Assembly: GCA_964563105.1 (NCBI GenBank)
Contig: CAZLXM010000002.1
Span: 41,716-105,715, forward strand
Source of the DNA: an uncultured Bacteroidaceae bacterium
GTDB taxonomy: Bacteria > Bacteroidota > Bacteroidia > Bacteroidales > GCA-2748055
DNA length: 64,000 nt
Reading direction: 5' to 3'
The position numbers were made by a program, and so were the translations under genes. Shown in pieces: positions 1 to 64,000 of the stretch. Each line of letters starts with the position of its first letter. Positions within the stretch are counted from its first letter, which is position 1. The notes beneath the pieces are model-generated. The model saw only the letters and a list, made by a program, of their open reading frames with translations. It was not told where the DNA came from and did not search any database.

Positions 1-224
1 TCCTGTACTTACGATGATTACCAGCAGGCATGTAACAGGGAAATACCCGACAGATGGTGGAAGGCTTATACAAGATTGAGTTGATGAAAGTTTGATTAGG
101 GCTTTACTAACAATATTATGTTAATAAAATTTGTTACATCGCAATATTTTTCATTATTTTTACAGGTTATTGCAAATGGAATAATAACTGGATTCTTTAG
201 TTTTAATTGTTCAATTAATTTTAC

Positions 225-1163
225 TTGAAAACAATAATTCGAATATTATTAACCTTTCATGTAATTGCCGGAAGTGTTTATTCACAACAGGATCCTGAAT
301 TTAGCCAAAATACTAATGTATTGAATTTTTATAATCCTGCTGCCGCAGGAAGTCTTGATAAAATATGTCTTACGGCTGTTCACCGTGAACAATGGGTAGG
401 GTTTACAGGAGCTCCTTCAACTTCCTTTTTCAATGCAAATGGCTCTTTTAATCTTTTTGGGACCAGCCATGGTGCCGGAATTTCAATTCTAAATGATAGT
501 TACGGGTTCAATAACGACCTTGGATTATCAATATCATATGCCTATAGAATAGATCTTGGAATTGGTAAGCTGGGGGCAGGATTAAATGTAGGATTATTAA
601 ATAAAGCTATTGCACCGGAATGGAATATTCCGGCAGGGCTTGGATCAGTTCAGGGGGACCCCTATATTCCTAAAAACAATGAGTCGAGAGCCGCATTTGA
701 TATGGGTTTAGGACTTTTTTTCCGGTCAGAAAAACTTTTTTTTGGAATTTCCACAACCCATTTGAATCAGGCACGTATAAGGTACGAGGATGCAAACCCT
801 TATTTAGTAAGGCATTATTATGCAACAGCAGGCTATAACCTGCAATTAATAAATCCGCTATTGGAGGTTTTGCCTTCTTTTGTTCTTAAAACAGATGGAA
901 ATGCAAACCAATTATATGTAAATACATCAGTAAGATACAATAAAAAGGTTTGGGGGGGCGTTTCATATCGTGCAGGCGATGCCATTGTTGGAATGTTTGG
1001 TCTTGAAATCTTTAATGGATTAAGAATTACCTATTCATATGACTTTGTTACATCAAGAATAGGTAAATATAGTGACGGCTCACATGAATTCTCATTAGGA
1101 TATTGCTTTGACTTTAGTCTGGATAAATCGCCTCAAAAATATAAAAGTGTAAGATTTTTATAA
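225..1163 (+). CDS. porP: PorP/SprF-family type IX secretion system outer-membrane protein
   Basis: 312-aa ORF with a TTG start. Signal peptide ends at ...GSVYSQ, followed by 'QDPEFSQ...YNPAAAG', the N-terminal signature of PorP/SprF barrels. Lies directly upstream of gldK-L-M-N, as in porPKLMN operons. Confidence 0.8.
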   Translation: MKTIIRILLTFHVIAGSVYSQQDPEFSQNTNVLNFYNPAAAGSLDKICLTAVHREQWVGFTGAPSTSFFNANGSFNLFGTSHGAGISILNDSYGFNNDLGLSISYAYRIDLGIGKLGAGLNVGLLNKAIAPEWNIPAGLGSVQGDPYIPKNNESRAAFDMGLGLFFRSEKLFFGISTTHLNQARIRYEDANPYLVRHYYATAGYNLQLINPLLEVLPSFVLKTDGNANQLYVNTSVRYNKKVWGGVSYRAGDAIVGMFGLEIFNGLRITYSYDFVTSRIGKYSDGSHEFSLGYCFDFSLDKSPQKYKSVRFL

Positions 1164-1429
1164 AAAATTACACATGAGGGATGGCGCAGATGCAACCTCT
1201 TTAAACAATTAAACGTATAATCCGATGCATTTTGTTTTTGCCAGGTAATATGTATATCGGCAAAATATAAAAGCCGGCAGAATTTATGAAAAATAGTAAG
1301 TGTATAACAATTTAAAATAAAATTTTAGTAATATGATACCCGGATGTTATTCAAAATTAAACAAGATTAATAAAAAATTGTCTTAACATATCGGAATCAT
1401 ATGATCTTAAAAACCAAAATTATTTGCAC

Positions 1430-2797
1430 ATGAAAAAGTTATTTTCTTTAATGTTGCTGTGGGCAATATTATTTGGAAGCTGCACAAAATATAATGCCGG
1501 GGAATTGGTTGGTGTTCCCGGGCGTAAATCATATGCAGAACCTGATCCTTTTGGAATGGTATTTATTCCTCAGGGAAGCTTTGTTATGGGGCCCAGTGAC
1601 CAGGATATTACATTCGCTCAAAATGCCACTTCAAAAACAGTTTCAATTGATGCATTCTGGATGGATGAAACAGAAATCATAAATAATGAATATCGTCAAT
1701 TTGTCCATTGGGTAAGAGATTCGCTAATTCTGCAAGCCCTTGTTGATGACCAGGTTGAAGGTTATTACCTGAAAGACAAAGAGGGTAACCCATTGGTTAT
1801 GAATAAAAATGGCCAGGAATCTCCCATTATTAACTGGGATGCCAGCCTTGATCCCAAAAAAGATAAAAATGGAGATATTAGTGCCGCTATTGAAAGAGTT
1901 GGAATTTATTATACGGGAGATGCACAATTCTATAACAGACAGGAACTGGCAGTTGAAAAACTTATTTATACATATTATTGGATTGATTACCAACAAGCAG
2001 CTAATAAATCAAACCGGTATAACTTTAAAACCCAACAATATGAGGGTACAGTTGTAAAACCCGACGGTACTGTCGAACCGGTACAGGGACGACAATCTTT
2101 CGTCCAGCGGGATGAAGTTAATGTATATCCCGATACACTTTGCTGGGTTGCAGATTTTACATACTCTTTTAACGAACCTTATGCCAATTTATATTTCTGG
2201 CATCCTTCTTATGATAATTATCCTGTTGTCGGAGTAACCTGGAAACAGGCAAATGCATTCAGTATATGGAGAACCCAACTCTTAAATGCTGCCCTTAATA
2301 AATCAGGAAAACCTTTTGTCCAGGATTACAGGCTTCCAATTGAAGCCGAATGGGAATATGCTGCCAGGGGTAATCTTAAACTTAGCATGTATCCCTGGGG
2401 AGGGCCATATACAAGAAATCAGCTTGGATGCTTTGTAGCAAACTTCAAACCACTAAGAGGTAACTATATCGATGATGGGGCCCTTATTACACAAAGAGTA
2501 GGAACATATTCGCCAAATGAATACGGATTATATGACATGGCAGGAAATGTCGCTGAATGGACAGCAAATGCCTATGACGAATCAGCATATATGTTTTCGC
2601 ATAATATGAATCCGGATTATAAATATAATGCTAAACCGGATGACCCTCCGGTAATGAAAAGAAAAGTTATACGTGGCGGATCATGGAAAGATGTTGCATA
2701 CTTTCTTCAAAATAGCGTAAGAGACTATGAATATCAGGATTCAGCAAAATCATATATCGGTTTTCGCTGTGTCCGTTCATATTTGGGAACTAATTAA
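1430..2797 (+). CDS. gldK: Gliding motility / T9SS lipoprotein GldK (PorK), SUMF1/FGE-fold
   Basis: ATG at 1430 gives MKKLFSLMLLWAILFGSC, a signal peptide with a lipobox Cys; the track starts at TTG 1424. The C-terminal region has FGE-sulfatase-like motifs (AGNVAEW, RGGSW, GFRCV). Followed by gldL/M/N. Confidence 0.9.
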   Translation: MKKLFSLMLLWAILFGSCTKYNAGELVGVPGRKSYAEPDPFGMVFIPQGSFVMGPSDQDITFAQNATSKTVSIDAFWMDETEIINNEYRQFVHWVRDSLILQALVDDQVEGYYLKDKEGNPLVMNKNGQESPIINWDASLDPKKDKNGDISAAIERVGIYYTGDAQFYNRQELAVEKLIYTYYWIDYQQAANKSNRYNFKTQQYEGTVVKPDGTVEPVQGRQSFVQRDEVNVYPDTLCWVADFTYSFNEPYANLYFWHPSYDNYPVVGVTWKQANAFSIWRTQLLNAALNKSGKPFVQDYRLPIEAEWEYAARGNLKLSMYPWGGPYTRNQLGCFVANFKPLRGNYIDDGALITQRVGTYSPNEYGLYDMAGNVAEWTANAYDESAYMFSHNMNPDYKYNAKPDDPPVMKRKVIRGGSWKDVAYFLQNSVRDYEYQDSAKSYIGFRCVRSYLGTN

Positions 2798-2815
2798 TTT
2801 AAAATAATTTTTGTT

Positions 2816-3781
2816 ATGAGTCTTATTGATATTGTTCAAAGTTCCGGCTGGAAAAATTTTATGGCCAAATTGTACGGTTTGGGCGCTTCCGTTGTTATCA
2901 TTGGCGCAATGTTTAAAATTATGCACTGGCCATTCGCAGGTCTCATGATTGTAGTTGGACTTTCTACAGAAGCAATTATATTTTTCTTTTCTGCATTTGA
3001 ACCACCACATGAAGAACTTGACTGGACACTCGTCTATCCCGAACTTGCAGGCATGGCTGATCCGGATGAGCTGGAAGATATCCGAAATGAAGAACTTTCC
3101 GGAAGAAGCGTTGGTTTACAAAAATTCGATGAACTTTTTAAAGAGGCATCAATAAGCCCCGAAACAGTCAGGAATCTGAGCATGGGCCTGGAATCACTTA
3201 ATGAAAATGCAAGAAACCTGTCCGACCTTTCAGCAGCAACTATTGCTACAAAAGAATATCTTAGTAATATGAAGAATGCTTCTGAATCAATATATGCAGT
3301 TACAAACGCATATTCCCAATATACAGGAGAACTCAACGATTCAGTTTCAGGATTAACTTCATCTTATAAAAAATCTGCTGAAATTATTGATAAGTCAGGA
3401 CAGGAAGTAGCACAAAAATTTGTACAATCCGGCGCTGAACTAAGTAATTCATATTCAGAAATGACTAATAACGTTAAATCCGATTTTAATAATATTTCAC
3501 AGGGACACAAACTATTTTCAGAACAACTGAATAACCTCAATAAAAATCTGGCTGCATTAAATTCTTCTTATGAAACGCAGGTTAATGACAGCCAAACACA
3601 TTTAAAGAATACTGCAAGCCTGTATCAGGGACTGGATGATATGATTAATAATCTTAGGGTATCTGTTGCAGAAACTCAAAAGTATAAGGAAGAAATCGGT
3701 AAACTAAGCCATAATCTTTCCGAACTCAATAATATTTATGGAACAATGCTCTCTGCAATGAGCGTTGTCTCTAAAAAGTAA
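2816..3781 (+). CDS. gldL: Gliding motility / T9SS protein GldL (PorL)
   Basis: N-terminus 'KLYGLGASVVIIGAMFKIMHWPFAG...EAIIFFFSAFEPP' is the characteristic two-TM GldL head. It is followed by a long coiled/low-complexity cytoplasmic tail. Position between gldK and gldM supports the call. Confidence 0.9.
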   Translation: MSLIDIVQSSGWKNFMAKLYGLGASVVIIGAMFKIMHWPFAGLMIVVGLSTEAIIFFFSAFEPPHEELDWTLVYPELAGMADPDELEDIRNEELSGRSVGLQKFDELFKEASISPETVRNLSMGLESLNENARNLSDLSAATIATKEYLSNMKNASESIYAVTNAYSQYTGELNDSVSGLTSSYKKSAEIIDKSGQEVAQKFVQSGAELSNSYSEMTNNVKSDFNNISQGHKLFSEQLNNLNKNLAALNSSYETQVNDSQTHLKNTASLYQGLDDMINNLRVSVAETQKYKEEIGKLSHNLSELNNIYGTMLSAMSVVSKK

Positions 3782-3803
3782 CCTTTAACAAGTATTATTC
3801 ATT

Positions 3804-5378
3804 ATGGCCAATGTTAAAGAAACTCCAAGGCAAAAGATGATCGGGATGATGTACCTGGTACTGACAGCTTTGCTTGCATTGAATGTGTCAAAAGATGTTC
3901 TTGATGCCTTTATCCTTGTAGATGATGGTCTTACAAAAACTACAACAAATTTTGTTGCAAAAAACCAAAGCCTTTATGGTGGATTTGATGAAGCTTATCA
4001 GCTTAATCCCGTAAAAGTGGAAGAATGGATAACAAAAGCAAAAGATGTAAAAGAAAAGTCACAGGAACTTTATGATTTTATGCAGGAGTGCAAAAAAGAA
4101 ATTGTATTGACTGCAGAAGGCCCGGGCTCCAAAGCGGTTGTTGACAACGAAGTTTTGGCAAATCTGATAGAAAAAACAGATAACAATAATGTACCGGGAG
4201 AAATAATGATATTAAAAGGAAAGGGAGCTGATTTAAAAGGAAGAATAAATAATTACAGGGAATATCTTACAACTCTTATTGAAGATAAAGATAATTATGC
4301 AGCTATAGTTTCTTCCATTGAAAATGGCCTTGACACATCGGATCCCCCACCTGATAAAAAAGGTGTATCACATCCCTGGGAATCTATGTATTTTGAACAT
4401 CTGCCCCTCGTATCTGTGGTAACTATTTTATCAAAAATGCAATCAGATGTACGAAATGCCGAATCAGAAATCCTGAATTATTTATTAAGCCAGATTGATG
4501 CAGGATCTTTTAAATTCAACGTTATTGAACCTGTAATAGTATCAAATTCCGATTACCTGTTTAAAGGACAAGAATATAAAGCACAGGTATATCTGGCTGC
4601 TTTTGATTCAACAAGATATCCCGAAATTCTTGTTGGAGGACAAAAACTACCCATAGTAAATGGAAAAGGAATATTTACCGGAAGTACTGCAACAACCGGA
4701 ATTAAACACTGGAGCGGAGTTATCAGGCTTATGGGAGAAGATGGAACAGCCATTGTTCGTGAATTCAAACATGAATACCAGGTAGGCGAAGCAAATACTG
4801 TTGTCTCACCTACAAAAATGAATGTGTTTTACAGAGGGGTAAAAAATCCTGTTTCTGTATCTGTATCAGGTGTCCCCAAAGAAAACATCCAGGTTGAAAT
4901 CACAAAAGGCAGAATTACTTCCGTCCCCGGAAGAGAATGGGAAGTTGTCCCGGGGCCCGGGCCCGAAGGAGAAGTAGTGTCAGTAAGGGTTTTTGCTACA
5001 ATAGATAAAGTACGCCGATTCATGGGGTCCAGTGAATTCAGGGTGAAAAACCTTCCGGACCCTGTTGCAGTAGTAGCAGGAAAATCACAGGGAGTTATTA
5101 GTCTTACTGACCTTACACGTGCACCAGGAGTAGTGGCCGAACTAAAAAACTTTGATTTCGATATAGATTATACAGTTACTGAATTTACGGTTTCAGCTGT
5201 TTTATCAGGTGGATTTACAAGAACTGAAAGATCTTCAACTGACAGGTTCACACGTCCGCAAATGGAAATTATATCACAACTTAGAACCGGGCAAAGGGTA
5301 ACTTTTGAAAATATACGGGCAATAGGCCCCGATGGTGCAACCAGGACACTTAACTCAATTGTTTTAAGTATTTTATAA
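3804..5378 (+). CDS. gldM: Gliding motility / T9SS protein GldM (PorM)
   Basis: N-terminus 'KETPRQKMIGMMYLVLTALLALNVSKDVLDAF' is the typical GldM single-TM start. 524 aa, in operon position. Confidence 0.9.
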   Translation: MANVKETPRQKMIGMMYLVLTALLALNVSKDVLDAFILVDDGLTKTTTNFVAKNQSLYGGFDEAYQLNPVKVEEWITKAKDVKEKSQELYDFMQECKKEIVLTAEGPGSKAVVDNEVLANLIEKTDNNNVPGEIMILKGKGADLKGRINNYREYLTTLIEDKDNYAAIVSSIENGLDTSDPPPDKKGVSHPWESMYFEHLPLVSVVTILSKMQSDVRNAESEILNYLLSQIDAGSFKFNVIEPVIVSNSDYLFKGQEYKAQVYLAAFDSTRYPEILVGGQKLPIVNGKGIFTGSTATTGIKHWSGVIRLMGEDGTAIVREFKHEYQVGEANTVVSPTKMNVFYRGVKNPVSVSVSGVPKENIQVEITKGRITSVPGREWEVVPGPGPEGEVVSVRVFATIDKVRRFMGSSEFRVKNLPDPVAVVAGKSQGVISLTDLTRAPGVVAELKNFDFDIDYTVTEFTVSAVLSGGFTRTERSSTDRFTRPQMEIISQLRTGQRVTFENIRAIGPDGATRTLNSIVLSIL

Positions 5379-5433
5379 AAAATAATTTCACAGTAATAAA
5401 TAATAAATAAGTAAAAGATTAAACTATATAATA

Positions 5434-6336
5434 ATGAAAAGAGTAGCTGTTTTTATTTTTCTAATGGGTTTATTTTTTTCACAAATACTCACTGCCCAGC
5501 AGGGAGTAACGCAATCAACACAAAGCGTGCCTACTCCGACTGCTGCACCAGGTGAACCATTACAAATTATTGATGTATATGAAAAAATTCATATACCTGA
5601 TAAAAAGCCTATACCTTATCTTCCAATAAGGGAAGCCGATGTTATGTGGGCTAGAGATATCTGGCGCATTGTTGATCTCAGAGAAAAAATGAATCAACCC
5701 CTATATTTCCCAATTTTTCCTATCGGACAAAGAATGAGCCTTTTCGGGCTTATTATGCACGGTATCAAAGAATATAACCTGCATGCATTTAAAGATGATA
5801 AACATAACCTTTTTTCAACTGAAACACAGATAAGTGAAAAGGAAATTGTAGAAGCACTTGGTGCTGATACTTTATTTGCCGGGACACCCGATGAGGAAGT
5901 CCGCCTGAATAATCATCTGGTACTGAAACTCCTCATAAAGGAAAAATGGTATTTCGATCAGCAACATTCAACTATGCAGGTAAGGATCGTTGGAATTGCA
6001 CCTTTAAAAGTACATCAAAAAACTCTCGTTGATATCCAGGGAAATCAATCTATTTCACCCGAAGTTAGTACAGAGATCCTTTTCTGGATATATTTCCCCG
6101 AATTCAGAGAACTTTTTGCAAAACATGAAGCATTCAATGCATTCAATGATGCACAAAATGTATCATTTGATGATTTATTCATTCAAAGAAGATTCTCATC
6201 ATATATATTTGGTGAATCTAACGTTTATGATAACCGTTTTATTCCCGACTATATGACTGGTGATGATATATTGCTTGAAGCTGAAAGGATTAAACAGTCA
6301 ATATTTGAATTTGAACATGACCTTTGGGAATACTAG
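5434..6336 (+). CDS. gldN: Gliding motility / T9SS protein GldN (PorN)
   Basis: 300 aa with a signal peptide, last gene of the gldKLMN block. Motifs 'READVMWARDIWRIVDLREK' and 'IKEKWYFD' are as remembered for GldN. Confidence 0.85.
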   Translation: MKRVAVFIFLMGLFFSQILTAQQGVTQSTQSVPTPTAAPGEPLQIIDVYEKIHIPDKKPIPYLPIREADVMWARDIWRIVDLREKMNQPLYFPIFPIGQRMSLFGLIMHGIKEYNLHAFKDDKHNLFSTETQISEKEIVEALGADTLFAGTPDEEVRLNNHLVLKLLIKEKWYFDQQHSTMQVRIVGIAPLKVHQKTLVDIQGNQSISPEVSTEILFWIYFPEFRELFAKHEAFNAFNDAQNVSFDDLFIQRRFSSYIFGESNVYDNRFIPDYMTGDDILLEAERIKQSIFEFEHDLWEY

Positions 6337-7424
6337 ACATATTTATCCCCTTTACTTAATTTGACATCATTGACTATTTGCTTAATTCGCTGCTCTTCAC
6401 TTTTGCGGCAAATTAAAAGATAATTTTTGTTTTCAACTACAATATAGTTATCAAGGCCTTGTAAAGCAACAAGCTTGTCTTTTGAAACATTAATAAGGGA
6501 ATTACTTACATCATATAGAAAAATACTATCACCAACAATCGCATTGTTGTTTGAATCTTTTTCTTTCAAATCAAATAATGAACCCCAGGTACCTAAATCA
6601 GACCAGCCAAAATCAGAGATCAAAACATAAACATTGTCAGCTTTTTCCATAACACCATAATCTATGGAAATATTATTACATACAGAATAGGTCTTCTTTA
6701 TAAATTCTTTTTCTTCATCAGTACCATAAAATAAACTTCCGGCCTTAAAAGATTTGTCTACATCAGGTAAAAACCTTTCAAAAGCATTGATAATTGATTT
6801 TATATTCCAGAAAAATATTCCCGAATTCCAATAAAAATCACCACTCTGAATAAAAACTTTTGCTAACTCTTCATTAGGTTTCTCTGTAAAAGTTTTTACT
6901 TTCCTGAATACTGATTTCCCATATTCTATACTTTTTCCTCCATTTGACTGAATATAACCGTAACCGGTTTCAGGACGATCAGGCTTGATACCCATTGTGA
7001 GAAGAACATCATGGGCCTCAACAAAATTTAATCCTTCACTAACATAACCCAAAAATTCACCCTCCCTCATGATTAAATGATCAGAAGGAGCAACTACCAT
7101 AACAGCATCAGGATCCTTCTTATAAATGGAATATGTTGCATAAGCAATACAAGGTGCAGTATTTCGTCTGAAAGGTTCCAATAATATATTTTCATTTAAA
7201 ATTTCAGGTAACTGCTCTCTTACATGATTCTCATGCTCAGAATTGGTAACTACTAAAATCCTTTCAGCCGGTATAAGCTTGCTGAATCTTTTATAAGTAG
7301 ATTGTAACAAGGATTCTCCTACCCCAAGGATATCAAGAAACTGCTTTGGTTTATCGGTACGGCTGAGCGGCCAAAAACGACTTCCAACACCACCAGCCAT
7401 AATAATACAATACTTATTTCTCAT
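6333..7424 (-). CDS. Mannose-1-phosphate guanylyltransferase-type NDP-sugar pyrophosphorylase
   Basis: N-terminus 'IIMAGGVGSRFWPLSR..KPKQFL' is the nucleotidyl-transferase G-loop. 363 aa. Its stop overlaps the gldN stop in the palindrome CTAG at 6333-6336. Confidence 0.8.
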   Translation of the reverse strand: MRNKYCIIMAGGVGSRFWPLSRTDKPKQFLDILGVGESLLQSTYKRFSKLIPAERILVVTNSEHENHVREQLPEILNENILLEPFRRNTAPCIAYATYSIYKKDPDAVMVVAPSDHLIMREGEFLGYVSEGLNFVEAHDVLLTMGIKPDRPETGYGYIQSNGGKSIEYGKSVFRKVKTFTEKPNEELAKVFIQSGDFYWNSGIFFWNIKSIINAFERFLPDVDKSFKAGSLFYGTDEEKEFIKKTYSVCNNISIDYGVMEKADNVYVLISDFGWSDLGTWGSLFDLKEKDSNNNAIVGDSIFLYDVSNSLINVSKDKLVALQGLDNYIVVENKNYLLICRKSEEQRIKQIVNDVKLSKGDKYV

Positions 7425-7472
7425 TCTCTGCTTTATTACAGGTTAATAATCAGCCTATATAAGAATTTAATA

Positions 7473-7509
7473 CCCAAAAATATACAATTGCCCAAAATAT
7501 ATCAAATTG
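7473..7509. repeat. Imperfect tandem direct repeat (18 + 19 nt)
   Basis: CCCAAAAATATACAATTG is followed immediately by CCCAAAATATATCAAATTG. The repeat overlaps the promoter call above. Confidence 0.6.
7475..7506 (-). promoter_or_regulatory. Bacteroidota sigma-A type promoter (TTTG-N20-TAttTTTG) for the guanylyltransferase gene
   Basis: The minus strand reads TTTG (7506-7503), a 20-nt spacer, then TATTTTTG (7482-7475). This lies 50 nt upstream of ATG 7424 and matches the published -33 TTTG / -7 TAnnTTTG consensus. Confidence 0.5.
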
Positions 7510-7737
7510 TTTTAAAGTTTTAAAATAATAATGCTGGCAACTTAATTTTAAAACAACAAAACAAAGCACTAAATGATAAAATTAAAACACATTATTAATA
7601 AACAAAATTTTAAATATAGACCTATTTTTTTAAATTTATTTCCCATGAAACACTTTAATAATTATTATTTGAGTTAAATTTTGTATTTTAAGGACTTTTT
7701 ATTCTCAATTACATTTAATATAAACTTAGTTTAAACA

Positions 7738-8478
7738 ATGAATTTTTTTGAAGCAGCGGGTAATTACTTTATCCTTATGGCTAAAGTATTTTCTGTTCCC
7801 GAAAAATTTAAAATATATTATAAACAATTACTTCGCGAAATAGAAAATATAGGAATAAACTCTTTCGGAATTGTAGTCCTGATATCTTTTTTTGTAGGTA
7901 CAGTAATAACCATTCAAACAAATTATAACCTGGAAAATCCCTTCCTCCCCAGATATCTGATAGGTGTTACGGTAAGGGATTCACTCCTGCTCGAATTCTC
8001 ATCAACAATGGTAGCCCTCATCCTGGCAGGAAAAGTCGGATCAAGCATAGCATCTGAAATAGGAACTATGAGAATAACAGAACAAATTGATGCGCTTGAA
8101 ATAATGGGGGTAAATTCGGCAAGTTTCCTCATACTGCCAAAATTAATTGCTGCTATATTCTTTTTCCCAATCCTTTCTTTGTTAAGCATGTTCGTTGGTA
8201 TTTTCGGAGGTTACCTGCTTTGTATTTTTACAGATGTAGTTTCTCCTGCTGATTATATATATGGAATACAATATTCATTTTATCCACACTATGTATCTTA
8301 TGCAGTAACAAAAACAGTATTTTATGCTTTTATTATTGTTTCTTTGTCTGCATTCCAGGGATACTTTGCAAAAGGAGGGTCACTTGAAGTTGGAAGATCA
8401 AGTACGAAAGCTGTCGTATATAGTAGTATTGCAGTTTTATTGGCCAATTTGATCCTGACAAAACTCTTATTATCATGA
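7738..8478 (+). CDS. mlaE: MlaE-family ABC transporter permease
   Basis: 'GTMRITEQIDALEIMGVN' is the conserved MlaE/Ttg2B signature. Multiple TM segments. Overlaps the downstream ATPase gene by 4 nt. Confidence 0.8.
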   Translation: MNFFEAAGNYFILMAKVFSVPEKFKIYYKQLLREIENIGINSFGIVVLISFFVGTVITIQTNYNLENPFLPRYLIGVTVRDSLLLEFSSTMVALILAGKVGSSIASEIGTMRITEQIDALEIMGVNSASFLILPKLIAAIFFFPILSLLSMFVGIFGGYLLCIFTDVVSPADYIYGIQYSFYPHYVSYAVTKTVFYAFIIVSLSAFQGYFAKGGSLEVGRSSTKAVVYSSIAVLLANLILTKLLLS

Positions 8479-9230
8479 TCGAAGTTAAAAAGGTATTCAA
8501 AAAATTTGGCAATACAGTTGTATTGGATGATATTTCCGTTCAATTTGAAAAAGGGACCACAAATCTTATTATAGGGCAAAGCGGATCCGGAAAAACTGTA
8601 TTAATCAAATCAATTGTAGGTTTAAATGATATTGACCAGGGAGAAATATGGTTCGATGAAAGAATATATAATACCCTTTCTTTTAAACAAAAAATAGAAA
8701 TCCGTAAAGAAATGGGAATGCTATTTCAGGGAGCCGCATTGTTCGACTCATACACTGTTGAGCAAAATGTTATGTTCCCCCTCGATATGTTCACAAAATT
8801 AAGCTATAAAGAAAAACGTAAAAGAGTGAACTTTTGCCTTGCCAGAGTTAATATGCACAATGTAAATAAATTATATCCTTCTGAATTAAGCGGCGGAATG
8901 AAAAAAAGGGTGGCTATTGCAAGGGCTATTGCACTGAATCCGAAATATCTCTTTTGTGATGAACCTAATTCAGGGCTTGACCCACAGACAGGTATCGTAA
9001 TTGATCAGTTGATATATGATATTACAAAGGAATTTAATATAACAACCATAGTAAATACCCATGATATGAACAGTGTTATGGAGATAGGTGAGAAAGTTGT
9101 TTTTCTTCATGACGGAAAAAAGCTATGGGAAGGAGGCAATAAAGAAATAATGCATACAACATGCACTGAATTAAATGAATTCGTTTTTGCTACAAGCCTT
9201 GCAAAAAAGTTAAAAGAACACCCCTATTAA
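8475..9230 (+). CDS. ABC transporter ATP-binding protein (MlaF-like)
   Basis: Walker A 'GQSGSGKT', ABC signature 'LSGGMKKRVAIARA', Walker B 'LFCDEP'. Translationally coupled to the MlaE-like permease. Confidence 0.85.
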   Translation: MIEVKKVFKKFGNTVVLDDISVQFEKGTTNLIIGQSGSGKTVLIKSIVGLNDIDQGEIWFDERIYNTLSFKQKIEIRKEMGMLFQGAALFDSYTVEQNVMFPLDMFTKLSYKEKRKRVNFCLARVNMHNVNKLYPSELSGGMKKRVAIARAIALNPKYLFCDEPNSGLDPQTGIVIDQLIYDITKEFNITTIVNTHDMNSVMEIGEKVVFLHDGKKLWEGGNKEIMHTTCTELNEFVFATSLAKKLKEHPY

Positions 9231-9234
9231 GGCA

Positions 9235-9483
9235 TCAATCTTTAACCTCCTCATAATCTATGTATTCCCCTTCATCCTTATTGATAATTTTATTGTTATC
9301 CCTGTACACATTTTCTATTGATACATCACCCTCTTTCCTGCGCTTTTTACCTGAATCCACATCTTTATAATTATTCGCTTTAGTATTCGAAATATAATGC
9401 CATGGAAATAAAAGTCTGCCAATAAACTTTAAAACCATGTATATAAAAATTCCAATTAATATAAGTCTAAACAATGCTCCCAT
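9235..9483 (-). CDS. Small membrane protein (DUF4834-like), function unknown
   Basis: 82 aa with an N-terminal hydrophobic helix (LFRLILIGIFIYMVLKFIGRLLFP) and a charged tail. The family name is recalled from similar Bacteroidota proteins and is not verified. Confidence 0.45.
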   Translation of the reverse strand: MGALFRLILIGIFIYMVLKFIGRLLFPWHYISNTKANNYKDVDSGKKRRKEGDVSIENVYRDNNKIINKDEGEYIDYEEVKD

Positions 9484-9695
9484 AATTTAAGCCATTTTAA
9501 CCACAAAGATAATAAAAACTGTCTGAGGCTATAGATAATTATAAATCCGGATTAAAATCAAACATCTTTTTATTTAGTATATTTAAAAAAATGCTGTCAA
9601 TATATTTAAAAATTAAGATATTTGCTAAATCAGGAGAATTTTAAAGAAAAACTTATTAAAATTATAAAAATTAAGGCCACAGTTACAAACATCAG

Positions 9696-12434
9696 ATGGG
9701 AAAAATAAATAAATATTTAAGTTATCTGATTCCGGTAATACTGATAAGCGTGATCCTGTACGGATATCTCAGGCTTAAAAGTTATGATATAGGAAAAAGC
9801 GACCTTTCACTTGCAATTACAAATAATAATATATTATTTGTTGAAACTCCTGATTTTTTTGCCCTTATGGATCAGCTTAGGGAAGTGGACGGTATTTGGG
9901 ACGAGTTGAAAATCATACCTGAAATACAAATAACAGATTCTCTGATTAATGGCTTATTGTCTTTAAGTAAAAAAGAAGAAAAAATAAAACTTTTATTGCA
10001 TGGAAAAATAATTTTTTCTTTGAATATAAATTCTGATAACACACTTTCATCTGTACTTATAAGCCGGCAAACAACACGCGGACAGAGTAATTCCCTGTTT
10101 TCATGTCTTCAAAAAATGCAGGGGGTTAATAATATCTCAAAACAAAAAATTGATGGAAATTATATTTATGAAGTTCATCTAAACAAAAGCCTGGCAATCA
10201 AACCTTTTTATTATGCTTTTAAAAAAGGCCTGATCATTTCGAGTTTCTCAATGCAACAAGTGGAAGAAGCCCTCAAAATATTAAATAATCAGGAAAATAA
10301 AAATCCCCTGTCTTTCTATACTGAGATTCGGGCAGTCATTTCAGATAATCTTAACACAAACCTGTATCTAAATTTTTATGCTTTTGATAAACTGATCAAT
10401 AAACTAACTTTAAATGAAGAATTTAATACAAGCCTGTTCGCGGAATCAGCAGGATTTGACTTTAATATTCAACAAAACGGACTTTCCCTGAATGGGTTCA
10501 TTGTAACAAATGAAAGGACAAATTCGGGACTAAGAATTATTGCAAATCAAAAACCTTCTCCTTCAGGACTGATTGAAGCAATACCCGGTTCTGCAGCAAG
10601 TTTCATTTTAATGAATATTACTGACCCAAATGCTTATTTTAATTCACAATCCAAACATCAATCCTGGAAACCTGATAAGATTAAATTAAATGAAATCGAA
10701 AATAAATACTCAATATCCTTACAAGAGTTTATCAAAAATAACATCAAAGATGAATTTGGATTAGTAATTCTTGAAAACAGAAAAAAACCATCATTCTTTT
10801 TTATTGCTGAAGTAAACAGCGGAAGTATTACAGAAGCCCGTCTTAAAGAATACCTGCAAAAATGGGCATCTGTTAACAAAACAGACCCTGCGGCAAATTA
10901 CAATTATGTGGAAATTGATAAACAAAGCGAAATTCCAATTTATAAGCTCCCGCTTGGCGGGATCCCTCAAATGATTTTTGGAAATATATTCAGAGAAGTT
11001 AAAAATGACTTTTTTTCAATTTATGATAATTACCTGATTTTTGGAAATTCTGCCGGAGAAATTGCTGATTTTGTTTATCAGTTAATGCTTGGGCAAACTT
11101 TTAGCGAATCTGAAAAGTATAAAAATATTACAGATAATCTCCTTACACGCTCAAATTTATTTTTTTATGCTGATCCATTAAAAGTCTTCAACTTGTTTTC
11201 CGGTAAATTAAAAAAACAAACTATTGATTTTTATAATAATACAGAAATATTAAAAAAGTTTAACGCTTTAACCTTGCAATCCAACTATTCAGATGATCTG
11301 TATTATGCCAGAATATTTATAAACTATTCTGACATTATAAGCGAACAGGTGAACAATATTTGGCAGAGTAAACTCGATACAGTGCTGATTATTAAACCTG
11401 CCATTGTTATAAATCATTTAACTTCAGGAAAAGAAATACTGGTTCAGGATGCAAGCAATCAATTATATCTTTTAAGCAATGCAGGAAGAATTTTGTGGAA
11501 AATCCATCTCGACGGGCCCATTATGAGTGAAATATATCAAATTGACTATTATCGAAACAAAAAACTTCAATATCTGTTTAATACTAAAAACAAAATATAT
11601 ATTATTGACAGAAACGGAAATCCGCTTGATAATTATCCATTGGCTTTACGTTCCCCGGCAACAAACGGAATAGCATTATTTGACTATGATCTTGATGGAA
11701 ATATAAGAATTTGCGTTGCCTGCGAAAACAGACGTATTTATATGTATAACCGTGAAGGAAAAATAGTACCGGGATGGAATCCTGTTCCGACAGATCACAT
11801 TCTCCACAAACCCCTGCAACATTTTAAAGTTTCAGGAAAAGATTATCTGGTAGCTGCAGATATTCATAAAACTTATATTTATGACCGCCAGGGAAATATA
11901 CGTGTTAATCTGTCAAAACAATATCCTGTATCCGTAAACAATCCTTTCTGGCTTGATAGCAGCCAGGGTGCCGCCAAAGCAAAGCTGGTTAATACCGATA
12001 CCCTTGGAAACATAATAAATATATATTTGACAGGTAATACAAGTATTGAAAAAAGAGAAACATTAAAAAGCTCTCACTTTTTTATTATGTCGGACCTGAA
12101 TAATAATAAAAAATATGAGTACATTTTTATTTCAGATAGCACACTGATAGTAACTGATGTATCCGGAAAAACTTTATTCAGGGAAAATCTTGGTTCCGAA
12201 ATTACTTACAAACCAATAATTTTCGAATTTTCAAATAATGATAAAAAAATTGGCATTGTAGTTGATCAGGAAGAAAAAATTTATCTCTTTAACAATGACG
12301 GAAGTATTTATAACGGCTTTCCGCTTAAAGGAAGTACTCTGTTTAGTATTAGCAGCTTTCCGGGTTTAAAAGGAAGATTTAACCTTATCGTCGGAAATAA
12401 TGATAATTTTTTATATAATTATGTAGTACAATAA
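9696..12434 (+). CDS. Hypothetical membrane-anchored protein with C-terminal beta-propeller-like repeats
   Basis: 912 aa with an N-terminal TM helix (YLSYLIPVILISVILYGYL). The last ~350 aa carry reiterated blade-like units: NKIYIIDRNGNPLDNYPL, RRIYMYNREGKIVPGWNP, KTYIYDRQGNIRV, EKIYLFNNDGSIYNGFPL. No family recognised with certainty. Confidence 0.6.
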   Translation: MGKINKYLSYLIPVILISVILYGYLRLKSYDIGKSDLSLAITNNNILFVETPDFFALMDQLREVDGIWDELKIIPEIQITDSLINGLLSLSKKEEKIKLLLHGKIIFSLNINSDNTLSSVLISRQTTRGQSNSLFSCLQKMQGVNNISKQKIDGNYIYEVHLNKSLAIKPFYYAFKKGLIISSFSMQQVEEALKILNNQENKNPLSFYTEIRAVISDNLNTNLYLNFYAFDKLINKLTLNEEFNTSLFAESAGFDFNIQQNGLSLNGFIVTNERTNSGLRIIANQKPSPSGLIEAIPGSAASFILMNITDPNAYFNSQSKHQSWKPDKIKLNEIENKYSISLQEFIKNNIKDEFGLVILENRKKPSFFFIAEVNSGSITEARLKEYLQKWASVNKTDPAANYNYVEIDKQSEIPIYKLPLGGIPQMIFGNIFREVKNDFFSIYDNYLIFGNSAGEIADFVYQLMLGQTFSESEKYKNITDNLLTRSNLFFYADPLKVFNLFSGKLKKQTIDFYNNTEILKKFNALTLQSNYSDDLYYARIFINYSDIISEQVNNIWQSKLDTVLIIKPAIVINHLTSGKEILVQDASNQLYLLSNAGRILWKIHLDGPIMSEIYQIDYYRNKKLQYLFNTKNKIYIIDRNGNPLDNYPLALRSPATNGIALFDYDLDGNIRICVACENRRIYMYNREGKIVPGWNPVPTDHILHKPLQHFKVSGKDYLVAADIHKTYIYDRQGNIRVNLSKQYPVSVNNPFWLDSSQGAAKAKLVNTDTLGNIINIYLTGNTSIEKRETLKSSHFFIMSDLNNNKKYEYIFISDSTLIVTDVSGKTLFRENLGSEITYKPIIFEFSNNDKKIGIVVDQEEKIYLFNNDGSIYNGFPLKGSTLFSISSFPGLKGRFNLIVGNNDNFLYNYVVQ

Positions 12435-12447
12435 TTTACAATAAGAT

Positions 12448-14115
12448 ATGTTAAAATCGAAATATTTGAAATCAGGATTTGCATTTATTGTAATGATAAG
12501 TTTATTATATATGTACTCCTGCCTGGATGACAAATATGATTTCAATAAAATATCCACAGACATACTTCTGAAACCAAAAGTAAATGCTCCGCTGGCTTTC
12601 GGATCCATTTCAATAAAAAGTATTCTTAAGGAATTTGATATAAATCAAGCTATTAAAGAAGATAGTGATAAATCACTTTATTTTACATATTCAGATAGAA
12701 TCGTTTCCAGCAGAGCATCAGAATTTTTTGATATACCCGATCAAAATTTTAATATCCAAACAATTAATCCCAATATTTCCAATTCCAATTGGATATCTTT
12801 TCAAACACAGGAAACCCTGAATTTTCACAAAGAAACAAAGAAAACATTTATTTTTTCTGCTGATGAACGACCGGATAGTATTTTTATAAGAAGCTCTGTA
12901 CTCAGAATTAACATTAAATCATCATTCAAAGCCCCCGGAACACTTAAAATTTCTGCACCAACTATCTTTACAGAGGATGATATCCCCTTTTCTGCAGATA
13001 TCCCCGCCTCTAATACTTCAGGAAATTTTGATCAATCAGTTAATATAAATCTTAATAATGCAAAAATTATCCTTGATAATAATTTTGACCCCGAAATATC
13101 AGTACTTCCTTTAATTCTTGACTTTAGTCTTAATAATCCTGATGTTGAAATCGAACCGGATACAAAATGTAGTATATCCATTTCTTTGAGGAATATCCAA
13201 TTCTCTGCTTTATTCGGATATTTGGGAAATCATGAGCTTATGAAAAGGGATAATCAACTCAGATTAAACTTATTTGATGTAGATAATATAGATAAAGGAA
13301 AAATCCGGTTTTTTAACCCTTCCTTATTGTTTGATATTTCAAACTCTTATGGGCTGCCAATTTATGTTGAACTATATGATTTTTCCAGTTATTCAGAAAG
13401 ATATTCAAACACAATACCTATTTATTTCACATCCGGTAATCCCTTTGAGATCCATGCTTCTACACAGCCCGGAAGTTTTGCGAAAACAGAAATTATTTTT
13501 GATAAAAATAATTCTAATCTGGATGAAGCTATCGATAATGAAGTAAACCTCCTTACCTTCAAATCAAACTCAAATACCAATCCTGACAATTTCAAAATTC
13601 ACAATAATTTTGTAACTGATAATAGCAGACTGATTATTGATTTTATTATAAAGTTGCCTTTATGGGTGAAAGCTACAGATGTCATCCTGAAAGATACTAT
13701 TGATTTTGACCTTGAAAAAATAATTTTGGATGGTGTTGGCAAATTTATTGACTATTTGAAAATTTCTATTGACGCTGATAATGGAATACCTCTTGAATCA
13801 GAACTGCAGGTATATCTTACAGACGAAAATTATGTTCAGATTGACTCAATATTTAACGGGGATAATAATCATTTTCAGCCAGCTAAAACAGATTCTGACG
13901 GTAATTTAATTTCTAAAACATCTATATCACATAAAACAGAATTTTCAGGAGATAAGATAAATAATTTTAAAAACATCAAATTTGCCATAATATCAGTAAA
14001 AGTAAATACTCCGGAAACAGAACAAAACAGATATATTAAATTCTTTTCTGAATATTCAATAGATTATAAAATAAAATTAAAAGCTGATTTGACTATTGAC
14101 TCAAAAGATTTATAA
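12448..14115 (+). CDS. Hypothetical lipoprotein
   Basis: 555 aa with a basic n-region, a hydrophobic core and 'LLYMYSC' (Cys25), followed by acidic LDDKYD. No recognisable domain. 13-nt gap to the upstream gene. Confidence 0.55.
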   Translation: MLKSKYLKSGFAFIVMISLLYMYSCLDDKYDFNKISTDILLKPKVNAPLAFGSISIKSILKEFDINQAIKEDSDKSLYFTYSDRIVSSRASEFFDIPDQNFNIQTINPNISNSNWISFQTQETLNFHKETKKTFIFSADERPDSIFIRSSVLRINIKSSFKAPGTLKISAPTIFTEDDIPFSADIPASNTSGNFDQSVNINLNNAKIILDNNFDPEISVLPLILDFSLNNPDVEIEPDTKCSISISLRNIQFSALFGYLGNHELMKRDNQLRLNLFDVDNIDKGKIRFFNPSLLFDISNSYGLPIYVELYDFSSYSERYSNTIPIYFTSGNPFEIHASTQPGSFAKTEIIFDKNNSNLDEAIDNEVNLLTFKSNSNTNPDNFKIHNNFVTDNSRLIIDFIIKLPLWVKATDVILKDTIDFDLEKIILDGVGKFIDYLKISIDADNGIPLESELQVYLTDENYVQIDSIFNGDNNHFQPAKTDSDGNLISKTSISHKTEFSGDKINNFKNIKFAIISVKVNTPETEQNRYIKFFSEYSIDYKIKLKADLTIDSKDL

Positions 14116-14116
14116 T

Positions 14117-15547
14117 ATGGAATTGAAGGATCGCAGATTTATGAAAGTAAAGATAAGCAAACTGAAATTTTTCAGCATTTATTTGCTCTTTATATTAAAT
14201 TATGCATATTCACAAAATCAAAATACACTTTTCTTTTTAAAAGAAATACCACAGAATTATTTCATTAATCCGGCCTTTAAAAATGATAGTAAATTTTTTA
14301 TCGGATTTCCGGGATTAACTCCTTTTAATCTTAGACTTGAAAATTCAGCATTTTCCATTAAGGATGTTCTGAAATATGATGAAAGCATTGATTCACTGAT
14401 TACCTTTCTTCATCCAAATGCTGATCCGGATGCCTTTCTTTCCCTGCTTAAAGATAAAAATACTATCTCCGCCGATGTCGGGACCAGCCTTATATCTATT
14501 GGATTTCAAACAAGAGGGACTCATTTCAGTTTTGATCTGTCTCAAAGAGCATTTTCTAAAATATTTTATCCGGATGATCTTCTGAAATTACCCGTTTATG
14601 GTAATGATTCGATCATGTTTTTTGATTTTAATAATTTGGCAGTCCATGCTTCAGTATGGACAGAAATTGGTATGCGGGTCGCATTTCAATTAACCGACAA
14701 TCTGCAAATCGGATGGAGACCAAAATTTTTATTCGGACAGGCAGCTTTCAGCACTAATCTGTTTAATGTCACCCTCGGTACCGGAGATGAGGTATGGCCG
14801 GTCCATTCGCAAATTAAAATGGATATGTGCGCTCCATTTTTAAATGTTAATTATAATGACGAGGGAATGATAGATTTTGACAGACTGGAATTTAAAGAAA
14901 TAAATAGATTCAGGGAAATGTCCAATACTTTATTTAATGGCGGAAATATGGGCTTTTCAATGGATTTAGGTGCTGACTTCCAGGTTAATGAAAAATTGCA
15001 GATATCTGCAAGTATAATTGATATGGGGAATATAAAATGGAGAAAAGGAGTCTATAACCTGCAAAATAATGCCAGTTATGAATTCAGAGGAATGGAAATT
15101 GATCTGGAATCAGAAAATATTCTAAAAAGCCTGGGAGATTCACTTAAACAAATATTCAGGTTCACTGCAGATGAAAAGTATTTCACAACATTCCTCCCCA
15201 CTAAAATATATGCGGGATTTACCGTGTATCCTCATCAGGCAATCGGACTGGGGATATTATCAGGAACAGCAATTTTTTCCGGAGATCTGAGGCAACAATT
15301 TACTTTTTCAGCTAACTACTCCCCTTCCCGGATCTTTAATGCAGCTATGTCATATACATTGGCAAATGGTTATTTTAAAAATATCGGACTGGGATTTTCA
15401 TTCAGTCCGGGCCCATTTAACATATATCTGATTTCAGATACAGGGCCATCGGCCATTTTCAGGCCTTATAATTTACGTAACCTTAACCTGCAACTGGGTA
15501 TGAACTTTGTATTCAGAGATAAGAATAAAAGAAAATATCTGTATTAA
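14117..15547 (+). CDS. Hypothetical outer-membrane beta-barrel-like protein
   Basis: Signal peptide ends at ...FILNYAYSQ. Alternating-hydrophobic, aromatic/Gly-rich strands run throughout, and the protein ends '...LQLGMNFVF' plus a basic tail. The start is ambiguous (14096, 14117 or 14141). Confidence 0.5.
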   Translation: MELKDRRFMKVKISKLKFFSIYLLFILNYAYSQNQNTLFFLKEIPQNYFINPAFKNDSKFFIGFPGLTPFNLRLENSAFSIKDVLKYDESIDSLITFLHPNADPDAFLSLLKDKNTISADVGTSLISIGFQTRGTHFSFDLSQRAFSKIFYPDDLLKLPVYGNDSIMFFDFNNLAVHASVWTEIGMRVAFQLTDNLQIGWRPKFLFGQAAFSTNLFNVTLGTGDEVWPVHSQIKMDMCAPFLNVNYNDEGMIDFDRLEFKEINRFREMSNTLFNGGNMGFSMDLGADFQVNEKLQISASIIDMGNIKWRKGVYNLQNNASYEFRGMEIDLESENILKSLGDSLKQIFRFTADEKYFTTFLPTKIYAGFTVYPHQAIGLGILSGTAIFSGDLRQQFTFSANYSPSRIFNAAMSYTLANGYFKNIGLGFSFSPGPFNIYLISDTGPSAIFRPYNLRNLNLQLGMNFVFRDKNKRKYLY

Positions 15548-16262
15548 ATTAATATTCAATAATAAAACTAACTTTATCCTTTTGGCAAAAATTGATCCTG
15601 ATATACACTTCTCATGGAAAGAAATTCTTTATGATGAATTCAATTCTCCATATTTTGCTTCCCTTAAAGATTTCCTGATAAAAGAAAAACAAAAATTTAC
15701 AGTTTATCCGCCCGGTAATCTAATTTTTAATGCTTTCAATACAACTCCTTTTAACGAAGTTAAAGTAGTGATATTGGGCCAGGATCCATACCACGGACCG
15801 GGACAGGCACACGGCTTATGCTTCTCCGTTCCTGAAGGGATCAAAGCGCCTCCGTCACTCATAAACATCTTTAAAGAATTAGAAAATGATCTTGGAATTG
15901 CTGTGCCTGAACATGCTAACCTCAGATACTGGGCTGAACAGGGAGTTTTACTCCTTAATGCCACATTAACCGTACGTGCAAATCAGGCAGGATCACACCA
16001 GGGAAAAGGATGGGAACAATTTACAAATGCAGTTATACAAAATATTTCAAAACGAAAAAAAAATGTTGTATTTCTGTTATGGGGTAATTATGCAAGGGCA
16101 AAAAAATCACTAATTGACCTGAATAAACATTATGTGCTTGAAGCTGCTCATCCATCACCGCTATCAGCATTTAACGGATTTTTTGGATGTAAACATTTCT
16201 CTAAAACCAATAAATATCTTGAAGAAAAAAAAATAAAAATAATAGACTGGAAACTTGAGTAA
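15507..16262 (+). CDS. ung: Uracil-DNA glycosylase (family 1)
   Basis: 'VVILGQDPYHGPGQAHGLCFSV' and 'HPSPLSA' are canonical Ung motifs. ATG 15507 overlaps the upstream gene by 41 nt. In-frame TTG at 15582 would give a more typical ~226-aa protein. Confidence 0.9.
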   Translation: MYSEIRIKENICIKLIFNNKTNFILLAKIDPDIHFSWKEILYDEFNSPYFASLKDFLIKEKQKFTVYPPGNLIFNAFNTTPFNEVKVVILGQDPYHGPGQAHGLCFSVPEGIKAPPSLINIFKELENDLGIAVPEHANLRYWAEQGVLLLNATLTVRANQAGSHQGKGWEQFTNAVIQNISKRKKNVVFLLWGNYARAKKSLIDLNKHYVLEAAHPSPLSAFNGFFGCKHFSKTNKYLEEKKIKIIDWKLE

Positions 16263-16374
16263 TTGTACAAAAATTATGATGGTAAATAGTTTAGATGTCT
16301 GTTAACTGATCTTTAAACAAACAATTATTTTCTCATTAATAAGGCCTGAATTTCAAATTTCCACATTAAAATAT

Positions 16375-16382
16375 TATATTTG
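16375..16382 (+). promoter_or_regulatory. -7 promoter box TATATTTG (TAnnTTTG) upstream of the Fe-S protein gene
   Basis: Exact TAnnTTTG lies 66 nt upstream of ATG 16448. The -33 position (20-nt spacer) reads TTTC, 3 of 4 matches to TTTG. Confidence 0.45.
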
Positions 16383-16383
16383 C

Positions 16384-16395
16384 GTATTCAAATAC
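16384..16395. promoter_or_regulatory. Inverted repeat GTATT-CA-AATAC, candidate operator
   Basis: Perfect 5-bp arms with a 2-nt spacer sit immediately downstream of the -7 box. They are followed by TTATTTACCT, which recurs upstream of the Rrf2 gene. Confidence 0.3.
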
Positions 16396-16447
16396 TTATT
16401 TACCTGTTAAACTTATTTTTTATTAATTCTTCAAATAATAATATACC

Positions 16448-17359
16448 ATGATCCGTGAAATAATTAAAATAGATGAAGATAAATGCAACGGATGCGGATT
16501 ATGTATCCCCGCCTGCCATGAAGGTGCCCTTCAAATAATTGATAATAAAGCTGTATTATTAAGTGATCTTTTATGTGACGGCCTGGGTGCCTGTCTGGGT
16601 CACTGTCCTGAAGGCGCTCTTTCAGTGGAAATACGTGAGGCAGAACCATATAATGAAGAAGATGTGATAAAGGAAATGGTAAAAAAAGGAAAGAATGTAG
16701 TCATTGCACATCTGAAACACCTTAAAGACCATAATGAAACTGATTTATTGAAACAGGGAATTGATTTTTTATGGAAAAATAAAGAAACCCTGGATTTTAA
16801 CCCTGCGGAAATAGTTGAATCCGTTTTTGCACTGTCACCGATGTCTAAAGAATTTAAATTATCAGGAAAGGCACAAACAGTTGCCACCGGAATTTCCAAT
16901 AGTTGCCCCGGCTCCAAATCCATTCAAATTGTCAGGGACAATGGCACAGATACGATTAAAACAGTTGATCAGCCGTCGGCATTAACACAATGGCCGGTGC
17001 AATTACACTTAATTAATCCTGCCGCCGGATTTTTCAAAAAGTGTGACCTGCTTTTTGCTGCCGATTGTGTAGCTTTTTCAATGGGAAATTTTCATAACCA
17101 ATTTCTTAAAAATAAAAAACTCATTGTTGCCTGTCCTAAACTGGATACGGGACATGAAATTTATATTAACAAAATCAGACAATTGATTGAAATAGCTGAA
17201 ATTAACACTATTACCGTAATGAGAATGGAAGTACCATGTTGCAGCGGACTTCTGAAATTGGTCAGTATTGCACGACAAAGTGCAAAATCCAATGTTCCGA
17301 TAAAAGAAATTGTTGTCTCCATAAGCGGAGAAATTATCAGCGAAAAATGGCTTTCATAA
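16448..17359 (+). CDS. 4Fe-4S dicluster domain protein with C-terminal Cys-rich domain
   Basis: The N-terminus carries two ferredoxin-type motifs, 'CNGCGLCIPAC' and 'CDGLGACLGHCP'. The C-terminal half has further conserved Cys (AADCVAF, VACPKLD, VPCCSG). Exact family not recognised. Confidence 0.7.
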   Translation: MIREIIKIDEDKCNGCGLCIPACHEGALQIIDNKAVLLSDLLCDGLGACLGHCPEGALSVEIREAEPYNEEDVIKEMVKKGKNVVIAHLKHLKDHNETDLLKQGIDFLWKNKETLDFNPAEIVESVFALSPMSKEFKLSGKAQTVATGISNSCPGSKSIQIVRDNGTDTIKTVDQPSALTQWPVQLHLINPAAGFFKKCDLLFAADCVAFSMGNFHNQFLKNKKLIVACPKLDTGHEIYINKIRQLIEIAEINTITVMRMEVPCCSGLLKLVSIARQSAKSNVPIKEIVVSISGEIISEKWLS

Positions 17360-17386
17360 AATATTGGAATATTTTTCGGGAATAAT

Positions 17387-17394
17387 TACATTTG
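17387..17394 (+). promoter_or_regulatory. -7 promoter box TACATTTG (TAnnTTTG) upstream of the Rrf2 gene
   Basis: Exact TAnnTTTG lies 34 nt upstream of ATG 17428. ATTG sits at the -33 position with a 20-nt spacer. The box is followed by aGTATTTATTTACCT, shared with the 16375 promoter. Confidence 0.45.
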
Positions 17395-17427
17395 AGTATT
17401 TATTTACCTTAATTACCTGAATCCTCA

Positions 17428-17838
17428 ATGTCTAAATTAGTTTCATTGTCTGTAGCAGGATCTATAGCTATACACGGAGTGATCCTTATAGGAGATTCTG
17501 AAGGACCATTGAGCGTGGCACAGATTGCTGACATGACCGGAACATCAAGGCATCATGTTGCAAAAGTAATGCAACGACTTACCAAAGAAGGATATATATT
17601 ATCGCAGAGAGGGCCTGCCGGAGGTTTTATATTAAATAAACCGGCAGAAAAAATTAGCTTTCTTGATATCTATGAATCGATTGAAGGTAAAGTTTATATT
17701 CCTGAATGTATGATGGATAATAAGACATGCCCTTTTGAAAAATGTATAATGAATAATATTATGCACAAAATAACCAGGGAGTTCAGAGATTATCTGAATA
17801 AGCAACTTGTCTCAGATTACATTAAAAAAACTTCCTGA
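17428..17838 (+). CDS. Rrf2-family transcriptional regulator (cluster-ligating type)
   Basis: 136 aa with a winged-helix region 'SVAQIADMTGTSRHHVAKVMQRLTKEGYILSQRGPAGGF'. Three C-terminal Cys in 'PECMMDNKTCPFEKC' (C-x6-C-x4-C) resemble the IscR/NsrR Fe-S ligands. Confidence 0.85.
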   Translation: MSKLVSLSVAGSIAIHGVILIGDSEGPLSVAQIADMTGTSRHHVAKVMQRLTKEGYILSQRGPAGGFILNKPAEKISFLDIYESIEGKVYIPECMMDNKTCPFEKCIMNNIMHKITREFRDYLNKQLVSDYIKKTS

Positions 17839-18814
17839 TCCCAATTATTTCCCTGACATCTTTAAGGGTTTTCCCGGCACTTTCCCTAGCCTTTTCAGCG
17901 CCCTGCCTGGCAATTTTCGAAAGATAATTCTCATCGGCGAGAATGTCAAGGATCCTTTCACGTATTGGGGTTGTAAACTTAATGACATCCTCTGCAAGTT
18001 GTTTTTTCAGATCACCATAACGTATATTACAGTTATTGTATTGCTCAAGAAAATGCTTATAAGTAGATGGCCCTGATAAAAGCTTTAGTATATAAAAAAG
18101 ATTACGTACCGGTTCCGACATTTTCTGCTTTATCTCCTTTGGCCCCTCATCAGTAACAGCCCTCATCACTTTTTTTCGTATTTCTTCGGCTGTATCAACA
18201 AGATAAATACCGTTTTCATTCGATTTCCCCATTTTCCCGCTCCCATCAAGACCGGGGACTTTTATAAGCTGCTTCCCAAAGTTAAAAGGTTCCGGAAGAT
18301 TGAAATATTCAACACCATATAAAGTATTAAAGCGTTTTGCAAATCTTCTGGTCATTTCCAGATTTTGCTCCTGATCTTTTCCAACAGGAACTTTATGAGA
18401 GTTATGAATAATAATATCAGCAGCCATAAGAACAGGATAAGTTAAAAGTCCGGCATTAACATTATCCGGCTGGCTTCGGACCTTTTCTTTAAAAGTTGTA
18501 GTACGTTGCAACTCACCGATATATGCATTCATATTTAATAAAAGATACAATTCAGGGACTTCCGGGAGATCACTCTGAATATAAATAACCGACTTTTCAG
18601 GATCCAGTCCCGATGCAAGATATTCAGCTAATATTTGTTTCACATTTGCATGCAGGTCACCAGGTTTTGGGTGGGTAGTTAATGAATGAAGGTCGGCAAT
18701 AAAAAAAAAGCAATTATATTCATCCTGCATCTTTACAAAATTTTTTACAGCTCCGAAATAATTACCCAGATGAAGATTTCCTGTTGATCTTATACCACTT
18801 AATACTGTTTCCAT
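17822..18814 (-). CDS. trpS: Tryptophan--tRNA ligase
   Basis: Class I signatures 'TGNLHLGNYFG' (HIGH-type) and 'KMGKS' (KMSKS). 330 aa. The 3' end overlaps the Rrf2 gene by 17 nt. Confidence 0.95.
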   Translation of the reverse strand: METVLSGIRSTGNLHLGNYFGAVKNFVKMQDEYNCFFFIADLHSLTTHPKPGDLHANVKQILAEYLASGLDPEKSVIYIQSDLPEVPELYLLLNMNAYIGELQRTTTFKEKVRSQPDNVNAGLLTYPVLMAADIIIHNSHKVPVGKDQEQNLEMTRRFAKRFNTLYGVEYFNLPEPFNFGKQLIKVPGLDGSGKMGKSNENGIYLVDTAEEIRKKVMRAVTDEGPKEIKQKMSEPVRNLFYILKLLSGPSTYKHFLEQYNNCNIRYGDLKKQLAEDVIKFTTPIRERILDILADENYLSKIARQGAEKARESAGKTLKDVREIIGIRKFF

Positions 18815-18917
18815 AAATAAATCAAATATTGGCTTTTTTCAATGAAACACAAAGCTACAAAATGTTATGTAAAAATTTTAATTTTACACTTTCCTTAAAA
18901 CCCAAAATTTAGTAATC

Positions 18918-19259
18918 ATGGAAATTAATGAATCAACAAGGCAAAGAAAAGTATCAAGGCTTCTACAAAAAGAATTGGGAACTTATTTTCAACAAAACAG
19001 CACTATTTATGGGAATAAAATTATTAGCGTTACTGTGGTAAGAATAAGTCCGGACCTTAGCGTTGCAAAAATATACCTGAGTATTTTCCCGGTTAAAACC
19101 GGTGAAGACATCCTGAAAGATATAAAAAACCATAAAAATGTAATTAGAAATTTTCTGGGTACACAGGTTAAAAATCAACTCAGGATTATTCCTGAACTTA
19201 CTTTCTTCATAGATGATAGCCTTGATTACACCGAAAAAATTGATAAATTGCTGAAATAG
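18918..19259 (+). CDS. rbfA: Ribosome-binding factor A
   Basis: 113 aa. 'RQRKVSRLLQKELG' and 'ISVTVVRISPDLSVAKIYLSIF' match the RbfA KH-like fold pattern. Followed by an FtsX-type permease, as commonly seen in Bacteroidota. Confidence 0.85.
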   Translation: MEINESTRQRKVSRLLQKELGTYFQQNSTIYGNKIISVTVVRISPDLSVAKIYLSIFPVKTGEDILKDIKNHKNVIRNFLGTQVKNQLRIIPELTFFIDDSLDYTEKIDKLLK

Positions 19260-19285
19260 AAATCTTTTTTAATCTTTGACTTTAA

Positions 19286-20101
19286 ATGCAATATGACCCG
19301 ATAAAAAATAGCTTAGGGAAAATAGTTAATAAAAACATCTTCTTTCGTAAAGCTTTTTATATACTATTGGATATTCTGTTATTAAGGAGCTGGCATATTA
19401 GAAAAGAAATAAACAGAATTATTAATGAAATCCCCGAAGAAGCAATGATCCTTGATGCCGGCTCCGGATTTGGCCAGTATTCCTATTATCTGGCCAGAAA
19501 ATTTAAAAAAGCAAAAATTAATGCAGTTGATATTAAACAGGAACAGATTGACGATTGTAATTCATTCATATTAACTGCAGGGCTTTCGGAAAGAGTTTCT
19601 TTCAGAACTGTTGACCTGACAAAATTTGATGAAAACAACATATATGATCTTGTTTTGTCTGTAGATGTAATGGAGCATATAGAAAATGACACAGATGTTT
19701 TTCAAAGATTATATAATGCAATGAATGAAAATGGCATACTTCTGATATCAACCCCGTCTGATCTGGGTGGTTCAGATGTTCATGATGAAACTGAAAGCTC
19801 ATTTATAGATGAACATGTTAGAAATGGATATAATATCAAAGAAATAGAAAGCAAGCTGAATAATGCAGGCTTTTCAAAAATGATCAGTCGCTACTCTTAT
19901 GGGAAACCCGGAAAATTATCCTGGAAATTATCCATGAAATATTCAATAATTATGTTAAACTCATCAAAGCTTTTTTATATCTTTCTTCCTTTATATTATT
20001 TAATAGTATTTCCTTTATGTCTTATTTTGAATTTTATGGATGTGAATATGTATCACATTGAAGGAACCGGATTAATAGTAAAAGCATATAAAAAGAGTTA
20101 A
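19286..20101 (+). CDS. Class I SAM-dependent methyltransferase with C-terminal membrane segment
   Basis: Motif I 'ILDAGSGFGQYSYYLA' and post-I 'INAVDI'. The hydrophobic tail is 'LFYIFLPLYYLIVFPLCLILNF'. Confidence 0.7.
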   Translation: MQYDPIKNSLGKIVNKNIFFRKAFYILLDILLLRSWHIRKEINRIINEIPEEAMILDAGSGFGQYSYYLARKFKKAKINAVDIKQEQIDDCNSFILTAGLSERVSFRTVDLTKFDENNIYDLVLSVDVMEHIENDTDVFQRLYNAMNENGILLISTPSDLGGSDVHDETESSFIDEHVRNGYNIKEIESKLNNAGFSKMISRYSYGKPGKLSWKLSMKYSIIMLNSSKLFYIFLPLYYLIVFPLCLILNFMDVNMYHIEGTGLIVKAYKKS

Positions 20102-21316
20102 ATGAATTTCCCCTTTTATATAGCTAAACGATATCTTGCAGCCAGAAAAACCAGGAATGCTGTAAATGTAATTTCTCTGGTATCCGTATTGGGAGTTGCC
20201 ACAGGAACAATGGCCCTTGTTGTAGTATTATCAGTATTTAACGGATTTGATGGTTTGATCAAATCGCTGATAAGCTCATTCGATCCTGATATTAAAATAA
20301 TATCAAAGGAAGGAAAAGTGTTTCACCCTTCAGAAGCAAATAATGACCGCATTCTGGAAATTCCGGGTGTAGTGGCAGTCTCCGAAGTCCTTGAAGAAAA
20401 AGCCCTCCTGCGTTACGATGAAAGACAATATATTGCCACAATAAAAGGTGTTGATAGTAATTATACCCATGTTAACGGAATAGATACCATGATTATTGAC
20501 GGGGATTTTTCTCTTTATAAAAATAATATCCCTATGGTGGTACTGGGGCAGGGAGTCGCATGGTCACTAAAGGTAGGTCTTACATTTACTAACCCTCTGA
20601 TAATTTATATGCCGAAAAGAACAACGAAAGTAAACCCTGCTAATCCGGCAGCATCTTTTAACCGTTTCCTGATATGGCCGTCGGGGGTCTTTAGTATTGA
20701 ACAGGACTATGATTCAAAATATATTATTCTTCCAATAAGCTCTGTAAGGGATTTACTTGATTATCCAAAAGAAGTAAGTGCACTCGAAATTAAAATATCA
20801 AAAAATGAGGACCTTAAAATTATTCAAAATAATATTCAAAATCTTGCAGGGAACAATTTTCAGGTGTTAAACCGCTATCAACAAAATGAACTTTTCTATA
20901 GAATTATGAAATCAGAAAAATGGGCAATATTTTTTATCCTTGTCTTAATCCTCCTGATTGCATCGTTTAATATCATTGCATCACTATCTATGCTTATAAT
21001 TGATAAAAAAGAAGATATATCAATATTACAAAAACTGGGAGCAAATAATTCATTAATACGGAAAATTTTTCTGATAGAAGGATGGCTCATCTCAATTATA
21101 GGTTCAACATCCGGATTAATCCTTGGAATAATTATTTGTTTTATTCAGGATAAATTTGAGCTGGTTAAACTCGGAGGAAGCGGTTCATTTGTCATTGATG
21201 CTTATCCTGTTGATATCCAAATCCCCGATATACTGCTTATATGGTTAACCGTAATGCTTATTGGATTCGTTACAGCATATTATCCTGTAAAAAAAATCAA
21301 AATTGTTAATAAATAG
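20102..21316 (+). CDS. FtsX-like (LolC/E-family) ABC transporter permease
   Basis: 404 aa with an N-terminal TM helix, a large periplasmic loop and a C-terminal FtsX 3-TM module (KWAIFFILVLILLIASFNIIASL...). TAAATG junction with the upstream gene. Confidence 0.8.
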   Translation: MNFPFYIAKRYLAARKTRNAVNVISLVSVLGVATGTMALVVVLSVFNGFDGLIKSLISSFDPDIKIISKEGKVFHPSEANNDRILEIPGVVAVSEVLEEKALLRYDERQYIATIKGVDSNYTHVNGIDTMIIDGDFSLYKNNIPMVVLGQGVAWSLKVGLTFTNPLIIYMPKRTTKVNPANPAASFNRFLIWPSGVFSIEQDYDSKYIILPISSVRDLLDYPKEVSALEIKISKNEDLKIIQNNIQNLAGNNFQVLNRYQQNELFYRIMKSEKWAIFFILVLILLIASFNIIASLSMLIIDKKEDISILQKLGANNSLIRKIFLIEGWLISIIGSTSGLILGIIICFIQDKFELVKLGGSGSFVIDAYPVDIQIPDILLIWLTVMLIGFVTAYYPVKKIKIVNK

Positions 21317-21494
21317 TAATATAAATCAATAAGATTCTGTTTTTTACAAATAACATTTCCAATATCTTTACTTTTTATAAAAATAAGAAAGGTATTACAG
21401 ATCAGGCAAATTCTATTTAACACTTTTCTGTAACCGGATTTTAAATTATTTCGTACAATCATTTGATTAACAGTATATCTGAAATTGTTTTTAA

Positions 21495-24400
21495 ATGAAA
21501 AAGATACTACATATAAGTCTTGTTTTCAGTCTTTTCCTAATTAATACATATATTCTTGCACAACCAACAATAATAAGCGTAACAGCCACGTCAACTGATT
21601 GTCACGGAAGTCAAAGCGGTAGTATTACATTTGCGGTTACCGGAGGGAAAAAGCCATATTACTATTACATAATAAAAGGCGGGGAAACACAATCTTCTCC
21701 ACAAACTAATGATACAATTTATACCTTCTACAATGTATCAGCAGGGATATATTTATGCATTGTAGAAGATAATAACTCATTGAATGATTTCAGAAACCGG
21801 ACTGTTAGTGAGCCGGACCCCATAAAAATTACTTCTGTTAAACAAACTCCGATAACTTGTGCAGGCTATGACGATGGTAAACTGGAATTAACAGCCTCCG
21901 GTGAATCGGGAAGTTATAATTTTTTACTTAGACCTTCTGATCTGTCAACCGGTACAGGTTCATTCGATATGCTGATGCCCGGGAGCTACCGGGTAATTGT
22001 ATCAGATGCATCGGGTTGTCAGAGTAAAGACAGCACCAACTTAATTGTTTTTAACGATCCATTGCCTATTACAATTACAAGTGAAAATGCAAGTGACCTG
22101 AGTTGTTTTAATTCCAATAATGGAAAAATAAGTGTTTCTGCTACCGGTGGGACAGGAACACTTGAATATATATTAAATCCGGGAGGGACCTCAAATAATA
22201 ACGGGAACTTTAACGACCTGACAAAAGGTACTTATACTGTTCAGGTTACTGATATTAATGGCTGCCCCGGCGCTGTCAGTAATAGTATTACAATAAATGA
22301 ACCTTTACCCCTGGTGTTCAGTTCACAAAACAAAACAGATGCTTCCTGCTCAGGGATCAATGATGGAGTGATCAATGTAAGTGCATCAGGAGGGAATACC
22401 CCATATATTTTCACCTTAAGCCCCGGAGGAATAACTAACTCCCACGGAAACTTCATTGGCCTGTCTCCGGGAACATATACAGTCAGCCTAACTGACTCTA
22501 ATTCATGCGGGCCGGTGATCAGTAACGAATTTTTAATATCACAACCTGTAGCTATAACTATCGACAATATCATATCAAAAAATATAAGCTGCCATAACCA
22601 GAATAATGGTGAAATTAATGTAATCGCATCCGGTGGAAATGCGCCTCTCAGATACACTTTAAATCCTGGCGGAATAACACAGGCTACCGGAAACTTTGGC
22701 GGACTGGCAGCCGGTTTTTATACAGTTACTGTTTCAGACACAAAAGGATGTACTCCGGCTTCAACAAGTCCTATAATTATTGCTAATCCACCGCCTATAA
22801 CAATTGTAAATCAAACCGTAAATCAAATATCCTGTAATGGTGAGATGAACGGGTCAATTAGTGTAAATGCGCAGGGAGGGACAGGGGCCCTTCAATATAC
22901 CCTGAACCCTGGTAATATCACCAATTCTAATGGAAATTTCAATAATCTTGGCCCGGGGATATATACAATCATTGTAAGGGATGCAAACAACTGTCCGCAG
23001 GCATCTACAGGTCCGATCCAAATTACGGAACCTGCTAAAATTTCAGTTAGCGTTAATACTTCTTCTTCACTTAACCTGGCATGCTATGGAGATAATAATG
23101 GAACTATAAATATTAATGTATCAGGAGGCACAGCCCCTTATTCTTTTGCCTGGACAGGACCAAACGGATTTAGCGCCTCAACACAAAATATTAGTGCTGC
23201 TTCAGCCGGTAATTACAACCTCACTGTAACCGACTCCAAATCCTGTGTTGTTTCCTATACACCAATCGCAACCATATCACAGCCGGAACAATTACAGATA
23301 ACATTCTCTAAAGCTGATGTTACATGCCATGGAGATACTGACGGTTCCGTTACTGTCAATGTTTCAGGAGGAAGGCCCGGATATACATATTCCACAGATG
23401 GAATTAATTATCAAACATCAAATTTGATCTCCTCTTTAGCAGCTAATAATTATACAATATATGTCAAAGACAATAATTCCTGCATTGTTTCAAACACTGT
23501 TACAATTAATGAACCTGATGAATTAAAAATTTCTTCTGAGACAAAAACAGATGGTAATTTATGTTTTGGCAATTCAATGGGAGAAATAAGAATTACAGGG
23601 GTTAGTGGCGGAAATCCCCCTTATGGATATTCAATTGACGGAGGATTGAATTTTTCTGCCAGTTCTCTTTTTACAAATCTTCCTGCAGGAACATATCAAA
23701 CAGTTGTAAAAGACAGCAAAGGATGTATTGTAAACGGTAATTTGAATGTTATAAATGAACCGGCAGCTATTCATATAGATAATTTTACCCGGAATAATGT
23801 TAGCGGATGTTATGGTAATAATAACGGACAAATTAATATCTCTGCATCTGGGGGGACCGGAATAATAAAATACCGTATTAATAACGGGCCCCTTCAAACA
23901 TCCGGTGTTTTTAGTGCTTTGAAAGCAGATAATTATTTTATTGAAATAATTGATGAGAATAATTGTATTAAAGATACTACTGTCGTTATTACCCAGCCTT
24001 CCGCCATACGGATCATTTCTTTTTCCAAAACAAATGTTAGCGGCTGTGCCGGTAATACTAACGGAATTATTAATGTAAGCGCCACAGGGGGAACAGGAAG
24101 TTTGCAATATCGGCTTAATAGCAACCCATATCAGGGCAGCGGCAATTTTACCGGTTTGAGTGCCGGGAATTATACACTTACAATAAGGGATCAAAATAAC
24201 TGTTTAAAAGATACTGCTTTCCGTATCTCAGAACCGGCCCCGTTAACGGCCACTATAACAAGTTCTGTATATATCAACGAATATTATAAAGGAAGTATTA
24301 ACATTACTAATGTTACAGGTGGTACAGGCAGCTATCTCTATTCCATTACCGGAATGACAGGCCCTTTCACTACTACAACAAACTATACCGGTCTTAATGC

Positions 24401-25670
24401 AGGCACATATACTGTTGTGGTCAGAGACCAGAATAATTGTATATACTCCAAAACAATTGAAATTACACAAATGCCCCCGTTAAATGTGATAGTTACACCT
24501 GCAAATCCTTTATGTAACGGGTCTGCTAGTGGAAAAATCAAGATTACCGTTACAAATGCCTCAGGTGATATCGCATATTCCATTGATGATAGTGTAAGCT
24601 GGCATACGAATAATGAATTTAATGATCTGCCAGCCGGAACATATAAGGTTGCTGTCCGTGAAGGATCAGGAAGATATTTTAAAAGCGAAGTTATTTTAAA
24701 ATATCCTCCTCCAATCATGGTTTCAAGTAATGTTACACCCGCCGGCTGCAATGCATTCAGCCCTGATGGATCTGCTATTATTTCAGTTAGCGGAGGAACA
24801 GGCGTTAAAACGTTTAAATGGTCAGACGGGCCAACAACAAAAGACAGAATGAATATCAATTCGGGCAACTATTTACTGTCAACAACCGATGCTAATGGAT
24901 GCGAGATAACAACTCCGGTGTTTGTCCCGGCACAAACCTATGTATTTGCTAATGCAGGTGTGGATACAACCGTATGTGCAGGCAGCACAATTACATTAAA
25001 TGGTAAGGGAGGATTAACTTATTCATGGTCACCGGCTGCAGGCTTAAGTAATCCAAATATTGCCAATCCTTCGGTAACTATCAGCCAAAACAGCATATTT
25101 ATTCTTACAACTACCGGTGAGAATAACTGCTATAATATGGATACAGTAATTGTAAATATTTATCCAAATTTAGGGCTGTTTGCCGGAAGTGATACTGCTA
25201 TACTTATAAACCACTCAATTAACCTGAATGCCACCGGAGGGCCTTTTCAGACTTATCGGTGGACACCATCTGCCGGATTGAATAACCCTAATATAGCCAA
25301 CCCTGTAGCAAGCCCCAGGACAACACAGGCCTATATAGTTCATGGTGTAGATGAACACGGATGTATAGAAAGTGATACAATTAAAATTACAGTTATTGAA
25401 GAAATAGTAATTTATAATTCTTTCTCTCCAAATGATGATGGAATTAATGATTACTGGGATATTGATAATGCTGAATATTATCCTGATATTATTGTTGAAG
25501 TATATAATCGCTGGGGAGAGAAAATGTTCAGCTCAAAAGGATATACTTCGGAAAAACGTTGGAATGGTAATTATAACGGACAAAAAGTCCCGATTGGGAC
25601 CTATTACTACGTTGTTATTCCATATAGTGGTGCAAAACCACTTACCGGACCCTTAACAATTATTAGATAA
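21495..25670 (+). CDS. SprB-repeat cell-surface adhesin with T9SS type-B (gliding-associated) C-terminal sorting domain
   Basis: 1391 aa with a signal peptide. By my count there are 14 units of ~80-85 aa of the form 'C.G..NG.I.V.A.GGT.P..Y.L'. Two 'AGxD..VCAG...L.A.GG..Y.W.PA.GLSNPNIANP' modules follow. The C-terminus is 'FSPNDDGINDYW...VYNRWGEKMF...WNG...G..VP.GTYYYV'. Confidence 0.85.
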   Translation: MKKILHISLVFSLFLINTYILAQPTIISVTATSTDCHGSQSGSITFAVTGGKKPYYYYIIKGGETQSSPQTNDTIYTFYNVSAGIYLCIVEDNNSLNDFRNRTVSEPDPIKITSVKQTPITCAGYDDGKLELTASGESGSYNFLLRPSDLSTGTGSFDMLMPGSYRVIVSDASGCQSKDSTNLIVFNDPLPITITSENASDLSCFNSNNGKISVSATGGTGTLEYILNPGGTSNNNGNFNDLTKGTYTVQVTDINGCPGAVSNSITINEPLPLVFSSQNKTDASCSGINDGVINVSASGGNTPYIFTLSPGGITNSHGNFIGLSPGTYTVSLTDSNSCGPVISNEFLISQPVAITIDNIISKNISCHNQNNGEINVIASGGNAPLRYTLNPGGITQATGNFGGLAAGFYTVTVSDTKGCTPASTSPIIIANPPPITIVNQTVNQISCNGEMNGSISVNAQGGTGALQYTLNPGNITNSNGNFNNLGPGIYTIIVRDANNCPQASTGPIQITEPAKISVSVNTSSSLNLACYGDNNGTININVSGGTAPYSFAWTGPNGFSASTQNISAASAGNYNLTVTDSKSCVVSYTPIATISQPEQLQITFSKADVTCHGDTDGSVTVNVSGGRPGYTYSTDGINYQTSNLISSLAANNYTIYVKDNNSCIVSNTVTINEPDELKISSETKTDGNLCFGNSMGEIRITGVSGGNPPYGYSIDGGLNFSASSLFTNLPAGTYQTVVKDSKGCIVNGNLNVINEPAAIHIDNFTRNNVSGCYGNNNGQINISASGGTGIIKYRINNGPLQTSGVFSALKADNYFIEIIDENNCIKDTTVVITQPSAIRIISFSKTNVSGCAGNTNGIINVSATGGTGSLQYRLNSNPYQGSGNFTGLSAGNYTLTIRDQNNCLKDTAFRISEPAPLTATITSSVYINEYYKGSINITNVTGGTGSYLYSITGMTGPFTTTTNYTGLNAGTYTVVVRDQNNCIYSKTIEITQMPPLNVIVTPANPLCNGSASGKIKITVTNASGDIAYSIDDSVSWHTNNEFNDLPAGTYKVAVREGSGRYFKSEVILKYPPPIMVSSNVTPAGCNAFSPDGSAIISVSGGTGVKTFKWSDGPTTKDRMNINSGNYLLSTTDANGCEITTPVFVPAQTYVFANAGVDTTVCAGSTITLNGKGGLTYSWSPAAGLSNPNIANPSVTISQNSIFILTTTGENNCYNMDTVIVNIYPNLGLFAGSDTAILINHSINLNATGGPFQTYRWTPSAGLNNPNIANPVASPRTTQAYIVHGVDEHGCIESDTIKITVIEEIVIYNSFSPNDDGINDYWDIDNAEYYPDIIVEVYNRWGEKMFSSKGYTSEKRWNGNYNGQKVPIGTYYYVVIPYSGAKPLTGPLTIIR

Positions 25671-26564
25671 ATGAACCGGGTAGTTTTAATATTATTCATA
25701 ACCTTGATTGGTGTAATTAAAAGCTCTGCACAGCAGAATCCTCATTATACTCAGTATATGTTTAATGATTTTATTATTAATCCTGCTGTTGCCGGGACAA
25801 AAGACTTTTACCAGATAAGGTCAAATCATCGCTTTCAGTGGATTGGAATTGTTGATCCGCCATTAACTAATACCTTAAGTGTTTATGGCCCGCATGCAAG
25901 ATTAAATATGGGTTTTGGAGGATATTTCTATAATGATGTTACCGGGCCTACCAGTAGAACCGGACTTTCGGGAAGCTATGCCTATAATATTGAATTACAA
26001 AATGATATACGCTTATCTATGGGATTGTCTTTAGGTGCAATGCAATTTAAAATTGATGGCAGCCAGCTTACAGCCAAAGACCCGACAGATATAGCTATCC
26101 AGCCTGCAGTATTCTCTGCTTACGTCCCCGATGCAACCATCGGAGTATATGCTTATGCGGAAAATTTTTATGCAGGCTTTTCAGTAACCCAGCTATTCAA
26201 TAACTCTTTGAAAATTTTTGAAGAAAAAAATGGCCTGAACAAATTAAAAAGCCATTTTTATCTTACCGCAGGATATACTTATGAAATTGCTTCAGATTAT
26301 AAACTGGAACCATCTGTTATTTTAAAAAGTGCCGCTCCCGGGATCGCACAACTGGATATTACTACACGTTTTGTATATAAAGACCTTATATGGGGAGGTT
26401 TATCATTCCGCACTAAAGATGCCGTATCAGTACTTCTTGGATATATCCATGAAGAAAAATTTTATTTTGGTTATGCTTACGACATCGGAATTACCGGACT
26501 GAGAAATTATAACTCGGGAACGCATGAGCTTATGATTGGTTATAGATTTAACGACATTAAATAA
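25671..26564 (+). CDS. PorP/SprF-family T9SS membrane protein, cognate partner of the upstream adhesin
   Basis: Signal peptide is followed by 'QQNPHYTQYMFNDFIINPAVAG'. The gene starts on the nucleotide after the adhesin stop. 297 aa. Confidence 0.85.
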   Translation: MNRVVLILFITLIGVIKSSAQQNPHYTQYMFNDFIINPAVAGTKDFYQIRSNHRFQWIGIVDPPLTNTLSVYGPHARLNMGFGGYFYNDVTGPTSRTGLSGSYAYNIELQNDIRLSMGLSLGAMQFKIDGSQLTAKDPTDIAIQPAVFSAYVPDATIGVYAYAENFYAGFSVTQLFNNSLKIFEEKNGLNKLKSHFYLTAGYTYEIASDYKLEPSVILKSAAPGIAQLDITTRFVYKDLIWGGLSFRTKDAVSVLLGYIHEEKFYFGYAYDIGITGLRNYNSGTHELMIGYRFNDIK

Positions 26565-26572
26565 GCAAAAAA

Positions 26573-27157
26573 ATGGGCGTCAAAAAAGATGAAATCAGAA
26601 CCAATATAGTTGACGTGGCAAGCAAAATATTTACAAGATTTGGCTTTCGAAAAACAACCATGGAAGAAATAGCCATGGCTTCAAAAAAAGGAAAAAGCAC
26701 AATATATTACTATTTTAGCAGTAAAGAAGATATCTTTAAAGCAACAGTGGAAAAAGAAGCAGAAGAACTTAAAAATGACCTTAGCAAAACAATTAATAAC
26801 ATAGAGGACCCTATTGAAAAATTAAGAACTTTTTTACTTTTCCGAAGAGAAAAATTATCAACTCTTACAAACTATTATGCCGCCCTCAAAAGTAGTCATC
26901 TTGATCATCTTGAGTTTATAAAAAAAATGCGCAACGATTACGATAAAAACGAAATTAAAGTATTAAAAAGTATTCTTCAAACTGGTATAGACCAGGGCAA
27001 ATTCAGAGTTGAAGAGGCCGAACTGGCTGCATTAGCTATTGCAACAGCAATGAAAGGACTTGAAATACCACTGTTTATCAGAAAAGAACATGGAAATATT
27101 GAAGACAGGCTTGACAGCCTTATAAACTTTTTATTTTATGGCCTGGTAAAAAGATAA
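26573..27157 (+). CDS. TetR/AcrR-family transcriptional regulator
   Basis: N-terminal HTH 'FGFRKTTMEEIAMASKKGKSTIYYYFSSKEDIF'. 194 aa. Confidence 0.85.
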   Translation: MGVKKDEIRTNIVDVASKIFTRFGFRKTTMEEIAMASKKGKSTIYYYFSSKEDIFKATVEKEAEELKNDLSKTINNIEDPIEKLRTFLLFRREKLSTLTNYYAALKSSHLDHLEFIKKMRNDYDKNEIKVLKSILQTGIDQGKFRVEEAELAALAIATAMKGLEIPLFIRKEHGNIEDRLDSLINFLFYGLVKR

Positions 27158-27478
27158 AATCCTGAATAATTATCATTCTTTTAACGAAGGCCCTCAAAGA
27201 TACCCAATGATCAGCCTCCTGTCAATGCTGGAAACATATATACTGATCGCAGATAAATACCTGTTCAGTAATAATATTAATATTTTGAATCAGAAATTAA
27301 AAACTCTCAAAGAACAAACAGGAAGAAATAACAGCGAATGCTAATTCTTATATAAACATTAAAGGGATAAGGCAGTATTTCTTAATAATGCAGATTTTTT
27401 CATATTTTTAAGCTCATATTACAATTGACAGACTGATAAATGGCTGTATATATGCATTTTAAGAAATATTAGCTAATT

Positions 27479-29110
27479 ATGAAACATAAAATCCTTTACA
27501 CTTTACTAATCATTCTTTGTGTCTTTGTATATGTTACGGGCCTTTTTCCTGATGTGGGAATTGATTCAGGTAAATATGCCGCAGTAAGCAGACATATGTA
27601 CGAAAGCGGGGACTTAATCCACCTCAAAATACATGACGAACCTTATATGCAGAAACCACTGCTCTTTTTCTGGTTATCTTCTTTATCATTTTCTGTTTTT
27701 GGATTATCAATGTTTGCATTTAAACTTCCTTCTCTCCTTTTTTCTTTCCTGGGAGTTTATTCTACCTTCCGGCTTGCAAAATTATTTTATGGTAAAAGTG
27801 TTGGAATTATTTCTGCAATAGTTTATGCTACATCACAAATGCTTTTTTTATACAGTAATGATCTGCATACAGATGCATTATTAACGGCAAACATAATTTT
27901 TGGAACGTGGCAGCTTGCTGCTTATATAAAAAACAATAAATATATCAATCTTATCCTTGGCTTCACGGGCATTGGACTGGCAATGATAACAAAGGGACCG
28001 GTTGGCCTGGCAGTTCCGGCTTTCGCAATAGGCGGACACTTAATAATAAAAAAAGAATGGAAAAAAATATTTTCATTTGACTGGCTTTTAGCTGTTCCAA
28101 TTCTTGCAATTATTCTTTATCCGACCCTGAAAGGTATTTATGACCAATTTGGCCCGGAAGGCATTCGCTTTTATTTCCTGACAAATAATATAGGCAGAAT
28201 AACAGGAAAATATAGCGGGACCAGTACAGATTATTTTTTCTATTTCCATACAATCATCTATATATTTCTGCCCTGGTCACTCTATGTATTTATCGCATTT
28301 TTTGTAAATGCAGGAAATTTAAAACATAAAAATAAAAGACATGTTAAAAGAACAGAATATATGACTTATTCCGCAATTATTATTTATGTTTTCATTCTTT
28401 CCATATCCAGGCAAAAAGCTCCGCATTACCTTTTCCCGCTAATTCCGTTTCTTTCAATAATTACAGCAGATCTTATTAATAAGGTTGCAAAAATTGATTC
28501 CATGAAAAGAATATATAATTTAATGAAAGTATTCCGGACAGCAATAATTATACTAGTTTGGACGCTGATTTTAGCAGTACTTTTTTATGTCTTTCCCACA
28601 ACTAATTTATTTATCCGGATACCACTGACAATAATATTTTTATTACTGATTTTTTCTTTCAGCCCGCGTTTTACAAAAAAGGAAGCTCTGATAATACCAC
28701 TGGTTATCACTTCAATCGGGATAAATTTTGTTATTAATGCACATTTTATGCCTTCAGCATTTGAGTATAACGGCGCCATCCAGGCATCACGCAGTTTTAA
28801 CGAGCTGGCTGCAGAAAATGATAAGCTATACACTTATGAATATAACCTGTTTGAAACTTATTTTTATCCTAAGAATGTATCTGTCAGAATTTATAATACA
28901 GATGAATTAAAACAGGCATTAAACGGTTCTGATGTATGGTTTATTACAACACAGGAAGGATATGAGGAAATTATGGAAATTGCAGGAAACAGGATCGCTT
29001 ATGAAAGTTCTTTTCTATCCAGGAAAATATCGGAATTAAATTTCAATTTCTTCAATCCCTCATTAAGAGAAAAGGATATGAAAAATCTTTACCTGCTAAA
29101 AATTATCTGA
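27479..29110 (+). CDS. ArnT/PMT-like glycosyltransferase family 39 membrane protein
   Basis: 543 aa with >10 TM segments. The N-terminal loop 'DSGKYAAVSRHMYESGDLIHLKIHDEPYMQKPLLFFWL' is typical of GT39/ArnT-like enzymes. Confidence 0.7.
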   Translation: MKHKILYTLLIILCVFVYVTGLFPDVGIDSGKYAAVSRHMYESGDLIHLKIHDEPYMQKPLLFFWLSSLSFSVFGLSMFAFKLPSLLFSFLGVYSTFRLAKLFYGKSVGIISAIVYATSQMLFLYSNDLHTDALLTANIIFGTWQLAAYIKNNKYINLILGFTGIGLAMITKGPVGLAVPAFAIGGHLIIKKEWKKIFSFDWLLAVPILAIILYPTLKGIYDQFGPEGIRFYFLTNNIGRITGKYSGTSTDYFFYFHTIIYIFLPWSLYVFIAFFVNAGNLKHKNKRHVKRTEYMTYSAIIIYVFILSISRQKAPHYLFPLIPFLSIITADLINKVAKIDSMKRIYNLMKVFRTAIIILVWTLILAVLFYVFPTTNLFIRIPLTIIFLLLIFSFSPRFTKKEALIIPLVITSIGINFVINAHFMPSAFEYNGAIQASRSFNELAAENDKLYTYEYNLFETYFYPKNVSVRIYNTDELKQALNGSDVWFITTQEGYEEIMEIAGNRIAYESSFLSRKISELNFNFFNPSLREKDMKNLYLLKII

Positions 29111-29142
29111 TCATTCTTATTGTTTCAAAAAGCAGCAGGGAT

Positions 29143-29757
29143 TTATTCTTTTTTTTCGGCAAAAAACCACTTTTGAAAGATCAAAATTATAAATACCCCT
29201 ACTGTAATTGAAGAGTCGGCAATATTAAATACAGGTCTGAAAAATTCAAATGGCTGTCCCCCAAAAAAAGGGAACCAGCCCGGATAATGCCCTTTTATAA
29301 TAGGGAAATAAAACATATCCACAACTTTTCCATGCAGGAAGGATGAGTAACCACCACCTTCGGGGAACATAACAGCTAATGAATAGGGGGTTGATCCTGA
29401 AAAGATCATTCCATAAAATAAACTGTCAATTATATTTCCGATTGCACCGGCCATAACCATTGACACAGATATTACAAGTCCCGGATGTGAATCATTTTTT
29501 ATTAAATGAAATAGATAAAAGCCAATCCCGCTAACAGCTACAATTCGGAATAAACTAAGTGTCATCTTTCCATAATTTCCCGGAATATCAATTCCAAAAG
29601 CCATTCCATTATTTTCAATAAACTTTATTATAAACCAATTTCCGATAATATGCAAGTCATGATACAATAGCATATTGGTTTTAACAATAATTTTTAAAAC
29701 CTGATCTATAATAAGTATCACGATTATTGTTAATAAAGCTTTACGTCCCAAAGTCAT
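29143..29757 (-). CDS. lspA: Lipoprotein signal peptidase (signal peptidase II)
   Basis: Motifs 'NNGMAFG', 'GAIGNIIDS' and 'FNIADSSI'. Lies downstream of ileS in the classical arrangement. Confidence 0.9.
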   Translation of the reverse strand: MTLGRKALLTIIVILIIDQVLKIIVKTNMLLYHDLHIIGNWFIIKFIENNGMAFGIDIPGNYGKMTLSLFRIVAVSGIGFYLFHLIKNDSHPGLVISVSMVMAGAIGNIIDSLFYGMIFSGSTPYSLAVMFPEGGGYSSFLHGKVVDMFYFPIIKGHYPGWFPFFGGQPFEFFRPVFNIADSSITVGVFIILIFQKWFFAEKKE

Positions 29758-29875
29758 AATTAAAGTTTCATTTTCCCGCCGGGGTAAGGTTGGATATAAA
29801 ATTTATATATCTCCTTTATCATCTAAGATTATACTATATGTGGTAATTTTAAGGCATTCTTATGTTAATAAGATA

Positions 29876-30256
29876 TTAACGGGCGCCTTTTTCTTTTGCA
29901 TCAACCGTAAGTGTGGCATGTGGAACTGCCCTTAATCTTTCTTTTGGTATCAACACACCTGACTCCCGGCATATACCATAGGTTTTATTTTCTATACGGA
30001 CCAAAGCAGCCTGCAGATGTTGAATAAATTTCTGCTGCCTCTGGGCCAGTTTACCGGCTTCTTCCTTGGAAAGCGTTGCAGCCCCCTCTTCCAACACCTT
30101 AAAAGTTGGTGAGGTATCCTGTGTATCATTATTATCACTCATGGTTATTGAACTTTTCAATAACTCATAATCCTGTTTGGCTTTTTCAAGCTTTTGCAAA
30201 ATAATCTGCCTGAATTCATCCAGCTCCTCATCTGTGTATCTCGTCTTTTCAGCCAT
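29876..30256 (-). CDS. DksA/TraR-family protein (Cys-poor Bacteroidota type)
   Basis: 126 aa with a coiled-coil N-terminus. The C-terminus 'IENKTYGICRESGVLIPKERLRAVPHATL' matches the TraR/DksA finger region but retains only one Cys. Confidence 0.75.
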   Translation of the reverse strand: MAEKTRYTDEELDEFRQIILQKLEKAKQDYELLKSSITMSDNNDTQDTSPTFKVLEEGAATLSKEEAGKLAQRQQKFIQHLQAALVRIENKTYGICRESGVLIPKERLRAVPHATLTVDAKEKGAR

Positions 30257-30314
30257 GGCATTAAAAATTAAATTTCCCTAAATTTAAACAATTTTTTAAG
30301 AATTGCATACCATA

Positions 30315-33300
30315 TTAGGATATCCTGACAATTTTTATCAATGTCCTTATACCCTCATCGATTTCAATCTCCCTTGAATCCTCATTTAAACTGTCAACAA
30401 GGTTGATCTTACCTGCAAGAGTTTGTGAGCCAATATAATCTTTATATCTGATTATGGCTTCATTTAGAGCATCATGTTTACAAATTTCAATCATTATTTT
30501 ATCCGTTACATCAAATCCTCTTTCTTTACGGATATTTTGAATACGATTAACAAATTCCCTCGCTATACCTTCATATCTGAGATCATCAGTAATATTAATA
30601 TCAAGTGCAACTGTAAGTTTACCCTCATTAGCTACAAGCCAGCCCGGAATATCTTCCGATACAATCTCAACATCATCAAGGGACAGGATTATCTTATCAT
30701 CTCCCGGACCGAACTCAAATTTACCTTCCTTTTCAAAACGATTAATATCCTGGTTAGTCATAGCACTAATCCTTTCATTGATGGCCTTCATTTTTTTGCC
30801 ATATTTAGGCCCCAGCTTTTTAAAATCAGGTTTTATCCTTTTAACCAGAATATCTTCAGTATTTGTGATAAATTTAACCTCTTTTACATTTACTTCCGAC
30901 AATATCAATCCTTTCACAGATTCAAACTTTTCAACAAACCCTTCCTCCGGAACAGGTATCATCATCTGATTTAAAGGCTGACGAACTTTTATATTCACAC
31001 GCCTTCTGAGACTTAACACCATAGAAGATACAGCCTGTGCAATTTTCATCCTTTCTTCAAGATCCTTATCAATGAGGCTTTCATCATAATCAGGAAAATC
31101 TGCTAAATGAACTGAATTTACGGAATACTTCCCGGTAATATCATTAAGGTCCCGGAATATTTTATCCATATAAAAGGGTGCAATTGGAGATGCAATGATC
31201 ACAACACTCTTAAGGCAGGTATAAAGAGTTTGATAGGCAGCAAGTTTATCCTTGCTGTATTCACCACCCCAGTAACGTTTCCTGTTAAGCCTCACATACC
31301 AGTTACTCAGATTATCAATTACAAATTCCTGGATCAGGCGTCCTGCCCTGGTAATTTCGTAATCATCATAATTCTTCTTCACTTCTTTAATAAGTGAATT
31401 AAGTAAAGAGATAATCCAGCGATCAATTTCAGGCCTTTCATTAACGGCAATTTCATCTTCACTGAAAGTGAAACTATCAACATTGGCATAAAGGGCAAAG
31501 AAAGAATAAGTATTGTAGAGTGTGCCAAAAAATTTCCTCTTTACTTCTTCCAGCCCGCCTTCATCAAATTTCAGATTATCCCATGGCTGGGCATTTGTCA
31601 TCATATACCAGCGTAATGGGTCAGACCCGTATTTTTCAATCGTTGTAAAAGGATCTACAGCATTGCCAAGGCGCTTCGACATCTTATTCCCATTCTTATC
31701 GAGGACTAAACCATTTGAAATGATATTCCTGAAGGATACATTATCAAATAATAACACAGCAATCGCATGGAGAGTAAAAAACCAGCCCCTCGTCTGGTCA
31801 ACACCTTCAGCAATAAAATCGGCAGGAAAAAAATGATGAAAATTATCTTTGTTCTCAAATGGATAATGAACCTGGGCATAAGGCATAGCTCCTGAATCAA
31901 ACCATACATCAATTAGATCAGGCTCCCTGAATAATTTTTTGCCTGAAGGGCTAACAAGAATTATATCATCAACAAATGGCCTGTGAAGATCAAATTGGCC
32001 ATAATTATTATCAGAAAAATCTCCTTCTTTGAATCCGGAAAGAAAATTAGAAGACATAAATCCTGCCTTTATAGATTTTTCGATTTCTTTTTTTAATTCA
32101 GCAACAGAACCTATACAGACCATTTCTTTTTTATCTTCCGATACCCATATAGGAAGAGGTGTACCCCAGAATCTGGAACGTGAAAGATTCCAGTCAACGA
32201 GATTTTCAAGCCATTTTCCAAATCTTCCGCTTCCGGTCGATTCAGGTTTCCAGTTAATCGTATTATTTAAAGCGATCATCCTGTCTTTCATTGCTGTTGT
32301 CCTGATAAACCAGGAATCCAGCGGATAATAAAGAACAGGTTTATCAGTTCTCCAGCAATGTGGATAATTATGTATATGCTTCTCTATTTTAAAAGCCTTA
32401 TTATTAAGCTTCAGGTGAACAGATATATCAACATCAACTGTATCAGCATCCTCAGGAATTGATTCATCATATTCATTCTTAACAAATCTTCCGGCAAATT
32501 CACTGTACAATCCAATATTAACATTTTTTATCACAAAATCGGGATCCATATCCCTGACAGGCATAAACTTACCCTGACGGTCAACTAAGGGGCAGATCAT
32601 ACCTTCTTTATCAGGCACAGTTAATGGCGCTATATTATTTTCCTGTGCCACTTTAAGGTCATCAGCACCAAAAGTCGGGGCAACATGAACCACTCCTGTA
32701 CCATCTTCTGTTGTAACAAAATCGCCGGTAATTACCCTGAAAGCATTTTCACCGGGATTAACCCATTCAAGTAGTTGTTCATATTTTATTCCAGTCAGGT
32801 CTTTTCCGGAATATTCGGCTATTATTTTATAGGGTAATGACTTATCGCCCGGAAGAAATACAAAAGGTTTAGTAGCTGCATTCATATCCGGAAAATATAC
32901 ATTAAAGCGATCTTTTGCAATGATCACAGTAATCTTATTTCCATTGTAAGGATTGAATGTCTCAACTTTCAAATATTTTATGGCTGCACCTACAGCAAGT
33001 GCAGTATTTGAAGGAAGGGTCCAGGGTGTAGTTGTCCAGGCAAGAATATATACCGGACTTGAAACATCTTTGAATAAAAATTCAGACTCAATATTCCGTA
33101 CTACTTTAAACATTGCAGTACAGGTAGTGTCCTTAACATCCCTGTAACATCCGGGCTGATTAAGCTCATGCGTGCTAAGGCCTGTCCCGGCAGCAGGTGA
33201 ATAAGGCTGAATGGTGTAGCCCTTATACAAAAGATCCTTTTTAAACATTTCTTTCAATAACCACCATAGAGTTTCAATATAGCGATTATCATAAGTAATG

Positions 33301-33749
33301 TATGGATCCTGCATGTCAACCCAATAACCCATTTTATCCGTAAGCTCTTCCCACTCACGGGTATATTTCATCACTTCCTTTTTACAGTGATCATTATATT
33401 CAGCAATGGATATAGTTTTTCCTATATCCTCTTTAGTGATTTTCAATGACTGTTCCACAGCAAGTTCAACAGGTAATCCATGTGTATCCCATCCCGCTTT
33501 CCTTTCAACCCTGAATCCTTCAAGAGTCTTAAAACGGCAAATAATATCTTTTATGGTCCGTGAAATTACGTGATGAATACCTGGTTTCCCATTTGCTGAA
33601 GGCGGGCCTTCATAAAATACAAAATCCCGGGAATTTCGGCGGGCATCTATGCTTTTATGGAAAGTATCTTCATCTTTCCATATTTTAAGCATTTCCCTGT
33701 TAATAATAGCAAGGTCAAAGTTCTTATATTCATTGAACCTTTTATCCAT
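30315..33749 (-). CDS. ileS: Isoleucine--tRNA ligase
   Basis: 'PPSANGKPGIHHVISR' (HIGH) and 'KMSKRLGN' (KMSKS). The start is set at MDKRFNEYKNF (33749), which aligns with typical Bacteroidota IleS N-termini. The track ORF extends to 33788. Confidence 0.95.
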   Translation of the reverse strand: MDKRFNEYKNFDLAIINREMLKIWKDEDTFHKSIDARRNSRDFVFYEGPPSANGKPGIHHVISRTIKDIICRFKTLEGFRVERKAGWDTHGLPVELAVEQSLKITKEDIGKTISIAEYNDHCKKEVMKYTREWEELTDKMGYWVDMQDPYITYDNRYIETLWWLLKEMFKKDLLYKGYTIQPYSPAAGTGLSTHELNQPGCYRDVKDTTCTAMFKVVRNIESEFLFKDVSSPVYILAWTTTPWTLPSNTALAVGAAIKYLKVETFNPYNGNKITVIIAKDRFNVYFPDMNAATKPFVFLPGDKSLPYKIIAEYSGKDLTGIKYEQLLEWVNPGENAFRVITGDFVTTEDGTGVVHVAPTFGADDLKVAQENNIAPLTVPDKEGMICPLVDRQGKFMPVRDMDPDFVIKNVNIGLYSEFAGRFVKNEYDESIPEDADTVDVDISVHLKLNNKAFKIEKHIHNYPHCWRTDKPVLYYPLDSWFIRTTAMKDRMIALNNTINWKPESTGSGRFGKWLENLVDWNLSRSRFWGTPLPIWVSEDKKEMVCIGSVAELKKEIEKSIKAGFMSSNFLSGFKEGDFSDNNYGQFDLHRPFVDDIILVSPSGKKLFREPDLIDVWFDSGAMPYAQVHYPFENKDNFHHFFPADFIAEGVDQTRGWFFTLHAIAVLLFDNVSFRNIISNGLVLDKNGNKMSKRLGNAVDPFTTIEKYGSDPLRWYMMTNAQPWDNLKFDEGGLEEVKRKFFGTLYNTYSFFALYANVDSFTFSEDEIAVNERPEIDRWIISLLNSLIKEVKKNYDDYEITRAGRLIQEFVIDNLSNWYVRLNRKRYWGGEYSKDKLAAYQTLYTCLKSVVIIASPIAPFYMDKIFRDLNDITGKYSVNSVHLADFPDYDESLIDKDLEERMKIAQAVSSMVLSLRRRVNIKVRQPLNQMMIPVPEEGFVEKFESVKGLILSEVNVKEVKFITNTEDILVKRIKPDFKKLGPKYGKKMKAINERISAMTNQDINRFEKEGKFEFGPGDDKIILSLDDVEIVSEDIPGWLVANEGKLTVALDINITDDLRYEGIAREFVNRIQNIRKERGFDVTDKIMIEICKHDALNEAIIRYKDYIGSQTLAGKINLVDSLNEDSREIEIDEGIRTLIKIVRIS

Positions 33750-34003
33750 TCTGAATTCAATTAATCTATTATTTTTAAAATCCCACAAAGTTAGAAAAAA
33801 AAATGATTTTTACTAAAAGCCAAAAAAGCTTGTCCAAGTCATAATTCTTTGAATAGTATTTAGATGAATTTAAATAAAAAAATCTGAACAGCGATATATT
33901 TATAGATATTGAAGATAAAATAAAGCTGTAAGAAATAACTATAAACAATATACTAATTTTTGTAAATAATCTGGTGATGCCCCCTTATAAGGCAAAAAAA
34001 ACC

Positions 34004-34011
34004 TAACTTTG
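34004..34011 (+). promoter_or_regulatory. -7 promoter box TAACTTTG upstream of ribE
   Basis: Exact TAnnTTTG lies 60 nt upstream of ATG 34072. No clear -33 TTTG at the expected spacing. Confidence 0.3.
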
Positions 34012-34071
34012 CAATTCACTATTAATAAATATATTATTTCAGCCCGCTTTAATAATTAAAATTCAAATATT

Positions 34072-34677
34072 ATGTTTTCAGGAATTGTTGAAGAAACTGC
34101 CATAGTTGAGAAAATTGTAAAAGAAAAAGAAAATATACATATTACTTTATCCTGTTCATTTGTAGATGAATTAAAAATTGACCAGAGCATATCCCATAAC
34201 GGAGTTTGTCTTACAGTTGTTGCAAAAGATAAAAACACATATACTGTAACTGCGATTATGGAAACTCTTTTAAAATCAAACCTTGGATTATTAAAACCCG
34301 GAGATAAAGTTAATCTCGAAAGAAGTGTTAAAATGGACGGACGTCTTGACGGTCACATGGTCCAGGGACACGTTGATACAACCGCCATTTGTACGGGAGT
34401 AAGAGAGTCTGAAGGAAGCTGGTATTTCAGCTTTTCCTTTGATAAAACAAACGATGAATTCTTAACTGTTGAAAAAGGCTCAGTTTCAGTAAACGGAGTA
34501 TCACTCACTGTGGTTAATTCAAAAGACAAGTCATTTGAAGTGGCCATTATTCCTTATACCTATGATGTTACTAATTTTCATGCCATTAAAGAAGGAACAG
34601 TTGTAAATATTGAATTTGACATAATTGGAAAATATATCGCAAGAATTTTAAAGCAACAATTGGGTAAAGAATCATAA
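34072..34677 (+). CDS. ribE: Riboflavin synthase (alpha chain)
   Basis: 'MFSGIVEETA' start. Internally duplicated barrel with 'SISHNGVCLTV' and 'SVSVNGVSLTV'. 201 aa. Confidence 0.9.
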   Translation: MFSGIVEETAIVEKIVKEKENIHITLSCSFVDELKIDQSISHNGVCLTVVAKDKNTYTVTAIMETLLKSNLGLLKPGDKVNLERSVKMDGRLDGHMVQGHVDTTAICTGVRESEGSWYFSFSFDKTNDEFLTVEKGSVSVNGVSLTVVNSKDKSFEVAIIPYTYDVTNFHAIKEGTVVNIEFDIIGKYIARILKQQLGKES

Positions 34678-34731
34678 TAACCCTGAAACCAGTAAAAATT
34701 AATAATTATCCTTTAAAACATTAATAATAGA

Positions 34732-36204
34732 GTGGAACCTTTGTGGATTTATAATACCCTCACCCGGAAAAAAGAAATTTTTAAACCCTTAAATCCTTCT
34801 CATGTAGGTATATATGTATGCGGGCCCACAGTTTATGGTGATGCTCATTTGGGACATGCCAGACCGGCTGTTACATTTGATCTTTTATACAGATATTTAA
34901 AATTTATCGGATATAAAGTAAGATATGTCAGAAACATAACTGATGTGGGGCATCTTGAAAATGATGCTGATGAAGGAGAAGATAAAGTAGGGAAAAAAGC
35001 CAGGCTTGAGCAGTTGGAGCCTATGGAGATCTCTCAGTATTATATTAATCGCTACCATCTTAATATGCAATTACTGAATGTTCTTCCACCTGATATTGAA
35101 CCATTGGCATCAGGGCATATTATTGAACAGCAAATTATGATCAAAAAAATTATCGAATCAGGATTTGCTTATGAATCGAACGGGTCTGTTTATTTTGATG
35201 TAATAAAATATAACCGGTTCCATCCTTATGGAAAGCTTTCGGGGAGAAAAATTGAAGAACTCTTAATAAATACCCGTGAACTGGAAGGCACAGGCGAAAA
35301 GCGTAATCCTCTCGATTTTGCTCTCTGGAAAAAAGCAAGCCCATTACATGTTATGAGATGGCCCTCTCCCTGGGGAGAAGGGTTCCCCGGCTGGCATATT
35401 GAGTGCTCATCTATGTCAGAAAAATATCTTGGAAAAACTTTTGATATTCATGGTGGAGGTATGGACCTCCTTTTCCCGCATCATGAATGTGAAATCGCAC
35501 AAACAGTGGCAGCAAACGGTAAAGAATCCGTTCAATACTGGATGCATAATAATCTGATCACAATCGGCGGACAAAAAATGGGGAAGTCACTCGGAAATTT
35601 TATCACTCTGGAAGAATTATTCTCCGGCTCACATAAGCTTCTGGATAAAAGCTATTCTCCAATGACGATCAGATTTTTTATCTTGCAGGCTCATTACAGA
35701 GGAACTCTCGATTTTAGTAATAATGCACTTCAGGCAGCAGAAAGGGGCCTGGCACGTTTGACAGGATCTTTACAAAACCTGAAAAAGGTTGTACCATCAT
35801 CCCATTCAACAATAAATGTAAATGAGCTTAAATCTTCATGCCATAATGCCATGAATGATGACCTTAACAGCCCTGCAGCAATTGCTTCTCTCTTTGATAC
35901 AGTAAAAATTATCAATCTTCTTAGAGAAGGAAAAGAATTTATTAACGAAAACGATCTTTCTGAATTATATTCCTTTATGTATAACTTTATTACGGATGTT
36001 CTGGGACTGGAAATTGAAAATAAAGATGAAAATGTAAATAAATCAGATAATCTGGTTGAAATGATACTTAATATCAGGAAAGAAGCAAAAGAAAGGAGCG
36101 ACTTTCAACTTTCAGATCAGATACGAAATGAACTTGAAAAGATCGGAATAATAGTGAAAGATTTAAAAAATGGCTTTGAATGGAAATGGAAGGAAACAGA
36201 ATAA
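34732..36204 (+). CDS. cysS: Cysteine--tRNA ligase
   Basis: '[10 protein letters not shown]', 'HLGHARP' (HIGH) and 'KMGKSLGN' (KMSKS). GTG start at 34732; TTG 34741 is also possible. Confidence 0.95.
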
Positions 36205-37248
36205 TTATTCCTGACTTTTATTTAAAGTAAAAACAAAAGAACTTCCCTTTTCAGTAGTACTACGTACATTAATTGTCTGTTCGTGCCCTTCAATTATATG
36301 TTTTACAATGGAAAGCCCCAGACCTGTACCTCCCAGGTTACGTGAGCGTGATTTATCTGTCCTGAAAAACCTTTCAAAAATCCTGGGCAGATCTTTCTCT
36401 GTTATCCCTATACCATTATCAGAAATGTCAACTAATACTCTCTGGCCCATATCCATAAAAGAAACAACTGTTTTCCCGTTCTTTTTCCCATAATTAATAG
36501 AGTTAACAATCAAATTATTAAATACTTCATGCATTTTTTTTCTGTCAGCCATGACCATTACAGGCTTATTATAATTTGAAGCAAAAGATAATTTAATACC
36601 ACGTTGCTCTGCCATGATCTCAAGCATATCATATACCTCTTCAACTAATTTTACAAGATCAAACTCTTCCATTTCCAGTTTAAGTTCTCCCGATTCAAGT
36701 CTTGAAATAGATTCCAGATCTTCAACAATTGAGATCATACGGTTTATACTTTGTTCTGTCCTCTCAAGGTAAAGTTTATTGATGGAAGGGTCCTCCATAC
36801 CTCCGTCAAGAAGTGTTAATATATAACCCTGAATATTAAAAATTGGAGTTTTTAATTCATGCATAACATTTCCAAGAAAATCTTTTCTATACTTTTCTAA
36901 TTGTTTAAGTTTTTTAATCTCCTTAGTTTTCTTTTCTGCCCAGTCTTCCACTTCCCTGTTTGCCTGCAAAATAATATCTTTCCCCAGTCGCCTGCTAAGT
37001 TCCTTGTGTGAAATAGTATGTTCAAGGATAGTTTTATAAATAGGTTTAATTTTTGAAAAAATAAAATTACTAAGAGTGTAATATGCAACTGAATATGTAA
37101 TTATAAAAAATAATATTGCTGAAACAGCAGCCCATATCCAGAGCTTCTCAGGACGAAGATAATAAAGAAGAAACATAGTTCCTGTAAACAAAATAAACAG
37201 AAAGAAAGCTAATAAAGCAGCCAGTTTTTTGGGTGAAAAATACTTCAT
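36205..37248 (-). CDS. Sensor histidine kinase (PhoR-like, no adjacent response regulator)
   Basis: Two N-terminal TM helices. H-box 'MHELKTPI', N-box 'NLIVNSINYG', G1 'DNGIGI', G2 'GGTGLGLSIV'. Its stop abuts the cysS stop with no gap. Confidence 0.85.
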   Translation of the reverse strand: MKYFSPKKLAALLAFFLFILFTGTMFLLYYLRPEKLWIWAAVSAILFFIITYSVAYYTLSNFIFSKIKPIYKTILEHTISHKELSRRLGKDIILQANREVEDWAEKKTKEIKKLKQLEKYRKDFLGNVMHELKTPIFNIQGYILTLLDGGMEDPSINKLYLERTEQSINRMISIVEDLESISRLESGELKLEMEEFDLVKLVEEVYDMLEIMAEQRGIKLSFASNYNKPVMVMADRKKMHEVFNNLIVNSINYGKKNGKTVVSFMDMGQRVLVDISDNGIGITEKDLPRIFERFFRTDKSRSRNLGGTGLGLSIVKHIIEGHEQTINVRSTTEKGSSFVFTLNKSQE

Positions 37249-37323
37249 ATAAAAAATTTTTACTTATATTTTTGTTGAGGAAACTATTTTAAACAATTCT
37301 ATAATAATATGCAAAATAAATTT

Positions 37324-37842
37324 TCAAATAATCTTTATAACTTTTGTTTGCCCGGTAATTAAAAACTTCTGAAGATCAAGCTGTGTTAATAAATTAATCC
37401 CCGGTTTTTTACCAGCTTCAATAGAACCATATTCTTTGTCAATTTTCAGGGTACAGGCTGCTTTGTAGCTTATAAGGGAAATTTGTTCTTCCAGGCTAAT
37501 TTCAGGATTATACTTTTTTATCATAATCAGATATTTTAGTATCTCCTGCATTTTAACAGTATCTTCAATAATTCTGTTTTTCGGTGCCACTTCTTTAAAG
37601 TTGAAAAAAATATCCGGTATTTCTGTCTTATGATTAAAAAAATTATTTGATAAGGGAGGGACAATAAATGCCGGAGTTAATATACCCGAATAAAACTCCA
37701 GCCCGGCTAACTCCTGATACTCACCGCCTGTATCAATAAGCTGTTTTATAATACCTTCGGCATCAAACTCAACAATCCCGTATTTCAATGCATGCGAATT
37801 CCCCGGAAAAACATAATGAGCTGATATTTTCCTGTATTTCAT
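37324..37842 (-). CDS. Amidohydrolase-like protein lacking the catalytic barrel
   Basis: 172 aa. The ends resemble amidohydrolase-superfamily N- and C-terminal segments ('KYGIVEFDAEGII...GILTPAFI', 'AACTLKIDKEYGSIEAGKKPGINLL'). There is no HxH and no ~250-aa central TIM barrel. Confidence 0.4.
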   Translation of the reverse strand: MKYRKISAHYVFPGNSHALKYGIVEFDAEGIIKQLIDTGGEYQELAGLEFYSGILTPAFIVPPLSNNFFNHKTEIPDIFFNFKEVAPKNRIIEDTVKMQEILKYLIMIKKYNPEISLEEQISLISYKAACTLKIDKEYGSIEAGKKPGINLLTQLDLQKFLITGQTKVIKII

Positions 37843-37850
37843 AAAGATAT

Positions 37851-38231
37851 CTATTCATTTATGACGTCCTTTCTTAATTCGGGATCATTCTTCCTCAAAG
37901 TATCAAGCATATAATGCATTTTCATAAGTACTTCATTATATACCTTTTCATAAAGTTCGGGCCTTCTTGTATAAGCAGCAACAGTTGAGTCAAAATCCTC
38001 CCTGGTATATCCGTGTTTCTCAATAATATCAGCATAAATGTCAATTGAATCTTTTGAAGAGTATTTATGATGAAATTCATGTCTTACAATTATTGTTTCC
38101 ATAATATGAATTTCGGCTAGTATAGTAACAAACTTCTTTTTCGGAATATTGTGGGCCCGCCTGAACCTTGCAAATTTCTCCCCACAGGAGAAAAGACTAA
38201 TGAGTAATATTAAAATGAAAAATTTACGCAT
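37851..38231 (-). CDS. Small lipoprotein (DUF4296-like)
   Basis: Signal peptide with lipobox 'LLISLFSCGE'. 126 aa. The family name is recalled and not verified. Confidence 0.5.
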   Translation of the reverse strand: MRKFFILILLISLFSCGEKFARFRRAHNIPKKKFVTILAEIHIMETIIVRHEFHHKYSSKDSIDIYADIIEKHGYTREDFDSTVAAYTRRPELYEKVYNEVLMKMHYMLDTLRKNDPELRKDVINE

Positions 38232-38378
38232 TTACCTGAAAATAATATGTTCCCGGGGATTTTTGAATTAATATCCCTTTTATAAAAGCTTTTAATTATT
38301 ATATCCGGGGCTGGTTTAATAAATAATAGCCAAATTCAACGTAAAGTTACAATAAATACAATTTGGATAACATTAATT

Positions 38379-40586
38379 TCAGCTAACCAATGCAAAATCC
38401 AATTGCCTTTTTGACATATTAGCGCTTTTTACCTCAATTTCAATTTCGTCTCCAAGCTGATACGTTTTTTCAGAATATCTTCCTTTCAAAATATAATTCT
38501 CCTCATCAAATTCGAAAAAATCATCAACAATACTTTGAAGACTAATCATCCCTTCGCATTTATTTTCAATTATCTCTACATATATTCCCCAGTTTGTAAG
38601 TCCTGAAATAATACCTTTAAATGTCTGCCCTACTTTATCCTTCATATATTCAACCTGCTTATATTTAATTGAAGCCCTTTCTGCATCCATTGCTTTACGT
38701 TCCATTTCGGAGGCATGTTCACATTTTTTTTCATATTTAATTTTATTCTTCTGTTCACCTCCGCTCATATAAGATTTCAATAAACGGTGTACCATCATAT
38801 CCGGGTATCTGCGAATAGGAGATGTAAAATGAGTATAATACTGAAAAGCAAGTCCATAATGACCAATATTTGTAGTGGAATAACGGGCTTTTGCCATTGC
38901 CCTTAACGCGAGGGTTTCAATAACATTCTCCTCCTTTTTTCCTTCAATATCATTAAGAAGTATATTTAATGACAAGGCTGCTTTTTTACCCTGCCTTAAA
39001 TCGAGAGTATAACCAAACTTACGTACAAATTTGGAAAATGATTCCAGCTTTTGTGCATCAGGGCGATCATGTATCCGATAAACAAAGGTTTTGGTTTTCC
39101 TTTTTGCTATTTTCTGCTTTTCGGGCTCAGTAAGATCCTGTAAATAAACAAAGCCGTTATGTACAAACTCGGCAACCCTTCTGTTTGCCAAAAGCATAAA
39201 CTCTTCAATAAGCTGATCAGATTCTTCATGTTCCTTGAAATATACTGAGGTGGGAAATCCTTTTTCATCAAGATGAAATTTTACCTCAACCCTGTCAAAA
39301 CCAATAGAACCCTGTTCTGATCGCCATTTTTTCATTATCCGGGCCAGATTATGCAGATTAATTATCTCCTCCTTCATTTCATCATTATGGCCTTTAATAA
39401 TATTCTGTGCCTCTTCATAATTAAATCTTCTCATAGACCTGATAACAGTAGGGCCAATCCATTCATTCAACACATCAGCATTTTCATTCATCTCAAAAAC
39501 TGCCGAATAACATAATTTATCAGTATCCGGATTTAAAGAACATATATTATTGGATATCCATTCAGGAAACATGGGAACTGTACGGTCAACCAGGTAAACA
39601 GATGTGCCTCTTTCATAAGCTTCATCATCAAGTATGGATTTAGATTTAATATAATAAGTGACATCAGCAATATGAACCCCAACTTCAAAGTTTCCATTAT
39701 CTAATTTTCTGATAGACAAGGCATCATCAAAATCTTTTGCATCGGCCGGATCAATTGTAAAAGTAGGGACTCCGCGGAAATCCATACGTGAATTATATTC
39801 CGGTTCCGGAATTATATCACTTATTTTACCGGCAGCTTTCAAAACTTCAGGTTTAAAGCGGAAGGGAAGATCAAACTCGGCAAGAATGGAATGCATTTCA
39901 ACATCATTATCTCCCGGATCGCCCAGTACTTCAATAATTTCCGCAACAGGGTTCTTTACCCCTTCAGGCCATTCAATAACCCTGGCAATTGCTTTCTGAC
40001 CACTTCTTGCCCCATTTAATTTATCAAGGGGAATAAAAAGATCGTAAGGCATCTTTTTACTGTCGATAAACAGAAAAGCAAAATGTTTTGATATTTCAAC
40101 AGTACCTACAAATGAATTTCTTGCCCTCTCCAGGACCTGTATTACTTCCCCCTCATAGCGTGTGTCCTTCCTTCGGCGGGGATAAACAAATACCCTTACC
40201 AGATCGCCGTCTAATGCAGAATGTAAAAGATTGCGTGCTATAAAAATGTCATCATCCATTTCATCACTAATAACAAAAGCATAACCATGCTGTGTCATAT
40301 CAATTTTACCGGTAATATATCCAGCCTTCAACTTAAGTTTATATTTCTGTTTTTCCACTTCCTCAAGCTGATCAGCATGTGTAAGCTCATTGAATGCCTG
40401 AATGATCAGTGATCTGTCAGCTTCATCCCTGATGCCAAGGATCTTTGCAATCTGTTTATAATTAAAGGTTTTATTAGGATTATTAGATAATATCCCAAGT
40501 ATTTTATTATATAAAACTTCCTTATTTAAATTATTTTTTCTTTTATTTTTCCCTTTTCTAGCCATAAACTTAATATTTAGCTCCAA
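38379..40586 (-). CDS. rnr: Ribonuclease R
   Basis: RNB-domain motifs ('IDPADAKDFDDALS', 'HFTSPIRRYPD'). C-terminal S1 domain ('FKGIISGLTNWGIYVEI'). Basic N-terminus. The start may be MARKGKNK at 40565. Confidence 0.9.
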   Translation of the reverse strand: MELNIKFMARKGKNKRKNNLNKEVLYNKILGILSNNPNKTFNYKQIAKILGIRDEADRSLIIQAFNELTHADQLEEVEKQKYKLKLKAGYITGKIDMTQHGYAFVISDEMDDDIFIARNLLHSALDGDLVRVFVYPRRRKDTRYEGEVIQVLERARNSFVGTVEISKHFAFLFIDSKKMPYDLFIPLDKLNGARSGQKAIARVIEWPEGVKNPVAEIIEVLGDPGDNDVEMHSILAEFDLPFRFKPEVLKAAGKISDIIPEPEYNSRMDFRGVPTFTIDPADAKDFDDALSIRKLDNGNFEVGVHIADVTYYIKSKSILDDEAYERGTSVYLVDRTVPMFPEWISNNICSLNPDTDKLCYSAVFEMNENADVLNEWIGPTVIRSMRRFNYEEAQNIIKGHNDEMKEEIINLHNLARIMKKWRSEQGSIGFDRVEVKFHLDEKGFPTSVYFKEHEESDQLIEEFMLLANRRVAEFVHNGFVYLQDLTEPEKQKIAKRKTKTFVYRIHDRPDAQKLESFSKFVRKFGYTLDLRQGKKAALSLNILLNDIEGKKEENVIETLALRAMAKARYSTTNIGHYGLAFQYYTHFTSPIRRYPDMMVHRLLKSYMSGGEQKNKIKYEKKCEHASEMERKAMDAERASIKYKQVEYMKDKVGQTFKGIISGLTNWGIYVEIIENKCEGMISLQSIVDDFFEFDEENYILKGRYSEKTYQLGDEIEIEVKSANMSKRQLDFALVS

Positions 40587-40617
40587 GATACCTGAAAATC
40601 ATAAATAAACATATCTT

Positions 40618-41727
40618 TTATCTCTTTTTACTTTCATTTGTCACAATATATCCTGCTTTCTTTAAAATTTGAATTTCATGTTCCAGATTAGGAGTGAAAA
40701 TTCCTTTACCCAGGTTATTTAAAAGATCAAAAGTACTCCAAAATCTGCCTTCGGAAATCTCTTCAGGATTAAAAACAGGCTGAGTATTAATTTTGGTAAT
40801 AAACATAAAAATAAGCTCCTTTTCGGCTTCTGTTTCCCAAATATATTTTCCAAGAAAAAGCGGACTAAAATCTTTCAATGAAATCTCTTCATAAGTTTCC
40901 CTCATAAGGCTTTCCTCAAGGCTTTCACCCCATGAAACATGGCCTCCCACAGCAGTATCCCATTTACCAGGTTGTATTAGTTTGGAATTATGCCTTTTCT
41001 GCAGATACAAATCTCCTTTATCATTAAAAACATGCAAATGTACAACAGGATGAAGAAGTTTGTGCTCCGGATTAAAATGTACTTCTGATCTGGGTGCTTT
41101 GGCAGTTATATTTCCATTTTCATCAACTACAGGAACAAATTCAGCAGTTTTCATAAATTTTCTCCTATGAAAATATGCAGAAATAAGTTGTACAGCAAAA
41201 AAACCAAGTATCAGAAGATAGAACAGCACACCGCTGATAAAACCCCATGCTCTGGTTGACATGAAAAAGACACTGAAAAGCACAAGGATCACATGTACAA
41301 GAATAATAAGGAATAAAATTCTTAGTGTGCTATTAAGTTTAATTATTGCAGAATCCGGCAGTTTTTTGTCCTTCATAAACCTGCCCGACATTTCAAGGAT
41401 ATAATTTTTTCTTCCATATCCGGAAAAGCCGATTATTATGAGCAATATTCCTTCAATAACGACAGGTTTAAGCTTGAAGAAAATATCATTTTCCAGGAGC
41501 AGGGACACAAGTCCCAGAACAATCAAAAGGCCAACATCAAAGAGAATGAATTTTTCTACTTTTCGGGAACGAATATAAGTAATAAGGAATTCAACAATAC
41601 CAAAACCAATTGCAACATATAACCCGATAATGGTCCCCCAGATCTCGTCAGCAATTATAAAGACAAGAAGAGGCAGCAGTCCGGGAAGCATATCCCTCAA
41701 TAAAGACGACTTAATGGAGCTTCCCAT
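40618..41727 (-). CDS. Membrane domain-Nudix hydrolase fusion protein
   Basis: The N-terminal ~190 aa hold about six hydrophobic helices. The C-terminal domain carries a near-canonical Nudix box, 'GHVSWGESLEESLMRETYEEISL'. Confidence 0.7.
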   Translation of the reverse strand: MGSSIKSSLLRDMLPGLLPLLVFIIADEIWGTIIGLYVAIGFGIVEFLITYIRSRKVEKFILFDVGLLIVLGLVSLLLENDIFFKLKPVVIEGILLIIIGFSGYGRKNYILEMSGRFMKDKKLPDSAIIKLNSTLRILFLIILVHVILVLFSVFFMSTRAWGFISGVLFYLLILGFFAVQLISAYFHRRKFMKTAEFVPVVDENGNITAKAPRSEVHFNPEHKLLHPVVHLHVFNDKGDLYLQKRHNSKLIQPGKWDTAVGGHVSWGESLEESLMRETYEEISLKDFSPLFLGKYIWETEAEKELIFMFITKINTQPVFNPEEISEGRFWSTFDLLNNLGKGIFTPNLEHEIQILKKAGYIVTNESKKR

Positions 41728-41772
41728 CCAAAAATTTCTTAGTTATATTATTAATTTTTATCAAACAATTAT

Positions 41773-42084
41773 TTAGCATGATGCCCTGTACCAGTCATAT
41801 ACACTTTTAATACCATCCTCCAGGCTGATCCCTGCCTTCCATCCAAGACGGGCAAGCTTTGATATATCCATTAGTTTCTGATCAGTTCCGTCCGGACGTG
41901 AATGGTCCCATTCAATTTTCCCTTTATAATTAACTATCCTGGAAATAAGATGAACAAGATCTTTTATGGCAATATCCTCCCCTCTTCCAATATTGATATG
42001 GGTATTACGGATATTTTTAACTTCTGCTTTTAACATCTCAGGATCATCGATCAGATCAGTAAAATTAAGATTTTCAAAAATCAA
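41773..42084 (-). pseudogene. 3' remnant of a GDP-L-fucose synthase (fcl-like) gene
   Basis: The 103-aa ORF aligns by eye only to the last third of Fcl ('HINIGRGEDIAIKDLVHLISRIVNYKGKIEWDHSRPDGTDQKLMDISKLARLGWKAGISLEDGIKSVYDWY'). It lacks the Rossmann N-terminus and the YxxxK region. The upstream in-frame sequence is unrelated and only ~90 nt long before the next gene. Confidence 0.65.
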
Positions 42085-42204
42085 AGATAAAGTAAAAATA
42101 TAATCAGAGACTATTTTATACGTCCCTTCATCATATTCGTTACCGGCTCCGCTCTGCTTTGTCTCTGTTATTATGGATATGCAACACAGAAATCCTTTTT
42201 TGAT

Positions 42205-42212
42205 TATATTTG
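42205..42212 (+). promoter_or_regulatory. -7 promoter box TATATTTG upstream of the SDR gene
   Basis: Exact TAnnTTTG lies 12 nt upstream of ATG 42224. It sits inside the longer track ORF, which favours the 42224 start. No -33 TTTG at the expected spacing. Confidence 0.35.
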
Positions 42213-42223
42213 TTCAAAAAATT

Positions 42224-43243
42224 ATGATCAGCCTTACGGGAGCTACCGGACTTCTTGGTTCAAGATTACTTTTCGACCTTCTTTCCTCGGGAGAAGAAAA
42301 AATACGTGCCCTTAAAAGAGAATCAGGTAATACAGAAACTGTCCGAAAAATATTTTCCTATTATACCGATAAACCCGATGACCTGTTTAAGCGAATTGAA
42401 TGGATAGATTTTGATATTCTTGATATAGATTCGGTGACTGAATCTCTTAAAGGCACCTCAAAACTTTACCATGTAGCAGCTATTGTTTCTTTCAGCCCGA
42501 AAGACCGTGTTAAAATGATAAAAGATAACGTTTTGGGAGCTGAAAATATCGTTAATGCCTGTCTTGAGCTGAATATAGAAAAACTTTGCCATGTGAGTTC
42601 TACTTCAGCAATTGGAAATGCCCCCGAAGGAGAATTTTCGGATGAAAAGCTGGTATGGAGGCCCGATAAAATGAATACAGCCTATTCCATCAGTAAATTC
42701 CATTCCGAAATGGAAGTATGGAGAGGTATTGAAGAAGGACTTAAAGCTGTGATTGTTAATCCTTCTATTATTTTGGGCCCGGGATTTTGGGATAAGGGTT
42801 CATCACTAATGTTTAATACCGTTTATAAAGGATTACGATTTTATACGGAAGGTGTAAGCGGGTTCGTATCGCTTAAAGATGTCACAGATTGTATGATAAA
42901 ACTTATGGATAGTGATATATACGGTGAAAGATTTATTATCTCGGCAGAGAACCTTTCTTATAAAGAAGTGCTTAATAATATAGCCCGTTCTCTTAATGTA
43001 AAGCCTCCTTCAATAGAAGCCGGCCCGGTTTTGACCAGAATGGCTGTTTTTGCTGACAGCCTGAGATCAATATTCACCGGAAAGCGAATAATTTCAAAAG
43101 AAGCAGCTTTTTCTTCAATAAGGAAGGTATATTTTTCGAACGAAAAAATTAAAAAAGCAATCGGGAAAGAATTCGAAAGTATAAATGATACTATAAAATA
43201 TACCGGTGAAAGATTTTTAAAAGATAAAGATTCTAACGGCTGA
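42224..43243 (+). CDS. NAD-dependent epimerase/dehydratase-family (extended SDR) protein
   Basis: From MISLTGATGLLGS the Rossmann motif GxxGxxG sits at the N-terminus. Catalytic 'SSTSA' and 'YSISK' (YxxxK) are present. The track ORF starts at 42173. Confidence 0.8.
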   Translation: MISLTGATGLLGSRLLFDLLSSGEEKIRALKRESGNTETVRKIFSYYTDKPDDLFKRIEWIDFDILDIDSVTESLKGTSKLYHVAAIVSFSPKDRVKMIKDNVLGAENIVNACLELNIEKLCHVSSTSAIGNAPEGEFSDEKLVWRPDKMNTAYSISKFHSEMEVWRGIEEGLKAVIVNPSIILGPGFWDKGSSLMFNTVYKGLRFYTEGVSGFVSLKDVTDCMIKLMDSDIYGERFIISAENLSYKEVLNNIARSLNVKPPSIEAGPVLTRMAVFADSLRSIFTGKRIISKEAAFSSIRKVYFSNEKIKKAIGKEFESINDTIKYTGERFLKDKDSNG

Positions 43244-44837
43244 TCCTTATTCCCATATTCAGCATCCCTTTTTTACCCTGCATAAAGGCAGGAGTATAAA
43301 GATCTAAAAAATCCTCTTCAGCTCTGATGTTTTGAAAGGAGCAGCCCAGCTCAAGCCAGATATCATTGATTATCTGATAATTACCCTTAAATTCCAGAAT
43401 ATCTGATCTCCAGACTACAGGTGTAAATGATTTAATTCCGACTCTGGGGGTATTAAGTTTAGTATGATCAGGCCCTTTAAAAGCATGTGTATAAGAAACA
43501 CTTAAATCCATGTTTGCAACCGGTCTGTAAGCAGCATTTAAATAAAGTTCCTGTGCATTGTCGCCCAGATAATGACCAAGATTATAACGATTCGATTCAA
43601 AAGTGATAGTAGGGACATAATGCCTGAATGTCAGGGCATTTGACCATGTATATTCTGCGCCGAAAAATATGTTCTCCAATATATTGTTCAATCTGACCCC
43701 TCCTTTAACACTAATGAAATTAAATTCATCCGCTTTAAAAATTCTGTTAATAGCCATTTCATCAACATAAGCACTGGCATAAAAATGTGTTTTCGGGATG
43801 CTTTTTATGGAGAAATCCATGAACATCATAGAATTCATATTATCCATACCCGATTGCAGGTGGTGATCAACTGATTTCCAGAATAAAACAGGTATTAAAT
43901 AAGCAGGATGAGGATTATCATAGTCATAAATAATTGCATTTCCCGCAGAAATATAAATGTTTTTGAATGGTTTAAAAGTAAACAAATTAGCTGCCAGAAA
44001 TTTGCTATAATAATTTCTTCGTTCGACATGTCCTGCAGGTCCTGTAAAACTAAGAGATCTTGAACTGTCAACCACTTCAGATACAAGCCAGCCATGAACA
44101 TAGTTAAATTCGAACCATTCTAACGGTCTTAAATTCAGGTTAAAACTTACAAAAGAAGGTGTTCTTCCCGATAAAATATTCGTGCCATTATAACCCGGTC
44201 CCCAGGAGATATTTTCCTTTATCAGGCCAATATGCCCTGTTTTCCATGAATAAGTAATACCTCCCCTTGATTCCCAATAATCCTGCCTGCCATCACTAAA
44301 TCTCTTTATATTTGCCCCTCCCTGTTGTTGTAACAAAAAGGAAGGCTTCATCAATTCCTCACTTTCATGCGTATCTGTCAGGCTGGCAAAAAAACTCCAG
44401 TCAGCAATCGTTCCATTTGCATACAAACCATTCCACCAGCGATAAACATAGCCATCACCTGATAAGATAAGATTCCCTCCCCCTATAGGATTTATAGTCA
44501 GCGAAAACAGGCTGTCCCGCCTGTAAAGAAGGTCAAGCCTGCGATTAAAATTCCTGTTTGTATATTTTTCCTTATTAAAATCTTTCAGATAAAATTGTAA
44601 TTCTTTTTTCTGCCTTGTATTTAATCCCGCGGTATCCACATTTTCGAGGAGAGAGAGTATCCTTTTTCTGCCCAGGGGCTTAACCGGAGAATAAAAATCC
44701 ATATCCATCTCATCAAGAAAATCATAAACATCATTCTTTAAAAAAGGCTGTGGCAAGAATTGTCCGTCAGCCTCCATTAGAGCAAATCCTAAAAAAAATC
44801 CAATATTTAAGCAGTAAAAAACAAAAAGCCTGATCAT
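43233..44837 (-). CDS. Wzi-like capsule-assembly outer-membrane barrel (tentative)
   Basis: Signal-like N-terminus from MIRLFVFYCLNIGFF. A helical head 'VYDFLDEMD...VKPLGRKRILSLLENV' is followed by a long strand-rich region rich in aromatic/Gly residues. The Wzi assignment is from memory. The track ORF extends to 44906. Confidence 0.45.
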   Translation of the reverse strand: MIRLFVFYCLNIGFFLGFALMEADGQFLPQPFLKNDVYDFLDEMDMDFYSPVKPLGRKRILSLLENVDTAGLNTRQKKELQFYLKDFNKEKYTNRNFNRRLDLLYRRDSLFSLTINPIGGGNLILSGDGYVYRWWNGLYANGTIADWSFFASLTDTHESEELMKPSFLLQQQGGANIKRFSDGRQDYWESRGGITYSWKTGHIGLIKENISWGPGYNGTNILSGRTPSFVSFNLNLRPLEWFEFNYVHGWLVSEVVDSSRSLSFTGPAGHVERRNYYSKFLAANLFTFKPFKNIYISAGNAIIYDYDNPHPAYLIPVLFWKSVDHHLQSGMDNMNSMMFMDFSIKSIPKTHFYASAYVDEMAINRIFKADEFNFISVKGGVRLNNILENIFFGAEYTWSNALTFRHYVPTITFESNRYNLGHYLGDNAQELYLNAAYRPVANMDLSVSYTHAFKGPDHTKLNTPRVGIKSFTPVVWRSDILEFKGNYQIINDIWLELGCSFQNIRAEEDFLDLYTPAFMQGKKGMLNMGIRISR

Positions 44838-44877
44838 AATTAAATAATTAATTGTCATCCGGTTGTTGATCAACTTC

Positions 44878-46395
44878 CTATCTGCTCCTGGCCTTCCTGA
44901 ATACAATATTATACATTGCTTTCCAAAAATACCTCCAGTCCGTCTTTAAAGGATGTCCCTCATAAGCTTCCAGGTACCTCATTTCCGAATCTTCAATTTC
45001 CTCAAGGGTTTCAGGCATATCTGCATAAAAAGGAGGTATAAGCCCTGGTTTAAAAAGTATCCTTTTCTGTCTTAATTCCTCGTTGTATAAGTCAAAATAT
45101 TGCCGGCTTAATGGCCTGACTCCGACAAGTTTCATATCCCCTTTTAATACATTAAAAAACATGGGCAATTCATCCAGCCAGAATTTACGCAGGAACCTTC
45201 CAAGGGGTGAAACTCTGAAATCATCTTTAAACTTACCCCCGTCTTCCAGTTTATTTACTTCATATACATAATCCTGCAAATATTCAGCAAAGGGATGCAT
45301 AGTGCGTAATTTGTAAACTCTTATCATCTTTCCGTCCTTGCCCACTCTGCGCAATTTAACAAAAGGGCCATAAGTCGGACTGAAATCATAAGCCGGAACA
45401 CCCGTTTTATTTACAATAAAAATAAACATATTATTAATCACCCTTTCATCGCAAATTTCAAAGCCGCAGGAATAAAGCCTTCCCAATACCTCAACTTTTG
45501 AGATCACCCTGTTCATACCCCGGGTAAAAAGGAAATAGATTTTCTTTGTAAGCCGGAACTTTGGAAAAACACGCTTTACAATAACATCAAAAAAATAAAT
45601 GATCCAGTTAATAAGTGGCGGATATTTATTTAATATCCTTTTTTTTCTGGCATCACTGGTTTCAACACAGCCAATAAATATACCATCAGGCGGAAGCTTC
45701 CTGTTTACCGATTCCAGGAATTTGTTCATATACTGTATATCATTAAATCTCCGCAGGTTTATAATATTTGTATAATAATTATCGGGTTGAAATTCAATAT
45801 TAAACCTGGTAGTAGTTGATATTATCAAAGTTTCCTTACTATGCATATCGGCATATTCATCCATAAATTCATAGGCCCCCTTTCCACATGCTGATTCCAC
45901 TTCCTCCATTATAATATCAGGTGAAACAGCATGGCCCATAAAATCTTTTGCCTCTTTCGCCTTTTTCATTTCTGCAGCAGTTGGCAGAGGATTGATGACA
46001 TTAACACCATTTGTGCCTGAATGCAAAAGAAGATAATAAATATTTCCCAGGAAAAGTTCGCCAAATGTTGCAAGGGCAGTAGTGCCAAATAATATTAACC
46101 TTGAAAAATTAGGAAGCTGTAAACCGACAATTATTACTGTCATTACGCCCAATGAAATAAAATTCGGTAATAGTATATTTTGCAGGATCCTTGAAAATTT
46201 ATGTTTCTTTTTAAGGCGATATTTTTTGAAATAAAAAGAAGATATTGACCATAATATAATCAGAAAGAAAAATGCCATTAAATAATGGGAACTAAAATAA
46301 CCGGGGGTATTTGATTTATAAATGGCAACGACAAGATAAGACAGGGCCAATATTAATATATCAATAAGATATATAATAAAATGGCGTTTGTTCAT
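44878..46395 (-). CDS. Polyprenyl-phosphate sugar-phosphate transferase (Bac_transf family) with atypical N-terminal and middle domains
   Basis: C-terminus: 'GPFVKLRRVGKDGKMIRVYKLRTM' ... 'SPLGRFLRKFWLDELPMFFNVLKGDMKLVGVRPL', the PglC/WbaP catalytic core. N-terminus: 4-5 TM helices. Middle: methyltransferase-like segment ('LPPDGIFIGCVET', 'VLGRLYSCGFEI'). Confidence 0.8.
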   Translation of the reverse strand: MNKRHFIIYLIDILILALSYLVVAIYKSNTPGYFSSHYLMAFFFLIILWSISSFYFKKYRLKKKHKFSRILQNILLPNFISLGVMTVIIVGLQLPNFSRLILFGTTALATFGELFLGNIYYLLLHSGTNGVNVINPLPTAAEMKKAKEAKDFMGHAVSPDIIMEEVESACGKGAYEFMDEYADMHSKETLIISTTTRFNIEFQPDNYYTNIINLRRFNDIQYMNKFLESVNRKLPPDGIFIGCVETSDARKKRILNKYPPLINWIIYFFDVIVKRVFPKFRLTKKIYFLFTRGMNRVISKVEVLGRLYSCGFEICDERVINNMFIFIVNKTGVPAYDFSPTYGPFVKLRRVGKDGKMIRVYKLRTMHPFAEYLQDYVYEVNKLEDGGKFKDDFRVSPLGRFLRKFWLDELPMFFNVLKGDMKLVGVRPLSRQYFDLYNEELRQKRILFKPGLIPPFYADMPETLEEIEDSEMRYLEAYEGHPLKTDWRYFWKAMYNIVFRKARSR

Positions 46396-46434
46396 AAAGT
46401 AAAGTGGTTAAGGAGTTAATGGGTAACGGAAGCA

Positions 46435-46450
46435 TTAATGATTGTTAATC
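46435..46450 (+). repeat. Left copy of 16-nt imperfect direct repeat flanking the protease cassette
   Basis: TTAATGATTGTTAATC versus TTAATGATTAATAATC at 47601-47616, 14 of 16 identical with the first 9 nt exact. Lies 13 nt beyond the protease stop. Confidence 0.4.
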
Positions 46451-46463
46451 AAACACAAACCGC

Positions 46464-47363
46464 TTATTTAATCAATTGTATAAAAGCTTTTCCTTCATGA
46501 TTTTCAATTATTTTAAAGGCTGGTGTTTGCGTTAAAGATATTATACAAGAATGATGGACACTTAGTACTTTATCTTGCAAATCATTATCAGATTCAAGGG
46601 ATTGTATCTTTAATCCTAACCTGTCTTTTAGTATATCAACAGGTAGATGTCTATCATGTGATAAAGTTAAGGCATGGCTCCCCAATTCCTTTATGACTCC
46701 GTCAACTATTTGATCCTTATTTGGTTCATTTTTAAACATATTTGTTTTTAACCAATCACTAACCATAGACTCAGACCATTTTATAGCTTTTTCACATTCG
46801 CCAATCAAAGTAGGAGAATATCTTGATAAAATAGTTTGCCAAACTGGAATAGTTTTAGGATTTGAAGATATTTCAGTTTTCGCTCTTTCAAATTCTTCAA
46901 TAATTCCATGTGTCGGTAATCCATTAATTTGAGGATCGATCGGACCCAAATTGGAGTGTTTGCCCATGATTATTTCTTTACAAGAACATGCGATCATTGT
47001 TCCTGCGGACATAGCAATTTGTGGGACTATTGCACGAATATCATTACCAAAAACTGATTTTAAATAATGTACTATTGATTCGGTGGCACCAATTGAACCA
47101 CCCGGGGTATGAAGTACTAAATCAAGTCCTTTTGATTTATCAAGACCTTTAATCGTCGACATAAACCCCATTTTATCTGAATCCACAATATCAAACCTGA
47201 AGCCATGTTGAGCTAAATTGCCTTTTTGAAGCCACCCTGAATAATAAACAATAACATTTCTACCTGTCTTTTCAGATAACTCGGCAATATATTTCCTCCG
47301 AATATGGTCAAAAGCATTTGGTTGTGCACCAATTTCTTTTAAAATATCGTTCCAGGCAGGCAT
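46464..47363 (-). CDS. SDH-family / SppA-like Clp-fold serine protease
   Basis: 'LDLVLHTPGGSIGATESIV' and 'VPQIAMSAGTMIACSCKEIIMGKHSNLGPIDPQ' match the ClpP/crotonase-fold serine-protease core of the serine-dehydrogenase-proteinase (S49-related) family. 299 aa with no signal peptide. Confidence 0.7.
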   Translation of the reverse strand: MPAWNDILKEIGAQPNAFDHIRRKYIAELSEKTGRNVIVYYSGWLQKGNLAQHGFRFDIVDSDKMGFMSTIKGLDKSKGLDLVLHTPGGSIGATESIVHYLKSVFGNDIRAIVPQIAMSAGTMIACSCKEIIMGKHSNLGPIDPQINGLPTHGIIEEFERAKTEISSNPKTIPVWQTILSRYSPTLIGECEKAIKWSESMVSDWLKTNMFKNEPNKDQIVDGVIKELGSHALTLSHDRHLPVDILKDRLGLKIQSLESDNDLQDKVLSVHHSCIISLTQTPAFKIIENHEGKAFIQLIK

Positions 47364-47365
47364 AT

Positions 47366-47572
47366 CTATTCTACAATAAGGCCAATATTAGAGTTAATAG
47401 ATAATCTAGTCCAATGAAATTCAACTTTTTTATCTTCATTAAATTCTTTCACTAATTCAGGTAAAATAGGATTGGTATCAGAATAATTTTCTTCATAATT
47501 TTCTATTCCGATCATTTTATAAAAATCATTAGCCTCTTGTATTTTATCTAATTTAATTTTTTTGTAATTCAT
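47366..47572 (-). CDS. Small acidic hypothetical protein, co-transcribed with the protease
   Basis: 68 aa, E/D/N-rich, no recognisable motif. 2-nt gap to the protease ATG. A canonical promoter lies immediately upstream. Confidence 0.45.
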   Translation of the reverse strand: MNYKKIKLDKIQEANDFYKMIGIENYEENYSDTNPILPELVKEFNEDKKVEFHWTRLSINSNIGLIVE

Positions 47573-47588
47573 TGTATAAAGTTTTTAT

Positions 47589-47620
47589 CAAATATAAATT
47601 TTAATGATTAATAATCCAAA
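47589..47620 (-). promoter_or_regulatory. Bacteroidota sigma-A type promoter (TTTG-N20-TATATTTG) for the small-ORF/protease cassette
   Basis: The minus strand reads TTTG (47620-47617), a 20-nt spacer, then TATATTTG (47596-47589). 16 nt separate the box from ATG 47572. Confidence 0.55.
47601..47616 (+). repeat. Right copy of 16-nt imperfect direct repeat flanking the protease cassette
   Basis: TTAATGATTAATAATC. Lies within the promoter spacer, 28 nt beyond the small-ORF start. Confidence 0.4.
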
Positions 47621-47718
47621 AGAATATAATTTACTTTTGTAGAGAAAAAAGGGTTGATAAATAACAGAAAGCTATGGTATAAATAGCACAACCAAAAAAA
47701 CAAAGGTATTGACTATTA

Positions 47719-48498
47719 TTAATTCAGCTGCCTAAATTTCGTCACGATATATTTTAAAGGATTTTTCAGGGATTGGAAAAAGAGTTCTTTCAACCAGGGG
47801 AAAGTGTGGTTTGTCCAGCGTTGAGGATGAATGGTAAGGATGATATTTGTTGGAAGTTTATTTTTTAAAGCAGCATTAATGATATCGGAGGTGGAATGAT
47901 AGGTGAAGCCCTGCTCATTCCAGTATTTTTGCTGAGGTATTTTGTCACGTACGCTAACCTTCCAGCCATCCCAACGACGGCCGGTATCAGTCAGGTAGAA
48001 AAACTGTTTAAAATCAGTATCTAAATAGGGTTCGAAGATTATTCCCAGTTTACGGTAATTATATTTTTTCCAGATGTCACGGTTATCCCATTTACTAACC
48101 GGGCTTCCATGCATACAAATAGTTTTAACGGGATAAAATTTTCGAAAATATTCAAGATTTCGGCAAAATTGTTCGTATGCTTTATCTGTATCACCTTTTG
48201 AGCTTACATAATCTTCATAATGATAGCCAATTTCATGTCCAAGCTCTGCAATTTTCTGAATAATATCGGGATCATTGCTTTCAGGGACTATCCTGAAGTA
48301 GTATGCTCCTTTGATGCCGGCTTGTTCTTCAATGATTGCAGTTTGGAGGGCATTTTCAGGCAAAAGGTCAACGTCATGGCGGAGGAAGATGTTTTTTCCG
48401 GGCTTATCATTTAGGATGTCTTTTATTGGGTGAAATAAGTAGGCTTGTTTTTGCAGGGTGTTAAGTAGTTTCTTGAATATTGTCAGCGTAAAATCCAT
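47719..48498 (-). CDS. Polysaccharide deacetylase-like protein (divergent)
   Basis: 259 aa. 'IFLRHDVDLLPENAL' and 'GHEIGYHYEDY' resemble the Asp-Asp and His motifs of carbohydrate-esterase-4-like folds. Assignment is tentative. Confidence 0.45.
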   Translation of the reverse strand: MDFTLTIFKKLLNTLQKQAYLFHPIKDILNDKPGKNIFLRHDVDLLPENALQTAIIEEQAGIKGAYYFRIVPESNDPDIIQKIAELGHEIGYHYEDYVSSKGDTDKAYEQFCRNLEYFRKFYPVKTICMHGSPVSKWDNRDIWKKYNYRKLGIIFEPYLDTDFKQFFYLTDTGRRWDGWKVSVRDKIPQQKYWNEQGFTYHSTSDIINAALKNKLPTNIILTIHPQRWTNHTFPWLKELFFQSLKNPLKYIVTKFRQLN

Positions 48499-48502
48499 GA
48501 GA

Positions 48503-48523
48503 GGTGACGGGTGACGGGTGACG
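48503..48523. repeat. Perfect 3 x 7-nt tandem repeat GGTGACG (CGTCACC on the coding strand)
   Basis: GGTGACGGGTGACGGGTGACG plus GG fills most of the 40-nt gap between the DUF354 gene stop (48539) and the next ATG (48498). It is a GC-rich island in AT-rich DNA. Confidence 0.9.
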
Positions 48524-48538
48524 GGGTAGATTAATTGT

Positions 48539-49621
48539 TTATTTGAATTTTTGCTGATATTGGGGATTTTCTTTCATGATTTTGAAGCTTTCAGGGTAAT
48601 TTTCTACAAACCAAATTAAAAAAGCAGTTACATCTATTTTATCAGCGAGCATTTTCTGTCTGCGTTTTTGCCATTCGTTTTTCAGGTCGGGCATATTAAG
48701 TAGTTCAACTCCTTTTTGAATGGCTTTTATTTGATCCTCAGGTGATTCTGAATATATAAAACATAAATTATATTTTTTCTCCTGTTCATATAAATATAAT
48801 GATCTGGTATTGTGATTTATAACAGATGGGGTGCCTAATACTGAGCACTCCGAAGGCATAGTAAAACTTTCTGCCCAGAGCAAGCTGGCAAAAGCTAATG
48901 CATCATGAATTTTATTTGGAGAAATATTAAGTTTATTTTTTACAATTTCATCAGGCAAAGGAGATTCTGAAGATATAAACACTTTAGCATACTTTGAAAA
49001 TTCTTCAACAGCTAATATTTTATTTTTAAAATAAACACCCGTATGTCCTATATCATGACTAGCTTTCCATGCTACAAAACGTATGATAACATATTTTTCA
49101 TTTTCCCGTACTCCAAGATCATCTAAAACTGATTTATCAGGGGTAAATTGTTTTGGATGGAGATAAGCAAGTTCATGATATCCAGAATATTTTATAAGCT
49201 TACCTGATTTAAGGGGATGTTCATAATCGGATGTTAAAATAGTATCTGTAAAAGGTTTGTACAAGCGTATTTGTTCTAAATTAAAAGTATCTTCAAAAGA
49301 GATGTGGGATTTTCTAAGAAAAAAAGAGGCATGGGCAGCATACATGGAGCCGTGGCTCATAAATATATCAGGTTTAAAATTTTTAGCAGCAATTATTTCC
49401 TGTGCATCAAATTTAAATAGCCCCCATATTTTCCCCGGAAGGGATCTATATTTTTCACCAAAAGAAATAAAATCAAATCCATATTTTTGCAGAAGGTAAA
49501 TTTCAAACTCCTTTTCTCTGCATGTAAAAAGAATTTTATGTCCTTTTTGGGACATATTTTTTGCAAAATTTTTAAAGAGATGAACATGAGCCGGATGACC
49601 AATATCAATTAAGATTCTCAT
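48539..49621 (-). CDS. DUF354-family protein (GT-B / epimerase-like fold)
   Basis: N-terminus 'MRILIDIGHPAHVHLFKNFAKNMSQKGHKILFT' is the recalled hallmark of DUF354 proteins. 360 aa. 1-nt overlap with the upstream gene. Confidence 0.6.
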   Translation of the reverse strand: MRILIDIGHPAHVHLFKNFAKNMSQKGHKILFTCREKEFEIYLLQKYGFDFISFGEKYRSLPGKIWGLFKFDAQEIIAAKNFKPDIFMSHGSMYAAHASFFLRKSHISFEDTFNLEQIRLYKPFTDTILTSDYEHPLKSGKLIKYSGYHELAYLHPKQFTPDKSVLDDLGVRENEKYVIIRFVAWKASHDIGHTGVYFKNKILAVEEFSKYAKVFISSESPLPDEIVKNKLNISPNKIHDALAFASLLWAESFTMPSECSVLGTPSVINHNTRSLYLYEQEKKYNLCFIYSESPEDQIKAIQKGVELLNMPDLKNEWQKRRQKMLADKIDVTAFLIWFVENYPESFKIMKENPQYQQKFK

Positions 49622-50613
49622 TACTTTAGTTTCCCTGACAAAGTAATTATCAGCCTTCCAAGTTTGAATAAGAACATTTTATTGATTTTCAAAAATCTTC
49701 CATGTTCCATAATCTCACCTCCGAATTTCTTTTTAAATTCACGAACACCATAATTATCATCGGGCTTCCCAGCGCCCATAAAATCAAAATATTTAAAGCC
49801 ATTATTATAAGCATATTCAATACCTGCAAATGTTGCCATTACGCTAGGGCTGGCATCTTTGTATTCCTCGTCAAGGCCACAAATATAAAATTCATAGATT
49901 GCTTTTCCGCTTAATCCTATACACATTATCCCGCCAATAATTTTATTTTTATAATGAACCAAGAGGAAAACACCAACAGCATTTATAAAAAAAGCTTCGA
50001 AAAATTCAAGAGCAGGTAATGGCTTTCTGATTTTTTTAGCATACAAATCACGAAGAATCAGGTAAAATTCCTTAATTTCATTTAAAGAAACGGCCTCCTT
50101 TATTTTTACACCTTTTTTTGTTGCCTTATTTATCTGGCGCTTTCTGTTAGTATTGAGATTATTCCAAATAATTTCACGCGAAGAACAATTTAAGTGAAAA
50201 TTGAGATGCGGTTGATATATCCATCCATATTCAGCAAACAACTTTTTATAATTGCTATAATCGTTATAATTACGAATCTCAATATAAATAGTTTGATATT
50301 TAAGTTGGGTGTTTATTTCTTCAAATAAAATTGGCAGGGCTTCAGCATACCCCTCCAAAATCAAAGGCCCGCCATAAATTATGCCGCGACTTGAAAAATA
50401 ACCTTTTATGCCTTTCTCTTTCTGTAAAATCGCTACTACTAAAGCAATAAGGCCCTCAGAATTTTCTATTCCTATAGCTATTGCAGAAAAGCCAGGAACA
50501 GAATTAATAAATTTGTAAAATTCAAATGTTTGAAAGGGTGAGGAAAAACAGCTTTTGTTTATTAAATTTTGCCAAAAATCAAGAGATATATCCTCATTAA
50601 TATATACTTGCAT
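49621..50613 (-). CDS. FemAB-like / GNAT-fold (Acetyltransf_6) aminoacyl- or acyl-transferase
   Basis: 330 aa. The overall pattern resembles FemA/FemB-family proteins: 'SPFQTFEFYKF', 'NTNRKRQINKATKKGVKI', 'YICGLDEEY', 'FDFMGAG...YGVREFKKKFGG'. Confidence 0.6.
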   Translation of the reverse strand: MQVYINEDISLDFWQNLINKSCFSSPFQTFEFYKFINSVPGFSAIAIGIENSEGLIALVVAILQKEKGIKGYFSSRGIIYGGPLILEGYAEALPILFEEINTQLKYQTIYIEIRNYNDYSNYKKLFAEYGWIYQPHLNFHLNCSSREIIWNNLNTNRKRQINKATKKGVKIKEAVSLNEIKEFYLILRDLYAKKIRKPLPALEFFEAFFINAVGVFLLVHYKNKIIGGIMCIGLSGKAIYEFYICGLDEEYKDASPSVMATFAGIEYAYNNGFKYFDFMGAGKPDDNYGVREFKKKFGGEIMEHGRFLKINKMFLFKLGRLIITLSGKLK

Positions 50614-50622
50614 GAATGATAC

Positions 50623-52473
50623 TTATGATAAGAAATGCCTGTACCAAAGCTCTAAGTTTATCCATTTCCATATTTCCCTGGATATATTAATGCGTTTATT
50701 AAAATGATCATTATAAAGCCTTAATGCTGTTTTCTTATTAATATATTCATCTGAAAAACTCTTAGTTGTCAGAAGCTCAGTTATTAAATTTTTAAAGAGA
50801 GGATCTCTAAACCATTCTGCTTCTGGTGTTCCAAATCCAATTTTATCTTTCCTAAGCCGTATATTTTCAGGTACAATATTTCTCATTGCTTCACGAAATA
50901 TACTTTTTGTCATTCCCTTATTTATTACATCCTTGTTATCAAGAGAAAGAGATTTTTCCACAAACCTGTAATCAAGAAATGGCACTCTTGCTTCAATTGA
51001 GAACCTCATGGAATTTCTATCCTCCCATTTAAGAAGATGTTCAAGTTTATATTCAAAATGGTTAAACAGGGCATCTTCCAATGTTTTCGAACCATATAAT
51101 TTATCACTAATGTCACTGTAACAACTATATTTATTAATAAATTCATGGTTAATATATCGCTTTTCATTTGTCTTTACTCTTGTTCGTAAAGAAGAAGGAA
51201 GCATAAAAAAAGCAAACGTCTTCAATCCATAAATACTCTTATGCTCTTTTAGATAGTGAAAGATTTCAGAGCTAAGTTCCAACAGCTTTCCATTTCTAAA
51301 GAGATCTTTAAAGTAAAAACCAAAGAAATATTGATAACCCGCAAATAATTCATCTGCACCTTGTCCATCAAGGGTGACAGCAACATGTTTATTTGCAAGT
51401 TCCATAACTTTATATTGTGCATAAGGAGAAGTTGACGGCAATGGCTCAGCATGAGTTTTAATGAAATCCTCTAAATCTGATATAAGTGTGTGTGTATTAG
51501 GCTTTATATAAAATATATTTTTAAGAATAGATTGAAATTCTTCTATAAAAACAGACTCATCACCCAATTGACCTTTCTCATAAATAGCAGAAAAAGTCTT
51601 AAGATCATTTTTATTATAATGTTTCAATAAAATTGAAACAATACTTGAAGAATCTAAGCCTCCACTCAGGCATACACCATAAGGAACTTCCTTTTGAATT
51701 CTTAAACCGATAGCTGATGATAACAATTCTCTGAACTCGGAAGGATCTTTAAAACTCTCTGACATTTTTACTCTTTCACGCAGATCATACCATTTTCTGA
51801 TTGAAAGTTGAACTTTAAAGTCAGATGATTTGATATTAAAAATCAGATTGTGGCCATGTTGCAACTTCTTGATATCTTGATAAAAAGTTCTTTCGTTCTG
51901 ATCTGTACGATTGAATGCAAGAAAATCAAAAATTGAAAGATTATCCAGACGAGGCTTTTGCTTTAAAACCGAAAGAATAGGAGGTATTTCCGAAGCAAAA
52001 ATAAAAGATTCTTTGATGATGCAATAATAAAAAGGTTTTATACCATATCTGTCACGGGAAGCAAAAACAGATTTATTTATTCTGTCAAAAATCACGAATG
52101 ACCACATTCCATTAAGCTTATGAAGAAAATCTTCACTCCATTGTATATAAGCAGACAGTAAAACCTCAATATAGGATCCAGATATAAAACTATTCCCTAA
52201 AGATTCCAATTCTTTTCTAAGTTCAAAATAATTAAAAATCATTCCATCAAAAACAATAACATATCTCTTATCCTGGGATTGCATCAGCTGATTATGGTTT
52301 GCGGTATTGAAATCAATTAATCTTAATAACACTAATCCTAAACCTAAATTCTTTTCAAGAAATATTGCTTCATCATCAGACCCTCTGTGTTTCATGATTT
52401 GCATCATATTTCTGATATCGGATTCCTGTACCGGTTCCCTGTTGAAATTGATTATACCGCATATGCCACTCAT
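50623..52473 (-). CDS. asnB: Asparagine synthase-family amidotransferase (glutamine-hydrolysing type)
   Basis: N-terminal Ntn glutaminase domain ('GICGIINF', 'HRGSDDE'). PP-loop 'VCLSGGLDSS'. 616 aa. The Cys nucleophile is at position 5, not 2. Confidence 0.85.
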   Translation of the reverse strand: MSGICGIINFNREPVQESDIRNMMQIMKHRGSDDEAIFLEKNLGLGLVLLRLIDFNTANHNQLMQSQDKRYVIVFDGMIFNYFELRKELESLGNSFISGSYIEVLLSAYIQWSEDFLHKLNGMWSFVIFDRINKSVFASRDRYGIKPFYYCIIKESFIFASEIPPILSVLKQKPRLDNLSIFDFLAFNRTDQNERTFYQDIKKLQHGHNLIFNIKSSDFKVQLSIRKWYDLRERVKMSESFKDPSEFRELLSSAIGLRIQKEVPYGVCLSGGLDSSSIVSILLKHYNKNDLKTFSAIYEKGQLGDESVFIEEFQSILKNIFYIKPNTHTLISDLEDFIKTHAEPLPSTSPYAQYKVMELANKHVAVTLDGQGADELFAGYQYFFGFYFKDLFRNGKLLELSSEIFHYLKEHKSIYGLKTFAFFMLPSSLRTRVKTNEKRYINHEFINKYSCYSDISDKLYGSKTLEDALFNHFEYKLEHLLKWEDRNSMRFSIEARVPFLDYRFVEKSLSLDNKDVINKGMTKSIFREAMRNIVPENIRLRKDKIGFGTPEAEWFRDPLFKNLITELLTTKSFSDEYINKKTALRLYNDHFNKRINISREIWKWINLELWYRHFLS

Positions 52474-52653
52474 TTAATAAAAATTAAAGATTAAATATTA
52501 TTTAATTATCTTCCAATGGTTAATCTTGATAAATAGCTCAATTTGTGTTATTTATAATCCTAATTTCATCAAAATACCAACTACCTTTCCAACTTTAAAG
52601 AATTCTAACCTTTTTATTAAAATATTTAGATAAACTTTAACAGATTATAATTT

Positions 52654-53592
52654 TTAATTTTTAACCTTCAATACTGTTTGATACACTTCAACTATCCTTT
52701 TAGCTATTGTATCGGAATCCAGCCCAAGTTTAATGATCCTTTCCCTGCCTTTTGTATAACCCTGTTCCCTGCGGAATCTAATTGCAAGTTCAATTTTTTC
52801 TTTTATATCTTTGGGTTCAAATGAAGAAATGTAACAACCAGAGGTGTTGCCAATAATCCACCTTACATCACCAACATCTGTTGATACTATTGGACAATTA
52901 CAAGCCATTGCTTCTTTAATTATGTTAGGGGAACCTTCATGTAATGATGTTAAAAGTAGCAGATCAGCCGCATTCAACCAATGACAAACCTCCAGGGAAG
53001 AAATATTGTAAAGCTGAAGAAGTTCAATATCAGGATCTCCCATTAATTTTAATGATTTTGAAGCAAGTGAATAGTTTTTTTCAGGCCTGCCAGGTTGTGA
53101 TATAAAAACAATAAGCTTTTTACAATCAGAATATTCCACAAGAATTCTGGCTTCTTTTTTTGGAATATAACGGAATAAACTGATATTTACACCATTTGGA
53201 ATAATTATAGCCGAAGAAAAATTTAACATTTCCTTCATTTGCTTACTCTTCACTATTAACTTGGCCCAGTTATTACGAGCTAAAAACCTTGATATAATTC
53301 TTGTTAGAGATGATTTTAAAACATCTGAACCCATCAACGATACAACTACAGGGAACCGTCCAGACAGGGTTGCAACAAAAGCACTCAAACTGTAATGTGC
53401 ATGAATAAGATCATACTTTCCTATTTTAAAGATTTTTCTAATTTTTGGAACACTTAAAATATGCCCTAATAAACCAGGCTTCACAAGAAAATAATCTAAC
53501 TCTATACCCGCTTTTTTGAGTGATTCTCCCTGATTTTGGACTACTTCTCCTACAACTCCTTTTCTGCCGCTTGAAACAAAAAGGACCTTCAT
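52654..53592 (-). CDS. Glycosyltransferase, GT4-like (GT-B)
   Basis: 312 aa. 'MKVLFVSSGRKG' start, and the C-terminal 'TSLHEGSPNIIKEAMACNCPIVSTDVGD' is the E-x7-E region of retaining GT-B enzymes. Confidence 0.75.
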   Translation of the reverse strand: MKVLFVSSGRKGVVGEVVQNQGESLKKAGIELDYFLVKPGLLGHILSVPKIRKIFKIGKYDLIHAHYSLSAFVATLSGRFPVVVSLMGSDVLKSSLTRIISRFLARNNWAKLIVKSKQMKEMLNFSSAIIIPNGVNISLFRYIPKKEARILVEYSDCKKLIVFISQPGRPEKNYSLASKSLKLMGDPDIELLQLYNISSLEVCHWLNAADLLLLTSLHEGSPNIIKEAMACNCPIVSTDVGDVRWIIGNTSGCYISSFEPKDIKEKIELAIRFRREQGYTKGRERIIKLGLDSDTIAKRIVEVYQTVLKVKN

Positions 53593-53640
53593 ATTTTTAT
53601 GAAATAAATTAGATATATACTTTATTAATATTTGAGTATC

Positions 53641-54693
53641 TTAGCTATTAATTAAATATTTTAATACAAAATCTATTCTTAGATTAAAACAAGCATTTTT
53701 TGCAAAATCTCCTTCTTCAAAAATCCATCTGTTATGTACATTTTGATACCTGCCTGGTTTGCCATTAACTAACATCTGATAAGCATCACTCTGACCAAAT
53801 ATACATTGCATTTCATTTACCAGAAATCCTTTTTTTGTTTCAAATATGTCCACTGCCTGACTGTAAAATTCAAATTTATCAGTGATCTGTTTAACAAAAT
53901 CTAAAACATTAAGCGAAGGATTGTCATAATTTTTCAATAACGACCCGCTACTTTTATCGCCAATTTTTAATTTTTTATGTGCAAAAAAATTATCTCCTAT
54001 TCTCACAACTCTCCATTCAAACACATGTTCAATAAATTCCTGAAAAATAACAAATTCTTTTTGTGGACTGGCAGCCTTTGTTTTATAAATATTTAATTTC
54101 CTGCTTATGTCGAATGGGTGGATAATGTAATGAAACCCTCTTTTTATAAATCCACCCATTTCTCTGTTGGGTCCAATTCGCTGTGGTGCACCTTTACCCT
54201 TGAAAGTTTGATCAATATAATTTCTGGATTCTGAAAAAGACCGTAAAATTTTTACCCCGCTACCTGATGCACCTATATTAGTTTTAGCTACAATCGGAAA
54301 AGTAGCTGATGCAATATAATTTAAGGCTTCATGAATATTATAAAAAATCTCTGTTTTAGGGTGAGGAATATTATTAGCTTTTAACCAGCTCGAAAGAAAC
54401 CGTTTATTTTCATATATAAAAATTTCCAGTGGAGATGGAAAAATTTTATACCCGAGTATAGAATCTAAAACATAGATCCTTTCATCATAAAGTTGTTTAA
54501 AAGGAGCTGAAAGTCCTCCCGGTTTGGCAAGAAGAATATCAAATTCATCTTTTTGTAACTCCTCAAACCAACCACTTGCGGTTAGATTTACAACCCGGTA
54601 TTCCAGCTCTTCTTTATAATCCTCACATGCTTTTATCCAGGGCAGATGATCGTCTTTAAGTTCGTTACTTAAAATTATCGCTTTTATTTTCAT
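53641..54693 (-). CDS. ATP-grasp domain protein
   Basis: 'FPIVAKTNIGASGSGVKIL', 'VIFQEFIEHVFEWRVVRIGD' and 'VNEMQ' follow the RimK/ATP-grasp pattern. 350 aa. Confidence 0.7.
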   Translation of the reverse strand: MKIKAIILSNELKDDHLPWIKACEDYKEELEYRVVNLTASGWFEELQKDEFDILLAKPGGLSAPFKQLYDERIYVLDSILGYKIFPSPLEIFIYENKRFLSSWLKANNIPHPKTEIFYNIHEALNYIASATFPIVAKTNIGASGSGVKILRSFSESRNYIDQTFKGKGAPQRIGPNREMGGFIKRGFHYIIHPFDISRKLNIYKTKAASPQKEFVIFQEFIEHVFEWRVVRIGDNFFAHKKLKIGDKSSGSLLKNYDNPSLNVLDFVKQITDKFEFYSQAVDIFETKKGFLVNEMQCIFGQSDAYQMLVNGKPGRYQNVHNRWIFEEGDFAKNACFNLRIDFVLKYLINS

Positions 54694-54741
54694 TTATTAG
54701 TAGCAAAAACTCCAAATCTATTTGAAATACAATATTGTATT

Positions 54742-56421
54742 CTAAATTGTTTTTAATAAATATGATAAGCTTAATACTTTAAACAATATATCTTTATCAA
54801 GTCTTGGTAATTCATTTGTTTTAAAATATTCATCAGGAACAATAATATTACTCCAAAATTCACTATTTGTTTTCCAGGCAAGGTTTACAGAGTAGGGATC
54901 AAACTCAGGCAAAGGTTTCTTTATTCTTTTTCTTAAATATCCCTTTGCTATATTCAGCTTACCAAAAGGACTTAACAGGTCATTAGGCCTGTAACCTTTA
55001 TCAGTCATAAATTTGCCAAATAGAGGATATGTTTTTTTAATAATATGAGCATAAAGTATCTGTCCTTTATATCTTTTAAAAGGATTATGTTCAAAAAACT
55101 CAGAATGAATTCCGGCAAGTTTAGTTTCAAAAATGGCTTTTAAAAATTCTATATCTAGAAACGGAGTTCTGTTTTTAATATACTTAAACTGATTTATCAT
55201 TTCAGCTCCGAAATACTTTCTGAATATTTCTTCAAAAACAAAAACATAAAACTTCTGATTTTTGGTCAGATCTGTTAATGAATTATCGTAACATGGCAAT
55301 TTTAGGATATCCTCGTTCAAAGATATCAGATCATATTTTAGATATTCCCCGTTCAAAAACTTGAATTCCTGACTATTTTCAACTTTTTTAATTCCTTCCT
55401 CATAATCCACGGAATCAAATAAAACGCGCAAATTCGAAGAAATTACAACTCCTGCAATATGAGCAGCACGGAAAATTTCACTTCCAAAATTTCCAGTAAT
55501 AATATATTGATATTCTTTTGCAAGACTCTTTGCGGAGTAAAGATAATGAGCCCTGGCAAAAGTTGCATTTCCGGATGAATTCAAAATAAATTCCTTTCCA
55601 CAATTAAGACTGGATTTTTTTATATATTCATTATTAAGTTCAAAATTAATAAAGGGCAGATTAGCTTTTGAAGCTAATTGCATTGCTATTTGTGTATCTT
55701 TTGAATCATTTGAACCAAAACAATAACAGGAAAAAGCCTTATTATAATATTTAGCTGCAGAAATAAGTGTTCGTCCATCAAAACCACCCGTCAATGCATG
55801 AATATAAGGTTCATCTGGCAGATATTTTTTTGTATTTGAAATAAAAATATCTCTTATTTTATTTACGGATTTTCTCCAGGATACAGGTGTTGTCGAAAAA
55901 TAATCCTGAATTTGTGTATGTTTTAAAAATTCAATATCTTTTTTTGAAATCCTAACATAGAAATTAGCCGGCAGGAGATGTATATCCTCAAAAATACTAT
56001 TATTAAATAAAGCATAATTAAAAAGGACTGTTTCAATGATAAATCTGGATGAAATTTTTTTTATTCCGAGATGCTGTCCCAGCTTTATAGCATTATCTGA
56101 AAAAATAACTCTATTTTGATCAATAAAATAATAAAGTGGTAAAATAGAAAAAAGTGAATTGCCTATTATAATCTCTCTATTTTGCTTATTCAAAAGAATA
56201 TAATAATAATGACCGTAAACATTATTTATAATAAATTCAGGAGATAAGTTTTTTGAAAGACTTTTTTTAAAACTCGAGTTTAATATTGGATCCCCCCACG
56301 AAATGAACTCATAATTTTTATTTTTTAAATGTATTACCATTACGGGTTTTTGAATGAACGATAACTCATTTATAGTTATTAATTTATTTTTTAAGTCCAA
56401 TTCAAAAATAAAACTAATCAT
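54742..56421 (-). CDS. Asparagine synthase-like adenylating enzyme lacking the glutaminase nucleophile
   Basis: 559 aa. PP-loop-like 'IHALTGGFDGRTLISA' sits in an AsnB-synthetase-like C-terminal half. The N-terminus (MISFIFELDL...) has no Cys nucleophile. Confidence 0.55.
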   Translation of the reverse strand: MISFIFELDLKNKLITINELSFIQKPVMVIHLKNKNYEFISWGDPILNSSFKKSLSKNLSPEFIINNVYGHYYYILLNKQNREIIIGNSLFSILPLYYFIDQNRVIFSDNAIKLGQHLGIKKISSRFIIETVLFNYALFNNSIFEDIHLLPANFYVRISKKDIEFLKHTQIQDYFSTTPVSWRKSVNKIRDIFISNTKKYLPDEPYIHALTGGFDGRTLISAAKYYNKAFSCYCFGSNDSKDTQIAMQLASKANLPFINFELNNEYIKKSSLNCGKEFILNSSGNATFARAHYLYSAKSLAKEYQYIITGNFGSEIFRAAHIAGVVISSNLRVLFDSVDYEEGIKKVENSQEFKFLNGEYLKYDLISLNEDILKLPCYDNSLTDLTKNQKFYVFVFEEIFRKYFGAEMINQFKYIKNRTPFLDIEFLKAIFETKLAGIHSEFFEHNPFKRYKGQILYAHIIKKTYPLFGKFMTDKGYRPNDLLSPFGKLNIAKGYLRKRIKKPLPEFDPYSVNLAWKTNSEFWSNIIVPDEYFKTNELPRLDKDILFKVLSLSYLLKTI

Positions 56422-56517
56422 TCATTTAAAAATTAATAACAAAATAGATACTTATCGTTAGGAATAAGTGGTTGAGAGGGAATAAATTAATATTTTTTTT
56501 TAAGCTTTGTTTAAAAT

Positions 56518-57645
56518 TCAATATCGTAAATGTCTAAAAAGACTTAATAACTCAAAATATGGAGTTTTATCTGAAAGTGCTTTAACTTTAAAAATAGTTT
56601 TTTGTCTTTTAAACCATGATGAAAAATTTGCCCCTATTCTTTCAGGAATTCTTGTTTTTTCTGTTTCTTTTATATCCTTATTATTTCCTTTGGTTGTCAT
56701 GAGATAACCAGCTTCAATGGCCATATTATGTAGTATATTATTATTATCTCCATGAGGCCAACAAAGAAAATCTACCGTTTTATTCAAATTTTTTTCAATA
56801 ATCCTTTTAGAGTCAAAAATTTCATGTCTTACTCTATCCTGATATTCTTGTTCACTTTCTTTTGATATGATCAATGAATCATTTTTTTGATAAATATTAT
56901 ACTTCTCCTTTATAAGTTTAAAAGCACTTTCAAATTTGTAATTATAGAAATTAAGGTCTTTAAATATATCCACACAAAAATCAATAAATCCAGGATTTAT
57001 TTTTATTTTCCTGGCAATAACAGAAGATCGCATTTCAAAAACGGGATAACCATAAGGTAATAACTTTTCAAAATCAACATCATCAATATAATAAGGTTTT
57101 CGTTCTGGAAAATTATTAGAAATATAATAGAGACAATCTGCTCCCGGATGGTGAAAATCTACAAGATTGTCAGACACCGGATATTTCGTATGTGTAAATG
57201 TATGAGATTGAATATCTATGACCCCTGAAGCTTCCATAATACGCATTTCTTCCCAACTTAAAAATCCCCATTGCATGAGATCTTTTTCATTAACTTTATT
57301 TTCCAATAAATCTTCAAGATTAGGGCGGACAATATTTCTTTTATCTACAAATTCGGGACTAATAAATATAGTTCCTTTCAATCCATATTTCTTTAGTAAT
57401 GGATATGCATACTGCCAATTATCAAGATAACCATCATCAAAAGTCAGGATTAATGGATTTTTTACCGGATCACTTATACCATTAGTTATTTCCCAATACT
57501 TTTTAAGATTAATGACATTGTAATGTTTTGAAAAATATTTTAATTGGTCCTCAAAAATTGTAATTTCCAGAGTTAAAAAATTTTTAATCCACTTAGGATT
57601 TTTAATTCCTACAGAATGAAAAAACATAACAGGTATTTTTTCCAT
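56518..57645 (-). CDS. Polysaccharide deacetylase (NodB homology, CE4)
   Basis: 'LILTFDDGYLDNWQYAYPLLKKYGLKGTIFI', 'IQSHTFTH' and 'LCWPHGD' are NodB motifs 1, 2 and 5. Confidence 0.8.
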   Translation of the reverse strand: MEKIPVMFFHSVGIKNPKWIKNFLTLEITIFEDQLKYFSKHYNVINLKKYWEITNGISDPVKNPLILTFDDGYLDNWQYAYPLLKKYGLKGTIFISPEFVDKRNIVRPNLEDLLENKVNEKDLMQWGFLSWEEMRIMEASGVIDIQSHTFTHTKYPVSDNLVDFHHPGADCLYYISNNFPERKPYYIDDVDFEKLLPYGYPVFEMRSSVIARKIKINPGFIDFCVDIFKDLNFYNYKFESAFKLIKEKYNIYQKNDSLIISKESEQEYQDRVRHEIFDSKRIIEKNLNKTVDFLCWPHGDNNNILHNMAIEAGYLMTTKGNNKDIKETEKTRIPERIGANFSSWFKRQKTIFKVKALSDKTPYFELLSLFRHLRY

Positions 57646-58724
57646 TAAAGTAGGTTAAATGAATTATAAATACTTTTTATTTTTTTTAAATGTTGTTGAA
57701 AAGAGAAACGATTATTAAATTCTTCAGCTACAATTGGAACTAATGTTTTTAAATGATCAAGATTTTTTAATTTATTAATGACATTTTTTTCTAAATTTTG
57801 ATCCAGATTTACCAAAAAATCGGGATAATTTCGAAAAATTTCTTTCATGCTTGGTATTGCTGAAGTTATTACTGGTGTTCCATTTAAAATACTTTCTACT
57901 ACAACATTGCCAAAAGATTCATATTTCGAAAGAAACAATAAAACATCTGAGTTATTATACACATTTTCAATTTTTTTCCTGAATCCTTTCACTTTAATAA
58001 ATTGTTCAGCTTTAAGTTCTTTAATCCGTTTTGTTAATTCCTCTTTTATGTGACCATAACCAAATAACTCAAAAACCGTTTCAGGGATTTCATTATGTAT
58101 GTTAAAAGCCAAATCAATCCATAAAAAAAGATTCTTCCCTTCAGTAAATCTACCTACATAGATAATTTTGATCAGATTATTTATATTTTTTTTAACTGGA
58201 GGAACATTATTTATAAAGCTAATCGGATTATATAGTATCTGAATCTTTAAATTTGCTTTAATTTTTTTATTAAAAATATCCTTACTATATTCTGAATTTG
58301 AGATTAAAATTATTTTTTTATTAAGAGAAATTTTCCATATTAATTTTCTAAATATTTTCTCAAATATATTCTTCCAGTACACAGTTCCCCTGATACTATA
58401 TACAATTTTATTAACACCAGCTAATCTAACAACAAACAAATAAAATGGGCCAGTATTAAAAAGATGAAAAATATCATTTTTATTCCTGCGAGCATAGCTC
58501 CAAAGTCTTATTAAAGAAAGAAAATTATTTTTAGAGCCTGTTTCTCTTATAACTTCAAATTTTTCATACACATCAAATAGCCCAGTCACAGGTGGACGTA
58601 TAGTGAAAACTTTAAAATTTATTTCCGACTGAAATTTAATTATATTTGATAACGTTAATTCTATTCCACCAGGTGAAGAATAAAAATGAACGATATGTAT
58701 AATAACACCTTTGTGATTATTCAT
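57645..58724 (-). CDS. Glycosyltransferase, GT4-like (GT-B)
   Basis: 359 aa. 'YVGRFTEGKN' and 'SKYESFGNVVVESILNGTPVITS' (E-x7-E). 1-nt overlaps with both neighbours. Confidence 0.75.
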   Translation of the reverse strand: MNNHKGVIIHIVHFYSSPGGIELTLSNIIKFQSEINFKVFTIRPPVTGLFDVYEKFEVIRETGSKNNFLSLIRLWSYARRNKNDIFHLFNTGPFYLFVVRLAGVNKIVYSIRGTVYWKNIFEKIFRKLIWKISLNKKIILISNSEYSKDIFNKKIKANLKIQILYNPISFINNVPPVKKNINNLIKIIYVGRFTEGKNLFLWIDLAFNIHNEIPETVFELFGYGHIKEELTKRIKELKAEQFIKVKGFRKKIENVYNNSDVLLFLSKYESFGNVVVESILNGTPVITSAIPSMKEIFRNYPDFLVNLDQNLEKNVINKLKNLDHLKTLVPIVAEEFNNRFSFQQHLKKIKSIYNSFNLL

Positions 58725-59785
58725 TAAACATTTAATTTTTCTTTTATCCTGTAGGCATTTTTTTCTGGACTATATTTCTCCAAAAAATAAGATCTCATTA
58801 TTTCAATTGTCTTTAACCGTTCATTTTCATGAGTAAGCCAATATTTTGCAACTTTTTCAGCTTCATTGTAATTATCAATAAGGGGTAAAGTAATATCAAG
58901 TCCCGCAAATATTTTCTTATCTACATCATTTCTATATTCAATAAGTGGAAGCGTGCCTGCAGAAAGAGCCTCAACTAAACGTAGATGAATACCATTAAAT
59001 ATAGTAGGATTACTATTTATAGGAATAATTTTTGATTTATTAAACATTTTGTTTAATTTTTTTGTAGGAATATATGTAGTTTTCTGAAATTTATTTTTAA
59101 GTTTAGGAAAAAAATCAAACCATCTTTTCCATGCATCATTGCCATAAATCTTTAAATTAAAATTTACAAAATTATTCATCAATTTTGCTTTTTTATAACC
59201 CCATGAATTTTTATATGAAGAGCCAACATATAAGATGTCAGTTTCCTTTTCATCATTTAATGATGGCTCGCTTACCTTAAAATATGCATTTAAATTCATG
59301 CCTGGAATAAAAAACATTGTTTTCTTCAATCCAATAGTGTTTAATTGTGACAACCAAAAAGAATCAGATGAAAGTATTAAATCAGCATATTCCAGGCATG
59401 GGAGATAATAATTATTTGTATGGGTAAAAAACGGACTATCCCCCATAAAAAAAATCAGTTTTGCTTTTTTCTTAATTTCTATACATGTATTAGGTAAAAG
59501 GAATTCACTATTATAAATAAGAATAAGATCCGGTTTGTACTTAAAAACTTCATTAATAATATTTTTATTTATTTTCGTTAGGAAATAATTTTCCCAATAA
59601 CTTCGGATTTTATAAGGGAATCTGTATATTTGAGTATGTAAATTTTGATCAATCACTTTAATCGTCTCTCTGACATCAAATCCTTTTGTTTCGTCTGCTA
59701 AATTTTTTAAAATATCAAGTAAAGAATTAAATAATGAATATTTTCTTATCCCTAATAGTAACGCTTTTTGATAGGATTTAGTCAT
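58724..59785 (-). CDS. Glycosyltransferase, CgeB/DUF3880-like
   Basis: The C-terminus 'LRLVEALSAGTLPLIEY' resembles the Glyco_trans_1_2 / CgeB family. The start is set at MTKSYQKALLLG (59785), an 8-nt ATGACTAA overlap with the upstream stop. The track ORF extends to 59824. Confidence 0.55.
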   Translation of the reverse strand: MTKSYQKALLLGIRKYSLFNSLLDILKNLADETKGFDVRETIKVIDQNLHTQIYRFPYKIRSYWENYFLTKINKNIINEVFKYKPDLILIYNSEFLLPNTCIEIKKKAKLIFFMGDSPFFTHTNNYYLPCLEYADLILSSDSFWLSQLNTIGLKKTMFFIPGMNLNAYFKVSEPSLNDEKETDILYVGSSYKNSWGYKKAKLMNNFVNFNLKIYGNDAWKRWFDFFPKLKNKFQKTTYIPTKKLNKMFNKSKIIPINSNPTIFNGIHLRLVEALSAGTLPLIEYRNDVDKKIFAGLDITLPLIDNYNEAEKVAKYWLTHENERLKTIEIMRSYFLEKYSPEKNAYRIKEKLNV

Positions 59786-61175
59786 ATCCTTGTAAATTGG
59801 AATTACTATAAATAAATGCACCAAAACTAAAAAAAATAACTTGTGGAATAATTTTAACAGGTGAAGTAATAAAACTAAATTGCTGACTACTAGTTGAATG
59901 AATAATAAACCAACCTAAAAGAAAAATAGCAAATAATGGTAAAGATTTAGTAAAAAGATCAAATTCCTTATAATTCCAATATTTCAACAGTAGTTTAAAT
60001 GAAAAATAAAATAGGAAACCAGTTAGCAAAACAAAACCAATAGCTCCAGAAAACATTAAAAGGTTTTGATTACCAACATGAGTATCATTAAATTTCCTAA
60101 AAGTATCAGATATCCCCCAACCAAAAAACGGACTTTCAAAAAATTTTTTCATTACCTCTGGCCCACGATAACTTAATCTTGAAAGTGTTCCTTCTGCCGT
60201 AATATCACCTTCAGCAATAGATTGAAGAGTTTGAAGTCTTTCTGATGCAAAATCTACTTGCTTCTTTAACTTTTCATTACTTAAAGCGAAAACTATAATA
60301 ATAAGGATTGCGAAAAATTCAGAAATCTTTTTTGGTCGAATACCAGGTACAAAAAGAAATGAAAATAGTGTTATAAAACTAAAACTAATAATCCAGCCTC
60401 GAGTAGCAGACATGTACACCATACCATATGCTACTATAATTAAAAAATATAAATATATTTTGTTATAATGAATATTTTTATCTTGTGTCATAAAAAACAA
60501 GGCTCCAAAAAGTCCCATAAGAGTTATACCTGCATTATGAAACCCTCTGAATATCTCAATTTCAGAAAATTGTTCTTTTGAAAGCTCAGTAATTTGAATA
60601 ATCGGTACTCCTGTCAATATAACAAAGATTCGGGTAATAAAGGCTCCAATCAAGACAATAAAAATAAATGTAAAGAACCTTTTATAATGTTCTAATGTAG
60701 AAAATAGTTTTGGAATTGAATAAAAAAGTGCGAATGGCATAGTAAGCTTTAATATTCTGAAATAATCTCTAGATTCACCCTTAAAATCTATTATCTGACC
60801 CCAAATGATCAGAAATATAATATATAAAGATAGAATTATAATATACTTTCTATAAAAAATATAAGGTTGATATTTATTTTTAAATGCTTTGAATAAGGAT
60901 AATAAAATATAAACTTGAACTAATTCTATCGATGGCATGCCTGGTATAACTGTGATTGTAACAGTATAAACCCCAAATAAACCAAAAAAACCATCAACTG
61001 TTACAAAAAAAAATACTAACCAAAAAGCTTCGTCCTTAGAACGATAATACATTACTAAGGTCATTAGATACCATAAAATAGCTATAATTTTAGGGACCTT
61101 ATAAGTAACTATTATAGTAATAGTTATTAATAATAGAAACTTTAGAGTATTTTCTGGTAAATACTTTTTTTTCAC
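59778..61175 (-). CDS. O-antigen ligase/polymerase-like (Wzy_C-type) polytopic membrane protein
   Basis: 465 aa with ~10-12 TM segments and a large loop. 'THVGNQNLLMFSGAIGFVLL' resembles the H-N-x-x-L...G..G motif of the Wzy_C family. Confidence 0.65.
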   Translation of the reverse strand: MKKKYLPENTLKFLLLITITIIVTYKVPKIIAILWYLMTLVMYYRSKDEAFWLVFFFVTVDGFFGLFGVYTVTITVIPGMPSIELVQVYILLSLFKAFKNKYQPYIFYRKYIIILSLYIIFLIIWGQIIDFKGESRDYFRILKLTMPFALFYSIPKLFSTLEHYKRFFTFIFIVLIGAFITRIFVILTGVPIIQITELSKEQFSEIEIFRGFHNAGITLMGLFGALFFMTQDKNIHYNKIYLYFLIIVAYGMVYMSATRGWIISFSFITLFSFLFVPGIRPKKISEFFAILIIIVFALSNEKLKKQVDFASERLQTLQSIAEGDITAEGTLSRLSYRGPEVMKKFFESPFFGWGISDTFRKFNDTHVGNQNLLMFSGAIGFVLLTGFLFYFSFKLLLKYWNYKEFDLFTKSLPLFAIFLLGWFIIHSTSSQQFSFITSPVKIIPQVIFFSFGAFIYSNSNLQGYD

Positions 61176-61268
61176 AAAATTTTAGCTCTTTTTAAAATTT
61201 ATTTTATAAAAAGAAAATGATTAGTTTAGTATAATAAAGATGGTATTAAAAAATTACAAAATACTATA

Positions 61269-62468
61269 TCAATATCTATTAATCCATTTTTTGACATCAA
61301 GTAATGTAGTAACACTTTTTCCAATTTTATATGATTTTGATCTTTTTATTTTCGTAATTCCATCTTCATAACCTTTAAAATAGGTTCCACCAAAACATTT
61401 TTCGCGTATTTGTAATAAGTTAGAATAAGGAGATTTCGAATAATAAGTTGTTGGCACAAGAAAAAGACCTGTCCCATAGTTCTTGTACAATAGATTATTT
61501 AATAAAGGTTGCATAGAAATATCAAAACTCATAATATAATTCTTTGATGGGTAGGTTGTTAAAACATATTCTGAATTTATAAGATGTTGTTGCTTTGTTA
61601 AATATGTATCAATTAATACAGTTTTTTCAAAAAGAAAACCAAAATTTTTTAAACAGTCAGGTAATAATTCAAAATAAGCATCATATTTGTTAAAACTTTT
61701 AAAAAATGGTACCAATTTTAATTCATTATTTAAAGTACTACATAAAGGCACTTGCCATAATTGAACAGGAAAACTGGTATGAGTACCTGGATCTCCAAAA
61801 TTAGTTGTATGGGAATTATGTGGATAAACAAAAAACAAATCCTTTTCAACCATATATTTATAAAATATTTTTTTCCAACTAGTCTCAGGCCAATTAATTA
61901 CATTTAGTGGTAACTGGTCTTTATAAGATAATTCAGGATTATTTGCATAATAATCTATAAATGAACTCCATTGATGCTTTGTCCAAATCTGTCCTAAAGA
62001 ACTTGGAATTTGCATAAAATAAATATCATGCCCATCAAATAATGGATTAAACGGCATTGAGGCATTTTCATTAAAACTATATGAATAAAGAGAAAGCCCA
62101 GCAATTTTAGGATCTGATTTGTAAAAATCAATTACCTTTAAAGAATATTTATAAAAATCTTTACTTACAAAACAGTCATCCTCGAGAATTATCACGCCAT
62201 CATTTTCTAATGCAATATTCCCACATTGAATAATATGTTTTCGTAACCCTAACCTTTTAGTTTGTTGAATTATTTCTTTATTCCCATAAGGCCATTCAAA
62301 ATTTTTCGCAATAGAATAACATTTTTTTAATTTTGTGTAATCAATACTAATTATTAAATCAATTTGACGACCATTTGGATATTGAGCAATAATCAAAGAT
62401 TTAAGTAATCTTTCTAGAGATTTTGGACGTTCAAAAGCACACACCACTATTGGAAGTTTCATTTCCAT
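61269..62468 (-). CDS. GT-A glycosyltransferase with EDD motif (GNT-I/GT13-like)
   Basis: 'LPIVVCAFERPKSLERLLKSL' and 'VIILEDDCFVSKDFYKYSLKVIDFYKSDPKIAGLSLYSY' parallel the GnT-I EDD region as I recall it. 399 aa. Confidence 0.55.
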   Translation of the reverse strand: MEMKLPIVVCAFERPKSLERLLKSLIIAQYPNGRQIDLIISIDYTKLKKCYSIAKNFEWPYGNKEIIQQTKRLGLRKHIIQCGNIALENDGVIILEDDCFVSKDFYKYSLKVIDFYKSDPKIAGLSLYSYSFNENASMPFNPLFDGHDIYFMQIPSSLGQIWTKHQWSSFIDYYANNPELSYKDQLPLNVINWPETSWKKIFYKYMVEKDLFFVYPHNSHTTNFGDPGTHTSFPVQLWQVPLCSTLNNELKLVPFFKSFNKYDAYFELLPDCLKNFGFLFEKTVLIDTYLTKQQHLINSEYVLTTYPSKNYIMSFDISMQPLLNNLLYKNYGTGLFLVPTTYYSKSPYSNLLQIREKCFGGTYFKGYEDGITKIKRSKSYKIGKSVTTLLDVKKWINRY

Positions 62469-62487
62469 CAGAATAATATTATTAAGA

Positions 62488-63222
62488 TTATAACTTGGTT
62501 AGAAATTTATGATTAGTTGAACAATATAAAATAAACTCCTTTTCACCTTTATAAATTACAGATTCAAATTGTAATTTTGCATTTTTCATTATCTTTTCCA
62601 ATTCAATAGTAGTATCTTTTTCTCCTACTCTATTAAAATCATCAATAATAATACAAAAGTTATCTTTTTTTATTTTGTCTGGTACAATTTCTAAAATTTG
62701 TGACCTTGAATATCTTTCTGAACCGTATGGCGCGTCTACAAGAACTAAATCAAATATCTCATTTTTAAGTATCTCTTGGACTTTATTTATACTTAAAGTA
62801 TCATAACCCTTATAATTTACAATAACATTATTTACGATTTTAATAGATAAATTTTCTGGAATATTGTTTTTTGAAATGAAATGCAAAGCCCACTCAGGAT
62901 CATGCTCTAAAGTAGTAATTTTAACTGAGCTAAATTTTTCCGCATATTGTTTAAACATTCTCGTTGATTGACCTAATCCAAACTCAAGGATATTCTTTGG
63001 TTTTAATTCATCAAGTATTTTATATAATACAAATAAAAGTGGATATCCAACAGCCCATCTCCCAGGAGTAAAGCTTTTATCGATCAGCCAATTACTACCA
63101 TCAATTGAATTTTTAAAAATATCTGCCCAAATTAGTTCTTTTAGTAAATTGTTATTCTCAGTGAGTTTATTTAATACTTTTCGAATTCCAAAAAATTTTT
63201 GAAATAGTTTATTAACAATCAT
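62488..63222 (-). CDS. Class I SAM-dependent methyltransferase
   Basis: Motif I 'ILEFGLGQST' and 'FDLVLVDAPYG' (like the FD..fiDadK of O-MTase family 3). 244 aa. ATGA 4-nt overlap with the ABC ATPase gene. Confidence 0.6.
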   Translation of the reverse strand: MIVNKLFQKFFGIRKVLNKLTENNNLLKELIWADIFKNSIDGSNWLIDKSFTPGRWAVGYPLLFVLYKILDELKPKNILEFGLGQSTRMFKQYAEKFSSVKITTLEHDPEWALHFISKNNIPENLSIKIVNNVIVNYKGYDTLSINKVQEILKNEIFDLVLVDAPYGSERYSRSQILEIVPDKIKKDNFCIIIDDFNRVGEKDTTIELEKIMKNAKLQFESVIYKGEKEFILYCSTNHKFLTKL

Positions 63223-64000
63223 TGTTTTTCTAAATTTAGTTCAACATTTCTATAACAATTATTTCCCCAATAAAACGGCCATTTTACAATAGGAATCTTT
63301 GTTTTATAATCATCATAAAGTACTTCAAATAAAACTGTTTTATAAACTAAATCAAAATCTGTAATAGCTGTCGTATGGTCACCCGTTCCTACATTAAAAT
63401 CAAAATAGTATTGCCCTTTGGCTAAATTGTGATCCTTAAATTTTAAATTTACGATTATAATATCAGAATCCAATGGTATGTTAAAGTTTGGAGAAAAAAA
63501 AAGTCCTACCCTTGCTCCTGTAATAGAATTTAGCATACCAATAATCCTAGCCTCTTTTTTACTTTTATTATTTACTTTTAAAGTAAAATTTATTAAAATT
63601 GGCTCATTTGTTGATATTCCGTTTTCATTTAATAATTCAATCTCCATAAATTCAATGTCTTTAGCACAATAGCTTATTCTATGTTTATCTGTTATTATTA
63701 TTTTTTTTCGAAGTTCACTTTTAGACTCTTTTAAATAAACATTAATTGTTTCATTTATTTCACCTGAGTAGTTAATCCAGCCATTTATTAGTAAAACTCC
63801 TTTTCTACATAATCCACGTAGAGCTCCCATATTATGACTTACAAATAAAACTGTTCTTCCATTCTTACTGCTGATATCTTGAATTTTCCCAACAGCCTTT
63901 TTTTGAAATTCAGCGTCTCCTACGGCTAATACTTCATCAATAACCAGAATTTCGGGTTCAACATGTGCCGCTACAGAAAAGGCCAAACGAACAGTCATAC
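63219..64000 (-). CDS. wzt: Polysaccharide-export ABC transporter ATP-binding protein (Wzt/TagH-type) with extra C-terminal domain; 5' end outside window
   Basis: The visible part starts within the NBD ('RLAFSVAAHVEPEILVIDEVLAVGD' Walker B/D-loop, 'VSHNM' H-loop). A further ~160-aa strand-rich domain follows the NBD. The ORF is open to the window edge. Confidence 0.8.
   Translation of the reverse strand, partial: MTVRLAFSVAAHVEPEILVIDEVLAVGDAEFQKKAVGKIQDISSKNGRTVLFVSHNMGALRGLCRKGVLLINGWINYSGEINETINVYLKESKSELRKKIIITDKHRISYCAKDIEFMEIELLNENGISTNEPILINFTLKVNNKSKKEARIIGMLNSITGARVGLFFSPNFNIPLDSDIIIVNLKFKDHNLAKGQYYFDFNVGTGDHTTAITDFDLVYKTVLFEVLYDDYKTKIPIVKWPFYWGNNCYRNVELNLEKQ

Follow-up and report, generated by a model that had tools for sequence, protein, structure and literature searches.

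The eight consecutive minus-strand genes at positions 47719-57645 of the 64-kb stretch of DNA analysed here (the window) belong to a larger collinear cassette of about 12 genes, of which they make up the 3' two-thirds. We consider it reasonably probable that they form the core of a gene set that is conserved, has spread horizontally and makes an amide-decorated, lipid-linked (Und-PP) oligosaccharide unit. More than 80 loci show the same gene order, so the arrangement is not due to chance.

Gene organization and conservation of the cassette

All eight ORFs of the original prediction were found exactly where it had placed them. Its gene order was also recovered, and its family assignments hold by Pfam, NCBIfam and PDB profile matches, with the CE4 likeness of the 259-aa protein being weak. 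On the other hand, the glutamine dependence that it ascribed to the 616-aa AsnB did not stand, and the conserved unit is larger than the block it described. The genes are separated by intergenic gaps of 0-180 bp, and their products are of cytoplasmic character, as neither signal peptides nor membrane spans are predicted for them. In the order of transcription, the first half comprises a cytoplasmic CE4 (NodB-type) de-N-acetylase (56518-57645; 375 aa; PF01522, E = 4.7e-21), an AsnB-fold adenylating enzyme without a glutaminase nucleophile (54742-56421; 559 aa; assigned by profile and structure model), an ATP-grasp ligase resembling RimK, LysX and PurD (53641-54693; 350 aa; family and PDB matches), and a short GT4 glycosyltransferase, GT4b (52654-53592; 312 aa; family match). 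The second half continues with an AsnB-family amidotransferase (50623-52473; 616 aa), a FemAB/Acetyltransf_6 tandem-GNAT protein that is a putative aminoacyl transferase (49621-50613; 330 aa; PF02388, E = 2.6e-13), a DUF354 protein of GT-B fold (48539-49621; 360 aa; PF04007), and a divergent, possibly CE4-like protein (47719-48498; 259 aa).

The conserved cassette begins beyond this block, at the gene for a Wzy_C-like protein of the polymerase or ligase type (59778-61175), which is followed on the same minus strand by a Glyco_trans_1_2 (CgeB-like) glycosyltransferase gene (GT1_2; 58724-59824; PF13524, E = 1e-9) and a GT4 gene, GT4a (57645-58724; PF00534, E = 8.8e-22). The conserved order thus runs Wzy_C-like, GT1_2, GT4, CE4, AsnB-like and a variable ligase slot, then GT4, an optional AsnB, FemAB, DUF354, the CE4-like protein and sometimes a phosphoglycosyl transferase. 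Collinear versions occur in 84 loci across phyla, with hosts in the Bacteroidota, Ignavibacteriales, Caldithrix, Cloacimonadota, Desulfobacterota, Aminicenantes and Petrotoga; the FCB group accounts for most of the recovered taxa, and Lentimicrobium saccharophilum is one of the carriers. Every related locus was recovered by a search seeded with the AsnB-like gene, and co-occurrence was counted from that single anchor: upstream of it (59 loci) lie Wzy in 42, GT4a in 40, CE4 in 38 and GT1_2 in 38, and downstream of it (53 loci) GT4b in 48, DUF354 in 41 and ATP-grasp in 39, with FemAB (35), the 259-aa protein (30) and AsnB (23) being rarer. That a single locus provides for several steps of N-C bond formation, which had been regarded as unusual, is a conserved hallmark within this cassette family.

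Deacetylases and amide-forming enzymes

The TFDD and HTFTH motifs of the CE4 enzyme contribute D70, D71, H148 and H152, all of which are invariant in 27 orthologs. In 64 of 75 loci, the gene directly before the AsnB-like one encodes a member of this family or of a second CE4-like family. The 259-aa protein contains RHDVD and HEIGYH motifs; the best eight PDB matches of its family profile are all CE4 enzymes (E = 1e-4 to 2e-2), and the protein itself matches NCBIfam PdaB with an E-value of 3.7e-4. No significant hhalign match was found between its family and the cassette's own CE4 family. It is possibly a CE4-like deacetylase, a weak assignment made from sequence similarity.

The 559-aa protein has no Pfam match, and its similarity to TIGR01536 (E = 1.9e-12) falls far under the cut-off. 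However, hhalign relates it to the AsnB family with a probability of 94.9%, and a fold search of the PDB with its AF2 model (mean pLDDT 91.5) ranked TsnB9, AsnB, beta-lactam synthetase and carbapenam synthetase highest. Its family is unannotated and, at E <= 1e-30, comprises 428 clusters of 50% identity. No family member has an N-terminal Cys, the nucleophile whose absence had been noted for this single protein. With beta-lactam synthetase, carbapenam synthetase and the hydroxyamidotransferase TsnB9 it shares the two-domain AsnB fold and the PP-loop (here TGGFDG) and, as in glutaminase-independent AsnB-fold amide synthetases, it is without a working N-terminal Cys. In contrast to those three enzymes, with which its sequence identity is about 10% and which operate in secondary metabolism, it is encoded in a context of glycan assembly.

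The 616-aa AsnB (PF00733, E = 1.2e-62; TIGR01536, 374 bits, over the cut-off of 267) has an intact synthetase domain with an SGGLDS PP-loop. However, its N-terminus reads MSGICGI instead of the MCGICGI of its orthologs, and mapping to E. coli AsnB revealed the substitutions C2S, R49L, N76D, E78M and D101Y, which affect all five residues equivalent to Cys1, Arg49, Asn74, Glu76 and Asp98 of the E. coli enzyme. Orthologs elsewhere keep these glutaminase-site residues. The glutaminase site has thus been lost in this genome and, because it is degenerate, the enzyme is unlikely to depend on glutamine here, contrary to its earlier description as Gln-dependent. These observations also bear on whether the genes are simply unrelated neighbours, with AsnB as a housekeeping asparagine synthetase and the rest as generic polysaccharide genes without a common product. 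Although the TIGR01536 score would fit such a role, AsnB recurs at this point of the cassette in 23 of the 53 loci and is degenerate at its glutaminase site in this genome, and the block is tightly spaced and keeps its gene order across phyla. Synteny effectively refutes this explanation, which we regard as extremely improbable.

The ATP-grasp protein shows weak matches to GARS_A, RimK and LysX. In 65 of 75 loci, its place directly downstream of the AsnB-like gene is taken by an enzyme that activates carboxylates or resembles Fem, namely ATP-grasp (30), extra Fem-like proteins (18), a PaaK-like adenylating ligase (11), a second type of ATP-grasp (5) or FemAB (1); the extra FemAB-like genes number one to four. 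The FemAB slot varies as well: in 11 loci, a gene for a phosphatidylserine-decarboxylase-like protein, paired with an ATP-grasp gene, adjoins DUF354 at the usual place of FemAB. This alternation between carboxylate-activating and aminoacyl-transfer enzymes supports the idea of amide decoration.

The FemAB protein itself has PDB profile matches to FemA, FmhB and FemX, all of which are aa-tRNA-dependent Fem enzymes. It shares the tandem-GNAT fold with these peptidoglycan transferases, aligns to Weissella FemX over almost its full length, and carries a C-terminal R-F-K-x-x-F-G-G motif also found in an aa-tRNA-dependent peptide synthase. Unlike FemX, FemA and FmhB, it is encoded outside a peptidoglycan locus, and its acceptor is presumably a de-N-acetylated sugar rather than a peptide stem.

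Glycan assembly and proposed pathway

The Wzy_C-like protein has nine hydrophobic segments, predicted to span the membrane, and matches PF04932 with an E-value of 1.7e-5, under the gathering score. In a Foldseek search, the AF2 model of the DUF354 protein (mean pLDDT 92) reached its best TM-score, 0.70, with WecB, and the E-values for GT1 enzymes and MurG were similar; on this structural evidence the protein may be a glycosyltransferase or, alternatively, an enzyme of the UDP-HexNAc 2-epimerase type. A Bac_transf polyprenyl-phosphate glycosylphosphotransferase is encoded on the minus strand at 44878-46395 (PF02397, E = 5.8e-26; TIGR03025, 114 bits, under the cut-off), and in four related loci (L035, L048, L051 and L058) such a gene directly follows that of the 259-aa protein. 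It is likely the initiating enzyme. No Wzx was found in the 64-kb window, at the edge of which lies a Wzt ABC-transporter ATPase gene; relatives carry Wzx flippase and DegT aminotransferase genes upstream.

In the pathway that we propose, an oligosaccharide unit would be assembled on Und-PP in the cytoplasm by the phosphoglycosyl transferase and four GT-B enzymes (GT1_2, the two GT4s and DUF354, the last of which may alternatively act as a 2-epimerase-like enzyme), and decorated with amide-linked substituents. The CE4 enzyme would strip the N-acetyl group from an amino sugar, and the CE4-like protein would probably do the same at a second site. The exposed amines would then be re-acylated. For this, the FemAB-like enzyme would draw on an aminoacyl donor (probably aminoacyl-tRNA), while the Cys-less AsnB-fold enzyme and the ATP-grasp ligase would each join a carboxylate to an amine, via an acyl-adenylate and an acyl-phosphate, respectively. 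In this genome, the 616-aa AsnB would amidate a carboxylate using free ammonia or another amine, not glutamine, and the Wzy_C-like membrane protein would polymerize or ligate the finished unit. Most likely, acetyl groups of amino sugars are exchanged for amino acids or other amide-linked groups.

The original prediction of deacetylation, re-acylation and amidation thus retains its general outline, being consistent with the richness of the locus in amide-forming and de-N-acetylating enzymes, with the swappable slots and with the Wbp/Vim precedent described below. Its proposal that uronic acids are amidated stays conjectural and just one option, because the whole 64-kb window, cassette included, encodes no UDP-sugar dehydrogenase. 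The amidated carboxylates could alternatively be those of attached amino acids.

Relation to known glycan systems

A resemblance to exosortase-associated EPS loci had been pointed out previously, and at the superfamily level it is real and reflected in the literature (PMC7468200). FemAB-like, polysaccharide deacetylase, AsnB-family, Wzy_C-like, GT4 and Bac_transf proteins make up an overlapping repertoire, and loci of this kind adjoin exosortase genes (PMC7468200, PMC1569441). Moreover, TIGR03019 is the best NCBIfam match of the FemAB protein, and TIGR03108 the second best of both AsnB-family proteins. However, searches with the associated models that the original prediction had called for gave scores far under the cut-offs (TIGR03019, 29 bits against 260; TIGR03108, 320 and 21 against 817; TIGR03088, 40-43 against 409; TIGR03013, 65 against 393), and the XrtA-associated models TIGR03006 and TIGR03097 had no match at all. 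As had been noted, no exosortase is visible in the 64-kb window, where all multi-TM ORFs belong to other families. None was found either in the 10-kb flanks on both sides of the 84 related loci, in which the recurrent and longer multi-TM ORFs were scanned and a few singletons left out; these ORFs were Wzy, Wzx, MBOAT, PMT or PGT proteins, apart from one without a match and one with weak matches only. Membership in the exosortase-associated loci is therefore not supported by these sequence searches, and it is very unlikely that the cassette serves as the EPS arm of protein sorting by a PEP-CTERM/exosortase system, whether XrtA-, XrtF- or other Xrt-associated.

By analogy, Porphyromonas gingivalis and Tannerella forsythia offer the closest characterized precedent for an amide-decorated unit in their Wbp/Vim pathway (PMC7468200, PMC13086638), whose chemical logic the cassette appears to follow. 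There, VimE is a CE4 deacetylase, VimA matches the TIGR03019 FemAB family, and the AsnB family is represented by WbpS; when vimA is swapped, Gly is attached in place of Ser, and deletion of wbpS abolishes the uronamide (PMC7468200). Compared by family, the two systems have four enzyme types in common (CE4, TIGR03019-like FemAB/GNAT, AsnB-family and GT4, the last represented by VimF). They would also share the removal of N-acetyl, the attachment of an amino acid, the amidation of a carboxylate, and the building of the unit on Und-PP by an initiating transferase and glycosyltransferases. In contrast to Wbp/Vim, the cassette contains a Cys-less AsnB-fold enzyme, an ATP-grasp ligase, DUF354 and a second CE4-like protein, and its genes lie together in collinear order, whereas those of Wbp/Vim are scattered. 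WbpA, WbpB, WbpE and WbpD are found in neither the cassette nor the window.

Like the hosts of Wbp/Vim, the bacterium studied here is a member of the Bacteroidota with a T9SS. In such bacteria, the cassette might make an amine-presenting linking saccharide to which the T9SS sortase would attach secreted cargo proteins, as with the A-LPS of P. gingivalis. We consider this unlikely. The absence of the Wbp genes argues against it, as do the cassette's own Wzy-like gene, its occurrence outside the T9SS-bearing group in Petrotoga, Aminicenantes and Desulfobacterota, and the location of the T9SS genes amid housekeeping genes at a distance of more than 40 kb. Nevertheless, the enzyme logic matches that of Wbp/Vim by family, the recovered taxa are largely of the FCB group, and the linking sugars of T9SS vary by species, with several undiscovered pathways expected (PMC11969387). 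The window also encodes the T9SS core gldKLMN, two PorP/SprF proteins and an SprB-repeat CHU_C cargo protein, and a gene for a protein with a T9SS C-terminal domain lies inside the cassette in 18 of the 53 loci.

A conserved cassette around the gene block

In the window, positions 47719-57645 are filled exactly by eight back-to-back minus-strand genes with gaps of 0-180 bp (ORF listing), and the block described in the original prediction is therefore real. Pfam and NCBIfam scans confirmed six of the eight in their families, namely a 375-aa CE4 deacetylase (56518-57645, minus strand), an ATP-grasp protein (53641-54693, minus), a GT4 glycosyltransferase (52654-53592, minus), a 616-aa AsnB (50623-52473, minus), a FemAB/Acetyltransf_6 protein (49621-50613, minus), and a DUF354 protein (48539-49621, minus). 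The other two are a 559-aa AsnB-like protein (54742-56421, minus), placed by TIGR01536, hhalign, an AF2 model, and a fold search, and a 259-aa, weakly deacetylase-like protein (47719-48498, minus), placed by matching its family profile to the PDB. When the sequences were read by eye, neither a signal peptide nor a membrane span was predicted in any of the eight proteins; their chemistry would therefore be cytoplasmic and directed at nucleotide- or lipid-linked sugars.

Although the eight genes stood as predicted, their boundaries were drawn too narrowly, as the block belongs to a larger conserved, modular, cross-phylum cassette, which starts in the window at the Wzy_C-like gene (59778-61175). 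A scan of species-representative genomes, seeded throughout on the AsnB-like gene and with gene order read by tblastn and ORF clustering, gave 80 related loci. Most of them are in metagenome-assembled genomes of Bacteroidales, Rikenellaceae, and Saprospiraceae. Other carriers include Cloacimonadota, Ignavibacteriales, Caldithrix, Desulfobacteraceae, Deferrimicrobium, and one contig binned as Methanomicrobiales, and contigs of Petrotoga and Aminicenantes have a gene order identical to that of the cassette. Across several phyla, the cassette proteins share 30-70% identity. With variable members in parentheses, the order of the 5' half is (Wzx), Wzy_C-like, GT1_2, a first GT4 (GT4a), CE4, AsnB-like, the position just downstream of it (the ligase slot), and a second GT4 (GT4b); that of the 3' half is (AsnB, extra CE4), the FemAB slot, DUF354, (a T9SS C-terminal-domain protein), the 259-aa protein, and (PGT). 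Upstream of the AsnB-like gene, Wzy was found in 42, GT4a in 40, CE4 in 38, and GT1_2 in 38 of 59 loci, and a CE4-type gene lies directly upstream of it in 64 of 75. Downstream, GT4b was found in 48, DUF354 in 41, ATP-grasp in 39, FemAB in 35, the 259-aa protein in 30, and AsnB in 23 of 53 loci.

Surface-polysaccharide loci are usually hypervariable. The maintenance of a collinear cassette of about 12 genes across phyla points to a conserved glycan motif. We found no published description of the cassette in the literature on DUF354 with ATP-grasp, AsnB, and FemAB, or in that on Fem-like enzymes in O-antigen and capsule loci.

Two AsnB-family proteins without a functional glutaminase site

The 559-aa protein has no match in the Pfam scan, and its homologs, which are widespread and about 560 aa long, are unannotated; a full-library profile search at E<=1e-30 placed the family at 428 clusters (50% identity). 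Four lines of evidence agree on its nature. It matches TIGR01536 with an E-value of 1.9e-12; hhalign relates its family to the AsnB family with 94.9% probability, aligning TGGFDG to the SGGLDS PP-loop; its AF2 model has a mean pLDDT of 91.5; and the top PDB folds in a structure search with that model are the hydroxyamidotransferase TsnB9, E. coli AsnB, human ASNS, beta-lactam synthetase, and carbapenam synthetase. The structure search thus confirms the AsnB fold with its two domains, and the protein also has the ATP-pyrophosphatase motif of the PP-loop. An N-terminal Cys is absent throughout the family, in agreement with the earlier view of this enzyme as one lacking the Cys nucleophile.

The 616-aa AsnB had been taken to be glutamine-dependent, which proved wrong for this copy. 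Compared with 19 aligned orthologs, it differs at 23 sites with a conservation of 95% or more, 14 of them in the first 125 residues. Its N-terminus reads MSGICGI versus MCGICGI in the orthologs, and the substitutions C2S, R49L, N76D, E78M, and D101Y affect all five key glutaminase residues, which are retained in the 19 orthologs but replaced here by Ser, Leu, Asp, Met, and Tyr, respectively. In an ortholog-E. coli AsnB alignment, these sites map to Cys1, Arg49, Asn74, Glu76, and Asp98 of the E. coli enzyme, residues described as needed to position and hydrolyse glutamine (PMC4659947). With these residues substituted in the 616-aa protein, and with no N-terminal Cys in the 559-aa family, neither AsnB-family enzyme in the window has a working glutaminase site. 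The synthetase domain of the 616-aa protein is conserved and its SGGLDS PP-loop intact, and the loss could reflect either relaxed selection or a lineage-specific change of nitrogen donor. An alternative start that would restore an N-terminal Cys was rejected, as the sole candidate (ATA) gives C-G-I-I-N-F, which does not fit C-x-I-x-G, and as the four further glutamine-site residues would remain substituted. A role of the 616-aa protein in housekeeping asparagine synthesis was rejected on the basis of synteny.

Deacetylase-like proteins, FemAB protein, ATP-grasp, and DUF354

The 375-aa CE4 protein has the TFDD and H(S/T)xxH motifs with the Asp-His-His metal triad, its catalytic Asp is present, and D70, D71, H148, and H152 are invariant. 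As for the 259-aa protein, which had been called a second deacetylase-like protein, the eight best PDB matches found with its family profile are without exception CE4 enzymes, though the matches are weak (best E-value 1e-4), and it contains the motifs RHDVD and HEIGYH; however, a profile-profile comparison of its family with the cassette CE4 family (hhalign) was not significant, with a probability of 5%. It may be a divergent CE4-like deacetylase, an assignment to be regarded as weak.

All PDB matches of the FemAB family profile are aminoacyl-tRNA-dependent Fem enzymes, with an E-value of 8e-12 to FemA. The alignment with FemX spans residues 11-297, almost the full length and both GNAT lobes, and an R-F-K-x-x-F-G-G motif is common to the FemAB protein and an aminoacyl-tRNA-dependent peptide synthase. 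We regard the protein as a putative aminoacyl transferase homologous to FemX/FemA. The ATP-grasp protein is closest to PurD, LysX, and RimK. For DUF354, the AF2 model (mean pLDDT 92) adopts a GT-B fold whose best TM-score in a structure search, 0.70, is to UDP-GlcNAc 2-epimerase, with similar E-values for GT1 transferases and MurG. Because the structural matches to both kinds of enzyme are comparable, DUF354 could be either a transferase or an epimerase-like enzyme.

Exchangeable positions in related loci

The ligase slot is occupied by this ATP-grasp protein in 30 loci, by one to four extra Acetyltransf_6/Fem-like paralogs in 18, by a PaaK-like adenylating ligase (matching PDB 4r1l, E-value 7e-16) in 11, and by another ATP-grasp protein in five. 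In about 10 loci, the FemAB slot holds instead an ATP-grasp protein and a phosphatidylserine-decarboxylase-like (pyruvoyl-type) protein (related loci L012, L013, L017, L020, L023, L024, L026, L032, L041, L044, and L050), a replacement that hints at an amino acid linked through its side chain and later decarboxylated. No other in-silico observation speaks as strongly for what would be an amide-linked decoration as this exchange between enzymes that activate carboxylates and enzymes that transfer aminoacyl groups.

Several other peculiarities were observed in the related loci. Those from Saprospiraceae and Lewinellaceae (L059-L083) carry, between the AsnB-like and ATP-grasp genes, one to four additional Acetyltransf_6/FemAB-like paralogs in tandem, together with an extra CE4 gene and, in some, an MBOAT acyltransferase gene; the tandem Fem-like paralogs suggest a peptide branch grown stepwise. 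Among the 53 loci with enough downstream sequence, 18 encode an additional protein, about 400 aa long and bearing the T9SS C-terminal sorting domain Por_Secre_tail, whose gene is placed between those of DUF354 and the 259-aa protein (L013-L015, L017, L018, L020, L023, L024, L027, L028, L032, and others). In many relatives (L002, L003, L005-L007, L009, L011, L034, L046, L048, and L085), the cassette is interleaved with genes of about 110-130 aa encoding bAvd/23S-rRNA-intervening-sequence four-helix-bundle or PDDEXK_3 proteins. In the Petrotoga loci L002 and L003 (12261-18925), a bAvd-like gene is flanked by a partial tandem duplication of the ATP-grasp and GT4 genes, and AsnB is broken into two ORFs. 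The contig binned as a Methanomicrobiales archaeon (L032, JAAYPD010000376.1) contains a cassette of bacterial type whose proteins are 42-55% identical to those of the window, which reflects either misbinning or inter-domain transfer.

Relation to PEP-CTERM/exosortase loci

On the basis of a similar gene repertoire, the block had been linked to PEP-CTERM/exosortase loci, a link that our results do not support. The proposed HMM search against exosortase-associated NCBIfam models was carried out and no model reached its cut-off: for the XrtA-associated models, the scores against cut-offs were 29.3 against 260 (TIGR03019), 320 and 20.6 against 817 (TIGR03108), 40-43 against 409 (TIGR03088), and 65 against 393 (TIGR03013), and TIGR03006 and TIGR03097 had no match among the proteins scanned. 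No exosortase was found among window ORFs of at least 100 aa with at least three hydrophobic segments, all of which are MlaE, FtsX, PMT_2, LspA, IspA, Bac_transf, or Wzy_C proteins, and the earlier remark that none is visible in the window thus holds. Nor was one found within 10 kb on either side of 84 related loci among the recurrent or longer multi-TM ORFs scanned, a few singletons being left out. Since the curated models are far below cut-off or absent, and since the window and scanned flanks contain no exosortase, membership in this class of loci was rejected.

Comparison with the Wbp/Vim pathway and a possible product

A closer precedent is the Wbp/Vim pathway of Porphyromonas gingivalis, in which the CE4 enzyme VimE takes off a 2-N-acetyl group, Ser or Gly is attached by VimA, a protein reported to match TIGR03019, and the uronamide is produced by WbpS, a member of the AsnB family. 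Experimental evidence comes from swapping vimA and deleting wbpS (PMC7468200). The resulting sugar is part of a pentasaccharide assembled by an initiating transferase and glycosyltransferases (PMC13086638). The linker of Prevotella intermedia differs, being an N-alanyl deoxyhexose, and the authors of that study expect further linking-sugar pathways in Bacteroidota (PMC11969387). At the family level, the cassette resembles Wbp/Vim in combining CE4, FemAB/TIGR03019-like, and GT4 proteins in one unit, and its inferred chemistry matches that pathway in the enzyme types common to both. However, the cassette lacks the Wbp genes, has in addition the Cys-less AsnB-fold enzyme, the ATP-grasp protein, DUF354, and a second CE4-like protein, and reaches beyond T9SS-bearing phyla. 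The Wbp enzymes (a UDP-sugar dehydrogenase, an oxidoreductase, an aminotransferase, and an acetyltransferase) produce a 2,3-di-N-acetyl uronic acid; no dehydrogenase, DegT, or hexapeptide-acetyltransferase domain was found among the scanned window ORFs, although such genes may be located in other parts of the genome. In relatives, a DegT gene often lies upstream of the cassette.

By analogy with this precedent, an amide-linked decoration of the glycan by the cassette, as originally proposed, is plausible, but the proposed amidation of uronic acids is unsupported, there being no sugar dehydrogenase in the window. The cassette combines an unannotated AsnB-fold family that has no Pfam model, DUF354, and slots in which ATP-grasp, PaaK-like, and Fem-like enzymes replace one another, and it has the appearance of a natural set of tools for attaching amide-linked groups to sugars. 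A more far-reaching idea, which we consider improbable, is that it is a portable unit equipping glycans with free alpha-amino handles, as aminoacyl or short peptide branches, which sortase-like enzymes would use to anchor secreted proteins. If so, the cassette would represent a T9SS linking-sugar pathway of Bacteroidota that has yet to be discovered, and in Saprospiraceae, where its versions have as many as five Fem-like paralogs, it would furnish a polysaccharide with peptide branches of several residues. A product bearing free amino groups could explain cargo anchoring in T9SS bacteria without Wbp/Vim genes, and Lentimicrobium saccharophilum, a cultured carrier of a variant cassette, makes the question testable.

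Surroundings of the cassette in the window

Upstream of the block, on the same strand, are genes for a GT4, a Glyco_trans_1_2 protein, the Wzy_C-like membrane protein, a GT2-like protein, a 244-aa protein, and a Wzt ABC-transporter ATPase. The last two (62488-63998, minus) comprise the Wzt-type ATPase with a Wzt_C carbohydrate-binding domain, which is cut at the window end, and, following it, the 244-aa protein, which weakly matches a polysaccharide methyltransferase family. As both genes lie upstream of the Wzy_C-like gene, one apparent operon brings together ABC-type and Wzy-type components; neither of the two genes is a conserved member of the related loci. A PGT is present in the window, the Wzy_C match falls short of the gathering score, and no Wzx was found there; in many relatives, Wzx lies upstream of the cassette.

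Downstream of the block are an SDH-type ClpP-like protease, a Bac_transf phosphoglycosyl transferase, a 557-aa protein without assigned function, and then housekeeping genes. The gene for the protease, an SDH-family ClpP-like serine protease (46464-47363, minus), lies between the 259-aa and Bac_transf genes with a 355-bp gap upstream, and none of the 84 related loci has an equivalent. Because a transferase gene directly follows the 259-aa gene in four related loci, the protease gene seems to have been inserted locally.

A scan for sigma-70 promoters and terminators was uninformative, as the counts did not exceed those expected from shuffling and as the consensus does not suit Bacteroidota. The GC content is 0.26-0.28 at 56000-64000 versus about 0.35 in the housekeeping part, a low value typical of surface-glycan loci or acquired DNA. 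Finally, a domain scan located the T9SS/gliding core genes gldK (with an FGE-sulfatase domain), gldL, gldM, and gldN, two PorP/SprF genes, and a gene for a 1391-aa SprB-repeat protein, which carries a CHU_C T9SS signal, at 225-6336 and 21495-26564. With these T9SS core genes in the first 30 kb, the host is therefore a T9SS-bearing member of the Bacteroidota.
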